Origin: a virus
Virus record (IMG/VR): IMGVR_UViG_3300024520_000057
Location: 1 to 64,000 of that record
DNA length: 64,000 bases
Reading direction: 5' to 3' (one strand)
Under the pieces are notes generated by a model. The model was not told the origin of the DNA, made no database searches, and was given only the letters and a program-made list of their open reading frames with translations. Below are positions 1 through 64,000 of the stretch, in pieces. A program made the translations under genes and the position numbers. Numbering within the stretch: position 1 is the first letter of the stretch; the number at the start of each line of letters is the position of its first letter.

Positions 1-222
1 ATTTTATATTGCAAAAACAAGAAAAAAAATGGATTGGAATCACAATTGAGGAATGGGAGAATTTGTTGAGCAAACTATGGTCATCTCCAAAGGATGAGGA
101 GCTGTATTTAAGATGGCTGTTTAAAGTAAAGGGATTTATTATTTTCAAAGATTCAAATGAAATTATTGATGAGGAAAAATATTTCAATGTGTTTCATGAA
201 ATAGGATGGAATGCTGATTGAT

Positions 223-336
223 ATGATAGATTTAGCATTTGATATTTATATAGTATTCTCAATATTTGTTGTTGTGATTTGGGCAATTACAGGCATAATC
301 ATTATATTTAAAACAGGAAGGTTGCCATGGAAATAG
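223..336 (+). CDS. small single-TM hypothetical protein (37 aa, not in ORF track)
   Basis: Read by hand: MIDLAFDIYIVFSIFVVVIWAITGIIIIFKTGRLPWK*, fills the gap and overlaps the next start. Confidence 0.5.
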   Translation: MIDLAFDIYIVFSIFVVVIWAITGIIIIFKTGRLPWK

Positions 337-1391
337 ATAGCTTTATTCATACTGGCGATTGGCATATTTTTGACAGACATAAGTATTCCATAGATGGTTC
401 AAGGCTGAAGCAAATAATGGATAATGCTTATGAGGTCTTGGATTGTGCTATTGAGAATGAAATTCCATTAATCATCCATACTGGTGATGTGTTTAATGTT
501 CACAATCCAAATGAAAGATTGATTAATGAGTTCTCAGGTTGGGTGAGAAAAGCAGCTGAAAACAACATAATGATTAGGGTGATTGTTGGAAATCATGATA
601 CAAATGGTGTCAATCATTCATTGGAAGGCATAAGTAATATTGCACAAGTTACAGACCAGAATTTGTTTAAGGTGTTTGGAAATGAATCATACATGGAAGA
701 GTTTGATAATGTTGTTTTCTTTTATGTTCCATGGGTGAAGAATATTCAGAAGGCAGTAAATGATTCAATGAAATTTGTTGATGAAATCAAAAGGAATATT
801 TTGGTGGTTCACACACCTGTTAATGGGGCATGGGCAACACCAAAATATAAATATGAATCAAAGGATGGAAGTGTATCATTTGTAAATGATTGGGACTATG
901 TTGCATTGGGAGATTTCCACATGGCACAGCAAGTAGGGAAGAATGCATTTTATTGTGGTTCTATTGCAAAATTGACTTGGAATGAAAGGGAAGATGTTAA
1001 AAGTTTTAATTATGTTGAGCTTGGTGATTCACTGTCTGTTAATCTTGTTCCATTGGTTGATATTGAGTTCATAGAAACCAAGTTTATTCCTCATGAAATG
1101 ATGGTTGTTGATATGGTGGATGAGATATTAGAAATTGATGGAAAACCAGTTAAGGATGGATTTATAAAGTTGTTTGTTGATAATATTGGTGATGAGGTGT
1201 TTGATTTTAAAAGAGCATTGTTAAAGGGTGGTGCAAAACAGGTGTATATTAAAGAATTGGAAAAGGGTGAGGTGCTCGAAAGTGAGGACATCAGCTTGGA
1301 TTTGGATCCAGAAAGTGCTGTTAAGAAATTTTGCAAGGATAAGAAAATGCTTGAATATGGATTGAAAACATTAAAGGATGTGATGTCGTGA
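327..1391 (+). CDS. sbcD: Mre11/SbcD-family (T4 gp47-like) metallophosphoesterase nuclease
   Basis: GDWH, TGDVFN, GNHD, VHT and LGDFH metallophosphoesterase motifs, YCGS; adjacent to an SbcC-like gene. Confidence 0.93.
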   Translation: MEIDSFIHTGDWHIFDRHKYSIDGSRLKQIMDNAYEVLDCAIENEIPLIIHTGDVFNVHNPNERLINEFSGWVRKAAENNIMIRVIVGNHDTNGVNHSLEGISNIAQVTDQNLFKVFGNESYMEEFDNVVFFYVPWVKNIQKAVNDSMKFVDEIKRNILVVHTPVNGAWATPKYKYESKDGSVSFVNDWDYVALGDFHMAQQVGKNAFYCGSIAKLTWNEREDVKSFNYVELGDSLSVNLVPLVDIEFIETKFIPHEMMVVDMVDEILEIDGKPVKDGFIKLFVDNIGDEVFDFKRALLKGGAKQVYIKELEKGEVLESEDISLDLDPESAVKKFCKDKKMLEYGLKTLKDVMS

Positions 1392-1780
1392 GAAAGAGTT
1401 TGTGGAGAAAGATTAAGCTTTTAACCCAATATGAAATAATAGTGGTGTTAGATTTAGATAAGCTTGAAAAGGTGATAATGATTGTTTCAAAGCTTCATGG
1501 TGTGCCATCAACAACTAAAATAGATAAAAGAGTTTTTAAGAAGATGGTATCTGGTGCAATGAACATTAGAGCTAAATTCAGGGACAGTGATGATTTGATA
1601 TATAATTTGGAATTGGTAAGTGTAAAGGTTGGTGGAAAGATGATTAATTCAATTAGGAAAGAATTTAAGCTCAGACCAAGAGTCAAAGTTAGGGACATTG
1701 AGGTTGAAGGAAAATCTATTTTGGCAAAGGATTGGAACTTTTTCAATGATACATACAAGGAAATAACAGATGCACATTAA
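1388..1780 (+). CDS. hypothetical basic protein
   Basis: 130-aa ORF overlapping both neighbours. Confidence 0.6.
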   Translation: MRKSLWRKIKLLTQYEIIVVLDLDKLEKVIMIVSKLHGVPSTTKIDKRVFKKMVSGAMNIRAKFRDSDDLIYNLELVSVKVGGKMINSIRKEFKLRPRVKVRDIEVEGKSILAKDWNFFNDTYKEITDAH

Positions 1781-3854
1781 GTCAATTAGATTAGAAAATT
1801 TATTTTGTTTTAAGGATGTGTCATTGAATTTTGATGAGCTGGATTTTGCATTGTTTGTAGGAAGGAACGGAGCTGGAAAGTCAGCTATCTTTGATGCATT
1901 GTGCTGGACATTATATGACCAAACAGCAAGGAAGCTATACACCAAGAATAAATTGATAAGGGACATTCCCACCAAACAGCCAAATGCACTGGGAGAATGT
2001 ATTTTTTTGGATAGTGGAAAAGAATATATTGTAACCAGACATAGAGGAAAAAGGAATGATTTGGAGGTCAGTGAGAATGGGAAAGCAATTGAAATAAGAA
2101 ACTCAACTATGATGCAGGAAAAGCTGGAAAAGATTTTGGGCATGGACTTCAAAACATTTTTAAATGTTGCTTATTTTAGTCAGGGTGATATTGGGAAGTT
2201 TTTGGTGTCTGATTCCAATGAAAGAATCAATGTTATTTCCAGTATTTTGAATCTTCATTATTTCGATGATGCAAGGGAGTTGTGTAAAAAGGAATCTGAT
2301 AAATTTTCAAAGGAAATAGAATATGATAAGGGTGTGTATGAACAAGGTTTAAGTCTTTTAAATGAGATAGATATTAAAGCTAAACACAGTTACAATAAAC
2401 AGTTAAAAAAGAAAATTAAACAAACAATTGAGAAGCTGGAAAATATCAGCCATTACCTTGATTCAATATTACAGAAAAAAGAGTTGAAGGAACAAGCTGA
2501 TAAGATTAAAACTGAATATGACATAAAGAAAAAGGAAATTGAATTTTCAATAGAACATTTTAAGAAAGCAATAGATGAAAAGAATGATGATATTAAATCA
2601 AAGCCTGAGTTTGTAAAGAAATTAAAGGAAGCCACATCACAGTTAGGTGATTACAATGTGCTTAATGAAAGTTTAGCAAAAATAGATGAAGAACAAAAGG
2701 AAATGATTAGGAAGAAAACACAATGGAAAACCAGAATAGAGGCATTGAGGGATAAGAAGGATGAGAATAAGAAGGTGGTTTCTTTGAAAGGACAAAACTG
2801 TCCCACTTGTCACCAAATTGTTCTAAATGAGGTGTTGAATGTGTTTTATCTTAATATTAGGAATTGTGAAGATGAAATTGTAAAAATAGCAGATAAAATT
2901 AGATTGGTTGACAATCAGATGGATAAGGCTGGTGAAAGAAGGAAAAGAATTGATAAGGAGCTGGAATTACACCATGATAAATATGCAATTGTTGAAAAGG
3001 GGAGGTTTATAATTGCTGACATTGAAAGATCTGAAAAGGAAGTGGCGGGACTTGTTGGTGAAATGGATAAGATTAAAGCTGATGGCAAGAGGGAGCTTGG
3101 TGTTATTAAGACAAGGTATGAGGAAAAGAAAGTGGAATATAATAAATTTTCACCAATTGATATAAGTGACTATGAGGAAAGGTCAGCTGAATTTGATAAG
3201 TTGGATGGGGAAAGAAATGAGTTTGAGTCTGAATTAAAGTTAGTTAAGTTTCAAATTGATGAGTATTACAGAAAGCTGAGAATAACTGAAGCAGCAAAAG
3301 AAAGAATGGAAGCTAAAAAGAAGAATGTTGAAAAAGCTGAATATTGGAAAGCTGCTTTCCCTAAAATAAAGCTAAAAATGATTGGTGATGTTATACCAAT
3401 AATTGAACATGAGACTAACAAATATCTGGATGATGTGCTTCCAGGAAAGAAAATAACATTTTTGGTTGATCCAGATAAAAAGCAAAACAAATTAGACATG
3501 ATGATTAAGGATGTTGAGTTTGGTATTGAGAGGATATTAGAAGGTTGGAGTGGTGGTGAAAAAGATAGGATGACTATGGCTGTATTTCTTGCTTTGAATA
3601 AGATTGCAAGTATGAGGAGTGGAAAGGCAGTTGATTTTATTATTATGGATGAAAAGTTTGCAAAGATAGATGATGAGGGCAGACATTTAATACTGGAATT
3701 GCTAAAGAAAGAATATGGAAACAGAAAGGTGTGGGCAGTGAGTCATGTTGATGTTACAAATGAATTCAAGAATGTAATTAAATTCAGCAAAGTTAATGGT
3801 GTGAGTAGTGTAGATGTTGAAGAAAATTTAGGATATACAGATGGCAAGTTCTGA
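1770..3854 (+). CDS. sbcC: Rad50/SbcC-family (T4 gp46-like) SMC ATPase
   Basis: Walker A GRNGAGKS, Q-loop SQG, coiled coil with CPTC zinc hook, signature WSGGE, Walker B IIMDE, H-loop VSH. Confidence 0.95.
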   Translation: MHIKSIRLENLFCFKDVSLNFDELDFALFVGRNGAGKSAIFDALCWTLYDQTARKLYTKNKLIRDIPTKQPNALGECIFLDSGKEYIVTRHRGKRNDLEVSENGKAIEIRNSTMMQEKLEKILGMDFKTFLNVAYFSQGDIGKFLVSDSNERINVISSILNLHYFDDARELCKKESDKFSKEIEYDKGVYEQGLSLLNEIDIKAKHSYNKQLKKKIKQTIEKLENISHYLDSILQKKELKEQADKIKTEYDIKKKEIEFSIEHFKKAIDEKNDDIKSKPEFVKKLKEATSQLGDYNVLNESLAKIDEEQKEMIRKKTQWKTRIEALRDKKDENKKVVSLKGQNCPTCHQIVLNEVLNVFYLNIRNCEDEIVKIADKIRLVDNQMDKAGERRKRIDKELELHHDKYAIVEKGRFIIADIERSEKEVAGLVGEMDKIKADGKRELGVIKTRYEEKKVEYNKFSPIDISDYEERSAEFDKLDGERNEFESELKLVKFQIDEYYRKLRITEAAKERMEAKKKNVEKAEYWKAAFPKIKLKMIGDVIPIIEHETNKYLDDVLPGKKITFLVDPDKKQNKLDMMIKDVEFGIERILEGWSGGEKDRMTMAVFLALNKIASMRSGKAVDFIIMDEKFAKIDDEGRHLILELLKKEYGNRKVWAVSHVDVTNEFKNVIKFSKVNGVSSVDVEENLGYTDGKF

Positions 3855-4287
3855 ATTGGTTGAGATACAGGTTCCACTTCCATTTAATGAGAAGCTGAGG
3901 CAGGTGAGAATTGAAAAGAACTTTTCAAAGGTAGGGTTGGCAAGGGCAATTGGAAGGGAATGGCTACAGATTAAGAGGTATGAGGAGAATGAACAGTTTC
4001 CACCACTGGATATATTCAAAAGACTTTGTTTGGTTTTACAGGTGGATCCATCTTGGTTTTTAGGATTGGAATGGAAGAGTAAAGTTGTAGAAGGAACAAT
4101 TTTCAAGTGGTATCTTTCAAATCATAATTCAGTGCTTCACTGGTGTTGTGCTAATTGTAAGGCAAATAATGTTGAGTATGTTGAGGTAGATACTAAAGAG
4201 GATTTTCATATGGAATATATGTGTGAAGGGTGTGAGTGTGTTTACAATGAATTGTGCAGAGATGAGAGGAGAGTGGGATGGACTTGA
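3841..4287 (+). CDS. XRE-family HTH regulator with C-terminal Zn ribbon
   Basis: EKLRQVRIEKNFSKVGLARAIG...IKRYEE...LCLVLQVDPSWFLG; CANC and CEGC pairs. Confidence 0.75.
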   Translation: MASSELVEIQVPLPFNEKLRQVRIEKNFSKVGLARAIGREWLQIKRYEENEQFPPLDIFKRLCLVLQVDPSWFLGLEWKSKVVEGTIFKWYLSNHNSVLHWCCANCKANNVEYVEVDTKEDFHMEYMCEGCECVYNELCRDERRVGWT

Positions 4288-4886
4288 GATTGAAAAAGCA
4301 TATTCTTGGCATTGATGTTGGTTTTGCTGCAATGGGATTGTCATTGTTTGCTGTTGTTGATTATGAACTTGTTCCAGTTAAGTTTAAGGTGATTACATCG
4401 GTTAAGAATTTCAAGAAGGCAAAGAATATCAGGGTGGTTGATGATGATATGGAAAGGGTGAAATTTATGGTGGGGGAATTTACTAAATTTTATGATAAAT
4501 GGTTGTTTGATAGAAACATTTTGGTGGCAATGGAGATGCCTACAGGAGGAGCACAAGCAGCCAGACCAAACAGATGTATGGGAATGAGTTCAGCATTAGC
4601 AATAACATTTTTTACAATGTATGAGGAGCCGATGGAGTTGGTTACACCACAGGAAGTTAAACTTGCTATGACTGGAAATAGAAATGCTTCTAAAGTTGAA
4701 ATGATGCAAGCAGCAGGGATAAAATTTAAACTGAAAGCAGGATATGATGATAGAAACAAACCTAAATTTGAATTCAATGATAAAAGGTTTACATTAAGTG
4801 AGTTTGAGCATATAGCTGATTCTATTGGAGCAGTGTTGCATGTTCAAAAAACCAGTGAATTGTATAAAATATTCATAAAGGAGTAA
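4278..4886 (+). CDS. ruvC: RuvC-like Holliday junction resolvase
   Basis: ILGIDVG, VAMEMP, VTPQEVK...TGNRNASKVEM, HIADSIG. Confidence 0.88.
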   Translation: MDLRLKKHILGIDVGFAAMGLSLFAVVDYELVPVKFKVITSVKNFKKAKNIRVVDDDMERVKFMVGEFTKFYDKWLFDRNILVAMEMPTGGAQAARPNRCMGMSSALAITFFTMYEEPMELVTPQEVKLAMTGNRNASKVEMMQAAGIKFKLKAGYDDRNKPKFEFNDKRFTLSEFEHIADSIGAVLHVQKTSELYKIFIKE

Positions 4887-4888
4887 TA

Positions 4889-5197
4889 ATGGATACAGAT
4901 AGGCTGATAGAAGGCACCAAGAAAGCTTTTCCGCCACTTGAGAGTGGTTTGAATGACATCAATAAGGTTGTGTTAGTTACTGAAGGCAAAACCAAGGAGG
5001 GAACAGGATTAACAACTATGGAATTCCAGATAGAAGAGGATTGGATTACAGATGAAGGTGGTGAAAAGAAGTTGATTGTTTTTTTAACACCTGATTATTT
5101 ATCAAGACAAAGATTTTTTAATAGGTATGGTAAATTAATAATTGATCCAAGAACAGTTGGTATGCCACAGGTGGGAGATGAAGAAAAGAAAAGCTAA
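4889..5197 (+). CDS. hypothetical protein
   Basis: AGGAG RBS, operonic spacing. Confidence 0.6.
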   Translation: MDTDRLIEGTKKAFPPLESGLNDINKVVLVTEGKTKEGTGLTTMEFQIEEDWITDEGGEKKLIVFLTPDYLSRQRFFNRYGKLIIDPRTVGMPQVGDEEKKS

Positions 5198-5523
5198 ATA
5201 CATTTGCCCTATTTGTAAGAATGCCAGATGGAAAACAATTCAGAAGCTGGTTGCTCATCAGTGTAGGAAATGTGGGCATGTCAAAACAACTACACTTGGG
5301 AAATTGAGGGAAAGGTTGTCGTGAGTCACTCAAAATATAAAAAATATATTTTATTCCAATTTGATGATTATTATCCAGCAGGTGGTGTGGGGGATATTGC
5401 TGAGAGTTTTGATACAATAGATGAGGCAAGGGAATATTTGAAAAGAGATGGTGTTTTATTTTATGATTATGAGGAATTGGTTGATAGAGATACTTGGGAA
5501 GTTGTGGAATGTGAATTGAGGAA

Positions 5524-6069
5524 ATGAAAATGTATTATAATACAAAAAGAAACATACTGTATTTATGCCATGCCAGAACAGCTTCAAGTTACACTGGTCA
5601 GGTGTTACAATTACATGGATTTGAACCAACCAGAAACCACCATGGCACCATTGATGAAGCCAGGATATATCATCCAATCAACTCTAACACAATGATATTC
5701 ACCACTGTTAGGAACCATTTCAGTTTGTTAGCAAGCTGGTTTATAACAACTCATGGAAAAAGATTTGACATTGATTGGGTGGAAAAGATGTTGGGTGATG
5801 ATATGCATTTTAAATTAGATATGTGGATGCTTGGCAGCAACCCAGTTTATAAAGCATTTTATCACAATGCTCATTTTGTTTTAAAGTTTGAACACTTGGA
5901 AAGGCAAATGCAAGTGTTGGGATTCAATGATTTTAAGTTCAAGCCACCATTGTATGATTACAAGGTGCTTTATGGCATACCATTAAGGGAATTTGTAACT
6001 GATTTGTTTAGATATGAACTGGAAAAATTTGGATATACATTTGATAATGGTGTAGAGTATGGGATATGA
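5524..6069 (+). CDS. putative sulfotransferase-family protein
   Basis: LYLCHARTASS resembles the 5'-PAPS loop (HIPKTAGTS-like); FTTVRNHF resembles the 3'-PAPS motif; LKFEHLE. Confidence 0.6.
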   Translation: MKMYYNTKRNILYLCHARTASSYTGQVLQLHGFEPTRNHHGTIDEARIYHPINSNTMIFTTVRNHFSLLASWFITTHGKRFDIDWVEKMLGDDMHFKLDMWMLGSNPVYKAFYHNAHFVLKFEHLERQMQVLGFNDFKFKPPLYDYKVLYGIPLREFVTDLFRYELEKFGYTFDNGVEYGI

Positions 6070-6682
6070 ATTTGTTGGATTAGTTAATTCAGATATTCAT
6101 TGGATAACACCAGAGGATTCAATTGCATTAAGAAATTCACCTGAATTTGTTACAGTTGATAAATATCCAGTTAATTTTGAAATTCATGATGGTGAAGTAG
6201 GCTGTTTGATTAGTATTATCAGAGGGACAAATTTATTGTTTGTATTAGGAAGGTTTGGTGTATTGTAGCAATGTATAGATTCCATTTTGTTTTGAAAGAA
6301 GTTGATGGAAAGAGTGGAGAATATAAGCCAGATTATTGGATGTCTCAAATTGATATAAATGATGAGATTGATAATGATACGATATTTGAAATATTAAAAT
6401 TACAGCTAAGTGAATTTTTGGATAAAATAAATAATGGCGAGGTTGAAAGGATGAAGCTATGAGGTTGTCTGATTTAAGTGTAAAGAAGTATAATAAATTT
6501 GTAGATGATTTAGTGGAAGAAATCCAGTGGAATATGCAAACAAAAACAACCAGACATGTTAAGGAAAAGGTGTTGGCAGAATTGAATGATATTAAAAACA
6601 TCAATGTTAAAAAGGGTGATACAATTACCATTGATTACAAAATTGTTGTGGATATACCATTTAAAATGATAAGGAAGTTCAA

Positions 6683-7009
6683 ATGACCAGATTTGGAGAA
6701 GAACGAGCACCACTTGAATTGACAAAGGCATCCAACAAACAGAAAGTGTTGGTTTGTCCTCATTGCCAAGCTGGAAGGCATTGCAGCACCAATACAGTTG
6801 GATTGGTGTGTTCGGGATGTAAAAAGTATTTTAGTGCCGATGATTCACTGGATGAAAGCATGGCAGATATGATTAATCAGTCTAAACCAATTAATACAGT
6901 GTTCACTGCTTTGAAAGGTGATATGGAAAGAAAGGCATATGAATTCAAGGACAAGCAAGACAAGGAAAGAGAAAGTGGAATACCAAGAAGGAGACATGAG
7001 CCATTATGA
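6683..7009 (+). CDS. zinc-ribbon protein
   Basis: CPHC and CSGC pairs. Confidence 0.55.
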   Translation: MTRFGEERAPLELTKASNKQKVLVCPHCQAGRHCSTNTVGLVCSGCKKYFSADDSLDESMADMINQSKPINTVFTALKGDMERKAYEFKDKQDKERESGIPRRRHEPL

Positions 7010-7329
7010 TTAATGTTTTAAAGGAACTAAGGGAAATTAATGATGCAAGGAATGTAGTTCACTTTCCATCCTGTGAACACTGGAGTGAATCAGATTGGGG
7101 AAATGCCATAGCTGGTGAAACTGGTGAGATGTGTAATAAGATTAAAAAAAGAAAACTTGGCAAACCAGTGTTGATAGCAGAGGTTGGTGATGAAATGGCT
7201 GATATAATTATTTATTTGGATTTACTTGCTACAAAGATGGGAATCAATCTGGAAGCATCTATTGTAAGGAAATTTAATGAGAAATCAAGGGAACTTGGTT
7301 CAAATATAATGTTCAAGGGTGATTTATGA
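7006..7329 (+). CDS. MazG-like nucleotide pyrophosphohydrolase
   Basis: IAGETGEMCN...EVGDEMADIIIYLDLLA...INLEASIVRKFNE. Confidence 0.85.
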   Translation: MINVLKELREINDARNVVHFPSCEHWSESDWGNAIAGETGEMCNKIKKRKLGKPVLIAEVGDEMADIIIYLDLLATKMGINLEASIVRKFNEKSRELGSNIMFKGDL

Positions 7330-7955
7330 CAACACGAACAAAAGAGGAACGAGAGGCAATTGACAGCATGGAAGTGAAACCAGCTGATGTGTATTGCAAT
7401 GCCCGAAAGAGCGATGGAAACTATTGTAAAATGAGAGCTGGAACACGAACCAGCCACCTTGGCAGTGGAAGGTGTTTCCTTCATGGTGGTGCATCAGATG
7501 GAAGACCAATAGTGCATGGTTTTTATAGCAAGAAGCTGAGAAGCAAGTTGGCTGAAGATTATCAGAAGGTAATTGAGGATCCAACATTTATCAATCTATA
7601 TACAGAGTTGGCTGTTATTAAAACTATTTTTGGTGAGTTCCTGGAACACTTCAGTGCTGAATTGGAAAAGTCAAAGCAGGAAGATAAGAACTTCTGGGTG
7701 GAAATAAGTGAAAAGGGCACACCCATGCTCAATCCAGAAGCAAGGAACATATTCGATATGTTGGAGGCAATTGGAAAAATATACACTCGGATTGTTGATG
7801 CTGAGGTGAAGAGCAAACAGACACTGACAATCAAACAGGTAATGTTAATCATCCAGCAAATTAAACAGGCTATGAATGTTTGTGGTCATTGCCCCATAAG
7901 AAGCAAGGTGGTTGGTAATTTTGATAGCATAAGAAGTCCAGGAGTGGAATTGTGA
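7326..7955 (+). CDS. HGGxSTG-domain protein, probable terminase small subunit
   Basis: CNARKSDGNYC...GRCFLHGGAS...VHGFYSK followed by a helical oligomerisation-like region. Confidence 0.62.
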   Translation: MTTRTKEEREAIDSMEVKPADVYCNARKSDGNYCKMRAGTRTSHLGSGRCFLHGGASDGRPIVHGFYSKKLRSKLAEDYQKVIEDPTFINLYTELAVIKTIFGEFLEHFSAELEKSKQEDKNFWVEISEKGTPMLNPEARNIFDMLEAIGKIYTRIVDAEVKSKQTLTIKQVMLIIQQIKQAMNVCGHCPIRSKVVGNFDSIRSPGVEL

Positions 7956-8124
7956 AGTATTATTATAAAATACAAACAATGGGTGGTTCTAATTCTGTAA
8001 TTGATTCACTTGAAAACATACAAGAGTATTTAAAGGAGTCTGAGGCTGGTGAGGTGTGGACGATTACAGTATTGGAAATGACAGATGAAGAATACAAGGC
8101 ATTGCCTGAGAGCGATGGACTGTA

Positions 8125-8406
8125 ATGAATGATTGGGGAGAAATAAAGCTTGTAAAAAAGGGTGATATTAACATCAGAGGTAGGTGGATTGAACTGTTAA
8201 AACAAGTGAAATTAAGACTGGAACGGACAAAGGGAGATGAAGCACTGGAAGTGCCCTTGAATAGCAAAAAGGATTTGGACAGTTTATATGCCTTTGTTAA
8301 TAAGAATACTGATGATGGGGAGATTGGAATGACAAGGAATGGAAGGGATAATGTTATGTATTTTTACAGGGGCTGTAATTATAAGCTTCCAAGGGATGCA
8401 AGGTAA
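8125..8406 (+). CDS. hypothetical protein
   Basis: 93-aa ORF in a tightly packed + strand run. Confidence 0.55.
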   Translation: MNDWGEIKLVKKGDINIRGRWIELLKQVKLRLERTKGDEALEVPLNSKKDLDSLYAFVNKNTDDGEIGMTRNGRDNVMYFYRGCNYKLPRDAR

Positions 8407-8553
8407 TGGATTACAGTAGATATGGGTTAAAGAAAGTCATGTCATGGTGGGAGTTTGTAGAGCTGTCTAAGTGTATAGGTTTTCCCAGCTGGTGTTGGCA
8501 CACTTGGGAGTTTGTTAATCATGAAGGCTATTTTGAAGTGGGATTAAGAGTGT

Positions 8554-8904
8554 TTGGATTGGAACATAAAACATATTATAAACGAAAACGGAAGGATGTG
8601 TATGATGAATGGTAATAAGTATATGAAGGCATTGGTAAAGCAGCACTGTCGATCTGGAATGAATGTCAGTGTAATATATAATGGTTTTCAGTTTGAGGGC
8701 AAAGTGGTTACCATAACTGCCGATACTCCTGGTAATGACTGTATCCATCTTATCAGCCGAGATGAGGAAGATGGCAGTGGAGCAGATTACAGGTATTTGA
8801 TACCACTGGAAGGCAGTGCTTTTATACTGCCACTGGAAGTCAGCAAACAACAAGAGAAGGTGGATGCAGAGGTAGAGAGTGACAAGCCAAAGGATAATAT
8901 GTAA
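8554..8904 (+). CDS. hypothetical protein (start probably at a downstream Met)
   Basis: ORF with a small beta-rich core (VSVIYNGFQFEGKVVTI). Confidence 0.5.
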   Translation: MDWNIKHIINENGRMCMMNGNKYMKALVKQHCRSGMNVSVIYNGFQFEGKVVTITADTPGNDCIHLISRDEEDGSGADYRYLIPLEGSAFILPLEVSKQQEKVDAEVESDKPKDNM

Positions 8905-9167
8905 TGGAACATTGCAATAAGAAAGGCTAAATGAGGTGAGAAATGCCAACTGTCATTCCAGAGAGTAAATGCTGGATAATAAGGACACCACCCACCAGCA
9001 CACCCTTGTATTTATGGCAGGACATTGTTTCCTTGGTTGAGAAAGCTGGAAACACAATCTATTCCTATGAGTATCACCATCGCCATGATGCCTATGTAAT
9101 GACCTGCCAACATCGTCCTATTGACTCGCCATCGTCACATATCTATTGGCTCCCAGTAACTCCTTAA

Positions 9168-10123
9168 AATAAATACAGTTGTAAGCATCCCCAGTAAGGT
9201 GGAAGAAATACAGGGTGTATGGTGAGATGGATTAATAGAGTAGTAGAGTGCAAGTGTGTGATATTGTGTAATGTAATGGAATGTTGGTAGTGTGAGTGGA
9301 TGTAGTTATGGTGTGTAAAGAGAGAGTGATGTAATGTGTGTAATGAAACAGAGTGGAGATGGGAGAGATGGAAAGAGTGCTGTGTTACAGTGCACACATT
9401 GGACACAATTGTCATACAACACCACTGGAGGCAAGGAAGCAAGGGATTGCAATGGTTGGGGCACAAGGGTTCATTGAGGTTATGGAGGAGAACTACAGGA
9501 TAAGACCACTTGGATGGTTTGGATGGTGCATGTGTGACACTGTTGGTGCATTGTGTTGCATTGCTGCCATCATATATGCATAACCCACCACTGGAAGGCT
9601 ATTATATCCCAGTGTATTCAGCTATAAACAGAGGATAAGATGGACTGTCCAGGTGGTTGTGGTGAAAGCAGGGAGAGTAATGGGACAATGGTGGTAGTGT
9701 TGAGGTGTTGCTATGCAAGGGATGCAGGCTATGTAGGGAGGGGGGGATAGCCATTTGAGAATGAACACACACTGTTGTCATTGTTGCCAGCCTTCCAGAC
9801 ACCCACAACTTCGCCACATCGCCACTAAACTCCAGTTACACAATTACACTCCAACTGGAACCAACTGCCCCATTACACTCCAAGTGGAACACTGGAACAC
9901 CATTACAACTGGACACACTGGAGCTTTGCACCAAACAAGTTACACCCCATCAGGACATTACACCTAAACATTGCTTTCTGTGAGGGATGTTAATTGCAAT
10001 CCCACAATAACCATTGTGGCTGGTGAGTGTAACACTGTAGTTGAAAACTTACACTCCATGGTGAAAAACATTAATGTGACGGTGTATATTAATATGTATT
10101 GAATTTATGAGGGTGCCAGAACA
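9168..10123. repeat. ~1-kb non-coding region with mirror composition and short repeats (candidate terminus/pac or origin)
   Basis: GT-rich left arm with GTGTAA at 9266, 9313, 9338; GGGAGGGGGGG at 9736-9746; CA-rich right arm with TTACACTCCA at 9844, 9873, 10049 and variants at 9836, 9903, 9940, 9958; no credible ORFs. Confidence 0.6.
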
Positions 10124-10414
10124 ATGGAAACAACAATAAACAAACATTACAGACGATGGATGAAGTCTCATTTAGGGAGCTTGACCAAATTTCCTCGTGC
10201 AAACTGGGAGGATGTTAAGGAAGCTTTCTCAGTTGGATTCAAACAAGGTGGTGTGCTGAATAAACGGGAATTATTAGTGTTGTTTTTGTATTTTGGTATG
10301 GATGGCAAGCCGTGGACTCATAATGAGATTGCCAATTTACTTGGCTTGTCTCAGGAGAGAATAAGGCAGATTAAGGTGAAAGCAATCAGAAAAATTAAGG
10401 GAAGTGTGAGGTGA
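10124..10414 (+). CDS. sigma-70 region-4 HTH protein
   Basis: YFGMDGKPWTHNEIANLLGLSQERIRQIKVKAIRKIK matches the region 4.2 pattern. Confidence 0.8.
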   Translation: METTINKHYRRWMKSHLGSLTKFPRANWEDVKEAFSVGFKQGGVLNKRELLVLFLYFGMDGKPWTHNEIANLLGLSQERIRQIKVKAIRKIKGSVR

Positions 10415-10658
10415 TATGGGAAAATACAAGGTAAAGGGATTGAAGCTGATTGCTATTGATGCAGGTGGCAATGAGTATAAGGGAAACATTCAAGTTGTAT
10501 GGTGAGGAGAATTGGCATATGCAAATCCTGCTGAAGTTGGTGTTTCATCTTTGGATGAGTGTATGGAATTGAAAGTGGTTAAGAAATCTGAGATGTTTGC
10601 TGATTTGGAGAACAAAGTTGTAGGTGGAGATTTTTATGATGAGATGCTGGAGGACTGA

Positions 10659-11231
10659 ATGGAACACAAAGGATTGAAGTATGATTTCACAAGACCAGGA
10701 GGAGCTTGCTGGAAGTGTAGTTGTGGTTTTGGGACTCCTAATAGAAAGAAATTACACAAACATCTTGAAGAACATAACCAAACACAGGAGAAGGTTAAAA
10801 TGAAAAGCTTATTTGCAAAGCATAAAGAGTTGACGAAACGTGGTGGTGGACGGAAGCATTTTGAGGAGCCGATTACGGTAATTGGCATTGTGGGCAGCCG
10901 ACGCAGAGATAGCAGCAAGGATTATAAAGCTGTTGAGAATGCATTGTTTGCAGAGCTCAAAGGTATTGAGAAGGCATTGATTGTAAGTGGAGGTTGTCCC
11001 AAGGGTGGTGATAGGTTTGCTGAGATGGCAGCAAGTAAACATGGCATATCTATTAGAATATATTATCCAAAGTGGCACAGATATGGCAGGATAGCAGGTT
11101 TCATGCGGAACACCTTGATTGCTGAGGACTGTGATGTCTTAATAGCCTGTGTCCATAAGGATAGAAAGGGTGGAACCGAAGACACCATAAAGAAGGCTGA
11201 GAAGCTGGGCAAACGAGTGGTGCTGATATGA
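10659..11231 (+). CDS. SLOG-superfamily (YspA/DUF2493-like) protein with N-terminal C2H2-like motif
   Basis: IGIVGSRR, IVSGGCPKGGDRFAE, GFMRNTLIAEDCDVLIA, GGTEDTIKKA; N-term CSC...HKHLEEH; possible second start at 10800. Confidence 0.75.
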   Translation: MEHKGLKYDFTRPGGACWKCSCGFGTPNRKKLHKHLEEHNQTQEKVKMKSLFAKHKELTKRGGGRKHFEEPITVIGIVGSRRRDSSKDYKAVENALFAELKGIEKALIVSGGCPKGGDRFAEMAASKHGISIRIYYPKWHRYGRIAGFMRNTLIAEDCDVLIACVHKDRKGGTEDTIKKAEKLGKRVVLI

Positions 11232-11797
11232 CTATTGGAGGATTGATGGAACACAAACCATTGAGCAGCAAGGTTTACATTGATTGTGGGTTTCATGATG
11301 GTAAGTCACTGGAATCATACATAGCAGAGGGTTGGGAGGTTCACGGCTTTGAGCCAAATCCAGGAATGTATAATATGGTGTTGAATAGATTTAGGAATCT
11401 GGTGTCATGTCATTTATACAACAAAGCTGTGTGGATACACAATGCCAGAATCAGACTTCATATTACTAAAAGATCTGAAAGTTGTTCATTATATACAAGG
11501 AGCGATGTAGGTGAAATAGGACTTGTGAGTGTAGAGTGTATTGATTTTGGTGAGTGGATAAGGAAAGCATTTAGCAGAGATGATTACATTGTTCTGAAGC
11601 TGGATATTGAAGGGGCTGAATTTAAGGTTTTGAAGAAGATGTTAGATGATGGATCGATAAATTATATTGACAAGGTGTTTGTAGAGTGGCACAACAATTT
11701 GCACAGTCCAAATAGATTTCCAAAGTGGCTGAATGTTAAGCTGGAAGAGATGATTAAAGCCAGAGGTGTCAAATTCAATTTATGGAAGGGTGTGTGA
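11228..11797 (+). CDS. FkbM-family SAM methyltransferase
   Basis: YIDCGFHDG, HGFEPNP, NKAVW, LKLDIEGAE, VEWH. Confidence 0.88.
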   Translation: MTIGGLMEHKPLSSKVYIDCGFHDGKSLESYIAEGWEVHGFEPNPGMYNMVLNRFRNLVSCHLYNKAVWIHNARIRLHITKRSESCSLYTRSDVGEIGLVSVECIDFGEWIRKAFSRDDYIVLKLDIEGAEFKVLKKMLDDGSINYIDKVFVEWHNNLHSPNRFPKWLNVKLEEMIKARGVKFNLWKGV

Positions 11798-12161
11798 AAT
11801 GAGCAAACGAAAGATACCACATTTTGGATGGATTTATAAAATAGATTTGGATAATATAGGTGGTGGTTGGCAATATTTTGATATCCATTTCAGTCGGGTG
11901 TTAGATGTAGGTGTGCAGGATGGTAAGGTAAAGGTGTGGTATATTGATGACGATACAAACTAACTATTGAGGTTATAGAATGAAAAGATTATTAGAGTTG
12001 GTGGCAATTGCATTTGAAAGTTTGTTGACAGAGAAGTCAAAGAAGTTAAAAGGGCTGCCAAGATTTACAAAAAAACAAATTATGGAAATGTTAACCATAT
12101 CAATGGCAAAGGCAGTGTTAAGGCACATTGATGAAGCTGAAGCTGATAGGGATTTATTGGA

Positions 12162-13046
12162 ATGAAACCAATCATAGCAAGAAGATTAAATTTGAATAAA
12201 GAGGGGAACAGAATGAATCTATTAAACATTAATATACCAGAAGGCAAAAGTGGAAAGTTTCAAATCAAAAATCAAGCATTTCCACCAGGGCATGAATTCA
12301 ATTTATCCAGTGATAGGAATAAAATATTGGGAGGGCAAAACAGAGGAGCCATTGTATTGGATAAGCCATACATAATCAGTAGTCTGTCTGAAACAGGACA
12401 GGGTGTATGGATGACCAATTTACCAGTGGAGCAGGCACAACACAAAGAAGCATTGATAGGATTCCATGGCAATGTTCTGGTAGGTGGACTGGGGCTGGGA
12501 TTGGCTGTGACTATTCTGAGTGCTAATAAAAGAGTGAGAAGTGTCACAGTTGTTGAAAAAAGCAGGGATGTTATTGACCTTGTGTGGGAACATCTGAATA
12601 TTAATAGATTTAAATGTGAAATAGTGCCTCTGGATTTATTTGAATACCTCACAGATGATAATAGAGTATTCCTGGATTTTGATTTTGGTTTTTATGACAT
12701 TTGGCAGAGTGATAGTGAAACAACTTTTTTTGACACTGTGGTTCCATTGAGAAAATTGAGCAGAAATATTGTGAAAGATATTAGGTGTTGGAATGAGAAT
12801 GTCATGAGAGGACAATTGGCATTTAGTTTATCAGGCAGGGTTCAAGCATTCATCCAAGGCACTGTTGATGAAAAGCTGTTTTTTAATAAGGATGACAAGT
12901 GGATGAAATGGACTGTTCCATTTTTTGAATGGTTGGATGGTGATGCTCCAGCTGGAATGGATGAGGAAGATATGCTTGCAAGAATCAAAGATTATGCAGC
13001 CAACTATGGCAGTGAACAATGGGAAAAAGAATGGGGAGAATTGTAA
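12162..13046 (+). CDS. class I SAM-binding protein (spermidine-synthase/methyltransferase-like fold)
   Basis: VLVGGLGLG, VTVVEKSRDVIDLV, FYDIW. Confidence 0.7.
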   Translation: MKPIIARRLNLNKEGNRMNLLNINIPEGKSGKFQIKNQAFPPGHEFNLSSDRNKILGGQNRGAIVLDKPYIISSLSETGQGVWMTNLPVEQAQHKEALIGFHGNVLVGGLGLGLAVTILSANKRVRSVTVVEKSRDVIDLVWEHLNINRFKCEIVPLDLFEYLTDDNRVFLDFDFGFYDIWQSDSETTFFDTVVPLRKLSRNIVKDIRCWNENVMRGQLAFSLSGRVQAFIQGTVDEKLFFNKDDKWMKWTVPFFEWLDGDAPAGMDEEDMLARIKDYAANYGSEQWEKEWGEL

Positions 13047-13251
13047 TGGCAGATTTAAAAAAGACACTGAGTGAATATACACTTGGTGAAGTGTATGGCA
13101 AAACATATATTATTATTTCATACAGTAATAATAAAAAACAATTGATGGAATTGTGTGAAAAGCTGAACAATAATCTAAATTTTGTTATCATTGATTTTGA
13201 AAATGAGAGTTATGGTTTAGCATTGGTTTATGATTTGAATGTGAGGTTTGT

Positions 13252-13602
13252 ATGATGGAAGATAAAGACAAACAAGTAGGCATTGTTCACAATATTTGTG
13301 ACAAGAAGGCATATGACTTTACTGCAACAGTGAGAGAGGAACTTGTAGAATTGGTAAGGAAATTTATGAAGGACAAAGGACTGTATAAACCACACAACAA
13401 ATCAGAAGTGTTCAAAATGGTGTATGAACTTCTGATTAATGGATTTCAGGAAACTGGGAATTATGGGCAACACTCATTGACTAATATAAGAAATTTGATG
13501 GTATATGAGCAGTATTACAGAGCCATGGCATTGAAGTTGGAAAATCAGATTGAAGATTGGATTGAAGAAAAAAAGATATACAGAGGGGAGCTTGAAGAAT
13601 GA
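13252..13602 (+). CDS. hypothetical protein
   Basis: GAGG RBS, ATGA overlap with upstream ORF. Confidence 0.55.
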   Translation: MMEDKDKQVGIVHNICDKKAYDFTATVREELVELVRKFMKDKGLYKPHNKSEVFKMVYELLINGFQETGNYGQHSLTNIRNLMVYEQYYRAMALKLENQIEDWIEEKKIYRGELEE

Positions 13603-13723
13603 GATATCATAATTATTTATTAAATAAGATTAAACATTGGTTTGTCCATAGGAAGGTTACAACAATTTATTATTTGGACAATAACACACCTGTTTTTGCT
13701 GAGTGTAGCAGATGTAAAAAGAG

Positions 13724-14254
13724 TTGGTGGATGTAGTGATGACACATAGACATAAGAAAACAATGAAGATGTTAGATAGATTTGTTATTCCAGGAACAAC
13801 CATATTAGATTTAGGACAACCAAGTGAGCTGTCAAAACTGATGGAAAATCTGTATGATGTGATTTATGTTCGTGGTGATCTGGAAAATAAATCAATGCTA
13901 CACACATTAAGAAATGGTAGATATGATATTGTAACTGCCTTTGAGGTGTTGGAACATCTTGTTGAGCCTGCACAGGTATTAAAGAATTTGAGTTGTAATG
14001 TATTGGTGGCATCTGTTCCACTACCTTATTTCAGCATTATTCAGCCGTATTGGAATAAGAATGATAAATGGGATAGACATTTCCATGAATTTTTCCCATG
14101 TCAGTTTGATTGGTTGTTGGATCATTGTGGATATAAAATCACACATAGGGAATTTTGGACAAATAGAATGTGGAAAAGGGTTGGTATCAGACCATTAATA
14201 AGATGGGTGATACCAAGTTGGTATGCAGTATATTGTAGGAGAAAAACAACATGA
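13724..14254 (+). CDS. class I SAM-dependent methyltransferase
   Basis: TILDLG, YDIVTAFEVLEHL, VASVP, HFHEF. Confidence 0.8.
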   Translation: MVDVVMTHRHKKTMKMLDRFVIPGTTILDLGQPSELSKLMENLYDVIYVRGDLENKSMLHTLRNGRYDIVTAFEVLEHLVEPAQVLKNLSCNVLVASVPLPYFSIIQPYWNKNDKWDRHFHEFFPCQFDWLLDHCGYKITHREFWTNRMWKRVGIRPLIRWVIPSWYAVYCRRKTT

Positions 14255-14553
14255 GAGCTGGGTGAAATAATGGGATATGGAAAAATAAAAGTCTGGATCA
14301 ATAGAACTAAAATAAATGCTCAGTTTATTATGCAGTTAATGGTAGCTCATATATGGTGGGTTACTGTAGAACCAAAGTTATGGATGCTTCTGTTAGTTAT
14401 CCTGTTTTTGGTGTTGAATCAAATTGATTTCTCCAAAGGTGTAGGCAGTGAATGGAGTTACATAGTGAGCAGATCTGAGGAATGGAAGGATATGAGAAAA
14501 GATATTGATGATATTAAAAGGTGTGTAAAAGGATATAAAAGTGGAGATAAATT

Positions 14554-14991
14554 ATGAAATTTAAACAATGGAGTGAATTTAGTAAAGGTGTATTCACAGG
14601 CTTGATGATATTGGTAGGTGTTTCAATTATACATTATGTTATTGGGAGCATTATAATAAAAGAAACAGCTAAACAAAATTTCATTATTGGACAAGGTGTT
14701 GGTAACAGTGAAGGGTATACCAAAGGATATGCTGATGGTAGAGATTTAGGTGCTGATACAGTTTATCAATATATTGATAATGTGTATGAGAATGGTGGTT
14801 TGGTAATTGGTGATATTGCTGGTGATATTATTATTAATGGATGCACATTCAGAAATGTTGGTGGTAGTGAAGCAATTTATGTGGGTGGTTCAAGAAATAT
14901 GAGGGTGTCTAATTGTGTAGTTTGGGGAGTAGATACTGCCATTGCTGTTAAGAAAGATTCAGTTGTTAGTGATGATGGGGTGTTGCAGTGA
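14554..14991 (+). CDS. membrane-anchored protein with GxxxG stalk and short beta-helix (paralog A)
   Basis: N-terminal TM, GQGVGNSEGYTKGYADG, IIINGCTFRN...MRVSNC. Confidence 0.7.
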   Translation: MKFKQWSEFSKGVFTGLMILVGVSIIHYVIGSIIIKETAKQNFIIGQGVGNSEGYTKGYADGRDLGADTVYQYIDNVYENGGLVIGDIAGDIIINGCTFRNVGGSEAIYVGGSRNMRVSNCVVWGVDTAIAVKKDSVVSDDGVLQ

Positions 14992-15488
14992 ATTATCCTT
15001 TTAGAAGATTCATTATTAGCTATGGTGGAACAGTGAGACCACAGCATACATTTTATGAACCAGTGTGCAAGGCTATAATGGAATTGGAATTACAGGATGT
15101 TGCTGAACTTAGATTTATAGGTATTGCAAAGCCTGAATTTTTACAATGGATACAGGATAATTACTTTGAAATTATGATGTATCATGTTGCATATATGCCA
15201 TATCATAGGGTTGTAAAATTTATGAGCAATAGCAATATGTTTTTGCTTGCTACAGGTAGTCATAGCTATGCCAATGCATCAGCAACAGGAAAAATCTGGA
15301 CATACTTTGAATCTAACTCAGCACCAATTCTTCACATAGCAAAAGAAGTTAAGGAAGATAATCACATAAAAGGAATATTGAAACAGGCTGACAGGGGCAT
15401 GAGTTTTGAAGAAAAGGATTATGAGGGAATCAGAGATTTCATAAAAAGTGTAAGTGAAGAATGGTTATATTTATTTGGAGAAGAATGA
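14988..15488 (+). CDS. glycosyltransferase C-terminal (GT-B half) domain protein
   Basis: ISYGGTV, LRFIG, YMPYHRVVKFMSNSNMFLL, TGKIWTYFESNSAPIL. Confidence 0.55.
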   Translation: MNYPFRRFIISYGGTVRPQHTFYEPVCKAIMELELQDVAELRFIGIAKPEFLQWIQDNYFEIMMYHVAYMPYHRVVKFMSNSNMFLLATGSHSYANASATGKIWTYFESNSAPILHIAKEVKEDNHIKGILKQADRGMSFEEKDYEGIRDFIKSVSEEWLYLFGEE

Positions 15489-15967
15489 TGAGTGAATTTA
15501 ATAAAGGTGTATCTGTAGGTTTGATGATATTGGTAGGTGTTTTAATTATATGTTATGTTATGGCAAACAGTATAATAGAGTCCAATGCTAAAGAGAGTCA
15601 CCAGATTGGATATGATGTGGGATATGATTCTGGATATATGGAAGGATATGATAAAGGCAGAGATTTAGGTGCTGATACAGTTTATCAGTATATTGACAAT
15701 ATATATGAGAATGGTGGCTTGGTAATTGGAGATATTGCTGGTGATATTATTATCAATGGTTGCACATTTAGGAATGTTGGTGGCAGTCCAGCAATTGATT
15801 TGAGAGGTGGTGCAAGGAATATTAGGGTGTCGAATTGTATGGTTTGGGGAACAGAAAGTGATGTTGGTGTTGGCATTAAAAGTGTTAAGGCAGATTCAGT
15901 TGTAGGTGAATATGGAACATTTGAACCTGATACAGTTATTAAAGATGGAGTATTAATTAAACCATAA
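15485..15967 (+). CDS. membrane-anchored protein with GxxxG stalk and short beta-helix (paralog B)
   Basis: Core GRDLGADTVYQYIDNxYENGGLVIGDIAGDIIINGCTFRNVGGS nearly identical to 14554-14991; GGAG RBS before 15485. Confidence 0.7.
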   Translation: MMSEFNKGVSVGLMILVGVLIICYVMANSIIESNAKESHQIGYDVGYDSGYMEGYDKGRDLGADTVYQYIDNIYENGGLVIGDIAGDIIINGCTFRNVGGSPAIDLRGGARNIRVSNCMVWGTESDVGVGIKSVKADSVVGEYGTFEPDTVIKDGVLIKP

Positions 15968-15984
15968 TTGATGGGTGTGATGCA

Positions 15985-16326
15985 ATGAAAAAATTTCCAT
16001 GGTTATTATTAATTGTAATTTTAATTGTTGGCAGTTTCCTTTTTATGCTTATTGAATCTGATTATGATAATGTTCAAAGGGAAAAATTATTGATAATAGA
16101 AAATGAAAAGGCTGATTCAGTTCTTCACATGAGAACATTTGAGCTGGGATATAGATGGGGCAGAACAGACATGTGGGGAGACAGTTTGGAAAGAAGACTG
16201 TTGGAGTTTGAGAAGTGGAGATTTCATGAACAACAAATTATAATAAAGGATAATGTATTTAAAATTGATACTGGTGCAGTGATGATAATTAAACCAGGAA
16301 TTAAATATAAATTAGGAGATGATTAA
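15985..16326 (+). CDS. membrane-anchored hypothetical protein
   Basis: N-terminal TM segment. Confidence 0.55.
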   Translation: MKKFPWLLLIVILIVGSFLFMLIESDYDNVQREKLLIIENEKADSVLHMRTFELGYRWGRTDMWGDSLERRLLEFEKWRFHEQQIIIKDNVFKIDTGAVMIIKPGIKYKLGDD

Positions 16327-17144
16327 ATGAGAACAAAATGGTCAGTTCAGCTTTCGATATTTTCAGAATTGGGAGCACAATCACCGAAAACAGTGGTAAT
16401 AATTTTTATTAGTGGTGGAAGCATTGATAGTTTATTTTCTCAAATTAATGAGAAAAGCAAGGAAATATCTGAAGGTGCAGGTGTGGGATTGAAGAATGTT
16501 GTTTGCACCAGAATAAGTGAGGTGGAATGATGCAATGGAGTGGTATTGATGTTGTTTCAACAGACAAAGCAATTGAAATGGGATTGGTTCAGCTCACAGT
16601 TCCAGGATACAGGAATGAAAAGGTAATTGTCAGGGAAGGGGAAAGTATTGGTTACATTTTGCCAACCAAAATGGTGCTATGGACAGAGTGGTGTGTAAGA
16701 CAGGCAAAAAGATTGAATACAGATTCTGAAAGAAAAGCTGTGATTGTAAGTGGTGGAAATAAGTATTACAGTGTTTGGGCAAATCCAATTTCTGAACAGG
16801 GGATGAAAGTAGAGTTTAGACTTTCAAGACCATCAGCAGGGAGGGAAAAATAATAAATATGATAAATTGATTTTGTATATTATCTTAATATGGAGGCTGT
16901 AATGGAAATAGAGTTTGATATTTGTGGTGATTGCAAAAATGTGCCCAAGGACAGGCTTGTAAAGGTGTCTAAGGCAAATGGTGGTATAAAAAGCCACCAT
17001 TTTTATTGTAAGCATTTGTATCCAAAGAGAATAGGCATATTGCCGAAGAACAATCACAATTTTGGTGCACATAAAAGAGGAGGTGGGAATCACGACCATT
17101 CTATGCATGTGTGGAACGTTAAAGAATTTACAAGGATATAAGCC

Positions 17145-17483
17145 ATGAAGAAATACATATATTTGTTGATGTTTATGATCCCAATAGTCTTGTTGTTGAT
17201 TAATAAATTTGTTGCTGATGATCCATCCACCTCTATAATGGAAAAATATAGCAATGAGACAATGGAGCCAGCTTATGGTGAATTGGAATCAGAATCAGAA
17301 GGGGCTGTTACAAAAGATTATGATCCACCTGTGATGGATACTATTGATAATATAGACAGGATTGGTGACATGATAGTGGATTGGGTTGTGGAGTTGGCAA
17401 GTGTATTAACATCACTAACAGGATTTATAATGTTTATTAGGGAAAAAAGGAAAGTGAAGGTGAAAAATGACATTACAAGATAA
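17145..17483 (+). CDS. membrane protein (N- and C-terminal hydrophobic segments)
   Basis: Directly upstream of, and overlapping, the NlpC/P60 gene. Confidence 0.55.
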   Translation: MKKYIYLLMFMIPIVLLLINKFVADDPSTSIMEKYSNETMEPAYGELESESEGAVTKDYDPPVMDTIDNIDRIGDMIVDWVVELASVLTSLTGFIMFIREKRKVKVKNDITR

Positions 17484-17892
17484 AAGATCATATTTTCTTA
17501 CATATGCTCACTTGTTTGTTGGGCAATGGTATAAATGGGGAGGGGATGATCCCACTGGATTTGATTGTTCAGGATTTGTAATTGAATGTTTGAAATCAGT
17601 TGGTATGGTAGATAGGAAAGCTGATTACACTGCTCATAATCTTATGACTATGTTTGCCCACAAGGAAGTGGTGGAACCATTTAAGGGATGCTTGGTGTTT
17701 TACACCACTAATGAGGGTAAGGCATATCATGTAGAAATATGTGTAAGTGATGAGCTCAGTTTGGGAGCATCTGGTGGAGGCAGCAAAACATTAACAATCA
17801 AGGATGCTATGAAAACAAATGCATTTATAAAAACAAGGAAAATAAGGTTAACAACATGGAGGAAATTTGTAGATGTGTTTAAAGAAGATTGA
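17467..17892 (+). CDS. NlpC/P60 (C40) peptidase, endolysin candidate
   Basis: YKWGGDDPTGFDCSGFV catalytic Cys motif; YHVEI catalytic His. Confidence 0.88.
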   Translation: MTLQDKRSYFLTYAHLFVGQWYKWGGDDPTGFDCSGFVIECLKSVGMVDRKADYTAHNLMTMFAHKEVVEPFKGCLVFYTTNEGKAYHVEICVSDELSLGASGGGSKTLTIKDAMKTNAFIKTRKIRLTTWRKFVDVFKED

Positions 17893-17898
17893 GAAATT

Positions 17899-18129
17899 AT
17901 GCCACTTGTAGATAAGTTAGGTGAAAGAGTTATAATCTATGCTCATGGGAAAAGATACAAGGGTATTCTTTACAGCATGGATGATGAAGAAATTGTTTTG
18001 GTAGAAAAAAGGAAAAGAACAGTTGAGTATGAGCATATTCAAACAGATGCATTGACATCTTATAAAGGGGAGATTATTGTAATTGAGAAGCCAGAGGTTT
18101 CAATGGATTTTAAATTTGAAAGACAATAA
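17899..18129 (+). CDS. small protein, possibly Sm/LSm-like fold
   Basis: LGERVIIYAHGKRYKGILYSMDDEEIVL resembles the Sm1 motif. Confidence 0.35.
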   Translation: MPLVDKLGERVIIYAHGKRYKGILYSMDDEEIVLVEKRKRTVEYEHIQTDALTSYKGEIIVIEKPEVSMDFKFERQ

Positions 18130-18216
18130 AGCTGTCTTGTTAGGATAGTGCTCCATGAATTTCTATTTGTAATATGAAGAAAATTTTTTATATTCCACAT
18201 AAAGGAGAAAAATCTT

Positions 18217-18624
18217 ATGGATTGGAAACTTTTTTTAGTCCTATTTGTAATAATCCTGCCAATGTTTCTAATAGCACAGCCACACACAGTTATTCTTAAA
18301 TTTGATGGAACACCAATTCCAGATATAAAAAGCTATCAATTGTTCAAAGTTGAGTTGCCAGATACCAATGAGTTTTGGGACTGGGATAGCAAGCCACTTG
18401 ATTATGTTCCATACAGAACAATTCAACACACCAACCACATGTATTATCTTGATACAACAACTGTAAATTTACCTTATGCTCAATTTGCAGTTTTACAGAT
18501 GGATAAGTCTGGAAATATAGATAAAAAGTTTAATCAGTTGAGCTATGTTGTAGAATTACAGGATTCAGTGACAGTTATTGATATTGAAGTTTCAGGTTAC
18601 AGAATAAAGCAAAGGAAATATTGA
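18217..18624 (+). CDS. secreted protein (Sec signal peptide, Gln at +1)
   Basis: MDWKLFLVLFVIILPMFLIA|QPHT; AAGGAG RBS. Confidence 0.65.
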   Translation: MDWKLFLVLFVIILPMFLIAQPHTVILKFDGTPIPDIKSYQLFKVELPDTNEFWDWDSKPLDYVPYRTIQHTNHMYYLDTTTVNLPYAQFAVLQMDKSGNIDKKFNQLSYVVELQDSVTVIDIEVSGYRIKQRKY

Positions 18625-19253
18625 TGAAAGATGGACACAAACTTTTGATTACAGTTATTGTTATTATACTTATGGCTGTATTGTGTGATAGTTATGTAAA
18701 AGCACAATCATGGGTAGGCTATGATCCTATACATCCTGATCCTGTAGCTGATACCATGCACATTAATTATTCACCACTTGATGAAAGTTTTAACAATGTA
18801 GATATATTAGTGATAAATGGGCTGGATAGTTTTTGGGTGTTTACAGATACACTGTGGGATGATTCAGTTACAATCAATAGTGTTGTAAAAATGAAATTTC
18901 CAATTAATGGTGATTATAGGATAATGAATTTCACCTTTCTTGATTCCCAAGTGGATACAAATAAAAATTATTATTTCAAGTATCAGGTATCAAATGTTCA
19001 GAATCCACCAGTATTAGACATATGGGATGGTGTTTCATTTTTACCATTAACAGCAATTCATGGTGACAGTGCAGTTATAAAAGGTGAAATTAATTTTAAC
19101 ATTGTAGGTAATAAGCAGTATATAGTGTTGCAAATTTATAGGGGAATTGATACAGTGTTATATAATGCATCTGTATCATTAACAGATCCCAGATGGAACT
19201 TTTCCAATTTTAAATTTGAAAGATTAGGTGATTTAAGAATAACAAAGGAGTAA
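18621..19253 (+). CDS. secreted protein (Sec signal peptide, Gln at +1)
   Basis: MMKDGHKLLITVIVIILMAVLCDSYVKA|QSWV; beta-rich mature part. Confidence 0.6.
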   Translation: MMKDGHKLLITVIVIILMAVLCDSYVKAQSWVGYDPIHPDPVADTMHINYSPLDESFNNVDILVINGLDSFWVFTDTLWDDSVTINSVVKMKFPINGDYRIMNFTFLDSQVDTNKNYYFKYQVSNVQNPPVLDIWDGVSFLPLTAIHGDSAVIKGEINFNIVGNKQYIVLQIYRGIDTVLYNASVSLTDPRWNFSNFKFERLGDLRITKE

Positions 19254-19255
19254 TC

Positions 19256-19495
19256 ATGGAACCAATTAAATTTAAAGAACACAATGTGGTGTATGCAGAA
19301 GATCAGCCTGAATATTTGCCTTTGCCAGTGCTTAAATTAGAAGATGGTGAAGTAATATCATGTTGGAAGCTGAATTTTATTGAGAAAATGAAAATCTTGT
19401 TATTTGGCAAATTGTGGTTAAGTATTCTAACATTTAACAAATCTTTACAACCACTGCTGCCATCAGTATCAAAACCATTTTTAAATAGGAGATAA
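19256..19495 (+). CDS. hypothetical phage protein
   Basis: AGGAG RBS; AEDQPEYLPLP...ISCWKL motif I associate with small phage proteins. Confidence 0.6.
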   Translation: MEPIKFKEHNVVYAEDQPEYLPLPVLKLEDGEVISCWKLNFIEKMKILLFGKLWLSILTFNKSLQPLLPSVSKPFLNRR

Positions 19496-19499
19496 TATT

Positions 19500-19823
19500 A
19501 TGGAACAGATAAGCATGGAACAAATGTTAAATGTTTTGGTGGTTGGTGTAATGGCAATTTTGGGAGTGTTGTCTCATTTCTTAAAGAAAAAGGTAACAGG
19601 ACAATCACTGGATGATATCAAAGAGTATTTTTCTGGACATTTCAAGGATACAGCATTAATGTTAATTGGAACAGTGATTGGTGTTGGAATGTTATTTTAT
19701 TTTGAAAATGCCAATTTCCATACAGCATTTTTAACTGGTTACACAGCTGATTCTTTATTCAATAAAGGCAAACAGGATGAAATGTTGAAGGAAATGATTG
19801 AAAAGGAAAAGGAGAAGAAATGA
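19500..19823 (+). CDS. holin-like membrane protein
   Basis: 2-3 hydrophobic segments, highly charged C-terminus, near the NlpC/P60 gene. Confidence 0.55.
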   Translation: MEQISMEQMLNVLVVGVMAILGVLSHFLKKKVTGQSLDDIKEYFSGHFKDTALMLIGTVIGVGMLFYFENANFHTAFLTGYTADSLFNKGKQDEMLKEMIEKEKEKK

Positions 19824-20389
19824 TGAGCCTTGGTTTTCTATCTAAATTGGTAGATTGGAAAGTTGCTCTGATAGTTATTGGGTGTATTGCTGTATTCTAT
19901 GCTTTCAAGTATCACCTTGATCCACAAATAATTGAGGTGGAACCAGTGGTTATTGAAAGGGAAGTATTTACATTTGTTCCTTCACCACCAGATACTGTAT
20001 ATGCAGATACTGTATTTACACCTTATGCAGTATTCATAGACACCAATTACAATAAACATGATGAGGATATAAATAAACTAAAAGGTCATTTAGCAGATCT
20101 TCAACAACAGTTAAGGGATGCAAGGGCAGGAATATTTACAAGTAGAATATCCACTAAACTATTTGACCATAAATATTTTTCATCAGAAGTATGGGCAAGA
20201 AGTCCATTAAAGGTGGATGAGTTTAAAAATCAAGTTATTATCAAGCATGATATAATTTATGAAGATAAATATATGTCAAGAATGAAAGGTCTTGAAATGC
20301 AGATAGGCAAGAGCAAAAGAAAAGGATTCATATATGGTGGAATATTAGGATTTGGACTGGGAGCTGTAACAATGGCTGTGATTAAATGA
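19820..20389 (+). CDS. membrane protein, spanin-like candidate
   Basis: N-terminal TM, coiled coil, C-terminal hydrophobic tail; follows holin candidate. Confidence 0.4.
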   Translation: MMSLGFLSKLVDWKVALIVIGCIAVFYAFKYHLDPQIIEVEPVVIEREVFTFVPSPPDTVYADTVFTPYAVFIDTNYNKHDEDINKLKGHLADLQQQLRDARAGIFTSRISTKLFDHKYFSSEVWARSPLKVDEFKNQVIIKHDIIYEDKYMSRMKGLEMQIGKSKRKGFIYGGILGFGLGAVTMAVIK

Positions 20390-20901
20390 AATGCACATGG
20401 AATTGTTTATAATTTTTATAATATTGTTAAATTTGTTTCAGGTATGTTATGAATACAATAATAGTTAAATTGCAATGTCAACAAGTTGAATGTGTTCATA
20501 ATTTATTATATTGTTGTAATTTGAAAACATTGTTAATTAATAAGGATGGTAGATGTTCACAAATTCAAATAAAAAAAGAGGATAAAAGTGTGCACAACAA
20601 GCAGTGATAACAAGTCATTTGACTTTAGCATAGATAAGTTAAAGGAAGCAATTGAAATGGTGAATCAGATTGAACCATTTTATAAGTTTGCTAAGAAATT
20701 GAAACCAGATTTTGATCCAGAAAAACATACTATGCTCTTAAATTCAGATTTGGTAATGACTTGTATGGGTGGAAATGAAAATACACCATATTATGTAATT
20801 CTTTCACCATATGCTGAGAAGGATAGTGTTGTATTTATTGATAATGAGAAAATAAAATTTATGAATCCATTTGTAGAATTAAAGAGGAAGGAACAAGACC
20901 A

Positions 20902-21384
20902 GTGGACATTAAATCAATTGATATTAGGCTCATCAAATTTCATTTTATAGCAATTGGTATTTCTTTAATATTTATAACAATTTGGCAATTGGGTGAACCA
21001 TATGGATGGATTGTAGCATTTGTGGTAATGTATGCTTTCATTATGTTTTTCAAAGCAGTAAGGGATCATATCCAATTTGGGAATTTCACCCATACTAAAA
21101 TGGATTATTGGATAACTTGGTTAAAAAAGTTCCTTTTGGGCAAATATGAAAATGCACCAAAGACTTGGGATGGCTGGCACTTAATGGATGGACTCACCAT
21201 ATCATTGCCATTATGGTATATTATAGCTATAATAAATAGATTTGTTCTTGGGTGTGAATGGTATTGGACTATTATAGCATGGGTGGTTGTATGGATAGTG
21301 GTGTATCAGTATTTTAATTGGTGGTATCACCACAGATTGCCAAAAGTGAAACAAAAATGGTTTATGAGAAGCTGGAGAGATTAA
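20902..21384 (+). CDS. multi-pass membrane protein
   Basis: About four hydrophobic segments; WDGWHLMD motif. Confidence 0.6.
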   Translation: MDIKSIDIRLIKFHFIAIGISLIFITIWQLGEPYGWIVAFVVMYAFIMFFKAVRDHIQFGNFTHTKMDYWITWLKKFLLGKYENAPKTWDGWHLMDGLTISLPLWYIIAIINRFVLGCEWYWTIIAWVVVWIVVYQYFNWWYHHRLPKVKQKWFMRSWRD

Positions 21385-21494
21385 GATGGCATAGTGATTA
21401 TGGGTATTGCTTTGTGTGTTGTATTATTAAAGGTTGTAAAGGAAAATGGAAGGACAATTCACCAATTAGCTGAGGCAATAAAGGAAATGGTCAG

Positions 21495-22298
21495 GTGGAG
21501 AAAAGAATGAGAGATTGGTCAAACAAGATAGTTAGAGGCAATGTATGGGATGATTTTAGAAAAACATTTCATTTTGCAGATAGACCAGTATCAATTCTGG
21601 TTGCGACTTATAACAGACTTCCACTGCTTCAAAAATGTATTTGGAGCATAATTGCATCAACAACAGTGCCATACTCTATTGTTGTTGGAAATGATAATTC
21701 TGATGATGGAACAGAGGAATGGTTGGATGAGATGCAGGACAGGGAATTATTAGTTCATGTAAATTTTCCTGTTAATTCTGGGTCTGTTGATAATTATAAT
21801 TGGTTGGTAGGACATGCCAAGGATGAATGGTGTGTGATGATTCAGGACGATATTTATATTCATAGATGGTGGGATATTGCCTGTATGGATTTGATATTGA
21901 AAAGGCAGGATGCAGGATATGTTAGTTTTTACAACTACTCAAGAAAGTTTGATACGAAAAAATTTGTTAAGATTGATAATGAGATAATTTATAGCTATAT
22001 TACAGGACTTTCAGCAACATGGATGAAAAAGGAATTGTGGGAAACAGTGGGACATTTTAAGCTACCTTCCAGCCATACAAAGATGGGATTCTATGATTCA
22101 TTGTTTTGTGGTGAAGCAGTAAAGTTGAAATCACTTGAGCATAAGAGGAAGGCAGGATATTTTACAATACCAGATTATGCAGAAATAATGGATAGGAAAA
22201 ATCACCGACTTGGTGAAGAAGAGTATCAAATTAATAGTGGATATATAGCACACAGGGCAAAATTTAAAAAATCTGTTGGAGGAGTAGGGAATGGATAG
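21495..22298 (+). CDS. GT2-family (GT-A) glycosyltransferase
   Basis: VSILVATYNR, VGNDNSDDGT, MIQDD, FYDSLFC. Confidence 0.88.
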   Translation: MEKRMRDWSNKIVRGNVWDDFRKTFHFADRPVSILVATYNRLPLLQKCIWSIIASTTVPYSIVVGNDNSDDGTEEWLDEMQDRELLVHVNFPVNSGSVDNYNWLVGHAKDEWCVMIQDDIYIHRWWDIACMDLILKRQDAGYVSFYNYSRKFDTKKFVKIDNEIIYSYITGLSATWMKKELWETVGHFKLPSSHTKMGFYDSLFCGEAVKLKSLEHKRKAGYFTIPDYAEIMDRKNHRLGEEEYQINSGYIAHRAKFKKSVGGVGNG

Positions 22299-22414
22299 TG
22301 ATAAAATCAAAGAAGAAATAATTATCAAAACAAAAGAGTCAATGGATTATGATGACATGATTAACAGGATTGTTTTATACATATTAAATAATTACAAAAA
22401 GAAGGAGTAAAGCT

Positions 22415-22918
22415 ATGTTTTCAGGTGAGAAAATATTTGTGACTATTAATTTGAATGGTGGAATCACAGGAGTTCAAGGTGTTATTAATGCTGGGTGTAT
22501 TATTAATTATGATCCCAATCTTTTTGATCCAGATGCAGATCCTATATTGCCAAATACACAGGTGGATGCTGAAAATGGTAATTTATTTCAGGGCACTCCA
22601 AGTGTTGCTGCCAGCATTGCTAAAGATGGTGGTGGAGTTGAAATTCCAGGCAAGATAGTTGTAGCTGTGGCAGATAATGTTAATCCACCCAGCTTAGGAG
22701 CTGGAGTTGCAGCTGAGGTTGTTAATATAGCATTTACAGCAAAGCAGGTAATTACACCAGTAAGTGCTACATTTAATATTGATCCAGCAGGAAGGGAAGT
22801 CAGAACAATTAATGGAGTTGTGGCTGGAACATCATGGAATGAAATATCACCACAGATCACAGTTGAACCAATTCCTGAAGCACCAGTGGCAAGCATAAAT
22901 TTTAAATTTAGCAGGTGA
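22415..22918 (+). CDS. cohesin-like domain protein, no signal peptide
   Basis: GEKIFVTINL...INYDPNLF...GKIVVAVAD...VVNIAFTAK follows the cohesin strand pattern; AAGGAG RBS; in-frame stop at 22385 excludes an upstream leader. Confidence 0.6.
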   Translation: MFSGEKIFVTINLNGGITGVQGVINAGCIINYDPNLFDPDADPILPNTQVDAENGNLFQGTPSVAASIAKDGGGVEIPGKIVVAVADNVNPPSLGAGVAAEVVNIAFTAKQVITPVSATFNIDPAGREVRTINGVVAGTSWNEISPQITVEPIPEAPVASINFKFSR

Positions 22919-22922
22919 TGTT

Positions 22923-23465
22923 ATGAGGAAAATGGTTGTATGCCTATGGCTACTGTTATTTGTAGCTGTAGGCTTTTGTCAGTTACCAGATACACTGAAG
23001 TATGTGTATATTGAAATGGATGTGGTGGGTTGGAGAGGAGTGGAAAGAATTATTGAAATTGTTGATAATGATACATTGTTAAATATTCCCAATCCAGATT
23101 TTATGAGTCCACTTATTGATGATACCAGTGTTTTCCATTACGGAGTTCAACATTATAATTATCCAGATGGAAGCAAATTTGCCTTTGGTTTAGAATATCA
23201 ATTTGAAACTATATTTGTCACACCAGATAGTCAGTATGTCTATTGTATAAAATGGATGTTTCTTCATGGTGACTGGGATGATGATGGAATTGTTGGAGCT
23301 CCAGATTTAGGTGTGGTTGTTCAGAATATAGGAACTTTTGGTGTTCCCTATGAGGGTGCAGGGGACATAGACAGGGATGGAGCAGTGTTGGCACCTGATT
23401 TAGGATGGCAGATTGATCCAAATGCAGTTTATGGTAGAATATATACACCAACAGATTGTGATTAA
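22923..23465 (+). CDS. secreted protein with C-terminal dockerin-like duplicated Ca-binding motif
   Basis: Signal MRKMVVCLWLLLFVAVGFC|Q; GDWDDDGIVGAPDL and GDIDRDGAVLAPDL repeats. Confidence 0.7.
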   Translation: MRKMVVCLWLLLFVAVGFCQLPDTLKYVYIEMDVVGWRGVERIIEIVDNDTLLNIPNPDFMSPLIDDTSVFHYGVQHYNYPDGSKFAFGLEYQFETIFVTPDSQYVYCIKWMFLHGDWDDDGIVGAPDLGVVVQNIGTFGVPYEGAGDIDRDGAVLAPDLGWQIDPNAVYGRIYTPTDCD

Positions 23466-23468
23466 AGA

Positions 23469-24416
23469 ATGGCAAAATTGTTTCACATAGGAACATTGGT
23501 TGGTGTGAATTCAACATCAGATGGATACAGAACAAAGGGATTTAAAAAGGTATTTGATTCTGTTTATTTTTATGACTACAGAAAAAAACATAAATTTAAT
23601 AAATTATGGACACACATAGGTGATTTCAAACCAGATATAATATTCATAAACAAAGCTGAATTAATCCCTGGATGGGAAATACAAAAAATAAAGAAAAGAT
23701 TTCCAAATATATTTGTAGCTTATTATTATGGAGATTCACCAGAAGATGTCAAAGATTATGCATTATTATTAGGCAAGCAAGCAGATGTTTTGCTTGTTCC
23801 ACATTTCCATAAACAGTCCTGGAATTATTGCTACAACAGAGGTGTTAAATTAATAATAAAATATTATCCAGGAACAGATTTAGATGTATTTAAGAAAATG
23901 GATAAGGAAATAGAATATGATATTGCATTTGCTGGAACAAGAACTGATAAGTGCACAAATTCAGCATTAAGATATGATTTGTTAACTGGATTGTCTGAAA
24001 AATATAGAGTTGCTGTTGCAGGCGGTGGTGCTTGGAAAGATGTAGATGGGCTGCATTATAAAGGATTTTGTTATGGTGAAGAATTATCAGAATTTTATTC
24101 CAAGTCAAAATTTATTTTAAGCATTGATAATAACAATACATATGCTGGAATAAGCAATAGAATAATGAATGCACTTTCTTGTTCTGTGCCTGTATTGATG
24201 TATTATTTTGAAGGCTATGAATCTTTGGGATTAAAGGATGGTTATAATGTTATTGTATTTAAAGATTTCCAACACTTGCTGCTTCAGATTGAGATGTATA
24301 TGAAGTCACCAGACCTTTGCAAATCAATTGGAGAAAATGGCAGAAAATTGATATCAGAAAAACATACTTATGAACACAAAGCATTAGAATTGAAGATGAT
24401 ATGGGAAGGACATTAA
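23469..24416 (+). CDS. CgeB-like (Glyco_trans_1_2) glycosyltransferase
   Basis: YDIAFAGT, FYSKSKFILSI, SNRIMNALSC, KHTYEHKA; paralog of 39778-40755. Confidence 0.85.
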   Translation: MAKLFHIGTLVGVNSTSDGYRTKGFKKVFDSVYFYDYRKKHKFNKLWTHIGDFKPDIIFINKAELIPGWEIQKIKKRFPNIFVAYYYGDSPEDVKDYALLLGKQADVLLVPHFHKQSWNYCYNRGVKLIIKYYPGTDLDVFKKMDKEIEYDIAFAGTRTDKCTNSALRYDLLTGLSEKYRVAVAGGGAWKDVDGLHYKGFCYGEELSEFYSKSKFILSIDNNNTYAGISNRIMNALSCSVPVLMYYFEGYESLGLKDGYNVIVFKDFQHLLLQIEMYMKSPDLCKSIGENGRKLISEKHTYEHKALELKMIWEGH

Positions 24417-25627
24417 AAAAACCAACACCTGTTGGGGAATATTTCCTTGACCACTTAACAGGTGCCATAGCAAATCCAGCTGTTATTGAATCCACAGATA
24501 TTTGGAGCGATGAGATCTGGGAAGAACAGCCAGTGGATGTAGAAACATTCTGTGAAGAATTTGTTGGGGAAGGATTATTTCCAATACAGGCAGGATTTGC
24601 TGAAGAAACAATGGGTTCTAACCCAATGGTTTGGGATGATAAATATTATGGTGGAATTGCATATTGGGGAAAAGGATGTGTATCTGGTGATACTATTCTG
24701 AAAGATGAAAAAACAGGAAAAGAATATACAATTAAAGAACTTGCTGAAAGTAAAAAATCTATTTATATAAAATCTTTGAAAACTTATTTTAATGTTAATA
24801 TTAGAAAGGATAGACACCAATATATTATTAAGAAAACGGGCATTCCATTTAAAAAAGGTGTAACTGAGTTGTTCAAAGTGAGATTGAAAAGTGGTAAGGA
24901 AATTATTGTTAGCAAAGAACATAAATTTTATACATCAGATGGATGGAAGAAATTGAAGGATTTAAAAATTGGTTCAAAATTAATAACATCTGAATTGATA
25001 CAAGATAGATTAACAAGTGAACAAGAATTACAAAGAAGAAATAAAATTAGCAATACTTTGAAAGGTATTAAAAAGACACCTGAACATATTTTAAATATGA
25101 AAAATGTTGAATGCTCAAGTAGATTTAAAAATGGGCACATTCCTAATTTTACTGGTGCAGATTTAAGTGAAGAATCTAAAGATAAAATTAGGCAAAAATT
25201 ATTAGGAAAAAAATTGTCTTGTGAAACAAGAAGAAAAATGAGTATTGCTAACAAGGGAATGAAACATCACAAAGATGATTGTCTGTGTATTTGTTGTAAA
25301 ACAAAAAGAGGTGAATTTAAAGTTTATAGAAGATATAATTTACAGTATAATGGATATACATTTAGATCAAGTTGGGAAGTTAAGTTTGCTGTGTATTTAG
25401 ATGGTTTGGGTATTAAATGGGAATATGAACCTGAATCATTTAAGTTAAGTTCAGGCATTTCATACATACCAGATTTTTATTTATCAAAATATGATTTATG
25501 GATAGAATTGAAAGGATTCAGTTCATTTGATGGTAAACAGAAAATGGATTTGTTTGAAAAGGAATATAATAAGAAATTGATAATTTTATACAAGGATGAT
25601 TTGAATAGAATTGGAGTTGGTGTGTGA
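24401..25627 (+). CDS. terL: terminase large subunit N-fragment (92 aa) + split intein N-part + NUMOD3/PD-(D/E)XK endonuclease
   Basis: Extein ends YWGKG (first half of Walker A); intein block A CVSGDT at 24677; block B SKEHKFYT; NUMOD3-like repeats; FRSSWE...WEYEP...YIPDFY...IELKG nuclease. Confidence 0.88.
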   Translation: MGRTLKKPTPVGEYFLDHLTGAIANPAVIESTDIWSDEIWEEQPVDVETFCEEFVGEGLFPIQAGFAEETMGSNPMVWDDKYYGGIAYWGKGCVSGDTILKDEKTGKEYTIKELAESKKSIYIKSLKTYFNVNIRKDRHQYIIKKTGIPFKKGVTELFKVRLKSGKEIIVSKEHKFYTSDGWKKLKDLKIGSKLITSELIQDRLTSEQELQRRNKISNTLKGIKKTPEHILNMKNVECSSRFKNGHIPNFTGADLSEESKDKIRQKLLGKKLSCETRRKMSIANKGMKHHKDDCLCICCKTKRGEFKVYRRYNLQYNGYTFRSSWEVKFAVYLDGLGIKWEYEPESFKLSSGISYIPDFYLSKYDLWIELKGFSSFDGKQKMDLFEKEYNKKLIILYKDDLNRIGVGV

Positions 25628-25737
25628 TAAAATACGATGAAATTGAATCTATTGAGAGTGTAGGGGAACAAGATTTTTATGATTTGGAAGTTCCTGATAC
25701 TCATTGTTATTTTGCTCATGGGATATTAAATCATAAT
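24677..25737 (+). mobile_element. naturally split intein with homing endonuclease, in TerL Walker A
   Basis: IntN from 24677 (ORF stops 25627); IntC 25624-25737 MIKYDEI...FYDLEV...GILNHN followed by Ser; GTGA start/stop overlap with upstream GGAG. Confidence 0.88.
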
Positions 25738-27210
25738 AGTGGCAAGGATAGAACCATATCGAAAATTCAGCTGTATGTTGTTTATAAGCTTATGTGTATG
25801 AAGGATCCACAGAAGACTTTGAGGGAAGTGTATGGATGTTCAATTGGACATGGCGATGCAATTGATATTGGAAATATGAGTATCAATGCTCGTCAGGCAG
25901 TGAATGTTTATTTCAAGAAATTCAAACAAATGTTGAAGGCAGTCAGAAGTCCTGCAACAGGGAAAAATTGGTTTGCCGAAAAGGGAGTTGATTTGAGGGA
26001 TGGATATGATGTCCAAAGTGCTGAAGTTCGTTTTCCAATGAACATAACAGCTCATTCCCTCAATGGAGAAACAAATACTGGAGAAGGGCTAACTTTGTTT
26101 TTTGTTACTATTGATGAATTTGGGTCATTTCCTGCAGAGAAGGCATTTGATTTGTTGGATGCAGCCAGAGATACAGTGGAAAGTAGATTTACAAAATATG
26201 GAAAGGTGTGTGTAATTAGCTATAAATACAATCACAATGATCCGATGGATACACTTTATAACAAAGAAAAAAACAATCCTGAAATTTATACCAGCAAGGC
26301 ATCAACTTGGGAAGTTATGGTAAACAGAGAAAAGTCTGATTTTGCAAGGAAGTATTTACAGAATCCAGAGAAGGCAAAAATGACATATGAATGTGAAGGT
26401 GGGATTGAGGAAGGTGGATATGTTACAAAGAAATACATGCTTGAATATATGTTTGATGGAATGTATGTGAATCCAGTTCAGGGAGATTTAGTATCAGTGG
26501 ATGGATCTTATTTACATGCCTTGAAGTTTAATCCTAAATTCAGGGGAGTAACAGGCAGAATTTATGCAGTTCATGTTGATATGGCAAAAGGAAAAGTTGA
26601 GGAGAAGGGGGATGCTGCTGGACTTGCACTTGCTCATTGTGAACTTATGACGGCAAAGATAGATGCTGATTTGAAAAGGGAGCTGATTCATGAAGGAATA
26701 ATTTTGCCAGATACATTTTCAGAAAAATTGAAAGGCAGGAAAGGTGTGGTCATAGATTTAGCACTACAGCTTATTGCAAAGAAAAGAGCTGAAATTGAAT
26801 TTGCTGATGTTAGGAAATTTATTTTGTTTTTAAGAGATGTTCTGAAATTTAACATCAGGTTTGTAACTTTTGATGGATGGCAAAGTGTTGAGTCTATTCA
26901 GGTTCTGAAGTATCATAAAATTGTTGCTGATGTTTTGTCTGTTGACAGAAATAATGAGGCATATGATTTATGGAAAGAGTTGATGTATCAGCAATTGATG
27001 AAATGTTATCCACACCCAATTGCAAGACGAGAGGCAAGGGAATTGATAACAGCTGACAATGGCAAGATTGACCATCCTGAGAAAAGCTGGGACAGGGAAG
27101 TGATGGAGGGGATTGATAAGGGAAGCAAAGATGTAATGGATGCAATAGCAGGTGTAACAAAGAATTCGTATGATAGAATAAGCATTTCACCAACAGTATT
27201 TTTTGGATAG
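25624..27210 (+). CDS. terL: split intein C-part (38 aa) + terminase large subunit C-fragment (ATPase and nuclease)
   Basis: HN|SGKD completes Walker A; Walker B VTIDEF; nuclease HVDMA, TFDGWQS, IDHP...SKDVMDAIAG. Confidence 0.92.
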   Translation: MIKYDEIESIESVGEQDFYDLEVPDTHCYFAHGILNHNSGKDRTISKIQLYVVYKLMCMKDPQKTLREVYGCSIGHGDAIDIGNMSINARQAVNVYFKKFKQMLKAVRSPATGKNWFAEKGVDLRDGYDVQSAEVRFPMNITAHSLNGETNTGEGLTLFFVTIDEFGSFPAEKAFDLLDAARDTVESRFTKYGKVCVISYKYNHNDPMDTLYNKEKNNPEIYTSKASTWEVMVNREKSDFARKYLQNPEKAKMTYECEGGIEEGGYVTKKYMLEYMFDGMYVNPVQGDLVSVDGSYLHALKFNPKFRGVTGRIYAVHVDMAKGKVEEKGDAAGLALAHCELMTAKIDADLKRELIHEGIILPDTFSEKLKGRKGVVIDLALQLIAKKRAEIEFADVRKFILFLRDVLKFNIRFVTFDGWQSVESIQVLKYHKIVADVLSVDRNNEAYDLWKELMYQQLMKCYPHPIARREARELITADNGKIDHPEKSWDREVMEGIDKGSKDVMDAIAGVTKNSYDRISISPTVFFG

Positions 27211-27218
27211 GAGAGGAT

Positions 27219-27698
27219 ATGTTCAAACGAGCTAAAGAGGAAAAGGGAGGAATAAATGATAGACCAAAAACAAAAAGACCATCACCTCCCAAAGGACAAG
27301 GAGGTAGTCAATCAGAAATTCTAAAATTATCAGTAGCACCTGCTCCAGATGAAAATGAGGAAAAGGAACAAAAGAAGATTGATGGTGATGAAAGATTTAA
27401 AAAGGAGGAGGTGATTGGAAAGCAGTTTGATAGAAGAAATAGAAAGGAAACCAGAAGGGCAAAAAGATTAAAATTATTGCATGATTTGAAAACATTTATT
27501 CCATCATCGATTTCTGTGTTAATGTATGGTATTAATGTGATTTTAGATTATGTATTTAACCTTTTCACAATGGCTTGTATTGTTTATGTTATATATTATG
27601 GGATTGATTTTCTATTGAATGGTGGTGATATTTACAGAGCAGGAGTGTCATTGGTCTTTTTGGTTGTATTGGTTTGGATTAATGAGAAAATTCATTGA
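27219..27698 (+). CDS. membrane protein between TerL and portal
   Basis: Charged N-terminus, 2-3 C-terminal TM segments. Confidence 0.6.
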   Translation: MFKRAKEEKGGINDRPKTKRPSPPKGQGGSQSEILKLSVAPAPDENEEKEQKKIDGDERFKKEEVIGKQFDRRNRKETRRAKRLKLLHDLKTFIPSSISVLMYGINVILDYVFNLFTMACIVYVIYYGIDFLLNGGDIYRAGVSLVFLVVLVWINEKIH

Positions 27699-27706
27699 GG
27701 TGAAAT

Positions 27707-29260
27707 ATGTTAGGTTTTAAAAAGAACTTTTTTGTAAAAGCAGAAAAATTGAGTTCCATTGACTCAAGGGAAGTGCAGTTTGGTGGTGGCAAGACTGATG
27801 GTGATATTGAATATCCTGAAAAGATTTCAACACTTACATTTGCTCAAATGGATAATATGTATCTTGCAAATGTATGGATAAGGGCATGTGTTGATAAGAT
27901 AGTGGATAGGGTGTCAGATATCAATCCATTGATTAAGCCATTATCATATGGAAAAGCAGGACAGCCAACAGATCAAACCAAAAGGAATATGTTTGCACTT
28001 GGGGAACTCATCACAAAACCAAATGATAACAATGAGAGCTTTGATTCCTCATTGCGAAAGAAAGTAACAAGGGACATGCTAAAGTATGATGCTGCAGCCA
28101 TAGAGATTGTAAGAGAAACAAATTTAGCAACTGCCAAAAAAAGGATTCAAATTTATGCTGTTCCAGGAAATTCAATTAAGCTGAATGTCAATGAAAAAGG
28201 GATGTTTGATAAACAGAAATCTTATGTTCAGATTGATTTTGAAATGAAGGAAATTGCAAGCTGGGGAATGGAAAGGATAATGTATTTCATGCAGAATCCC
28301 AGATCCAATAGTGTTTATGGATTGTCTAAACTTGAGTCATTGAATCAAACAGTTACAGCTGAGTTATATGCCAGCCAGCACAATTTAGATTTTTTCTATA
28401 ATAATGCTACACCAAGATTTGCAGTGTTAGTTGAGGGAGCTGGAACAGGACAGGCAGATGCAGCAATTGAAAGATTCAGGTCATGGTGGAGAAGGGAATT
28501 GCAGGGACAACCTCATAAGCCGTTGCTGATTGCAACTGAAGAAGGAAACATAAAGTTTGAAAAGGTAGGACTTACAAATGATGAAATGCAGTTTCAGGAA
28601 TACAGTAGATGGCTGTTAACAAAGATAATGGCAATTTACGATATGCAGCCAATTGTGTTAGGTGTTGTGGATGTTGGAATGGGAAAGCTGAATAGCAATG
28701 AACAGACAAAGCTGTTTAAAAGGGATGCTGTTAGACCACACCTGAAATTGTTTTCAGAAAAATTTAATAACCAAATTGTATTTGCTAAATCTGGATTTGG
28801 GTTCAATGATATATATTTAGATTTTGATTTGGAATTGGATGATAAGAGGGAACAGGCAGAATGGCATGAAATTTATACAAGGAATGGAGTCCTTACAATC
28901 AATGAAATAAGAGTAAGGGGACTGGGGCTGAATCCTGTGCCATGGGGAAATGTTCCTTATTTACAGAATAATTTAGTTCCATTTGGAATAAATCCAAAAA
29001 CAGGGGAATCAGCTGTTCCAGTTACAGCTCCATATTCATTGGCAACACAAACTGATAATCCACCTATTGTTCCAACAGTAATATCAACAAAGACACAGCT
29101 GTTAAAATATTTAGAGGAAGGAAATGGATTTCCAGTTGGATGGGAAACAATGGATCCTGGAAAAAGACTTGAGATATTAGATGAAATTGTCAAGGCAAAG
29201 GACAAGATGTTGTCTAAAGTTTATTTATTTCCAAAAGGAAATGTAGTAGATGCAGACTGA
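27707..29260 (+). CDS. portal protein (HK97-like)
   Basis: WIRACVDKI, YGLSKLE, FFYNNATP, EMQFQE, LTINEIR; position after TerL. Confidence 0.92.
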   Translation: MLGFKKNFFVKAEKLSSIDSREVQFGGGKTDGDIEYPEKISTLTFAQMDNMYLANVWIRACVDKIVDRVSDINPLIKPLSYGKAGQPTDQTKRNMFALGELITKPNDNNESFDSSLRKKVTRDMLKYDAAAIEIVRETNLATAKKRIQIYAVPGNSIKLNVNEKGMFDKQKSYVQIDFEMKEIASWGMERIMYFMQNPRSNSVYGLSKLESLNQTVTAELYASQHNLDFFYNNATPRFAVLVEGAGTGQADAAIERFRSWWRRELQGQPHKPLLIATEEGNIKFEKVGLTNDEMQFQEYSRWLLTKIMAIYDMQPIVLGVVDVGMGKLNSNEQTKLFKRDAVRPHLKLFSEKFNNQIVFAKSGFGFNDIYLDFDLELDDKREQAEWHEIYTRNGVLTINEIRVRGLGLNPVPWGNVPYLQNNLVPFGINPKTGESAVPVTAPYSLATQTDNPPIVPTVISTKTQLLKYLEEGNGFPVGWETMDPGKRLEILDEIVKAKDKMLSKVYLFPKGNVVDAD

Positions 29261-31067
29261 TGTTATTGAGAAGCAACAAACAGATACAGAACTTTTATTT
29301 CAGTGGCAACTTCTGGAAGAGGAAAGACTTGAAGCAAGACTGCAAAAAGAATTTAAGGATGCCAAGAGCAACACACTCAAGCTTTTCAATGAAGAGTTTG
29401 TTCCACTGTATGAATTAAGCAATAAATTTTTATCCTCATCACAAGAACTCACCAGAATAGATTTTGCACCAAAGTTCAAATACAAACAAGTCGGGGACTA
29501 CAGATTCAAAGTTCACACTTTTCCAGTTAAGATTAAAGAATGGTTTGAAAAATCTCCAGGAGATATTCCACAGTCATTAATCAATGTAATTGCTGAGGTA
29601 AATCCAGATCCATTTGGAACAGCTCTGACAGACTCTGTTTTTAGGGGAGTTGATGCAGGAGGTCAAAGTGTATTCAAGACCTTTGACATTGGAATTGATT
29701 TTGCTTTACTGGATCCTAATGTTGAAAATTATTTGAGAAATTATCAGATACAACTTGCTTCAGCTGTAACAACAGAAATCTCTAATAAGATTAAATTTGA
29801 AATACTTGATGGGATAAGAAATTTCGAAAGCATTCCTGAAATCAGGGGAAGAATATTGGAAGTCTGGAACAAGCCGATTGAGGTAAATGTTTCCACTAAA
29901 ATAGATACACAGGGAAATGTTCTTAGACAAGGATACAGATATAATATTTCACCTGATAAATGGGCAACAACAGTAGCAAGAACAGAGGTGTCAAGAGCAT
30001 TTGCATCAGGAAGATTGGAATCTTATAAACAGATTGGAGTTGTTGAAAAAGTCCAGTTTATGGTTACACCTGATGAAAGGTTGTGTCCAAACTGTAATTT
30101 GATGGATGGACAAATTTTTACAATTCCAAATGCAGCAGGTTTGATTCCACTTCATGCTATGTGTAGGTGCACTTGGATTCCAGTTTTAAAGGGTGATGTT
30201 AATGCAGCAAAAACACAGGCAGCACAGAATGTAGAAAAGTTATACAAGAATGTTAAGAAGGCTGATCCATTTCAAAAAGCTGTAGATGCCAGATGGGCAA
30301 CTTTTAAGGATAAGCATGCTGGTGAATTAAAGAAAATTAAAGAGTTTAATAAAAATTTTAAAAAGCCGTTAATTAGTAAGGGAGAATTGGGAGATTTATA
30401 TATCAGGATGAATTTGTCAGCAGCATTCCAAAATGATATGATTGCAATGTATCACCAAACAATGGGAGCTGTTCTTCACAGCCAGTTTAGAGTAACAATG
30501 TTAAATTGGTATGGATCAGCAAATAGTGGTGGGGCAGGTTTGTTGAAGAATGCTGCATCTGTTCACAAAAAATCAAGTGTGTTGTATCATGACTATGAGT
30601 TTATAGACCATGACAAATCATTGATTAAATGGTTTAAGGATAATGTTGAAAGGTCATTTAAAGGAATGAGAATGGATCCGAATCATTTTCAGGATGCATT
30701 TAAGATTACTCAAATGTTTAGTGAAAAATTTTTAACAGAAGTATATGGGAAAACTATTAAATTATATAGAGGTGTTAAAGCTGATTATTTTGAAAAATTA
30801 GGTATTAAAAAAGGAAGTCTGTCAACCCATGATACACTGAATGTTGGTCAAAATTCACTTACTTCATGGACTGTATCAAAGGATGTTGCACGAGAATTTT
30901 CAAGAGGTGAGGGAAGTGCTGTTCTTGAGATTGAGGTGAATGTATCTGATATTCTCAATCACTTCATATCACCATTTGTGCCCGGCATTGAATTTGTTAC
31001 AGAGTTTGAAATGATGTATATGTCTAAAGGCATAGATACAGCAAGGATTGCTATAATTATGGAATGA
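29250..31067 (+). CDS. MuF/SPP1 gp7 minor head protein with C-terminal ADP-ribosyltransferase-like domain
   Basis: VARTEVSRA, DERLCPNC, PLHAMCRC (MuF); LYRG...SWTVS...EFE (R-S-E ART pattern). Confidence 0.85.
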   Translation: MQTDVIEKQQTDTELLFQWQLLEEERLEARLQKEFKDAKSNTLKLFNEEFVPLYELSNKFLSSSQELTRIDFAPKFKYKQVGDYRFKVHTFPVKIKEWFEKSPGDIPQSLINVIAEVNPDPFGTALTDSVFRGVDAGGQSVFKTFDIGIDFALLDPNVENYLRNYQIQLASAVTTEISNKIKFEILDGIRNFESIPEIRGRILEVWNKPIEVNVSTKIDTQGNVLRQGYRYNISPDKWATTVARTEVSRAFASGRLESYKQIGVVEKVQFMVTPDERLCPNCNLMDGQIFTIPNAAGLIPLHAMCRCTWIPVLKGDVNAAKTQAAQNVEKLYKNVKKADPFQKAVDARWATFKDKHAGELKKIKEFNKNFKKPLISKGELGDLYIRMNLSAAFQNDMIAMYHQTMGAVLHSQFRVTMLNWYGSANSGGAGLLKNAASVHKKSSVLYHDYEFIDHDKSLIKWFKDNVERSFKGMRMDPNHFQDAFKITQMFSEKFLTEVYGKTIKLYRGVKADYFEKLGIKKGSLSTHDTLNVGQNSLTSWTVSKDVAREFSRGEGSAVLEIEVNVSDILNHFISPFVPGIEFVTEFEMMYMSKGIDTARIAIIME

Positions 31068-31077
31068 TATTGTATGT

Positions 31078-31275
31078 TTGAATATAAAGGAGATTGTGAT
31101 GCCAGAGAATAAAAAGACAGAATGGCAAAAAAAATACGATGATACAGTAGAAGAGTTGGAAAAGAAATTTAATGTAAAGCCAGATATCATACTGGATACA
31201 TCAGTGGTTGATGATGACTGGAGAATTGAATACAGAAAACAGCTTGCTTTTGATAAAGAAAACCAACCTGCTTAA
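31078..31275 (+). CDS. small hypothetical protein (possible MuF-toxin immunity)
   Basis: Directly downstream of the MuF-ART gene; AAGGAG precedes internal start codons near 31096-31099. Confidence 0.45.
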   Translation: MNIKEIVMPENKKTEWQKKYDDTVEELEKKFNVKPDIILDTSVVDDDWRIEYRKQLAFDKENQPA

Positions 31276-31384
31276 AAAATAGCCCACCTGTATTTCCTAT
31301 CTTATTTAGATGGTTTCAATAAAATAGTTTAGTTTTTAAAATATTACAAACTTAAATTCCACCCAGAATTATATAAAAAATGGA

Positions 31385-32905
31385 GTGGAATTTTTGCCAT
31401 ATTCTTTGCCAAACAATATACCAGATTCCATAAAAGGACTTCCAGCTGGTGCAAAAAAGATTTGGGTGGCTGTATTTAATTCTGTTTTGAGTGGAGGTGG
31501 AAGTGAGGATAATGCAAGGAAAGCTGCTTGGTCAAAAGTAAAGGATAAATACAAGAAGCAAGGGGACAAATGGGTGAAAAAGAAATACACCAATATAAAG
31601 AAATTGCCTGTTAAAGTTCAAACACTCCCAGAAACCACACAAAATGTCTGGATGGCATTATATAACCAAAATAGAACAAATGGATTAACAAATAAACAAG
31701 CTTCTGAAAAAGCTTGGAATTCAGTCAAAGAAAAATTTGAGTGGAATTCTGATAAAGAAACCTGGAATGTAAAAAAATCAATGGAGAATTTTATCATGAA
31801 AGAGTTTTTGAATAAAACAAAAGATAAAGGATTATTCAAGGTATTTATTCCATTTGACCAAGAAAATGGTATGGCAAAAATTCTTGAGAAAGAAGTGGAT
31901 GGGAAGGTAAAGAAATTTTTACATGGAATTGCAAGCAATACAACAGTGGACAGGGAAGATGAAAGAATTTCAAAACAGTTCATCAAAAAAATGCAACAAA
32001 CAGCTTTGGGACTTACTGTTTTCTCTGAGCATGAACATAAGATTGAGAAAACAATTGGATACATTGATGATACAGGAGGAGATGAGGATAATTTTGAAAT
32101 ATTGACTGCACTGGAACCAGAGTTTGAACCTGAAAATAATCCTACAGGCAATGAAGTGGTAACGAATATTTTGAACAAATTAGACCATGGCATTAAGCTT
32201 GGATATTCAGTAGGTGGGAAAGTTACCAAAGCACACAAGGTATTTGATGAGAAGGCACAAAGAGATGTAAGGGAATTGGTGGATGGTGATGTTTATGAGG
32301 TTTCAGTTACAGCAATGCCATCTGCATATGGAACTTGGGTTACACCTATTATAAAAAGTATGAATGAGTTTATTGATGAGGATGTGGAAGTAGATGAAAT
32401 AGAGGAAGAAGTGGAAGAGGAAGCAAGTGAAAAACCAACACTTGAAAAGGATTTTGTATTAAGCTGGGCAATAACAAATGGCAAGGACACAGAGGCTGTG
32501 AAGAAAGCAATTGAACAAAAAAGAAATGAGTTGGGACTTACAGTTCCACAAATGGAGTTGATTACCACTAAACATTTGAGTGGTGAGTTGACAGAGGAAA
32601 ATTTTGAAAAATTATTGACTGCCTTTCAAACAATAAATACACTTGATGATGAAGGTGTTGATACCAAAAAATTATCTAAAGCATTGGATGAGATAATTCA
32701 GCAGGATAACATCAGTGGTCAGTTGTATGATTTGTTTTGGGCATTTAGACAAGCAGTGCATAAGATTGTCTATAATGATAATTTAGAGCCAACAGAGAAG
32801 AAGACCAAAATCAACAGCCTGTCATCTGAATTTGGTGATAAGGTTGAATCCCTTTCTACACAGTTGGCTGAATTAGCAGCAACACTTGATGAACAATTAG
32901 CTTAA
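31385..32905 (+). CDS. prohead protease (HK97/S78-like) with two N-terminal ChaB-like domains
   Basis: LPAGAKKIWVAVFN...AWSKVKDKY and LPETTQNVWMALYN...AWNSVKEKF; GIASNTTVDREDE, EHEH, GYSVGG, YEVSVTAMPS. Confidence 0.85.
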   Translation: MEFLPYSLPNNIPDSIKGLPAGAKKIWVAVFNSVLSGGGSEDNARKAAWSKVKDKYKKQGDKWVKKKYTNIKKLPVKVQTLPETTQNVWMALYNQNRTNGLTNKQASEKAWNSVKEKFEWNSDKETWNVKKSMENFIMKEFLNKTKDKGLFKVFIPFDQENGMAKILEKEVDGKVKKFLHGIASNTTVDREDERISKQFIKKMQQTALGLTVFSEHEHKIEKTIGYIDDTGGDEDNFEILTALEPEFEPENNPTGNEVVTNILNKLDHGIKLGYSVGGKVTKAHKVFDEKAQRDVRELVDGDVYEVSVTAMPSAYGTWVTPIIKSMNEFIDEDVEVDEIEEEVEEEASEKPTLEKDFVLSWAITNGKDTEAVKKAIEQKRNELGLTVPQMELITTKHLSGELTEENFEKLLTAFQTINTLDDEGVDTKKLSKALDEIIQQDNISGQLYDLFWAFRQAVHKIVYNDNLEPTEKKTKINSLSSEFGDKVESLSTQLAELAATLDEQLA

Positions 32906-32929
32906 ATTTAATTAAATGAGGTATTAATC

Positions 32930-33424
32930 ATGGATTTGAAAGAAAGTATCCAACAAATGATTGCAAGCAAGTTGGAAGCAGTTGCCGATGAGGTAACAAA
33001 GAGTTTGGGGAAAAAAGAAGTAGAGCTGGATCCTTCTGAGAAGAAGGATGAAGCTCAATTTGATCCAAAGGATTTTGTTACAAAATTCACAGAATCACTT
33101 GCACCTGTGATTGGAGAGGTAGTTGCGAAAGCTATTGATGACAAATTGAAGGATAGCAAAACAGACGAGGAGAAGGAAACAGATAGTATGGTTGAATTCA
33201 ATGGAGCAGTAAGGAAGCTGATGAGCGACCATGGTATTGGTGAAGGTGTGTCTGTTTTAGTCAAGGAAGAGAAATCAGGAATGATACTGGGTGAAGATGG
33301 CAAGTTTGTCAAGGAAAAGGAGGAGGAGAAAGAAAAGGATATTGATGAAGAGCTGGAAGCATTGGATAATGAGGGCAAAGAGGAAGCTTTGGGTGCCTGG
33401 TTCGGAGCCAAAATCAACAGTTAA
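32930..33424 (+). CDS. putative capsid scaffold protein
   Basis: Acidic, helical; between protease and capsid genes; GAGG RBS. Confidence 0.6.
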   Translation: MDLKESIQQMIASKLEAVADEVTKSLGKKEVELDPSEKKDEAQFDPKDFVTKFTESLAPVIGEVVAKAIDDKLKDSKTDEEKETDSMVEFNGAVRKLMSDHGIGEGVSVLVKEEKSGMILGEDGKFVKEKEEEKEKDIDEELEALDNEGKEEALGAWFGAKINS

Positions 33425-33471
33425 TGTTTTTTAATTAATTGATGACAACTCAAAAATAAAGGAAAACAAAA

Positions 33472-34473
33472 ATGGAAAACAAAGGATTAAATGATGCTTT
33501 GAGGAAGGCTCTGATGAACACAACGGCAGGAACAGGTGGAGATTTTTTGCCACTGCCTCTTGCCAGACAGTTCATTCAGTATGTATGGGATCAAAACTTT
33601 CTCCGACAAGCATTCCGTGTTGTCCCGATGAGGACAAAAACTCTTGATTATCCCAAAATCTTGAGCAAACCAAAAGTGTATTATGAATCAACTGAAGGAA
33701 CAGCAGCAATCAAAACCACATTCACAACTGCAACCTTGCGACTTACTGCAAAGAAATTCTTGAGTGAAATTGACTTATCCATGGAAGTGATAGAGGATGC
33801 TCAGAATGATATGCAAGCAATAGCAAGGGAAATTTTTGCAGGGGCATTGGCAGAAGCAGAAGAACAGGCTATGATAATTGGTGATCCTGCACATAGTCCT
33901 ACCACAGCTACAGAAGCAAGTGAAACTGCCAGCACATGGTTTACCAAGGATCACAGAATGATATGGTATGGATTGCTCACATTGGCAGCAGATATTGCAG
34001 GTGTTCTTGGGGACGATACAAGGGCAGCCAATAGAGTAGATGGTGGTGGTGGAGCAATGTCCACAGCAATAATTCGTCAAGCAATGTATAATCTTGGAAA
34101 GTATGGCAGAGTGATGCAGAACTTATTGCTCATTCTGAATCCATGGAGTTCAAACCAGTTACTGGATGATGCCAAGTTGGTTACACTTGATAAATATGGT
34201 CCACAAGCAACAATATTTACAGGTGAATTCGGCAAGTTGTATGGCAAAGTTGCAGTGATAAATTCTGCTCAAACAACAGATGGATATGGTGTAATTACAC
34301 ATATTGGAAATCCCATCATTGGGGATAGAAGGAGAGTGAAAATCAAGACAGATGAGGAGATCAAGGAAGATGTCAAGGTATTTGTCTTGAGTGAGAGAGC
34401 AGATTTTCAGGTTATGCACAAAGCAGCATTATGTCAGGTCTGGAATTTAGAATCACCATCAACAATTAGTTAA
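33472..34473 (+). CDS. major capsid protein (HK97 fold)
   Basis: GTGGDFLPLPLARQFI, LTAKK, SMEVIED, AEAEEQAMIIGD, ERADF; followed by terminator. Confidence 0.92.
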   Translation: MENKGLNDALRKALMNTTAGTGGDFLPLPLARQFIQYVWDQNFLRQAFRVVPMRTKTLDYPKILSKPKVYYESTEGTAAIKTTFTTATLRLTAKKFLSEIDLSMEVIEDAQNDMQAIAREIFAGALAEAEEQAMIIGDPAHSPTTATEASETASTWFTKDHRMIWYGLLTLAADIAGVLGDDTRAANRVDGGGGAMSTAIIRQAMYNLGKYGRVMQNLLLILNPWSSNQLLDDAKLVTLDKYGPQATIFTGEFGKLYGKVAVINSAQTTDGYGVITHIGNPIIGDRRRVKIKTDEEIKEDVKVFVLSERADFQVMHKAALCQVWNLESPSTIS

Positions 34474-34493
34474 TGAAATTTTCCCAATGACCC

Positions 34494-34531
34494 AAATGCA
34501 CCAGTGGAAAGCAATCTGCTGGTGCATTTTT
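34494..34531 (+). terminator. intrinsic terminator after the capsid gene
   Basis: AAATGCACCAG...CTGGTGCATTT 11-bp stem ending in a T run. Confidence 0.75.
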
Positions 34532-34547
34532 AAAAAAAGGAATTTTT

Positions 34548-34994
34548 ATGATATGGTGGCAATACTTATTGATTGTGTTAGGTGGTGTATGGATGACAGC
34601 TACAACAACATTGCTTGTTAAAATTATTTTTGATTGGCTGAAGAATAAAAAGAATGGTGGCAATGGAGATGTTATTGGTCAAGGTGGCAGGAGACCAGTT
34701 GTTTGTGCAATGGATGTTAGTGGTATAACTAAAACAGTAGGTGAAATTAATCAATCTGTCAATGATAATAAAGTCACTATGGAAAGATTAGAAGGCAGAA
34801 TAAATATTGGAGTGGATGCAGCACAACAAGATATAACATTGTATGCTAAACTTCAGGAAACAGGCAATAGCAATTTGGTAGTTCAAAAAGATATACTAAA
34901 GGAAATAAAATTGTTGAATGTTAGCTTGAAGGAAGACAAGACAAGTGCAATGTTAGGTGTTTTAGAAGACATAAGTGAAAGTCTGAAAAAATGA
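34548..34994 (+). CDS. single-TM coiled-coil protein
   Basis: N-terminal TM WWQYLLIVLGGVW..., helical remainder. Confidence 0.6.
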   Translation: MIWWQYLLIVLGGVWMTATTTLLVKIIFDWLKNKKNGGNGDVIGQGGRRPVVCAMDVSGITKTVGEINQSVNDNKVTMERLEGRINIGVDAAQQDITLYAKLQETGNSNLVVQKDILKEIKLLNVSLKEDKTSAMLGVLEDISESLKK

Positions 34995-35057
34995 GAAAAT
35001 TTGGATTACCAGAGTCATTTAAAAAATTAATTTTTAGAAATTCAAAATTGGTGAAAG

Positions 35058-37169
35058 ATGATGGACAGAGACACAGGCAAAAATCTTCTGACCCAAGAAA
35101 AAAAGTCAGTGGAAAAAAAGGAACAAGTAATATCAGTCAGGGACAATGATGGTTATTTAGATTTAAGAATACAGAAGAAATTTTTACTTGAAAATTCAAC
35201 ATTTGATATACAGAAACTTATTCTTGCTGCATTGTCACCAATTTTTTTAAATAAGAATAAGCAAGCACCAGCACCTGCCAAAAGAAAACAATCCACTATA
35301 TTCCCACATGTAGCATTTTTCATAGAATTCATGCCACACTACACAGGTGGAAGATATTCAATGTTCTTGCAGGCATTGATTTTATCCCATTATACTCGTG
35401 TAACAGTTGTATCCACACACAAGCCTCCTTTCTATGATGACTTCAAGGATTATTACAATGATAATTTCAGCATGGCTTATTCCAATGATTGGCTGATGCA
35501 CCAGAGGGAAAATCCTTATGATTTGATTTTTGGAATACCAAATATTTGTGGACAATTTGCACATGCTTATGCAAAGAAATGGAAGCTCAAATTATACTTG
35601 ATGATGTTTGAAACTCCGAACTGGATTAGGCAATTCAGGGAAGGGATTGATTCAACAGAGGATTTTTGGTCAAGCTATAAAAAAAGTTTGTTGGAAGCTG
35701 ATAAAATTATTACACCATCTGTGGAGAGCAAGAAATGGCTGCAGGATTGGGATCCTGAATTTAGAAATAAAACAGTTGAGGTGCTGTATCCAAATTTTAA
35801 TCAGCTGACTGCTGACAAAGTGATGAAGGAAGCTGGCATAAGGCATTATGATAGAAAGTCTGTTGTATTTTTGTCCAGGATGGCAGATTTTAAGAAGCCA
35901 ATTACATTGTTTGAAAAGATTCCAGATGATGTAGATATTCATATCATAGGGAAAATTTGGTCAGAAACAAGGACTGTTATTGATAAGGTGAAAAAGGATA
36001 ACTGGATTATTCATGAACAAATAAGTGATGAGGAGAAATTTAGGATAATCAGGAATTCAGATTTGCTAATATTCCCTACAAAGTTTGAAGGTGCAGGGAT
36101 GCCACCAATGGAAGCATTTTATTTTGGTATTCCTGTTATCACATATGATTTGCCTGTGTTGAGGGAATTGTATGGTAATTTACCTGTCTACATTCCGATT
36201 GGTGATGAAGGTGCATTCCTCCAAGCAATCATGGAAGCACTGGGAAAAGATGGTTCCCACCAAGATTTTGCCCGTTCTAAACAGTATGCTAACAAGAGCT
36301 ATGCAAGTGTGAGGAAAACTGCTGAAAGAATGTTGGAGCTATTTGAAATTCCAAAGGTGACAGCAGGTGTAATTGTTGGGGATGGATATGATTATTTAGA
36401 GTATGCTGTAAACAGCTTATTTCCATATTTATGGGAAGTGGTAATTGCTCATGGATTTGTTGATGGATACAAGAATACCAATGATGCTGAATTTGATGAA
36501 GTTGAATCTGCCCTTACAAGATTACTATTCAAGGATACAATAGGAAAAATTCGATATGGCAAAGGAAAGGCATGGAAAGATAAAATTGAAATGCAGAATA
36601 AGATAGCAGAAAATGTGACAGGTGAATTTTATCTCAAGTTGGATAGTGATGAGGTGTGGAAGCCAGAAACATTTCAATTAGCTATTCAGGAATTTGTGGA
36701 TGATCCAGATCTTACAATTCTCAAAATGCCTTTCTTTCATTTTTGGTTAAGTTTTAAAAACATAGCAGTTGATGCAGGAGGGAAATGGGGAACCAAACAT
36801 CCGAGAATTTGGAGATGGGATAAATCATTTAGACATGAAACCAGTTTTAATCATTTTGTTAATACACAGAATGCAATTCACATACCAGTTATTAGTCCAG
36901 ATTTCAAGGAAAAGGAATTTGGTGGTGATAGGATTTATCATTTTGGATGGTGTAGAAAATTAGGAAAAATGTTGATTAAAATAAGGTATTATAAACTTAG
37001 AGGAATTGAAAAATTTGTTACCGATACAGTGAGTGAGTGGAAGGAACTGAGTGATGCAACTATGGTAACACAAGATGTTAGGTCTTGGGCAGAACCATTT
37101 GATGGAATACTGCCTAAAATTTTAGAAGACCATCCATATAAAAACATCAAGGATGTGAGGAATTTATGA
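35058..37169 (+). CDS. two-domain glycosyltransferase (GT4/GT-B fused to GT2/GT-A)
   Basis: FPTKFEGAGMPPMEAFYFGIPVITYDLP (GT4 EX7E); YLKLDSDEVW and IYHFGW (GT2). Confidence 0.88.
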   Translation: MMDRDTGKNLLTQEKKSVEKKEQVISVRDNDGYLDLRIQKKFLLENSTFDIQKLILAALSPIFLNKNKQAPAPAKRKQSTIFPHVAFFIEFMPHYTGGRYSMFLQALILSHYTRVTVVSTHKPPFYDDFKDYYNDNFSMAYSNDWLMHQRENPYDLIFGIPNICGQFAHAYAKKWKLKLYLMMFETPNWIRQFREGIDSTEDFWSSYKKSLLEADKIITPSVESKKWLQDWDPEFRNKTVEVLYPNFNQLTADKVMKEAGIRHYDRKSVVFLSRMADFKKPITLFEKIPDDVDIHIIGKIWSETRTVIDKVKKDNWIIHEQISDEEKFRIIRNSDLLIFPTKFEGAGMPPMEAFYFGIPVITYDLPVLRELYGNLPVYIPIGDEGAFLQAIMEALGKDGSHQDFARSKQYANKSYASVRKTAERMLELFEIPKVTAGVIVGDGYDYLEYAVNSLFPYLWEVVIAHGFVDGYKNTNDAEFDEVESALTRLLFKDTIGKIRYGKGKAWKDKIEMQNKIAENVTGEFYLKLDSDEVWKPETFQLAIQEFVDDPDLTILKMPFFHFWLSFKNIAVDAGGKWGTKHPRIWRWDKSFRHETSFNHFVNTQNAIHIPVISPDFKEKEFGGDRIYHFGWCRKLGKMLIKIRYYKLRGIEKFVTDTVSEWKELSDATMVTQDVRSWAEPFDGILPKILEDHPYKNIKDVRNL

Positions 37170-37259
37170 TTTGTGAGTGTGGGTGTGGTGGAATTGTTTG
37201 GTGATTTGGGAAGGGGAATTAAATGTGGAATCAAAATTAGCAAACTTTATAAGGAGAAA

Positions 37260-37580
37260 ATGATGGACGATTATTTGTGTAATGATCGAAATGTTTCTAA
37301 ACATATCACGAATAAGAAGGAATCAACACCCAGAGATAATTCTGGAAAAGTTGTTCCATTAATAACAGGAGCAATGACTTCAGATACAATGGGGGGATTT
37401 ATTTCAGTTGAATCACAGTCTGTAGCTGAATTATTCCCTGAGCACCCATACATAGTCAAGGCTTTGCTTGATGCAGGATATGTGGATGGGGCATCTATAC
37501 CAAGGAAAATGGAAGACCTTGTAGAAATAAAAGGAATTGGCAAAAAATCTGCTACTAAAATAATGGAGGTAATTGGATAA
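37260..37580 (+). CDS. small protein with C-terminal helix-hairpin-helix motif
   Basis: LVEIKGIGKKSATKI; AAGGAG RBS before ATG 37260. Confidence 0.65.
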   Translation: MMDDYLCNDRNVSKHITNKKESTPRDNSGKVVPLITGAMTSDTMGGFISVESQSVAELFPEHPYIVKALLDAGYVDGASIPRKMEDLVEIKGIGKKSATKIMEVIG

Positions 37581-38260
37581 TGTATAATTTCAAGGTGTTT
37601 AAGAAGAATGAGAAGATGCCAACAGTTCCGTTGGTGGTATTTGGAAACAATGATGATGTTTATGAGGAGACAAGGGAAAAGGCATATGAATCAAAATTGC
37701 ATTGTCCTGTTGAGGTGGTTGAGGATTTTAATGATGATTTGAGAAATCTTTATGCCAAGGGTTTGTCATTAGCATTGAAAAATGGTGCCCCATTTTTCTT
37801 AATTGTTAACCATTCTATTATTCCTAAAAAAGATTGGGTTGAGGAAGCAAAGAAATTGTTAGGGAATAATGCTGTTGTTGTAGATGGTTCAAACTTCAGA
37901 TTTTTAATTGCCAGAACAAGAAGAGTCAGGAAGTTTGGTGCATACAGAACATATGGATTCCCACATGACTTGTATAATTTTCTTGTTGAGAAAGTCAAAT
38001 CTGAAGGATTTGAATTCAATATATTAAGTCAGGGTGAAAAGGAAGAGCTTTATTCATTCATTGATGCTGATGATATTTTACAGGACAAGCCATCTGAAGC
38101 AATTGAGGAAGATTTATCAGAGGACAAGGATGCAGAGTTGCAAGAGATAGCTGATGAAAATGCTGTCAAGGATGAATTTCCAGAAGATGCACAAGAAGTG
38201 GAACCAATTGATGAATTAGAGGATTTGGAGGAAGATGAATCAGAAGGAAAAGATGGATAG
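37580..38260 (+). CDS. degenerate GT-A-like domain with acidic tail
   Basis: FFLIVNHSIIPKKDWVE resembles the DXD strand but lacks DXD; E/D-rich C-terminus. Confidence 0.4.
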   Translation: MYNFKVFKKNEKMPTVPLVVFGNNDDVYEETREKAYESKLHCPVEVVEDFNDDLRNLYAKGLSLALKNGAPFFLIVNHSIIPKKDWVEEAKKLLGNNAVVVDGSNFRFLIARTRRVRKFGAYRTYGFPHDLYNFLVEKVKSEGFEFNILSQGEKEELYSFIDADDILQDKPSEAIEEDLSEDKDAELQEIADENAVKDEFPEDAQEVEPIDELEDLEEDESEGKDG

Positions 38261-39260
38261 AACTGATGGCAGCAGAAATATTTTAAACACATACAACATT
38301 GTCAAGAAATCCAGATTTAATTTAAACAGCAGGGAAAATGGTGTTATCAATCTTAATGTTGTAACATGGGCAGATGCTGATGCAAATACATATATGTGTT
38401 GGGGAGATTATTGGGTTAAGGAAAATCTGGTCAAGGCATTTACATCCCTTGGAATAAATGTTGAGGTCTCCAGAGAAGATGCTGATGTTAGTTTGTATCT
38501 TTGGGGAGCACCATTTCCAGAAGTTGATAGAAGATTTGGATACAACAGCAAAACTTACAATGTAATTTGGTTTTACAGCCATCCAGATAGAATGACCAAA
38601 ACAGAGATGGCAAGATATGATTTGGTTTTTTGTTTGTCTCCGAAAATGTTAGATATCCTTAAATTTGGGGAATGGCATCCTAATATTTGTGGATATCATG
38701 TTCCATCCTGCACTGATTTCAGTAAACCATTAATCAAACCAAGAAAAGATATTGATGTCCTTTTTGTAGGAAATGCAAGAGGTGGCACTGAATGGGGAAG
38801 GGAAGCGATCTATTGGTTGGATAGAAATTCTAAATTAATTATACAGATTTATGGACACAAGTGGAACAATGGAAACTATGAGTATGCAAAACGATGGTAT
38901 GCAGGAAGGTATTGGGAATATGAGAAATTGAATGAGCTTTATTGTAAGGCAAAGATAACATTAGTGGATGGGCATGATGACATGAATAGGCTTGGATTTG
39001 TTCCAATGAAGCTTTATGATATTTTAGCCAGTGGTGGATTTGCTCTTGCCCAGTATAATTGTGGAATAAAAGATGTATTTGGTGATTCAATTCCTATGTA
39101 TAAAAATAAGGGTGAAATGAATGATAAGATTGATTATTATCTGAAAAATCAAAAGGAAAGGGATAAGCTTTCTAAAAAAGGATTTGACATTGCCATCGAA
39201 GGCAGGTTTTTGGATCGTGCAAAATTAATGTTAAAGAAAATTAGGGAGCAATCTGAATGA
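38235..39260 (+). CDS. CgeB-like glycosyltransferase
   Basis: DVLFVGNARG, LNELYCKAKITL, MKLYDILASGGFAL. Confidence 0.85.
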   Translation: MNQKEKMDRTDGSRNILNTYNIVKKSRFNLNSRENGVINLNVVTWADADANTYMCWGDYWVKENLVKAFTSLGINVEVSREDADVSLYLWGAPFPEVDRRFGYNSKTYNVIWFYSHPDRMTKTEMARYDLVFCLSPKMLDILKFGEWHPNICGYHVPSCTDFSKPLIKPRKDIDVLFVGNARGGTEWGREAIYWLDRNSKLIIQIYGHKWNNGNYEYAKRWYAGRYWEYEKLNELYCKAKITLVDGHDDMNRLGFVPMKLYDILASGGFALAQYNCGIKDVFGDSIPMYKNKGEMNDKIDYYLKNQKERDKLSKKGFDIAIEGRFLDRAKLMLKKIREQSE

Positions 39261-39781
39261 AGCTGAATATTGGATCAGGAGGTTTGAAAATTCCAGGATA
39301 CACTTCTGTTGATAAATATCATCCTGGTGCAGATGTTAAAAGGGATGCTGCTGATACAGGTTTTGGTTTTGAAACAATAGATTATATTTTTACATCTCAT
39401 ATGATTGAACATTTAGAGCCAGATCATTTTGACAAGACTCTTGAACATTGGCATCAAATTTTGAAACCAACAGGACATTTAGAAATTTTATGTCCAAATG
39501 CAAGAATTTATATTGAGGAATGGCTGGAAAGGCACAACAGCCAAGATTGGGATCATCTTTTGGTTTGGGGAAATAGAAATTTATTGGGATGGAGTGGAAA
39601 AGGACAGGGCATGTATAACAGGAATTTATTTACAACAGAAATATTGAGGGAAAAATTAACAAGGAAATTTTTTATTGTTGCAGAGTGCAAGGAAGTGGTC
39701 ACCAGAGTGAAGGATAGGAATCACATTGAATTTAGAGTTAATGGTGATATAAGGTGTTTGGCAAGGAAACATGTATTATGA
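39257..39781 (+). CDS. class I SAM methyltransferase
   Basis: KLNIGSG, SHMIEHL, ILKPTGHLEILCPN. Confidence 0.85.
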   Translation: MKLNIGSGGLKIPGYTSVDKYHPGADVKRDAADTGFGFETIDYIFTSHMIEHLEPDHFDKTLEHWHQILKPTGHLEILCPNARIYIEEWLERHNSQDWDHLLVWGNRNLLGWSGKGQGMYNRNLFTTEILREKLTRKFFIVAECKEVVTRVKDRNHIEFRVNGDIRCLARKHVL

Positions 39782-40755
39782 AAATTCTTTATATTGGAAC
39801 ATATGCTAAACACTGTTCAGATAAATACAGATTGAAAGGATTCAAAGAAGCAGGAAATGAGGTTGTAACATTTGATTATAGATTGGTGAATAATAATGAA
39901 GGAACAGAGGCTTTGAAAACCTATATTATTCATTACTTGTATTCATTCAATCCAGACATTGTATTTGTAAACAAAGGTGAGGTAATAAGACAGGAAATTA
40001 TTGAGGAATGTAAAAACTTTTTTCCAAGTGTATGGGTGCTTTTTTATGGTGATGTTAGGGATGATATTGCTCCACATTTGAGGAGAGTGGCAAGGTGTTA
40101 TGATGCTATTTTGGTCAATAGTAATGATAGAAAATATAATAAAAAATTCAGAGATATTGGTGCAAAGAAGGTGATGTATCATCACACTGCTACAGATTTG
40201 GATGAATTTTATAAAATGGATGTTCCAGAGGTTTATGACATAGGATTTTTTGGTGGAAATTATAAGAATATTTTTCCTGATTCTGGGTTAAGACGAGACA
40301 TAGTGAATAAACTGAATAAGAGTTTCAAGATGTTGGTGTTGGGGCATAATTGGGAAATGGGACAGAGACCAGTGTTTGGAGAGGAATTGGTTAGGGCTAT
40401 GTCAAGTTGTAAAATAATTCTTGGAATAAATGCATTCAATGATATTAATCTTTACACCAGCAACAGAACTTGGAATAGTATGGCATGTGGGACATATTTT
40501 ACATATTATTTCAAGGGCATAGATCAGATGTTTAGTAATGGAAATGAATTGGTGTGGTTTAATGAATATGATGGATTGGAGTATTGGATTAGAAGTTATT
40601 TGGATAATCCGAACAATAGAAGAAGAGTGTATGAGAATGGGAGACTTTTGATTGGACAGAAACACACATATAAACATAGATCACATGAGCTGGAAAAAAT
40701 TTACAAGGAGTTGAAGAATGATACAATTGTTCAAGCCACAAATGTTAGTGCATGA
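39778..40755 (+). CDS. CgeB-like glycosyltransferase
   Basis: YDIGFFGG, SSCKIILGIN, SNRTWNSMACG, KHTYKHR; ATGA overlap at 39778. Confidence 0.85.
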   Translation: MKILYIGTYAKHCSDKYRLKGFKEAGNEVVTFDYRLVNNNEGTEALKTYIIHYLYSFNPDIVFVNKGEVIRQEIIEECKNFFPSVWVLFYGDVRDDIAPHLRRVARCYDAILVNSNDRKYNKKFRDIGAKKVMYHHTATDLDEFYKMDVPEVYDIGFFGGNYKNIFPDSGLRRDIVNKLNKSFKMLVLGHNWEMGQRPVFGEELVRAMSSCKIILGINAFNDINLYTSNRTWNSMACGTYFTYYFKGIDQMFSNGNELVWFNEYDGLEYWIRSYLDNPNNRRRVYENGRLLIGQKHTYKHRSHELEKIYKELKNDTIVQATNVSA

Positions 40756-41875
40756 AATATTGTCAGAATTGAAACCAGTTCTTGAATCAGGGTGGATTGG
40801 TCTTGGAGGGAAAACAAAGGAATTTGAAGACAAGTTTTCAGAATTTATAGGATGCAATCATTCAGTAGCTGTCAACAGTTGCACTGCAGCACTTCATTTA
40901 GCATTAATAATTGCTGGTGTAGCTGATGGAGATGAGGTGTTGACAACTTCTATGACATTTGTTTCCACGAATCATGTTATTCTGTATCAAAGAGCAATAC
41001 CAGTATTCTGTGATATTGATGATGTAACATTAGGAATACAATTTAGTGAGATACAGAGAAAGATTACGACGAAAACAAAGGCTATTGTTGTGGTTCATTA
41101 TGCAGGATATCCTGTAGATATGGAACCAATTTATGAATTTGCTAAGAAAAGGAATTTGTGGGTAATTGAGGATTGTGCTCATGCCTGTGGGGCACAATAT
41201 AATTTGAATAACAGAGTTGGCAATTGCAATGGATATGAAAAAAACATAGCATGCTTCTCTTTCCACCCAGTAAAGAACTTGCCTACAGGTGATGGTGGTA
41301 TGATAACAACAAACAACAAAGATGTATCAGACAGGTTGAGGAGGCTAAGATGGATGGGAATTGATAAGGATACATATGTTAGAACTGAGACAGGGGAAAA
41401 TGAGGGATATAATTGGATGTATCATGTTGGTGAGGTTGGATATAAGTATCATACCAATGATATTTTAGCTACAATAGCATTGGTTCAGCTAAAATACCTT
41501 GAGCAACACAATGCAATGAGAAGATTTATTTCAAGAATGTATTGTGATAGAATATGTGAGATGGTCAAAACTGATAAATTTGTTAGAGTTTTAAGCAGGG
41601 CTGAGGGAGATGATGGTAGATTATCAGCAGCACATACATTTCCAATTATGGTTAGAGACAGAGATGAGTTGGTAAAGAAATTCAATGAGAATAATATTTT
41701 TCCTGGAGTCCATTATTATCCAAATCACATGTATGATATTTACAAACCATACAGTGATACTGTATTACCAGTTACAGAAACAATTTGGAAAAAATTAATT
41801 TTACTTCCATTACATGTTATGATTAATAGGGAAGATGTTTTCAAAGTTGTTAGGGTGATGCAAGGAGGGTGGTAG
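40718..41875 (+). CDS. DegT/DnrJ/EryC1/StrS PLP-dependent sugar aminotransferase
   Basis: VNSCTAALHLAL, VHYAG, IEDCAHA, FSFHPVKNLPTGDGGM, GYKY, GVHY. Confidence 0.95.
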   Translation: MIQLFKPQMLVHEILSELKPVLESGWIGLGGKTKEFEDKFSEFIGCNHSVAVNSCTAALHLALIIAGVADGDEVLTTSMTFVSTNHVILYQRAIPVFCDIDDVTLGIQFSEIQRKITTKTKAIVVVHYAGYPVDMEPIYEFAKKRNLWVIEDCAHACGAQYNLNNRVGNCNGYEKNIACFSFHPVKNLPTGDGGMITTNNKDVSDRLRRLRWMGIDKDTYVRTETGENEGYNWMYHVGEVGYKYHTNDILATIALVQLKYLEQHNAMRRFISRMYCDRICEMVKTDKFVRVLSRAEGDDGRLSAAHTFPIMVRDRDELVKKFNENNIFPGVHYYPNHMYDIYKPYSDTVLPVTETIWKKLILLPLHVMINREDVFKVVRVMQGGW

Positions 41876-41876
41876 A

Positions 41877-42422
41877 TTGAACCAGTTAAGATTCAAAAGT
41901 GTTCTAAAGAATGTTTTTATTTGGCAGGACAGTGAATTTCTGAGAGTAACCAGAAGCCATCCTGATGTGGTGAGTTCACTTTTCCATTCTAAAAAAATCA
42001 CAAAAATTGAACAGGAAGAATGGTATGAAGGTGTGTATCAGCAAGATCCCAATTTTAGAATTTACATAGCATTCAATACAAAGTTTTCAAAACCAGTTGG
42101 GTATGTTCAGTTTCACATAGATAGCTTGATTCATAGAAGATGTGAAGTTGGGTATGTTGTATCACCTAATTTTTATGGAAATGGATATGGTGATAGAATG
42201 GTGAAGTGGTCAATCAATTGGGCAATAGGACAAGGAGATGATATCCATAGGCTTTTTTTAACTGTTTTCCCAGAAAATAAAAAAGCAATCCATATATATG
42301 AGAAAAATGGATTTGTCAAGGAATCACTGATGAAAGATTATGTGTTCAAAGATGGGAAATATAGAGATGTGGTGTTAATGGTTATGTTGTTAGAAAACCA
42401 GTCTTGTCAGGATGTGTTCTGA
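41877..42422 (+). CDS. GNAT (RimJ/RimL/PseH-like) N-acetyltransferase
   Basis: EVGYVVSPNFYGNGYG, VFPENKKAIHIYEKNGF, KDGKYRDVVLM. Confidence 0.88.
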   Translation: MNQLRFKSVLKNVFIWQDSEFLRVTRSHPDVVSSLFHSKKITKIEQEEWYEGVYQQDPNFRIYIAFNTKFSKPVGYVQFHIDSLIHRRCEVGYVVSPNFYGNGYGDRMVKWSINWAIGQGDDIHRLFLTVFPENKKAIHIYEKNGFVKESLMKDYVFKDGKYRDVVLMVMLLENQSCQDVF

Positions 42423-42478
42423 TTAAAATGATTTGTTTTTTTGTTATTGGGCATTAAGTTATATGAAAAGAGGATGTT

Positions 42479-43000
42479 ATGAATTGGATTAATCATGATT
42501 GTGCAGATATACAAGCAAAGATGACTCTTTACAGGGATGGTGCCCAGCATGGTAGAGCAAGAGAATGGTATGTTGAAAAAAGATGTCAATTTTATAATAA
42601 GATAAATGAGTCATTCAGGGATCAGATTGATTTGATTTTGCCATTTGGTAAAAATGCTGGGGTGAATGATGGTAGTCCAGTTAATTATGGCACCATAAAT
42701 CAGGCTCAATTTGATGTAGGTTATACAATTATTCAGTGGCTTGATGATGTGTGTAAAATTCTTGTCAATAATCAATTACCTGCAAATGAACAATACAACA
42801 ATAATGATATTAATAAAAGACAAAGTGATGAGACAGGAAGTCCAAGATTGATAGTTCACAGAAAAGCTCAAGCTGTAGCATTTTATCAAGCACAAGGAGC
42901 AGGTATGAAACAATTTATTGATGATTTAGTTGATTGGTTGGATTGGAAAATACAAAGTCATTATTCAGGATTTGATTTGAGAACATGGTTTACAAGTTAA
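42479..43000 (+). CDS. hypothetical protein
   Basis: 173-aa ORF with GAGG RBS in the late operon. Confidence 0.65.
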   Translation: MNWINHDCADIQAKMTLYRDGAQHGRAREWYVEKRCQFYNKINESFRDQIDLILPFGKNAGVNDGSPVNYGTINQAQFDVGYTIIQWLDDVCKILVNNQLPANEQYNNNDINKRQSDETGSPRLIVHRKAQAVAFYQAQGAGMKQFIDDLVDWLDWKIQSHYSGFDLRTWFTS

Positions 43001-45759
43001 TAGGATTTATTTTTATGGCACTTGTGTGGTTGGCTCCAGGTGATATAATATCTCACACCCAATCATCTCATAGAAATTGGGAAGATTGGGATGTAAGCAC
43101 ACCTGTTCCATCAGGAGCAATAGGAATATTGGTTCATGTTGATACCAGTGTAGGAACTGCTGGGAAATGGGGGATAAAAAAGAATGGTTCAACAGATGAT
43201 TTTCAAGGTTCTTCAGCTGATCCATTTCATTTTGTTCATGCTATTGGAATTGATGGAAATAGAATAGTTGAGACTATTGGTGATACCAATGATGTTAAGT
43301 TTACAGTAATTGCTTATTTTGATGCTGGTGCTTTCTTCTTTACTAATAGTCCAGCTACATTTACAAATACTGGAACAAGTGGTTATGAAACACATGATGT
43401 AACTGCTTATTCAGATGGTAGTGATGTAGCATTTTATTGTTTTTTTGATTGTGATTCAAGTTCAACAAGAAGAACAGAAGTGAGGAAAAATGGTTCATCA
43501 GATACATTTACAGGGGATGTGTCTAATCATGCAGTGTTAAGTTGTGGAGTAGATGCCAATGAAATATTTGAAATGAAAGTTCAGCAGATAACCAATGATG
43601 CCAGATATATTGGTTATTTGACAGATGATGGCAATATTACAGTTCCTACAGATGCTACATCATTTACAAATTCATCTGATGATACTTGGCAGAATTATAC
43701 ATTGCCAGCAGGAGCAACTAATGGTGCTTTTATTCATGTAGATGCTGCTGCTGATGGAGATAATATTGCATTTGGAATGAGACAGGATGGTGATACCACT
43801 ACTGCATGGATGCAGAATTTAATAGATATAACAGTTGGATTTAGTGAATATGCTATTTATGGAGATGCCAGCAGAGTAATTGAAACAAGAACTGCAGAAA
43901 GTGCAAATATAACATATTACATTAGAGCCTATTTTACAACAGCAGCAGGATTTACAACATATCAAGTAGCAGTAACAGATGGTGTGAAATTTTCTGATTC
44001 TGGTGTTGAGAATGCTATATTACAAGCATTGGTGACAGAACAAATTAATATGGGTGATACATCAGGTAATATTGCTCAATTTCTTGTAGAATTATCAGAT
44101 GGAGCAAAGTTTGGTGATTCTGCACTTGGTGTAAAAATATTACAGGCTATTGGTGTTGATGGAATGAAATTGGGTGATTCAGTTGCTGGTGCAAAATTAT
44201 TTGCTTCCTTAATAACAGATGGAATGAAATTGGGTGATGCCTTGTCAGTTCTTAAAACAGTGGCAGCAATAATCACAGATGGTATGAAGGTGGGAGATAC
44301 ACCTGTAGAAAATGCTATATTACAATCATCTGTAACAGATGGATTTAAGGTAGGTGATACAAATATAGCAACTAAGATAATTCAGTCATTGTTATCTGAT
44401 GGGTTTGAATTTGGTGATTCATCTCTTGCTGGTAAATTATTTGCAGTGTCTATTTCAGATGGATTTAAACTTAGTGATTCCAATGTAGCTACAAAAATTG
44501 TTGAAGCATTAATAGCTGATGGAATAGAAATAAGTGATATTAGTTTAACCACTAAAGCAATTCAAGCACTAATAACTGATGGAGCAAAGTTTGGTGATTC
44601 TTATGTAACAAATGCAATTGTTCAGGTATTATTATCTGATGGAGTGAAATTAGGTGATACTGTAATTGTAGGTAAGTTAATTCAAACCATAATTAGTGAT
44701 GGATTTAAGGTAGGTGATGCAAGTGTAGCTATAAAAATTGCTGAAGCATTGGTGAGTGATGGAATAGATATAGGTGATATTAATTCAACAACTAAAATAA
44801 TTCAGTCACTGCTGGCAGATGGATTTAAGGTAGGTGACACAGATGTAGCTACAAAAATTGTTCAAGCCTTGCTATCAGATGGAATTGATGTAGGTGATTC
44901 TGTAATTGTTGGTAAATTAATCCAATCTGTTATAGCAGATGGATTCAAGTTGGGTGATTCAGCATCATTCAATATGTTATTTGGTGCATTGTTAAGTGAT
45001 GGAATAAAGATGGGAGATGTTTCACTTGCTACAAAAATACTCCAGACTATAATGTCTGATGGAGTGAAGCTGGGTGATATTAATACAATAAATACCATAT
45101 ATCAGGTATTGGCTTCAGATGGATTTAAGTTTGGTGATTCTGTAATTGGTTCTATTGCAGGTGGAGCAATACAAGCAATAATTTCAGATGGTATCAAATT
45201 TAGTGATAATTCAAGTTTATTAGCAACATACCAAACAGAGATTACAGATGGTATTAAACTTTCTGAAACAGTTGAGTCACTTTTAAGGGCATTTGTTAGT
45301 GTTACAGATGGAGTAAAATTTGGTGATGCTTCTAATTGGAAAAGAATTGTAAGTGCTATGGCTTCAGATGGTATAAAATTAAGTGACAGTGCCTCTGGAA
45401 TTTTATTTCTATTAGCTAACTGTGTAGATGGAATAACACTATCAGATGTTGGTTCTATTTCAGCTACATTTCAAGTAAATGTATTGGATGCATTTCAGTT
45501 AGGAGATGCTGTAGCAAATATAACAAGATTTGCTGTTGCCCTGTCAGATGGGTTCAAGCTTGGTGATAGAACAGTTGAAATTTCCCAATTGGCATCAGGT
45601 GAGGTAAAAATAAGTTTTGTTGTGAAAAGTTCAACCTTAACATTCTTAATAAAACAATCAAATATTGATGTAACAGCTAAAAAATCAGTTGCATCTGTGA
45701 CAGCTAAAAAATCAAATATTGATGTTACAGCTAAAAAATCAAATACTGAATTAAATTAA
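42985..45759 (+). CDS. large repeat-containing virion fibre-like protein
   Basis: Three ~100-aa N-terminal repeats (KKNGSTDD/RKNGSSDT/RQDGDTTT), 27 x 20-aa DGxKxGD repeats, C-terminal VTAKKS repeats. Confidence 0.75.
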   Translation: MVYKLIGFIFMALVWLAPGDIISHTQSSHRNWEDWDVSTPVPSGAIGILVHVDTSVGTAGKWGIKKNGSTDDFQGSSADPFHFVHAIGIDGNRIVETIGDTNDVKFTVIAYFDAGAFFFTNSPATFTNTGTSGYETHDVTAYSDGSDVAFYCFFDCDSSSTRRTEVRKNGSSDTFTGDVSNHAVLSCGVDANEIFEMKVQQITNDARYIGYLTDDGNITVPTDATSFTNSSDDTWQNYTLPAGATNGAFIHVDAAADGDNIAFGMRQDGDTTTAWMQNLIDITVGFSEYAIYGDASRVIETRTAESANITYYIRAYFTTAAGFTTYQVAVTDGVKFSDSGVENAILQALVTEQINMGDTSGNIAQFLVELSDGAKFGDSALGVKILQAIGVDGMKLGDSVAGAKLFASLITDGMKLGDALSVLKTVAAIITDGMKVGDTPVENAILQSSVTDGFKVGDTNIATKIIQSLLSDGFEFGDSSLAGKLFAVSISDGFKLSDSNVATKIVEALIADGIEISDISLTTKAIQALITDGAKFGDSYVTNAIVQVLLSDGVKLGDTVIVGKLIQTIISDGFKVGDASVAIKIAEALVSDGIDIGDINSTTKIIQSLLADGFKVGDTDVATKIVQALLSDGIDVGDSVIVGKLIQSVIADGFKLGDSASFNMLFGALLSDGIKMGDVSLATKILQTIMSDGVKLGDINTINTIYQVLASDGFKFGDSVIGSIAGGAIQAIISDGIKFSDNSSLLATYQTEITDGIKLSETVESLLRAFVSVTDGVKFGDASNWKRIVSAMASDGIKLSDSASGILFLLANCVDGITLSDVGSISATFQVNVLDAFQLGDAVANITRFAVALSDGFKLGDRTVEISQLASGEVKISFVVKSSTLTFLIKQSNIDVTAKKSVASVTAKKSNIDVTAKKSNTELN
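43978..45570 (+). repeat. coding tandem repeat, 60-bp unit (~27 copies)
   Basis: GATGG...GGTGAT recurs every 60 nt from 43978 to 45118 (44038 degenerate), shifts by 9 nt, then continues 45187-45547. Confidence 0.9.
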
Positions 45760-45773
45760 TAAGGAGTAAAGTA

Positions 45774-46328
45774 ATGATTGATGTAAAAACAAATGTTAAC
45801 TTGCCACAGAATGGTAATAGAGCTGGTTTTGTTCTTGGTGGTGTATTTGATGTTGTCTGTAAGGACAAGAATGGCAAAATTAAATGGCAAGATAAAATTG
45901 AGAACTTGGTTGTTGATGAAGGATTGGATGATGTTCTTGATAAATATCTAAAGGGATCAGGTTATACTGCTGCATTTTATGTCCTTATAACCAATACTGC
46001 ACCTTCAGTTGCTGCTGGTGATACAATGGCAACTCATGCTGGTTGGACAGAAAATACAAATTATGATGAAGCAGTCAGACAGACATTAACACTTGGGGCT
46101 GTTTCAGGTCAGTCAGTAGATAATAGTGCCAGCAAGGCTGCATTTACTGTTGATACTAATGATCAAGTGATTGGTGGAGCTGTAATTGTAACTGATAGCA
46201 CTAAGGGGGGAACATCTGGAACTATATTTTGTGGTGGTGCATTTACTGGTGGTGATAAATCAGATGTGGATGATAATGATGTAATTGAGGTTACATACAC
46301 TGTAACTGCAGCAGATGATGGAGTGTAA
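45774..46328 (+). CDS. putative virion structural protein
   Basis: ENLVVDEGLD...YTVTA pattern seen in phage fibre-associated proteins; AAGGAG RBS. Confidence 0.65.
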   Translation: MIDVKTNVNLPQNGNRAGFVLGGVFDVVCKDKNGKIKWQDKIENLVVDEGLDDVLDKYLKGSGYTAAFYVLITNTAPSVAAGDTMATHAGWTENTNYDEAVRQTLTLGAVSGQSVDNSASKAAFTVDTNDQVIGGAVIVTDSTKGGTSGTIFCGGAFTGGDKSDVDDNDVIEVTYTVTAADDGV

Positions 46329-46331
46329 ATT

Positions 46332-46667
46332 ATGCCATCAAGTATAGCTTCAACATCTTATCCAATTGCAGGAGGAAGTATTGCCTTGGTAATAACATTC
46401 TATGATGAAGAAAGTGCTGAAGTAATACCTAACACTGCCAAATGGACATTGCTGGATGCTGATTATGCTGTAATTAATGAAAAAGAGGATGAAGCAATGG
46501 CAGCAGCAGCAGCAACTGAAACCATTCTTTTACAAGGAGCTGATTTGGTTGAGGGAAGTTGTTATGTCTTTGTGGAATGGACATATGATTCAACATTGGG
46601 CAATGATATTTTGGGAAATGACAAGATTAGTTTAGTTGTATTGCAAAATCCAAGACAGGAAGCATAA
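46332..46667 (+). CDS. putative virion adaptor (Ig/BppU-like) protein
   Basis: Small beta-rich acidic protein in the structural operon. Confidence 0.45.
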   Translation: MPSSIASTSYPIAGGSIALVITFYDEESAEVIPNTAKWTLLDADYAVINEKEDEAMAAAAATETILLQGADLVEGSCYVFVEWTYDSTLGNDILGNDKISLVVLQNPRQEA

Positions 46668-46670
46668 ATC

Positions 46671-47300
46671 ATGGCTAAAAAAGTTTATTATGCAGACGAA
46701 ATCAAGTCAGCTGATATTGCTGGAGTTGATATTACAGCAATATCGGAAGCAATGCTTGACATTGTTAATGATATAATCAATTCAAAGATAGGTGAATTCA
46801 TACAGACAGATAGTGTGGTGGAATTGCATGATATTAGAAGGGATAGGCAGAAAGAATTGATTTTGAAAAATATTCCTGTATTGACTGTTACAACTCTCAA
46901 GGATGGCATGAATACAGATACAGATCCAGTAACAGTAAACAGTAGCTATTATGTTGTTGATTTAGCTTCAGGGATTATACAGCTGACAGGTGTTCAGAAA
47001 GGTGCTTCATCTGATGATTCAGTTCCATATTTCACAAAGGGATTTAATACTGTTGAGGTGACTTATAATCATGGATATGCTGCTGTTCCAGATGATGTTA
47101 GAGGATTGGCAAATCTTATTCTTGCAAAGTGGGCAAAAATAAGAGATATTCAGGGCACATCTGGTGGATTAAAGAGTGTGTCTATTGGTGATTATAAAGA
47201 ATCTTATGATAACAGTTTTATGGAAGTGAAAACTGAATTTGATGAAATGATACAGATTCTTGTCAAAAAGTTAAAACATAAATATGCAAATTTGGTATGA
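46671..47300 (+). CDS. head-tail adaptor (SPP1 gp15/HK97 gp6-like)
   Basis: VEVTYNHGYAAVPDDV, LKSVSIGDYKESY. Confidence 0.8.
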   Translation: MAKKVYYADEIKSADIAGVDITAISEAMLDIVNDIINSKIGEFIQTDSVVELHDIRRDRQKELILKNIPVLTVTTLKDGMNTDTDPVTVNSSYYVVDLASGIIQLTGVQKGASSDDSVPYFTKGFNTVEVTYNHGYAAVPDDVRGLANLILAKWAKIRDIQGTSGGLKSVSIGDYKESYDNSFMEVKTEFDEMIQILVKKLKHKYANLV

Positions 47301-47635
47301 GTATTTTAGCAAGGCTGTTGAATAAGACTGTAACTGTAAAAAGATATGCATCTGTCAAGAATGCTTCAGGTGATTTATCAAAGACAAAAAGCACAATCTC
47401 TTCAACTGTTAAAATGAGAATAACGAGGAATACACTTCTTGGATCCAATCAAGAGTATGGTGTTATCTCAAAATCAACACACGAAGGATTTTGTAATAAT
47501 GGAATTGATATTGAGGTTGGAGATTTTGTGGTGGATGGGAGCGATGAATATCATGTTACATATGTTGATAAAAGTCCTGGAGGGACAACAAATCATTACC
47601 AAGTTTATATGATTTATGATGATGGTGGAATATAA
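47297..47635 (+). CDS. head closure/stopper protein
   Basis: Size, position, DIEVGDFVVDGSDEYHV motif. Confidence 0.7.
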   Translation: MSILARLLNKTVTVKRYASVKNASGDLSKTKSTISSTVKMRITRNTLLGSNQEYGVISKSTHEGFCNNGIDIEVGDFVVDGSDEYHVTYVDKSPGGTTNHYQVYMIYDDGGI

Positions 47636-48042
47636 TGGCTAATTTAAGAGGATTCAGTGGTGCAGCAGGTGGAAAATTTGCTGTAGTTGGAAGACGGCTT
47701 CCTGTTGCAGGAGGATTTAAAGGATTTTCAGCAGTCACTATGCTAAAAATTCATGAGGCAATGAATAAAGCTGTTATAATTTTGGAAGCTGAGGCAAAAA
47801 GAAAAATTACAAGTGGATATGAAAAGCCAGCTGTTGATACAGGAAGATTGAGAGCATCGATAGTTGGTCAAGCCACTTCTGCAGAACAAGGAAAGGCTGG
47901 AACATCAGTTTATTATGGAATTTATGTTCATGAGGGAACGAAAAGGATGCCACCCAGACCATTTTTGACAGATGCTCTGAATGATAAAAAGGAAGAAATA
48001 ATAGCAATGTTCAAAGCAGCAGTAAAGAAGGATTTTGGATAA
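47635..48042 (+). CDS. HK97 gp10-like neck/tail-completion protein
   Basis: AVDTGRLRASI, YGIYVHEGTKRMPPRPFL. Confidence 0.88.
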   Translation: MANLRGFSGAAGGKFAVVGRRLPVAGGFKGFSAVTMLKIHEAMNKAVIILEAEAKRKITSGYEKPAVDTGRLRASIVGQATSAEQGKAGTSVYYGIYVHEGTKRMPPRPFLTDALNDKKEEIIAMFKAAVKKDFG

Positions 48043-48509
48043 TGGCAAATGAAGTTTATTCAAAAGAAAATGTTTTATTAGAGTCATGTGTTACTATTTT
48101 AGAGGCAGATAATTCTGATACAGGGAATGATGTCAGAGAAATTGAATATTATGTTGCTGATAGAATTTATAGAAAACACGATAATTCAGCTGTTTTGCCA
48201 CAGTTGATAGTGAAGGTTCAAGCATCAAATTCTGATGTGTCAATTCCATCAAACAAATATATTCTTGAAGTTATGGGAGTGTATAAGATGGATGTAGATT
48301 ATGCACAGACGAATTTGAATAACTTGATGGCAAGAGTGGATTTTTTAATTAACAAAAAGCCTGTTCAGATGAATCTTGTTGTTCCAAGCAAAAATTTACG
48401 ATGCAGGCATGTTAATAAAATAAGTGCACTGTTATGGGATGATGTGGTTGAGAAAGTTTATTTCAGCTACATTAGATTTTTGGTCATTTGTGATGATGAA
48501 GATGTTTAA
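48042..48509 (+). CDS. putative tail terminator
   Basis: Position between gp10-like gene and tail tube; size. Confidence 0.6.
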   Translation: MANEVYSKENVLLESCVTILEADNSDTGNDVREIEYYVADRIYRKHDNSAVLPQLIVKVQASNSDVSIPSNKYILEVMGVYKMDVDYAQTNLNNLMARVDFLINKKPVQMNLVVPSKNLRCRHVNKISALLWDDVVEKVYFSYIRFLVICDDEDV

Positions 48510-48530
48510 TTTTAATTAAGGAGAAACACC

Positions 48531-48983
48531 ATGAGTGTTCAATTTGGTATTGCCACCATGACTTTTGGTGGTGTGAATATTGGTTACCTTCAGAATGTCA
48601 ATGTAGATTTTTCTTTTGAGGTTGCCAATTTGTTTGCAGGTGGAAATTTATTTCCAGTGGATGTTAGAACTCATACAGGAACATTGACAGGTTCAGCTGA
48701 ATTTGCTGATCTAACATCTCAAGCTTTTGAGAAAATATTGGGTGGAACCAGAACTGGAGATACGATTGATTTGGATAATGTTGATTCACCATCAACCTTT
48801 CAGATTGTTATTACACTGACAACTGATGGTATTGGATTTATTATAACTCTTGTGAAGTGTAGATCCACAAAGCTGAGTCTGGGATTTGTTAGGGATGGTC
48901 ATTTAATTCCTAATTTTGATTTCAGTGCTGAAGCTGATTCAGGTGGAAATGTTGCTACAGTAGATGTTGGTGATATAAGTTAA
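48531..48983 (+). CDS. major tail tube protein
   Basis: Beta-rich 150 aa, AAGGAG RBS, upstream of chaperone and tape measure. Confidence 0.75.
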   Translation: MSVQFGIATMTFGGVNIGYLQNVNVDFSFEVANLFAGGNLFPVDVRTHTGTLTGSAEFADLTSQAFEKILGGTRTGDTIDLDNVDSPSTFQIVITLTTDGIGFIITLVKCRSTKLSLGFVRDGHLIPNFDFSAEADSGGNVATVDVGDIS

Positions 48984-48998
48984 CAGTTCCCATCTTTA

Positions 48999-49074
48999 AT
49001 TCAGGGATGCAGATGGTTTGCAAATTCACTTCTTGCCTGTGGGATTGTGAATTTTGTCTGCATCCCGAATTTTT
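48999..49074 (+). terminator. long imperfect hairpin after tail tube gene (terminator or processing site)
   Basis: GGGATGCAGA/TCTGCATCCC outer stem, AAATTCAC/GTGAATTT inner stem, then TTTTT. Confidence 0.6.
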
Positions 49075-49101
49075 AATCCTAACTTAAAAAGGAGAACTAA
49101 A

Positions 49102-49497
49102 TTGGAAGAGAAAGAATTCAACGATATTTTGGGATATGGCAAAAAAATGAAGATATTTGTCAGCAAGAATGGTGATGGAAAAGAAGTTGAAGAAAGCTCT
49201 ATTGAGCTTCATTTCACACCTGTATCTTTAAAAGAATTGCCAACACTTCAAAAAAAGTTGGAAGAATGGTCTGATGCATCTGGAAAGGGTGCATTTAACA
49301 AACAAGCAATTACAGTTGCAGCAGAAATTATCAGAATGAGTCTGAAGAAAATGCATAGTGATTATACAACAGAAATGATATTGGAAACATTCACATATGG
49401 TGGACTTGCAAAGGCAATAACTATTGTTGTTGATCTGAATGATTTTTTATCAGACATGGGAGAGTTGAGCAAGTTGGTGAGCCAGATGAAAACATAG
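49102..49497 (+). CDS. tail assembly chaperone (G-like), TTG start
   Basis: AAGGAG before TTG 49102; slippery T TTT TTA at 49443-49449. Confidence 0.8.
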   Translation: MEEKEFNDILGYGKKMKIFVSKNGDGKEVEESSIELHFTPVSLKELPTLQKKLEEWSDASGKGAFNKQAITVAAEIIRMSLKKMHSDYTTEMILETFTYGGLAKAITIVVDLNDFLSDMGELSKLVSQMKT

Positions 49498-49808
49498 GAA
49501 TCAAGGAATTGGTTCACATGTTTGCAAAGGAATATAGTTGGTCAATAGAATATATAATGGATTTAACAAGAAGGCAAATGAATAGTTTATTGAAAGCAAA
49601 TGAGAACTTGAGAAAAATGGCTGATGGAAAGCAAGCAAGCCAGTCGTCAAATCTCCCTGATGGCAAGAAAAGTTCTTTGACAAATAAACTGCAGTTATTA
49701 ACAATGCCTGGATCAAGGATGACTGAAAGAGCAAAAAAAGCTTTCCTGAAATCAAAGGGAATTTCACAATTTTTAGATAAGGAAAAAAAGGAAAAGACTG
49801 ATGCCTGA
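49443..49808 (+). CDS. tail assembly chaperone -1 frameshift extension (GT-like)
   Basis: -1 frame is open from the slippery heptamer (FIRHGRVEQVGEPDENIGIKELVHMFAKEYSW...) to the stop at 49808. Confidence 0.8.
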   Translation, partial: FFIRHGRVEQVGEPDENIGIKELVHMFAKEYSWSIEYIMDLTRRQMNSLLKANENLRKMADGKQASQSSNLPDGKKSSLTNKLQLLTMPGSRMTERAKKAFLKSKGISQFLDKEKKEKTDA

Positions 49809-52800
49809 AGGCAGGAATTTTGTAGAAGAATTATGGGTTGGAATCAGAGCTGACTTGTCTCATTTACAAGCTGGTTTGACCACTGCAAGTGCCCAAACAA
49901 AAACATTTGTTGGCAGACTGGGTGCAATGAGTGGACAATTAAGAAGAGTAGGGAAAGCTATTGGTTTGATTTCAACAGCCAGTGCAATAATGGGTGGAAT
50001 TGCTACAAAGGTGTTTGCTGATTTTGAACAAGGAATGGCAAATACAGCATCAGTTCTTGGCTCAACACAGGAAGAATTGGCTACTGTTTCTGATTTTGCA
50101 AGGGAAATGGGACGAACAACAGTTTTTACAGCAACACAGGCAGCAAATGCAATGTATTTTCTGGCGTCAGCAGGTTTTGATGCTCAAAAAATTATGGGTT
50201 CATTAAAAGGAACTTTGGCACTGGCAGCAGCAACCCAACATGATTTGGCTGAGACCACAAGGATTGTGGTTTCGGCTATGAATCAGTTCAATTTGACAGC
50301 TGAGGAATCTTCAAGAGTTGCCAATGCAATGTCAGCTATTATTTCCAGCACACAGGCTACAATGGACAGGCTTGGGGATTCATTGAAGTTCGTTGGACCA
50401 ATTGCAAGTGGTTTGAATATTTCATTGGAACAAACACTTGCTGTGTTAGGTAAACTGTTTAATGCTGGATTGCAAGCCAGCCAAGCAGGAACATCCCTCC
50501 GACAAGCTTTGATTAGGTTACAAAAACCAACAGCTCAATCAATAAAAGCAATTGGTGATTTGGGACTTACATGGGCAGATATAAATCCACAGACAAAGGA
50601 TTTGGTTCAAATAATTAGAACATTAGAGAAGGCTGAAGCAGGTGCAATTGATAAGGGTGATGAGTTGGCAAAAATATTTGGACAGAGAGCCATTGCTACA
50701 TTTCAAATTTTAATCAGGGAAGGTGCAGATGCAATTGAGGATTTGGAAGATAAAATCACTGGAACCAATAAAGCTTTTGAAATGGCTGAGATACAAATCA
50801 ATACACTCAGGGGCTCATTTAAGCTACTGTTGTCTGCATTACAGGAAGCAGCCATCCAAATTGGTGAGGTCATAGCTCCTATTGTAAGGGGGATGGCAGA
50901 TACATTCAGGGATGCAGTTCAAATTTTTAATACCATGCCAGCTATATTCAAGAAAGTTGCTGTGATGGCAGTGGTTCTTGCTACTGGATTAGGATTGGTG
51001 GTTGCACCAGTTATGCTGTTGCTTTCATTGATTCCAAGTATTGTAGCTGGATGGGGAACTTTGACTGCATTATTTGGAGCAACTCTTGGTCCAATTGCAT
51101 TGGTAACTGCTGGAATAATTGGTTTGGTAACAGCCATTGGTTTGATGATTTCAGCTGATAGAAGAGCAGCACAACAAAGGAAGGATAATATCAAGTCAAT
51201 TGATGAAATGATTACAAAGAGGGAACATGAAATTCTTAACATAAATGCAATGTCAAGCAGGTATGTAGAACTTGCAGACAGAGCAAAATTGACTAATAAA
51301 GAACAGAGGGAGATGGAAAAGATACTTGGTCAATTGAAGCTTAAATATCCTGATTTGATTAAGGACACTAAATTTTATGCTGGTGCACTTGATGATGTTA
51401 GGAGAATTGCAGATTCAACATCTAAAGAATTGCAGAAGCTTGCTGAAATGAAGTTGTCATTGGAAAAGGTGAAAATTACCTTGGATATGGCAGACTTGAA
51501 AGTTCAAGTTCAAAAACTTAAAGATGAGCTGAAGCCGTTGGAAAAGGATTCATTTAAATTGGGGGCAGAGGTTATATTGTCTTCAGTAACTGGTGGAGCT
51601 GTTAGGGTTGACAATACAGAACTTTTGGAAACCCTGTCTATTTTCGATGATATCAAGAGGGTGTCTGTAGAAACAATGACTGGAACCACTAAAATGAATA
51701 CAGCATTGTTGACAAATTCACTCAAAGAGAATATCAGTGAATTAGATACGATAAAAAGTATTACAGAAGATATAAGCAAATTGACAGATGGACAAATTAT
51801 TACATCCACTGAAATAGAAAAGATAAGGGCAGTTGCAACTGATGAGGAAAGATCTCTAACAAAGATTGAGAGTGGAAGAATCAAGACTTTGGAGGAACAA
51901 AAGAATACATACAGTGAGATTTCAAGTTCATTGGCTGGGTTGGTTAAGGATTCCACTGAATTGAATTCCAAGCAAATAGAACTTTTGGAAATAGGAAATA
52001 AGCTGAAGGCAATTGGGGACAGTGAGACAGTGCTCAAAAGGAAGGTTACAACTGAAGAAGATTTGGGAGAAGCAACAGGAGGACTTGCAAAAGAAGAAAT
52101 TGAGTTGGAACGACAGAAACAAGATTTTATGTTTCAACTTGAAAAGCAGGTATTGGAAGCAAGGTTGTCTGAAAAGAAGCTTTATGTTGATGAGAGCAGA
52201 AAATTTGCAGAGGAAGCAATAGATGCTGAGTTTGAATACAAGCAAAGAGTTTTGGAAATGGAGAAGGAAGTTGTATTAAGACAGGCTGAGGATTTGAAAG
52301 AAGACAAAGCAAAAGTTGAAAAAGCATTTAAGGCAGAATCTATTTCAATTGAGAAAGCAAGATTGGATGCACATGAAAATTTGAATAGACAATATTTTGA
52401 AAAACTGGAAAATTTTGAACTTGAGAAAATGAGAAGAGAGGCATTTAGGGATGAAGAAGAACTTGCTGAATATAAAGCTTATTTACAAGAAAAATTTGCT
52501 GCTGAGAAAGAGGGAACTGATAGATATCTTAAGCTTCTGAGATTGATAACAGAAGTGGAAGAATCTGAATGGGATGCAAGGATGGCAAAAGCACGATACT
52601 GGGGAGGAATGATGACAAGTCTTGCTACATCTGTTGGACAAGCTTTTGGAAATCAAATAGCAACTGGAATGACAAGTGCATGGAAGGGAAGTTTGATTGC
52701 TGTTATTAATATGCTTGCCAAACATTACAAAAATATTTTGGCAATGGGAATGATAAATGATTTGGCTCATTTGAATTTTGGGGCAGCAGCTATGAAAGCT

Positions 52801-54768
52801 GCTGCTATTGGTTTGATTTCAGCAGCAGCAAGTGCAGCAAAAGCAAATATAGCAAGTGCAGAAATTGGAGCTGAAGTTCAAGCAGGTGGTGTGGTCAGGG
52901 TTCATCCTGGAGAAACAATTGTCCCAGCAAAGGTGGTTAGGAAAACTGATGATGAGTATTCTGAAATATTTAAAGAATTTAAGGGAATAGATAGGGCAAA
53001 ATCAGTGATGGAAGATATTGTTAGTATGTCTTCTGTTGATAAGATGTTTGATGCCAAAAAAATGAGTGTAATTGTTGATAAAATAAAAGGTATGTCATCC
53101 AATTTAAAAACAGTTGGGATTGAAGATATCAAAACCACTGAAAAATATTCAGATATCAAACACAAAGAAAATTTCCGTGATGTTGAAAAGATGACTGGAA
53201 TCAGAGATGTTAAGACTGATTTTCAATCAAAAATTGAGGAAATTAATAAGACATATAAGGCTGATGAGAGGGATACAGAAATTAAGAAACTGGAAGCTGA
53301 TTATGTTACCAAAATTCATGAAATAAAAAGCAAAGATAAGATGTCAAAGTCTGATGATATTTTAAAGGATGTTCACAGAACAGTGGATGTTAAGCTTACA
53401 GATGCTGATAAATTGAGTGAAATTCTGAAAAGGTCTGAGAAGTTTACAGAAATATTGAAGAATGCTGAGAGCTTTTCAGATATAAAAAGCATTCTTAACA
53501 TTACAGACATTGGCACACTGGATACTGAGAAGATAGATATTAGCAGTGCTGTTGGAGTTGAAAAATCCTTTGAAAATATTAAGGATAAGATTTCCAGCAT
53601 AGATGTGTTTGAATCAACAGGATTGGAAAAATTTGTTACAGTTGCAGATTCCATAAGGGATGTGGAAAATATAGACATAATTTTCAAGGAAACTGGTTTG
53701 ACAAAAATAATGGATTCTGTAAGGCAGGTTGTTAGCCTGAAGGATAGCATTAAGGACGAATTACAAACAGCCTCTGTTGGTTTCTCATTGGGAGAATCCA
53801 CTTCTGTGTCTAATATACAAGAGTTGACAAGGGATATTTCTAATGTTATAGAAAAATTCAAAATAACTGATGAAACAAAGTCTGTTGTTGAGGGTGCAAA
53901 AAAGTCAGCTGATTCCATTTTAAACCTGACAAATGTCTCTGATAAAATGATGTGGACAAAATCAGTGCATGATATTTCTAAAGCTGCTTTTGAAAATATG
54001 AAAGGAACAGAAAATACTGATTTAAAATCTATTAAAAATACATTTGAAAAAATATCTATGGATTCATTTAGAACAGGAATTGTAGAATCATCTTTTAAGT
54101 TCGGAACAATTAAGACAATGGTGGACAGTATTGATAGAATTGTTGGTGGTGCACCAAAGTCAGTTGAAACTGAACTTATTAAGAAAAAATCATCGGAAAT
54201 TAGGAATATAATTGACCAGTCAAGCTTTTCCAATATATCAGAAAATGTCATTAGTTCGATTATTGGGAAATCCAGTGAGATAGTGAAAAGTATTTCCACA
54301 TCTCAAATCAACCAAGAAGATAAAAATGTTGTCAAGAAATTATCAGAAAATATAAACACTGTTGCAGTTGGGGAAAGTTCATTATCAAGAACAAATGTAG
54401 TTTCTGAATTTATTACAAAATCAATGTCCAATGTAAGCAATATTATGTCGTCTTTTAATCTTATTCCACAAGCAAATATTGGAGCAAGAATTGCCAAAGA
54501 GGGAATAGTAAATGTTCATCCTGGTGAGATAATTGTTCCAGCAAAAGTTGTTAGGGAAACTGAAAGTAGATACAAGGAAATTGTTGGTGGTGAAAAGAGT
54601 TCTGATAAGACTGTAACAAAAGAAATTGTGAGAGAATTGATTGAAGGTGGAATTGTAGATAAACAACCTATCAACATTTATAATCCAATGGTCAATGATC
54701 CAGAATTTTGGGAGAATATAGCTGAGGAATATATTATAAAGGCATTTGAAAGAGTGAAGAATAGATGA
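49801..54768 (+). CDS. tape measure protein (TP901-like)
   Basis: FADFEQGMAN, TVFTATQAANAM, GLQASQAGTSLR, hydrophobic mid segment, long helices, duplicated HPGE..VP motif. Confidence 0.92.
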   Translation: MPEGRNFVEELWVGIRADLSHLQAGLTTASAQTKTFVGRLGAMSGQLRRVGKAIGLISTASAIMGGIATKVFADFEQGMANTASVLGSTQEELATVSDFAREMGRTTVFTATQAANAMYFLASAGFDAQKIMGSLKGTLALAAATQHDLAETTRIVVSAMNQFNLTAEESSRVANAMSAIISSTQATMDRLGDSLKFVGPIASGLNISLEQTLAVLGKLFNAGLQASQAGTSLRQALIRLQKPTAQSIKAIGDLGLTWADINPQTKDLVQIIRTLEKAEAGAIDKGDELAKIFGQRAIATFQILIREGADAIEDLEDKITGTNKAFEMAEIQINTLRGSFKLLLSALQEAAIQIGEVIAPIVRGMADTFRDAVQIFNTMPAIFKKVAVMAVVLATGLGLVVAPVMLLLSLIPSIVAGWGTLTALFGATLGPIALVTAGIIGLVTAIGLMISADRRAAQQRKDNIKSIDEMITKREHEILNINAMSSRYVELADRAKLTNKEQREMEKILGQLKLKYPDLIKDTKFYAGALDDVRRIADSTSKELQKLAEMKLSLEKVKITLDMADLKVQVQKLKDELKPLEKDSFKLGAEVILSSVTGGAVRVDNTELLETLSIFDDIKRVSVETMTGTTKMNTALLTNSLKENISELDTIKSITEDISKLTDGQIITSTEIEKIRAVATDEERSLTKIESGRIKTLEEQKNTYSEISSSLAGLVKDSTELNSKQIELLEIGNKLKAIGDSETVLKRKVTTEEDLGEATGGLAKEEIELERQKQDFMFQLEKQVLEARLSEKKLYVDESRKFAEEAIDAEFEYKQRVLEMEKEVVLRQAEDLKEDKAKVEKAFKAESISIEKARLDAHENLNRQYFEKLENFELEKMRREAFRDEEELAEYKAYLQEKFAAEKEGTDRYLKLLRLITEVEESEWDARMAKARYWGGMMTSLATSVGQAFGNQIATGMTSAWKGSLIAVINMLAKHYKNILAMGMINDLAHLNFGAAAMKAAAIGLISAAASAAKANIASAEIGAEVQAGGVVRVHPGETIVPAKVVRKTDDEYSEIFKEFKGIDRAKSVMEDIVSMSSVDKMFDAKKMSVIVDKIKGMSSNLKTVGIEDIKTTEKYSDIKHKENFRDVEKMTGIRDVKTDFQSKIEEINKTYKADERDTEIKKLEADYVTKIHEIKSKDKMSKSDDILKDVHRTVDVKLTDADKLSEILKRSEKFTEILKNAESFSDIKSILNITDIGTLDTEKIDISSAVGVEKSFENIKDKISSIDVFESTGLEKFVTVADSIRDVENIDIIFKETGLTKIMDSVRQVVSLKDSIKDELQTASVGFSLGESTSVSNIQELTRDISNVIEKFKITDETKSVVEGAKKSADSILNLTNVSDKMMWTKSVHDISKAAFENMKGTENTDLKSIKNTFEKISMDSFRTGIVESSFKFGTIKTMVDSIDRIVGGAPKSVETELIKKKSSEIRNIIDQSSFSNISENVISSIIGKSSEIVKSISTSQINQEDKNVVKKLSENINTVAVGESSLSRTNVVSEFITKSMSNVSNIMSSFNLIPQANIGARIAKEGIVNVHPGEIIVPAKVVRETESRYKEIVGGEKSSDKTVTKEIVRELIEGGIVDKQPINIYNPMVNDPEFWENIAEEYIIKAFERVKNR

Positions 54769-57700
54769 TTACAGTAAATGCAACCACACAAGCTTTGCAA
54801 ACCAGTATGGGGCAAATTCCTGATGTATTGGAAATAGTCACTATTTTTGAACAATGGAGTGGAATTGTTAATAGTGTTACCAGTGTAACAAATTTCAAAG
54901 TCAAGGGAGATGCTACAAGTCTTTTGTCGGTTGGTGATTCAATCACCTCATACCTTACAGATTTTCCAACAGTGGATACAATAGCAACAATTAGCTACAG
55001 TGGTGGGAATGTGGAAACCACCATAACATTGGGCGGTTCAGGACTTACAAATATTGTTACAGGTGTGTATATACAAAAACAAACCAACATAACTTCCAAG
55101 CTAATTAGGAATGGAATTGGAAATGTAATACAGAAACTGTCTGGATTTGGATTGAATAAATTTGATTCAGGCAGTCTGGATATTACAGTTGATAATTCTG
55201 ATGGCTTTTTCTTTACATCAGCAGGGGCTGGGGTATTTGGAATTGGAAATGTAATTTATGCATCATACAGAATTGGATTCAGAGGGGCTGATGATAGAAT
55301 ACTGTATTTTGCTGGTGTAGTTGATACAACAGATCTTGGCATTGATATTGCAAATAAAGTGGTAAAATTTAGAATATATGGACACACAAAGGAATTGGAA
55401 AGATATCCAGCATTTAGATGTAGCAAGGCTAATAATTCAAGATTCAACAGGATATCAGGATTTACAATTATTGGATACACCGAATCAGCTGATAGTGAAG
55501 AAGGTATCAAGGGTGTTTATCTGAAACCATTTACAAGAACAAAATTATCTCAAGCTGTGGAGATTCAAAGTCTTTCATGGGACACACAGGCAGGTATTAA
55601 GAAATTGGAATTCAGATATCCAGATTTATTCAAGTGGAATGGTGGGGCATGGACAAGGGTGAATTTAAGTGATTTGGATGCAGATGGTAATTATGAAATG
55701 ACAGATATAAGTGGTGAGAAAGCTGTTATTAATTTTGGTAGCACAGATGACATGAATGAGATGCCAGATAGGGATGATGAAATGTTAGTTCATGTTAAGC
55801 CACAGGATGAATTGGGTGCACAGGAGATGGTTTCAAGTGTTGGAATTCCTGTTATGAGATTTGATAATGGGAATTGGCAGCCAATCAAAATAAATTTTCC
55901 ATTATGTCTGAAATTAGCAAGTGCTGTTTATACAGATGTATCTGCAGAATTTGGTTCTCCTAACTTGGAGGATAATGTTCAAATCTTGAATGCAAATAGT
56001 GATGAAATTCTTATTATTGCACCAGAAATATTCTATGGATTGATAGTAAGACTTACATCAACATTTTCAGCTGGTGATTTGTCGTTTTATTATTCAACTG
56101 GAGCAAACACATGGAGCTCAGAATTTACACCTGATACAGAAGGAACCAGTGATTTCACTGATGAAGAAGGCAGAATTATATGGGGAGAACTTGATGGATG
56201 GGAAGTGAATGATATAATCATAGATGCCAACACTCATTATAGAGGATTTATGATTAAAATCAAAAGGGATAGTGCTACAGGTAATTGTTATATGGGGGAA
56301 ATGAAAAGATTGGTGAGGCTGATTGGTGAATCAGGTGATATTTTAACAATGGAAGTGAATCAGGATGAAATTCCAGTTGTTGATGCTTTTGATGAAATAA
56401 TTATAGCCTATGATGATGTTGAAGAATCATGGGGATGGGCAATGTGGTATCAACAAGCATCCCTGAATACAATTCTTGAGAAAATGTTAGATTCGTCCTA
56501 TTATACAACAGCAAAAAGAAGTGTAACAGTGATGAAAAAGTCAACTGCAAGCAGTGTTTTTAATATATGGGGACACTCACCAGAAGTTAATCACAAGTTA
56601 CACTCAACAGCTGTTTATTATCACAGTTCCAGTGGATATTTGTATATGGGACTTGGTGGAAGTTATTGGTGTGAACTTTGGAGAACTAAATTGGATGGTG
56701 AATGGGAGTTCTTATCAAGAATTGAAAATGAATGGATGTCAAAAGGATCTGAATTTGAAATAGCAGACATTTATGTAACTGTTGATGTATGGTTTGTAGT
56801 TAGGGAGAGACATGGAGTTTATCATGATGGTGTCAAATTCAATTATTTCCTTTATTATTTTGATTTGACTGGGATGACATTGAATTTAAGTTCCACACCT
56901 TCCACATTTAGAGAATCATATTCAGGACAATTATCTATCAGGAATGGAGAAAGATATGAGGGTGATTCAGGAAATTGGTGGAGTAGCATTGGACAATTAG
57001 GCACATCTACACCACAATTTGGGAATCATGGTGAGAATGTTTGTATTCCATTTAGGCAATTATTAAATCCTGGAGTTGCAAACAATGCAAATCAGTTACA
57101 AAAAGCTGATAATTTAGATAGTGATTGTGATTTAACACACTATCTATTTAGATTTTATTTTGCTGTTTGGTTCACAGCAGATAGAACAGGATTGAGATAT
57201 TGGACACCAATGGGATATTATGCCATTTCCGATGTAGCTTTTGATGTTACAGAGGGAGCAGTTGGTGATTTGGAATTTGGATTTGATTATGGACAAAGAG
57301 GAAGCTATTTATTCAACCAAACAGAGCTGAATGGCTATACATTTCAAGAATTTACAGATGCTGGAAGTTTGACAGCTCACAGGTTTTATGGATTGGGTTC
57401 TACAAATCAAGCCAAATATGAAAAGATGATGTTGTATGGAAGTCAGAATATTCCTATTTGCAGTGCACTTCATGATAATGAAAATGATATATTTTTTGGG
57501 CATACCAGATGGGTAGATGTTGGTGATGATATTAGGAGCTATTCATATATCACCAAGTTTAAGGCAACTGGTGTAATTGATGCTTCTGCTGTAATGCACG
57601 ATAGCACAACAGGGGGATTTACAGAACAGACTGATAATTGGAATAATGATCCTACAAGTATGCCGAATATGAATGAGGTTGGTGACATAATATATATTGG

Positions 57701-59015
57701 GTTGGAATTCAAAAGATTCAGATCTGTTTATGTAGAGATGAATGGTGTGCATGGAACTTATGCATATGAATATTGGAATGGTTCCAGTTGGGTTACTCTT
57801 GAAGACATTCCAGCAAATAACATTCCTGATGATATAGTGTGTTGGAGCATACCAAATGATTGGGCACAGACTACTGTAAATGGAAGTGATCCACAATATT
57901 ACATAAGGATAAGGCAAACAGGTGCAGCAAATCAAGGATGGTCAGATGCATATATTCTTGAATACTGTTTATGGGATAGCGAGGAAGATACTGGTAATGA
58001 GGCAATGATGCCTGTCAACATGGCTTTTAATCCATATGATTCTAATTTATATGGCTGCATGTTCAATAGATTAACAACAGGAACATATCCATTCCAATGG
58101 AGCTTTTTTGCTTGTGATATGGGAGCCACTCCAGGATTTTCAGAAACAGTATATCATTCAAGAACAGGAACAAATTTTACATTTAATGCATCATTTCTGA
58201 TGAAAGATTTTCAATATAATGCAGATGATAATACAGTTTATTTTGTAATGGAAAATAGAAGATATGATGACAGAAGTTCATTTGTTGCTAAAGCTTCTGG
58301 CTCAGCATCATCTCCAACAATGACAAAAGTGGGAACACCCAGAGAAAATGAATGGGGACAACATTTTTTACACATAACAAGCACTGGAGTAATGTATGGG
58401 GCAACAAAGGAAAATAATGTGTTCTGGGAGTATAATGATGAGTTCTATCCAAGAGTTGATATAGCAAAATTTGATGAGAATTCTAATTACAAAAATATTC
58501 TTGAGAGTGTTGTGTTAATAATGAATTATTATATGTTTATCCATTCAGACAGAACAATAGATTTATTTGTAAGGGATACAGTGAATGGAACAATAGCATT
58601 GGATTGGTCAACCAATTTAATCAATACACCACCTGAATTTGAGTATTGGGAGCATAAGTATGATGGTATTGTGGTTGACTGGAAGGATCCAATTAGTGGA
58701 TTAAGTGGAAGCAAGAAAAGAGGATTTACAAATTGGCTGAAAAAAGTTCTCAATATTTCAGATACACTGATACAGTCAAGCCATTTAGCAGATCTAATTG
58801 CTGCAGACAATTATACCTATTTCAATCAATATAGAATCAAAGCCTCAAGAATCAGAACATTGTTTTTAACACAACTGGAATTAATTGATAAGTTTACAAT
58901 ATTTATTCCAGCTAATATTATGGATATAGATAACACAAAAGAATTTTTAATTGACCAAATAAGAATTAACAGAAGTCAAAAACAATTGGAATTAAGTGGA
59001 GTGGAAATCATATAA
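54765..59015 (+). CDS. large tail tip/baseplate hub-like protein
   Basis: 1416 aa, beta-rich, ATGA-coupled to the tape measure gene; repeated internal modules (GWEVNDI / DWAQTTVNG...YYIRIR). Confidence 0.7.
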   Translation: MITVNATTQALQTSMGQIPDVLEIVTIFEQWSGIVNSVTSVTNFKVKGDATSLLSVGDSITSYLTDFPTVDTIATISYSGGNVETTITLGGSGLTNIVTGVYIQKQTNITSKLIRNGIGNVIQKLSGFGLNKFDSGSLDITVDNSDGFFFTSAGAGVFGIGNVIYASYRIGFRGADDRILYFAGVVDTTDLGIDIANKVVKFRIYGHTKELERYPAFRCSKANNSRFNRISGFTIIGYTESADSEEGIKGVYLKPFTRTKLSQAVEIQSLSWDTQAGIKKLEFRYPDLFKWNGGAWTRVNLSDLDADGNYEMTDISGEKAVINFGSTDDMNEMPDRDDEMLVHVKPQDELGAQEMVSSVGIPVMRFDNGNWQPIKINFPLCLKLASAVYTDVSAEFGSPNLEDNVQILNANSDEILIIAPEIFYGLIVRLTSTFSAGDLSFYYSTGANTWSSEFTPDTEGTSDFTDEEGRIIWGELDGWEVNDIIIDANTHYRGFMIKIKRDSATGNCYMGEMKRLVRLIGESGDILTMEVNQDEIPVVDAFDEIIIAYDDVEESWGWAMWYQQASLNTILEKMLDSSYYTTAKRSVTVMKKSTASSVFNIWGHSPEVNHKLHSTAVYYHSSSGYLYMGLGGSYWCELWRTKLDGEWEFLSRIENEWMSKGSEFEIADIYVTVDVWFVVRERHGVYHDGVKFNYFLYYFDLTGMTLNLSSTPSTFRESYSGQLSIRNGERYEGDSGNWWSSIGQLGTSTPQFGNHGENVCIPFRQLLNPGVANNANQLQKADNLDSDCDLTHYLFRFYFAVWFTADRTGLRYWTPMGYYAISDVAFDVTEGAVGDLEFGFDYGQRGSYLFNQTELNGYTFQEFTDAGSLTAHRFYGLGSTNQAKYEKMMLYGSQNIPICSALHDNENDIFFGHTRWVDVGDDIRSYSYITKFKATGVIDASAVMHDSTTGGFTEQTDNWNNDPTSMPNMNEVGDIIYIGLEFKRFRSVYVEMNGVHGTYAYEYWNGSSWVTLEDIPANNIPDDIVCWSIPNDWAQTTVNGSDPQYYIRIRQTGAANQGWSDAYILEYCLWDSEEDTGNEAMMPVNMAFNPYDSNLYGCMFNRLTTGTYPFQWSFFACDMGATPGFSETVYHSRTGTNFTFNASFLMKDFQYNADDNTVYFVMENRRYDDRSSFVAKASGSASSPTMTKVGTPRENEWGQHFLHITSTGVMYGATKENNVFWEYNDEFYPRVDIAKFDENSNYKNILESVVLIMNYYMFIHSDRTIDLFVRDTVNGTIALDWSTNLINTPPEFEYWEHKYDGIVVDWKDPISGLSGSKKRGFTNWLKKVLNISDTLIQSSHLADLIAADNYTYFNQYRIKASRIRTLFLTQLELIDKFTIFIPANIMDIDNTKEFLIDQIRINRSQKQLELSGVEII

Positions 59016-59029
59016 CAAAGGAGCAAGCC

Positions 59030-59479
59030 ATGAAGTCATTAGTTTTATTTTTATTAATTGTGTTGGTGTCATTTTCATTTTCACAAGAGCCATATATGAG
59101 AACAAAGTTTGTGAATAGAGTAGATATAACAGGGAATGCAACTGATTCAATATATGTTTCACCAATGAATAGTGTTGAGAGAAGGAATATGGAATCAACT
59201 TTCACTGGTAGTTTGGGATTGATAATTAATTGTAGAGATTTAGGAGGAACAGCTGGGAGTGTTGCAATAAGTTATACACTGTCCACTTGGGATTCAGCAA
59301 GATCAGCAATAGATGTAGTTGCTCTTACTGCTGCACAGGCATGGACAGATAATGAAGTATTTGTCTTTGATATAAGCCAAAATTTTCCTGTCTGGGGTGT
59401 TTGGGTTTATTTTACAAGGTCTGGGGCAACTGGAATGGGAAGATTTAATGTGTGGCAAACATATGTAAAATATAGGTAA
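59030..59479 (+). CDS. small beta-rich protein with Sec signal peptide inside the tail module
   Basis: MKSLVLFLLIVLVSFSFS|QEPY; AAGGAG RBS. Confidence 0.7.
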   Translation: MKSLVLFLLIVLVSFSFSQEPYMRTKFVNRVDITGNATDSIYVSPMNSVERRNMESTFTGSLGLIINCRDLGGTAGSVAISYTLSTWDSARSAIDVVALTAAQAWTDNEVFVFDISQNFPVWGVWVYFTRSGATGMGRFNVWQTYVKYR

Positions 59480-59485
59480 TTTATC

Positions 59486-60388
59486 ATGTCTTCACATCCA
59501 TGGGAAAATGATGTTCTTGGTGGTGTTGGTGTTCCAAGAATATTGACTTGTAGTCAAAATAAATGCACCAATCCATACTTTGACCAAGACGAAACTGGTT
59601 GGACAGAAAGTGGTGGTTTAGCTGGTAGAGTTGCCAATGATGATGGTTGGAGTGGATATATGTATGAGGTGGATGAAGGTGAACAAGGTGATTATGTTCA
59701 ATTCAGTTGGAATACAGGAGCAGCAATAGCAGGAAGAACATTTGTTGCTGGTGTAAGAGTCAAAGGTAATTGGGCAAGCACAAATGAAGTAGCAATGAGT
59801 CTTAGAGGAACTGGAGAATTTGGGACAAAAGATATGGTGTTACAAGAGGACACTTTAAACAGGAATATTCTCATTGCAACATCAGGAGCAAGTCAGGGAA
59901 ATTCATTGGTATTAAGATTGTCTGGATTTAGTGATGCTGATACATCCCTTAAATATTGGTTTGATAATGTATTTATGTGTGAAGTATTTGGTGATTATTC
60001 TTTTACACAACCTAATGAGCTCAGTAGGTTAAGATTTCAAAAAATAGTCAGAGGAAACAATGAGATAATAAGTGGTCATATACAGGAATTTAACAAGTAT
60101 TGGAGACCACATTATTATGCCAGTTGGAAATATCTTGATGATGTAATAGAGGCATTTAGACAGGAAATTTCTGAAGAGGAGATATTATTTTGCATGCCTC
60201 ACACAGATGTAAATTGGGGATTTTTTGGAATATGGGATGGTGATTTTTTAAGACAATATTCCTTTAATAAATTTTTTGGACACAAGGGAATTGTAGCTAT
60301 AAAAGGAATAGAAATGTTAAAGGAAAAGCCACAATATTATACTGGTGAAGGAACGGTTTATATTGATAGTGAAGATATGATTTATTAA
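59486..60388 (+). CDS. tail protein with CBM-like jelly-roll (possible distal tail protein)
   Basis: NPYFDQDETGW...YWFDNVFM carbohydrate-binding-module-like pattern inserted in a tail-type protein. Confidence 0.55.
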   Translation: MSSHPWENDVLGGVGVPRILTCSQNKCTNPYFDQDETGWTESGGLAGRVANDDGWSGYMYEVDEGEQGDYVQFSWNTGAAIAGRTFVAGVRVKGNWASTNEVAMSLRGTGEFGTKDMVLQEDTLNRNILIATSGASQGNSLVLRLSGFSDADTSLKYWFDNVFMCEVFGDYSFTQPNELSRLRFQKIVRGNNEIISGHIQEFNKYWRPHYYASWKYLDDVIEAFRQEISEEEILFCMPHTDVNWGFFGIWDGDFLRQYSFNKFFGHKGIVAIKGIEMLKEKPQYYTGEGTVYIDSEDMIY

Positions 60389-60402
60389 GTTAGGAGAAAC
60401 CT

Positions 60403-63400
60403 ATGAAACAAATATTTTTAATACTAATGTTTTTGTTTGGTTTAGCATTAGCACAAATTGAATCAGTATCATATCAAAGAGTTCCAAGAACAGGTGGTGG
60501 TAAGGTAATTCCTGGATTGGATGTAGATTTGTATTATGGTGGAACAAGCAACAAAGCATATGATTTAACAGAAGTGAGTAGTGCTCCAGGAAAATATAAC
60601 AATTCAAGTGTTGAACCAGGAATTTATGATGTGTGGATTAATGGAAGTTTGAATGAAAGCAGTATTGTAGTTGGGACAGTAGCTGATTCAACTTTAACAC
60701 TTGTAAAAATGACAAAGGCTACAATTGATTATATTGGTTCAGGTGGAAGTGTAACCAATAATCCAGATGATATCACATTAGAAGCAAAGCCTGGAGATAA
60801 AATAGGAATTATAACTGCTTATTTGGATACAATAACATCTAATATGAATTGGGTGTCATTACAACTAAAAGGTGGTATCCCTGATGATGCTACAAGTGCC
60901 AACACTGCTTTGACCAATGCAATTTCAGATGCTAATAGTGATTACAATGGGGGAAGTGTATTTATTCAGGGTGGGAAATATTATGTTCCTGGAGCAATAA
61001 CACAGACAACTGATGTAAAGCTATTTGGTGATCCTTCAGGTGCAAGTCATTTCAGAGGGAATAGCACCTATTTTATGAGATTAAATACAGATACAGTTAT
61101 AATTCAAAATCAGAGGTTTAGTGATTATGCTAATGTTTTTGAAATAAAAGGAAATATCAAGTATTTGGAAATAAGTAATTGCACATTTGATAATAATACA
61201 TCACCATTAGATAATCCAGATGATGCCAATGATTATAAAATTGAAACACTGGTATTAAAGGATAATATTGTAAAAAATTGTAACACTGGATTTATGGTTG
61301 ATACTGATAGTTTACAGAATGCATGGGCACTTAATAATCTTATATACAATCTCAGTAGCACCAATGCCACAATTGGAATAATGTTTGGCAGGGATGATTC
61401 CAGTAAAAATTACAATAGAAATTATATCATTGCTGGGAATGTAATTGATTCAGTTTTACAAACAGATGCCACAGCTCATGAAACACATGGGATTTATGTT
61501 TTTGGTGATAATGTTGTAATAGATGGAAATGTAGTCAATAATATAGAGGCATCTAATAGTGCTGTTACAACTGCTGTTGAAGGGATTTATGCCAAGCTTC
61601 AATATGGGAGTATATCAAATAATATGTCAGAAGATGGTGGATTTTATGAAGGTGTAATTGCAGTAAAGGGCAGACCAGTTGAGGACATTGATTATAGAAG
61701 TTTGGGATGGAATATCATTGTAGCAAATAATAATTTAATAAATACAGATACATACCATCAAGGTGCTGGTCACCCTACAGAAAGTGTGGGAATAAATATA
61801 CAAACAAGAGATGTATTGGTTGTAAATAATTATTTAGATGGTTTTACAGATGATGCTATTTATGCACCACAATCATCAAATCCATGGGACAATGTTACAA
61901 TCAGAGGAAATCACATTGTTAATACTAAAGGAGCAGAGGCAATAAGGTTTGCTAACAGTGGAAGAAATTTAACAATTGAAAATAATTTAATATTCAGAAT
62001 AATATCTTCCAGTGCATCTGCTAATAGAATATATGGTATGGATATAGGAAGGCTTGATGAGGAACTTGATGATGTGATAATAAGAAATAATACTATATTG
62101 GTTGATTCAACAGAAGCCACATCTGATAATTTTCCAAGAGGAATAAGACTGTTAGCAAGAGATTATGAAATGAATAATGTTATTATTGATGGTAATATAT
62201 TTGATTTTAAATCAGCTAATGTTACCACATCAACAGCAATTGAGTTTTATGGCTATGCTACTGACCATGTTTTTGATAGTGTTATTGTTAAGAATAATGA
62301 TTTCAGATATGTGGATGCTTTATTTGCTGAAAATGGAGAACAGCTTCAATACATTACAAGTTATGATAATTTAAGCTATGATGTCCAAGCAATGTTTGAT
62401 TTAATGGAAGGTAAAGGAATATTCACAACTGTTAAGGATACATTCATTGCAGCAGTGAATTCATTGGACATATCATATCCAGGATATTATAATTTTAATG
62501 GAGCTGTAATAAATGTTGATACACTAACTTTTCTTCCAAAAGGAAATTCCAATAGCAATGTCATTGAAATAAGGTCTGATGATGTAACAATTGCTAATTT
62601 AACAATATTAGGAAATTATGATGTTACAAGAGGCATATACCTTACATCAGGATATGGCAACATAACAATTAGGGATGTGAAATTGATTGGAACAGGACAA
62701 GGGATAAGGATGGATGACAGCCACAATGTATTGATTGATAATGCAACAGTGTGGGATTCAACTGTATCCACTGATGGTGTGTATGGGAGTAGTTCAGCTG
62801 GAGATAGTGTTACTGTAACTAATTGCAATCTTTATGCTGAAAGAGGAATATATTTCAAATCAAATTTTTCAGATGGCTCCAAGGGTGCATATGATTTGAT
62901 AATTTCAAATAACAGAGTTGTTTATCCAACAGGACTTGGGACTCATTCAGAAGGCATAACAGCTTCATATGCAGTCAGAGCAAAAATAATAAATAATTTT
63001 ATTGATGGATTTGATTTAGGAATCAGCATGACAGGTGATACACTTTACAATGGTGGACATCTGGTTTCAGGGAATACAGTTAATGGCAGAACAAATTCCA
63101 TTGAATTTGTTAGAGTTAGAAATGGAAAGGTTGCTAATAATTTCTTTTATGCAGATAGTGGTGTTGCTAATTTTAGTAATTGTAAAAATTTAACAATAAT
63201 TGGCAATACATTCAGAGGTGATTATTACAATGATGCCCACATGTCAAGATTTAGTGCTGTTGGATTGATTTATATGTTAGGATATGCTGATGGTGATGGA
63301 TATGTTGATCCAGACAGTTCAGTTGATAATACACTTATAATGGGCAATAAACTTTCAAATGGTGGAGATGGAATAAGGTGGTTGTCATCATTGGTTCCAA

Positions 63401-63846
63401 CTTCACATATACAAATTAACAACAATCAATTTGATTCACTAAGACAAGCTATTTATATTGGTTCATCTGGTTCAATGCAACAAGGATACATCCAAGTAAA
63501 TAATAATGTGGCTAAAAACATCCATGCCTCATTTTTTGTTGCAGCAGATTCAATAACATCACTTCAAGTGAATTTCAATATGGTTCAATTTGATTCCAGC
63601 CAGAAACAGGAAGCACCACCATTGAATTGGGGAATGAGATTGGTAGGAGTTGATGATTTACAAATGATAGGGAATTTTTGGGAATGTATAAATGGTGGTT
63701 TAAATAGACCAGTAACAACTCAAACCAATGAACACAGAAATATAATACACTTGGGCAATATTTATAAAGATTTTATCAATAACACTCCAACTTGGGTAAA
63801 TACAACTACAGTGTATGATACATTGAATATCATGTATGATTTTTAA
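60403..63846 (+). CDS. tail-spike/depolymerase-like right-handed beta-helix protein with Sec signal peptide
   Basis: MKQIFLILMFLFGLALA|QIES; GGIPDDATSANTALTNAI...VFIQGGKYYV pectate-lyase-3-like cap; many IxxNxI repeats; AGGAG RBS. Confidence 0.82.
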   Translation: MKQIFLILMFLFGLALAQIESVSYQRVPRTGGGKVIPGLDVDLYYGGTSNKAYDLTEVSSAPGKYNNSSVEPGIYDVWINGSLNESSIVVGTVADSTLTLVKMTKATIDYIGSGGSVTNNPDDITLEAKPGDKIGIITAYLDTITSNMNWVSLQLKGGIPDDATSANTALTNAISDANSDYNGGSVFIQGGKYYVPGAITQTTDVKLFGDPSGASHFRGNSTYFMRLNTDTVIIQNQRFSDYANVFEIKGNIKYLEISNCTFDNNTSPLDNPDDANDYKIETLVLKDNIVKNCNTGFMVDTDSLQNAWALNNLIYNLSSTNATIGIMFGRDDSSKNYNRNYIIAGNVIDSVLQTDATAHETHGIYVFGDNVVIDGNVVNNIEASNSAVTTAVEGIYAKLQYGSISNNMSEDGGFYEGVIAVKGRPVEDIDYRSLGWNIIVANNNLINTDTYHQGAGHPTESVGINIQTRDVLVVNNYLDGFTDDAIYAPQSSNPWDNVTIRGNHIVNTKGAEAIRFANSGRNLTIENNLIFRIISSSASANRIYGMDIGRLDEELDDVIIRNNTILVDSTEATSDNFPRGIRLLARDYEMNNVIIDGNIFDFKSANVTTSTAIEFYGYATDHVFDSVIVKNNDFRYVDALFAENGEQLQYITSYDNLSYDVQAMFDLMEGKGIFTTVKDTFIAAVNSLDISYPGYYNFNGAVINVDTLTFLPKGNSNSNVIEIRSDDVTIANLTILGNYDVTRGIYLTSGYGNITIRDVKLIGTGQGIRMDDSHNVLIDNATVWDSTVSTDGVYGSSSAGDSVTVTNCNLYAERGIYFKSNFSDGSKGAYDLIISNNRVVYPTGLGTHSEGITASYAVRAKIINNFIDGFDLGISMTGDTLYNGGHLVSGNTVNGRTNSIEFVRVRNGKVANNFFYADSGVANFSNCKNLTIIGNTFRGDYYNDAHMSRFSAVGLIYMLGYADGDGYVDPDSSVDNTLIMGNKLSNGGDGIRWLSSLVPTSHIQINNNQFDSLRQAIYIGSSGSMQQGYIQVNNNVAKNIHASFFVAADSITSLQVNFNMVQFDSSQKQEAPPLNWGMRLVGVDDLQMIGNFWECINGGLNRPVTTQTNEHRNIIHLGNIYKDFINNTPTWVNTTTVYDTLNIMYDF

Positions 63847-63920
63847 AAAGATGTTGTTCATTATGTATATTAATTATGTAGTATGAATAAAATAGTGTAA
63901 AAACCAGTTCTGCCACCCGA

Positions 63921-63951
63921 AATCCCAGCTGAATTATATTTGGCTGGGATT
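63921..63951. terminator. hairpin after the spike gene (possible terminator)
   Basis: AATCCCAGC...GCTGGGATT inverted repeat. Confidence 0.5.
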
Positions 63952-64000
63952 GTTAACAACAGGATTTCAAGTAATGGTAGTGTTTGGGAAAATTGGGAAT

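Follow-up and report, generated by a model that had tools for sequence, protein, structure and literature searches.

The window, that is, the whole stretch of 64,000 nucleotides of viral DNA analysed here, carries three ORFs in a row on the + strand, 59030..59479 (149 aa), 59486..60388 (300 aa) and 60403..63846 (1147 aa), which are named below by their first position. The element has the terminase, portal, capsid and tape measure genes of a tailed phage; 60403 closes its structural module, an SNF2 helicase gene comes next, and a candidate endolysin of the NlpC/P60 type lies elsewhere in the record (17467-17892). The features that define the gene layout, the translation starts and the leaders are the following:

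49801..54768, + strand: tape measure protein, start of the distal tail block (PF10145, E 5.3e-45; phrog_1533, E 7.9e-96)
54765..59015, + strand: 1416-aa protein after the tape measure, without leader, with a 4-nt overlap with the tape-measure stop
59019..59023, + strand: AGGAG Shine-Dalgarno-like motif, 6 nt 5' of the 59030 ATG
59030..59083, + strand: predicted leader of 59030, residues 1-18, ending in SFS and followed by Q
59084..59479, + strand: mature 59030, a predicted 131-aa eight-stranded jelly-roll beta-sandwich (AF2, single sequence)
59486..60388, + strand: 300-aa leaderless protein conserved beside the spike gene, starting MSSHPWEND
60392..60396, + strand: AGGAG Shine-Dalgarno-like motif, 6 nt 5' of the 60403 ATG
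60403..60453, + strand: predicted leader of 60403, residues 1-17, ending in ALA and followed by Q

The product of 54765 is taken as the distal tail or tip protein by its position only, there being no match in Pfam, PHROG or the PDB sequences; over its full length it is 32% identical to the proteins found in the same place in two syntenic viral contigs, L003 (1449 aa) and L011 (1441 aa). In both contigs the tape measure and the tip are followed by a leaderless homologue of 59486 and by a spike with leader and Gln, whose N-terminus is 36% identical to 60403 over residues 1-148, and the helicase lies directly downstream of the spike in L003 and one ORF further in L011. The homologues of 59486 (P0100, 44% identical; L003 9036-9953, 33% identical in the alignment; L011 14329-15228) all begin MSHPWE/MAHAWD and have no leader. 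The initial annotation had described leader-bearing starts preceded by AGGAG at 59030 and 60403, with a leaderless ORF between them, and this layout was confirmed in its motif spacing, its ATGs and its leaders as well as in the N-terminus of 59486, which lacks a hydrophobic run, as it does in two homologues. The gap between the previous stop and the start is 14 nt for both leader-bearing genes, the next in-frame Met of 60403 beyond the hydrophobic run lies near residue 101, and both leader regions are identical (0 differences) in contigs from four other runs (X5 record 7, 58900-61285; X4 records 1-2; X6 record 17; X7 record 24).

The N-terminus of 59030 reads MKSLVLFLLIVLVSFSFS up to the predicted cut site and continues with QEP, and that of 60403 reads MKQIFLILMFLFGLALA and continues with QIE. 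Both have a single Lys (Lys2) in the n-region and then an uncharged run, shorter than a membrane span, of 16 residues in 59030 and 15 in 60403, and over 11-residue windows in the first 35 residues the mean hydropathy peaks at 3.46 and 3.10, respectively; in the AF2 model of 60403 the leader forms a helix at residues 2-15. Small residues occupy the -3 and -1 positions (S-F-S then Q in 59030, A-L-A then Q in 60403), and the +1 residue, directly after the predicted signal peptidase I (SPase-I) site, is Gln, not Pro, in both. No Cys is found at +1 or near either predicted cleavage site, so a lipobox for signal peptidase II is absent. The leaders were called with a simple rule devised in this analysis, not with a trained predictor; its leader+Gln form is passed by 7 of the 102 + strand ORFs of the 73-kb record, five of which look clean (18217, 18621, 22923, 59030 and 60403). 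As judged from the sequence, the two leaders have every feature of Sec/SPase-I signals, at true starts, and the predicted +1 Gln matches the Q-rule of Bacteroidota, described in passages of PMC5837995 as the exposure of Gln after SPase-I cleavage.

Behind its leader, 60403 is built of the following parts:

60466..60672, + strand: N-terminal beta-sandwich, residues 22-90 (AF2, 25-row alignment)
60682..60834, + strand: conserved neck, residues 94-144, ADSxxTLxKMTxAxxxYIGSGGSVTNNPDDITLE
60877..61452, + strand: pectate-lyase-like region, residues 159-350 (PF12708, E 8.8e-5, 22.8 bits, below the cut-off of 27)
62545..63216, + strand: right-handed beta-helix region, residues 715-938 (NosD, phrog_2234)

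The mean pLDDT of 10-residue blocks over residues 21-90 is 95-98 in the AF2 model, and weak Foldseek rows liken the sandwich to Ig, CnaB and carboxypeptidase-regulatory domains. The neck is the sole part of 60403 common to P0002-P0004, and its motif is present in about half of 96 relatives. Among solved structures, none matched 60403 in sequence. The NosD match (residues 717-866) reaches 24.7 bits for a cut-off of 23.6, and that to the phrog_2234 'tail spike protein' (residues 715-938) has an E-value of 7.7e-7. Among 25 family members the bodies matched by Pfam are PF12708 (5), Beta_helix (4), NosD (1), BNR_4 (1), CBM_4_9 (1) and BNR_2 (1), and variable bodies behind a constant N-terminus are the usual tailspike pattern. 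The protein shares with P22-type tailspikes and depolymerases the beta-helix body, the conserved N-terminal module with exchangeable bodies and the last place in the structural module, and its ESM Atlas look-alikes include clusters with P22 Head_binding and Beta_helix (score 0.91, a lead only). The earlier view of 60403 as tailspike-like is thus upheld, with the pectate-lyase-like region remaining sub-threshold.

The module was found in 7 IMG/VR contigs, in 0 of 401 sampled Bacteroidota genomes and, after 24 pattern matches of which none was confirmed, in 0 GTDB contigs; searched as the N-terminal module (residues 18-160) and not as the whole protein, it had no match among GenBank phages. Within the databases searched, the family is confined to viral contigs. 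WceF of Pantoea stewartii, which modifies glycans and has a fold like that of tailspikes, appears in an article where signal peptides come up as well (PMC7949094); WceF is encoded by a bacterium, whereas the 60403 module was found in no bacterial genome searched.

For the conservation of the leader, the query was the N-terminal module of 60403 without it (window 60454-60882), which gave a family set of 96 (95 matches other than the query, plus P0002 from a separate search). A hydrophobic N-terminal region is present in 88 of these 96 distant relatives, and in 82 it is followed by [ASGCT] and then Q, the -1 residue being A in 51, S in 16, G in 12, T in 2 and C in 1 (A/S/G in 79/82). In a 25-row alignment the +1 residue, Gln18, is invariant (25/25) and the -1 residue is A (15), S (8), T (1) or G (1). 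Pairwise identity there is 38% in the beta-sandwich, 42% in the neck and 22% in the leader h-region, yet the latter is uniformly hydrophobic (mean hydropathy +2.7, minimum not below 1.6), so that it is the character of the leader and its cleavage site that are conserved, and not its sequence. Leader and Gln are also kept in 9/9 viral contigs with the module, including the two syntenic relatives (~32-36% identity). The question raised by the initial annotation, whether homologues keep the leader, was therefore answered strongly in the affirmative for 60403: the predicted signal is kept across the family and is not the quirk of a single gene.

The hydrophobic N-terminus is missing in 8 of the 96 relatives, at least three of which (P0013, P0034 and P0090) start with Met directly at the mature domain, so the N-terminal domain can evidently work without export. 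This leaderless minority, together with the established assembly of tailed-phage virions in the cytoplasm, speaks for uncleaved anchors or structural plugs, or for cytoplasmic proteins that resemble signal peptides at their N-termini with no export function. We regard that explanation as quite improbable, however, in view of uncharged runs that, at 15-16 residues, are too short to hold a protein stably in the membrane, of a leader conserved too poorly for a docking element and of the -1/+1 pattern, which would make sense only with SPase-I and the Q-rule at work on the protein.

The leader of 59030 stands without comparative support, since no sequence relative of this protein was found, nor any Pfam or PHROG match. 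Its mature part was modelled by AF2 from the single sequence (pLDDT 68.9, pTM 0.67), and the best VIA-align Z values, 10.1 for a GOLD domain and 10.0 for a nanovirus capsid, suggest a generic jelly roll. It is also missing from both L003 and L011 and, given this and its lack of homologues, is an accessory gene and not a conserved part of the tail. Of the tail-module role formerly assigned to both leader-bearing proteins, the part concerning 60403 stands, its family keeping the leader, whereas that concerning the orphan 59030 is weakened. We propose that 59030 stands apart from the spike, as a recently acquired accessory gene whose exported product is a lectin-like jelly roll. A rival account for 59030 alone has a model in proteins of the Cor/Llp/Lom type, small exported proteins encoded in or beside the tail-fibre region, of which Cor and Llp are lipoproteins: as a moron-like gene, 59030 would be exported for action on the host envelope, as in receptor masking or sugar binding, and would not enter the virion. 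This is a serious possibility, if somewhat short of an even one, that draws on its isolation in sequence and synteny, on a small jelly-roll fold common in sugar-binding modules and on look-alikes in the ESM Atlas, hypothetical viral proteins of small size (score 0.92, no more than a lead). Nevertheless, 59030 has no homology to those proteins and, unlike Cor and Llp, no lipobox, neither a promoter nor a terminator of its own is apparent in the 14-nt gaps flanking it, and small leader+Gln ORFs also precede the spikes of L004 (161 aa) and L007 (167 aa), though with no BLAST similarity to it.

Tailed-phage assembly is taught as wholly cytoplasmic, and known tailspikes, to our knowledge, fold and assemble in the cytoplasm and have no signal peptide, unlike 60403 with its predicted one; no report of export signals on the tail spikes of tailed phages was found in the literature. 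The reading that we favour, and hold to be probable by a modest measure, is that 59030 and 60403 are Sec/SPase-I substrates and that 60403 is a modular tailspike which stays in the periplasm until lysis and then both docks on particles and acts as a free enzyme. Its export to the periplasm is the best reading of the leader; we infer this export and the cleavage from sequence, and infer likewise everything that would follow. In such a course, a tailspike-type polysaccharide-degrading protein (leader 1-17, Gln18, sandwich 22-90, neck 94-144 and a variable body) would be made late, together with the tail genes, exported and cut after Ala17, its new N-terminal Gln being possibly cyclised to pyroglutamate by analogy with the Q-rule. 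It would build up in the periplasm until lysis brings it together with the particles built in the cytoplasm, most likely docking on the baseplate via its conserved N-terminal domain, with the surplus serving as a free enzyme on the host surface glycan. Export by SPase-I takes 60403 by itself to the periplasm only, joining the particle only after lysis would be inefficient, and we know of no precedent for post-lysis joining of spikes in tailed phages. Late docking is physically plausible in that P22 particles lacking spikes accept added ones in vitro.

Virion proteins made with Sec signal peptides exist in filamentous phages (pIII and pVIII, the receptor-binding one included), whose assembly takes place at the membrane and whose release by extrusion involves no lysis, unlike the phage of 60403 with its tailed-phage gene set. 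Among late products of phages, passage through the Sec system of the host, as is predicted for 60403, is known for the Sec-exported and SAR endolysins, such as Lys44 of the Oenococcus phage fOg44, which according to passages of PMC6116005 gather outside the cytoplasm before lysis; unlike 60403, these are lysis enzymes and not tail-module or beta-helix proteins. Another case is that of Porphyromonas gingivalis prophages, where genes with a Gln exposed by predicted SPase-I cleavage are read as an adaptation to host secretion; it differs in that the phages are temperate, the five genes have no known function and the passages of PMC10367356 do not connect them with tail spikes.

Would 60403 and its relatives need to be virion parts at all? 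They might instead be secreted, tailspike-derived enzymes that destroy the receptor glycan, released to the periplasm and then at lysis, so as to block superinfection and the sticking of progeny to debris, much like a neuraminidase-like release or exclusion factor; in that case, binding of the receptor would really fall to the 1416-aa tip or to the leaderless protein of 300 aa. By every sequence criterion the leaders are genuine, export parts 60403 from cytoplasmic assembly, and these two leaderless binding candidates are kept in both L003 and L011. Furthermore, phage depolymerases act free as well as on virions (passages of PMC6116005), and the authors on P. gingivalis read the Q-rule genes of its phages as modifiers of the host envelope (passages of PMC10367356). 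However, why a free enzyme would require a conserved beta-sandwich and neck with exchangeable bodies is not obvious. A type IX secretion C-terminal sorting domain, which we take PF18962 and TIGR04183 to represent, was absent from 60403 and 8 leader proteins (NCBIfam) and from 25 members (Pfam), so that, with no outer-membrane route, the enzyme could not reach the capsule before lysis. We consider that the free enzyme alone is an unlikely account, also in the light of other phage types (L004-L009), in which the fibre-capable ORFs after a giant protein all have leaders, except for one ORF of 88-91 aa.

In those phage types, a protein of 2100-3200 aa is followed by 1-5 consecutive leader+Gln ORFs, among them a ConA-like lectin and a weak, sub-threshold pectate-lyase-like match; LPD38 was matched in the giant protein of L004, the sole one scanned, and the giant protein is not within the L005 and L009 stretches. 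Leader and Gln occur in 18 of 118 ORFs of at least 80 aa, 14 of the 18 lying in the block after the giant protein, and the related 'YRIRMPxSxYSAQLRG' N-domain forms an ORF of its own, without leader, in L004 and L009 and stands behind a leader in L005 and L007. The cultured Bacteroides phages crAss001 and B40-8 have tail fibres or spikes without leaders. As a tentative generalisation, which we consider doubtful at present, widespread uncultured phages of Q-rule (Bacteroidota-like) hosts could have their spikes, lectins and small jelly-rolls exported by Sec and trimmed by SPase-I, to receive a pyroglutamate cap, fold in the periplasm and dock on spikeless particles only at lysis; a tailed virion finished outside the cytoplasm would be new. 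Of the initial proposal of such finishing in two compartments, the leaders and their conservation in the 60403 family hold, while the case of 59030 and the argument from a cohesin/dockerin pair are weakened: the Pfam matches to Cohesin (22415-22918, 21 bits for a cut-off of 24.1) and Dockerin_1 (22923-23465, 16.1 bits for 22.9) are sub-threshold and lie 36 kb upstream, among glycosyltransferase genes, which makes the link weak.

The predicted export signals suggest that these parts of the virus are moved out of the cytoplasm ahead of lysis, in a tailspike-like family, known from viral contigs only, that has kept a host-tuned signal through deep divergence. The textbook picture is challenged either way, whether receptor-binding gear is added after lysis or tailspike-derived enzymes of the tail operon are routinely secreted. 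Such spikes would be put in the wrong class by annotation pipelines in which phage structural proteins are recognised by the lack of a signal peptide, and recombinant depolymerases from these phages should be expressed from Gln+1.

We propose a marine siphovirus, with a host that obeys a Bacteroidota-type Q-rule. With the leader rule used here, the +1 residue is most often Gln in a Mariniphaga MAG (15/46), and two Elusimicrobia MAGs show no enrichment (4/46 and 6/57). Shine-Dalgarno-like motifs precede 57/102 genes of the phage versus 5/103 in a Bacteroidia MAG and 5/68 in phage B40-8, which argues against a typical Bacteroidia host. The Gln at +1 is a usable clue to host lineage for uncultured phages.

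The source record (73,214 nt in IMG/VR, with a CheckV completeness of 83%; its first 64 kb make up the window) carries all its genes on the + strand at a GC content of about 0.35, and these include a tailed-phage set of portal, minor head protein, major capsid protein and head-tail adaptor, plus a short large-terminase match and a tape measure protein of 1655 aa (PF10145, E 5e-45; phrog_1533, E 8e-96). Four genes, named here by their starts, come after the tape measure, and since an SNF2-family helicase gene follows at 63950, 60403 is the last gene of the structural module.

Genes between the tape measure gene and the helicase gene
54765-59015, + strand, 1416 aa, tip protein by position, no family match in Pfam or PHROGs
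59030-59479, + strand, 149 aa
59486-60388, + strand, 300 aa
60403-63846, + strand, 1147 aa, spike

A hairpin (TCCCAGC...GCTGGGA, 63923-63949) separates the 60403 stop from the helicase gene, and the late operon may end there. In 58700-64000, a terminator scan returned 1 terminator-like site, within 60403, and a sigma-70 promoter scan returned 45 sites against 32 expected, which is uninformative in such AT-rich DNA.

The initial annotation had noticed Sec leaders on 59030 and 60403 and none on 59486 between them, and this is confirmed by the starts, the AGGAG spacing and the N-terminal sequences. Both ATG codons lie 6 nt past an AGGAG and 14 nt past the preceding stop; the products begin with MKSLVLFLLIVLVSFSFS before QEP (59030) and MKQIFLILMFLFGLALA before QIE (60403), each leader having one lysine, an uncharged run (16 and 15 residues, respectively) and small residues at -3 and -1, while 59486 begins MSSHPWEND and has no hydrophobic run. 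A simple rule of our own, requiring a leader and Gln at +1, selected 7 of the 102 + strand ORFs of the whole record, five of them clean (18217, 18621, 22923, 59030 and 60403), with Gln after the predicted site in 5/5. The stretch is present in eight public runs, all labelled seawater metagenome (8/8) and none listed as RNA, and in contigs of 4 of them both leader regions are identical (0 differences). One further contig, of 214 nt (sequencing run X5, record 9), aligns over just 39 nt (60396-60434) that span the beginning of the 60403 leader; the aligned stretch contains 5 differences, the sequence to either side of it is dissimilar, and the contig may represent a relative's leader or a chance match. 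A lipoprotein reading of the two leaders was rejected, as neither has a lipobox, and so was a T9SS-cargo reading, no sorting domain being seen with Pfam and NCBIfam in 60403 or in the members of its family that were scanned. Judged from its sequence features, the 60403 leader is very probably a real Sec/signal peptidase I signal, and that of 59030 can be called one with somewhat less assurance.

Whether homologues keep the leader could be answered for 60403. Word-based homologue searches gave three weak relatives of 60403, sharing residues 94-144 (the neck) only, one relative of 59486 and none of 59030, and a related-locus search with 60403 alone found nothing. The leader survey was read from a different query, namely the mature N-terminal part only (the N-module, residues 18-160), against 1.84 billion representatives, so that the leaders of the hits are independent of the query. 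Among the 96 relatives surveyed (95 hits, the query itself left out, plus the homologue P0002), 88 have a hydrophobic N-terminal region, and in 82 a small residue (A51, S16, G12, T2, C1) followed by Gln stands just past it. Six have a leader and failed the Gln rule, one of which (P0055) shows VFA before Q slightly beyond the window of the rule. The remaining eight are without a hydrophobic N-terminus; P0064 is 5'-truncated, and in P0013, P0034 and P0090 the Met lies directly at the mature domain. A search for the genomic context of P0034 and P0090 gave no match among viral or metagenome contigs. In a 25-row alignment of family members, Gln18 is invariant and preceded by A15/S8/T1/G1; pairwise identity reaches 38% in the beta-sandwich and 42% in the neck, and in the h-region it is 22%, yet every row is hydrophobic there (mean +2.7). 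What is conserved across the alignment is thus the character of a leader and the predicted cleavage site, not the sequence, a pattern that marks a signal peptide. The observation of leaders is thereby confirmed, with considerably more behind it than the initial annotation could draw on, and it is improbable that the N-terminus of 60403 is not exported.

The genomic setting of the module was followed in viral contigs, seven of which were found in IMG/VR with the neck motif and one more with the tip protein. Two of these (L003 and L011) are syntenic relatives with tape measure, tip (32% identical over its full length), a leaderless 59486 homologue (305 or 299 aa) and a spike (984 or 1042 aa) with leader and Gln; downstream of the spike, the helicase comes next in L003 and after one intervening ORF in L011. 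Both lack 59030, and L003 has a second leader-plus-Gln protein after the spike, the C-termini of the two being 45% identical. L004 and L006-L008 belong to a different kind of phage, in which a protein of 2100-3200 aa precedes the spike block (it matched LPD38 in L004, the sole contig scanned; the L005 and L009 stretches stop short of such a gene). L004-L009 carry 1-5 consecutive leader-plus-Gln ORFs, among them a ConA-like lectin and an ORF whose pectate-lyase-like match is weak, scoring under the Pfam cut-off. A 'YRIRMPxSxYSAQLRG' domain forms a separate leaderless ORF of 88-91 aa just upstream of the leader-bearing spike in L004 (9529-9804) and L009 (182-448), and is fused behind the spike leader in L005 (1121-4147) and L007 (9956-12049). 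Over eight loci, leader and Gln occur on 18 of 118 ORFs (>=80 aa), 14 of these 18 within the distal block. No occurrence of the N-module was found among the representative contigs of GTDB (0 of 24 pattern matches confirmed), in 401 sampled Bacteroidota genomes or in 50,697 GenBank phage records, and GenBank phages gave no match to the class-ii domain or to the tip. As a control, gp22-gp26 of crAss001 and the tail fibre of B40-8, both cultured Bacteroides phages, have ordinary leaderless N-termini.

The AlphaFold model of residues 1-160 of 60403 has a helix at 2-15, a beta-sandwich modelled with confidence at 22-90 (pLDDT block means 95-98 for residues 21-90) and a less confident neck. The sandwich bears a weak resemblance in the model to Ig/CnaB/carboxypeptidase-regulatory-like domains; Foldseek with this N-terminal model gave no PDB match at E <= 1e-3, and its best BFVD match (E 1.8e-4) was a 'pectate lyase superfamily protein' from an uncultured phage. 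By sequence, neither the tip alignment nor 60403 matched anything in the PDB. The body of 60403 matches NosD slightly over the Pfam cut-off, PF12708 under it and a PHROG tail-spike family, and across the family the same N-terminus is joined to varied bodies (pectate-lyase-like, beta-helix, BNR sialidase-like, CBM). For 59486, the sole match in Pfam and PHROGs is a sub-threshold DUF6928 (Pfam). 59030 has no match in Pfam, PHROG or NCBIfam, and its mature part is predicted to adopt a jelly-roll fold of eight strands (pLDDT 69; GOLD and nanovirus-capsid folds match best, at a Z of about 10), its ESM Atlas look-alikes, a lead only, being small viral hypothetical proteins; most simply, it would be an accessory exported protein, sugar-binding or envelope-acting.

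The annotation had gone on to propose that the spike matures in the periplasm and joins the particle at lysis or acts as a secreted enzyme; export is well supported at the level of sequence, and the interpretation as a whole partly so. Late expression of the 60403 spike would be accompanied by its export and by cleavage before Gln18, which would probably be cyclised, and the protein would stay in the periplasm until lysis. That it then docks on particles, with the surplus acting as free enzyme, is the reading towards which we lean slightly, given an N-terminal domain that is constant beneath exchangeable bodies, the place of the gene as the last of the tail module and the finding of no other fibre candidates in L004-L009. 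Against a virion role, assembly after lysis would be inefficient and a few family members are leaderless. A purely free enzyme that is no part of the virion is rather unlikely, if worth keeping in mind.

In filamentous phages the receptor-binding protein is exported. For a signal peptide on a tailed-phage spike or fibre, no report was found in full-text searches that covered few subscription journals. Sec-exported endolysins are phage late proteins that leave the cytoplasm ahead of lysis (PMC6116005), Q-rule genes of unknown function are present in P. gingivalis prophages (PMC10367356), and in a passage on DGR target proteins the absence of a signal peptide is used as a mark of phage origin (PMC6199706).

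Gln at +1 is the Q-rule of Bacteroidota, with Ignavibacterium also scoring high in the passage concerned (PMC5837995). A DegT-like gene at 40718 has its best matches in Elusimicrobia (47-49%) and Mariniphaga (48%), and MAGs of both were for this reason chosen for a +1 count (about 180-200 kb per MAG, same crude rule). Gln was the commonest +1 residue in the Mariniphaga MAG (15/46) and showed no enrichment in two Elusimicrobia MAGs (4/46 and 6/57), so Elusimicrobia were rejected as the likely host. Of the 102 phage genes, 57 have a Shine-Dalgarno-like motif upstream, the rate at random places being 13%; Mariniphaga contigs and B40-8 are at background and most of the related contigs (L003-L011) above it, which counts against a typical Bacteroidia host. 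Together, the two traits point to a host that belongs to a Q-rule lineage and makes use of Shine-Dalgarno sites. Portal matches in GenBank phages, at most 26.5% identical, give no host.

A cohesin/dockerin pair had also been invoked for a two-compartment finishing of the virion, a link that proved weak, both Pfam scores being under cut-off: the leaderless ORF 22415-22918 is cohesin-like (PF00963, 21 bits vs 24.1), and the next ORF (to 23465), with leader and Gln, is dockerin-like at residues 115-160 (PF00404, 16.1 bits vs 22.9). GT2 and GT1-like glycosyltransferase genes flank the pair. The large terminase appears interrupted (24401-27210): its match covers residues 4-105 of ORF 25624 only, at the start of which stands what we take to be an intein-like C-terminal motif, and ORF 24401 has an endonuclease/resolvase domain at 297-400. 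A sugar-modifying block (35058-42422; scanned members, a GT1/GT2 fusion and the DegT-like gene) separates the capsid gene from the head-tail genes and suggests that the virion or the host surface undergoes glycan modification. Adjoining the head-tail connector genes on their upstream side, 42985-45759 encodes a 924-aa protein with six phrog_12240 repeats and a hydrophobic N-terminal segment without a clean cleavage site (VWLA before PG); the L011 counterpart of this position is a 755-aa ORF with GYA before QL, at the contig edge. In a lysis-like cluster (14554-20389), an NlpC/P60 peptidase (17467-17892) is surrounded by numerous small ORFs of membrane type or with leaders, and two of these ORFs, 18217 and 18621, have leader and Gln.
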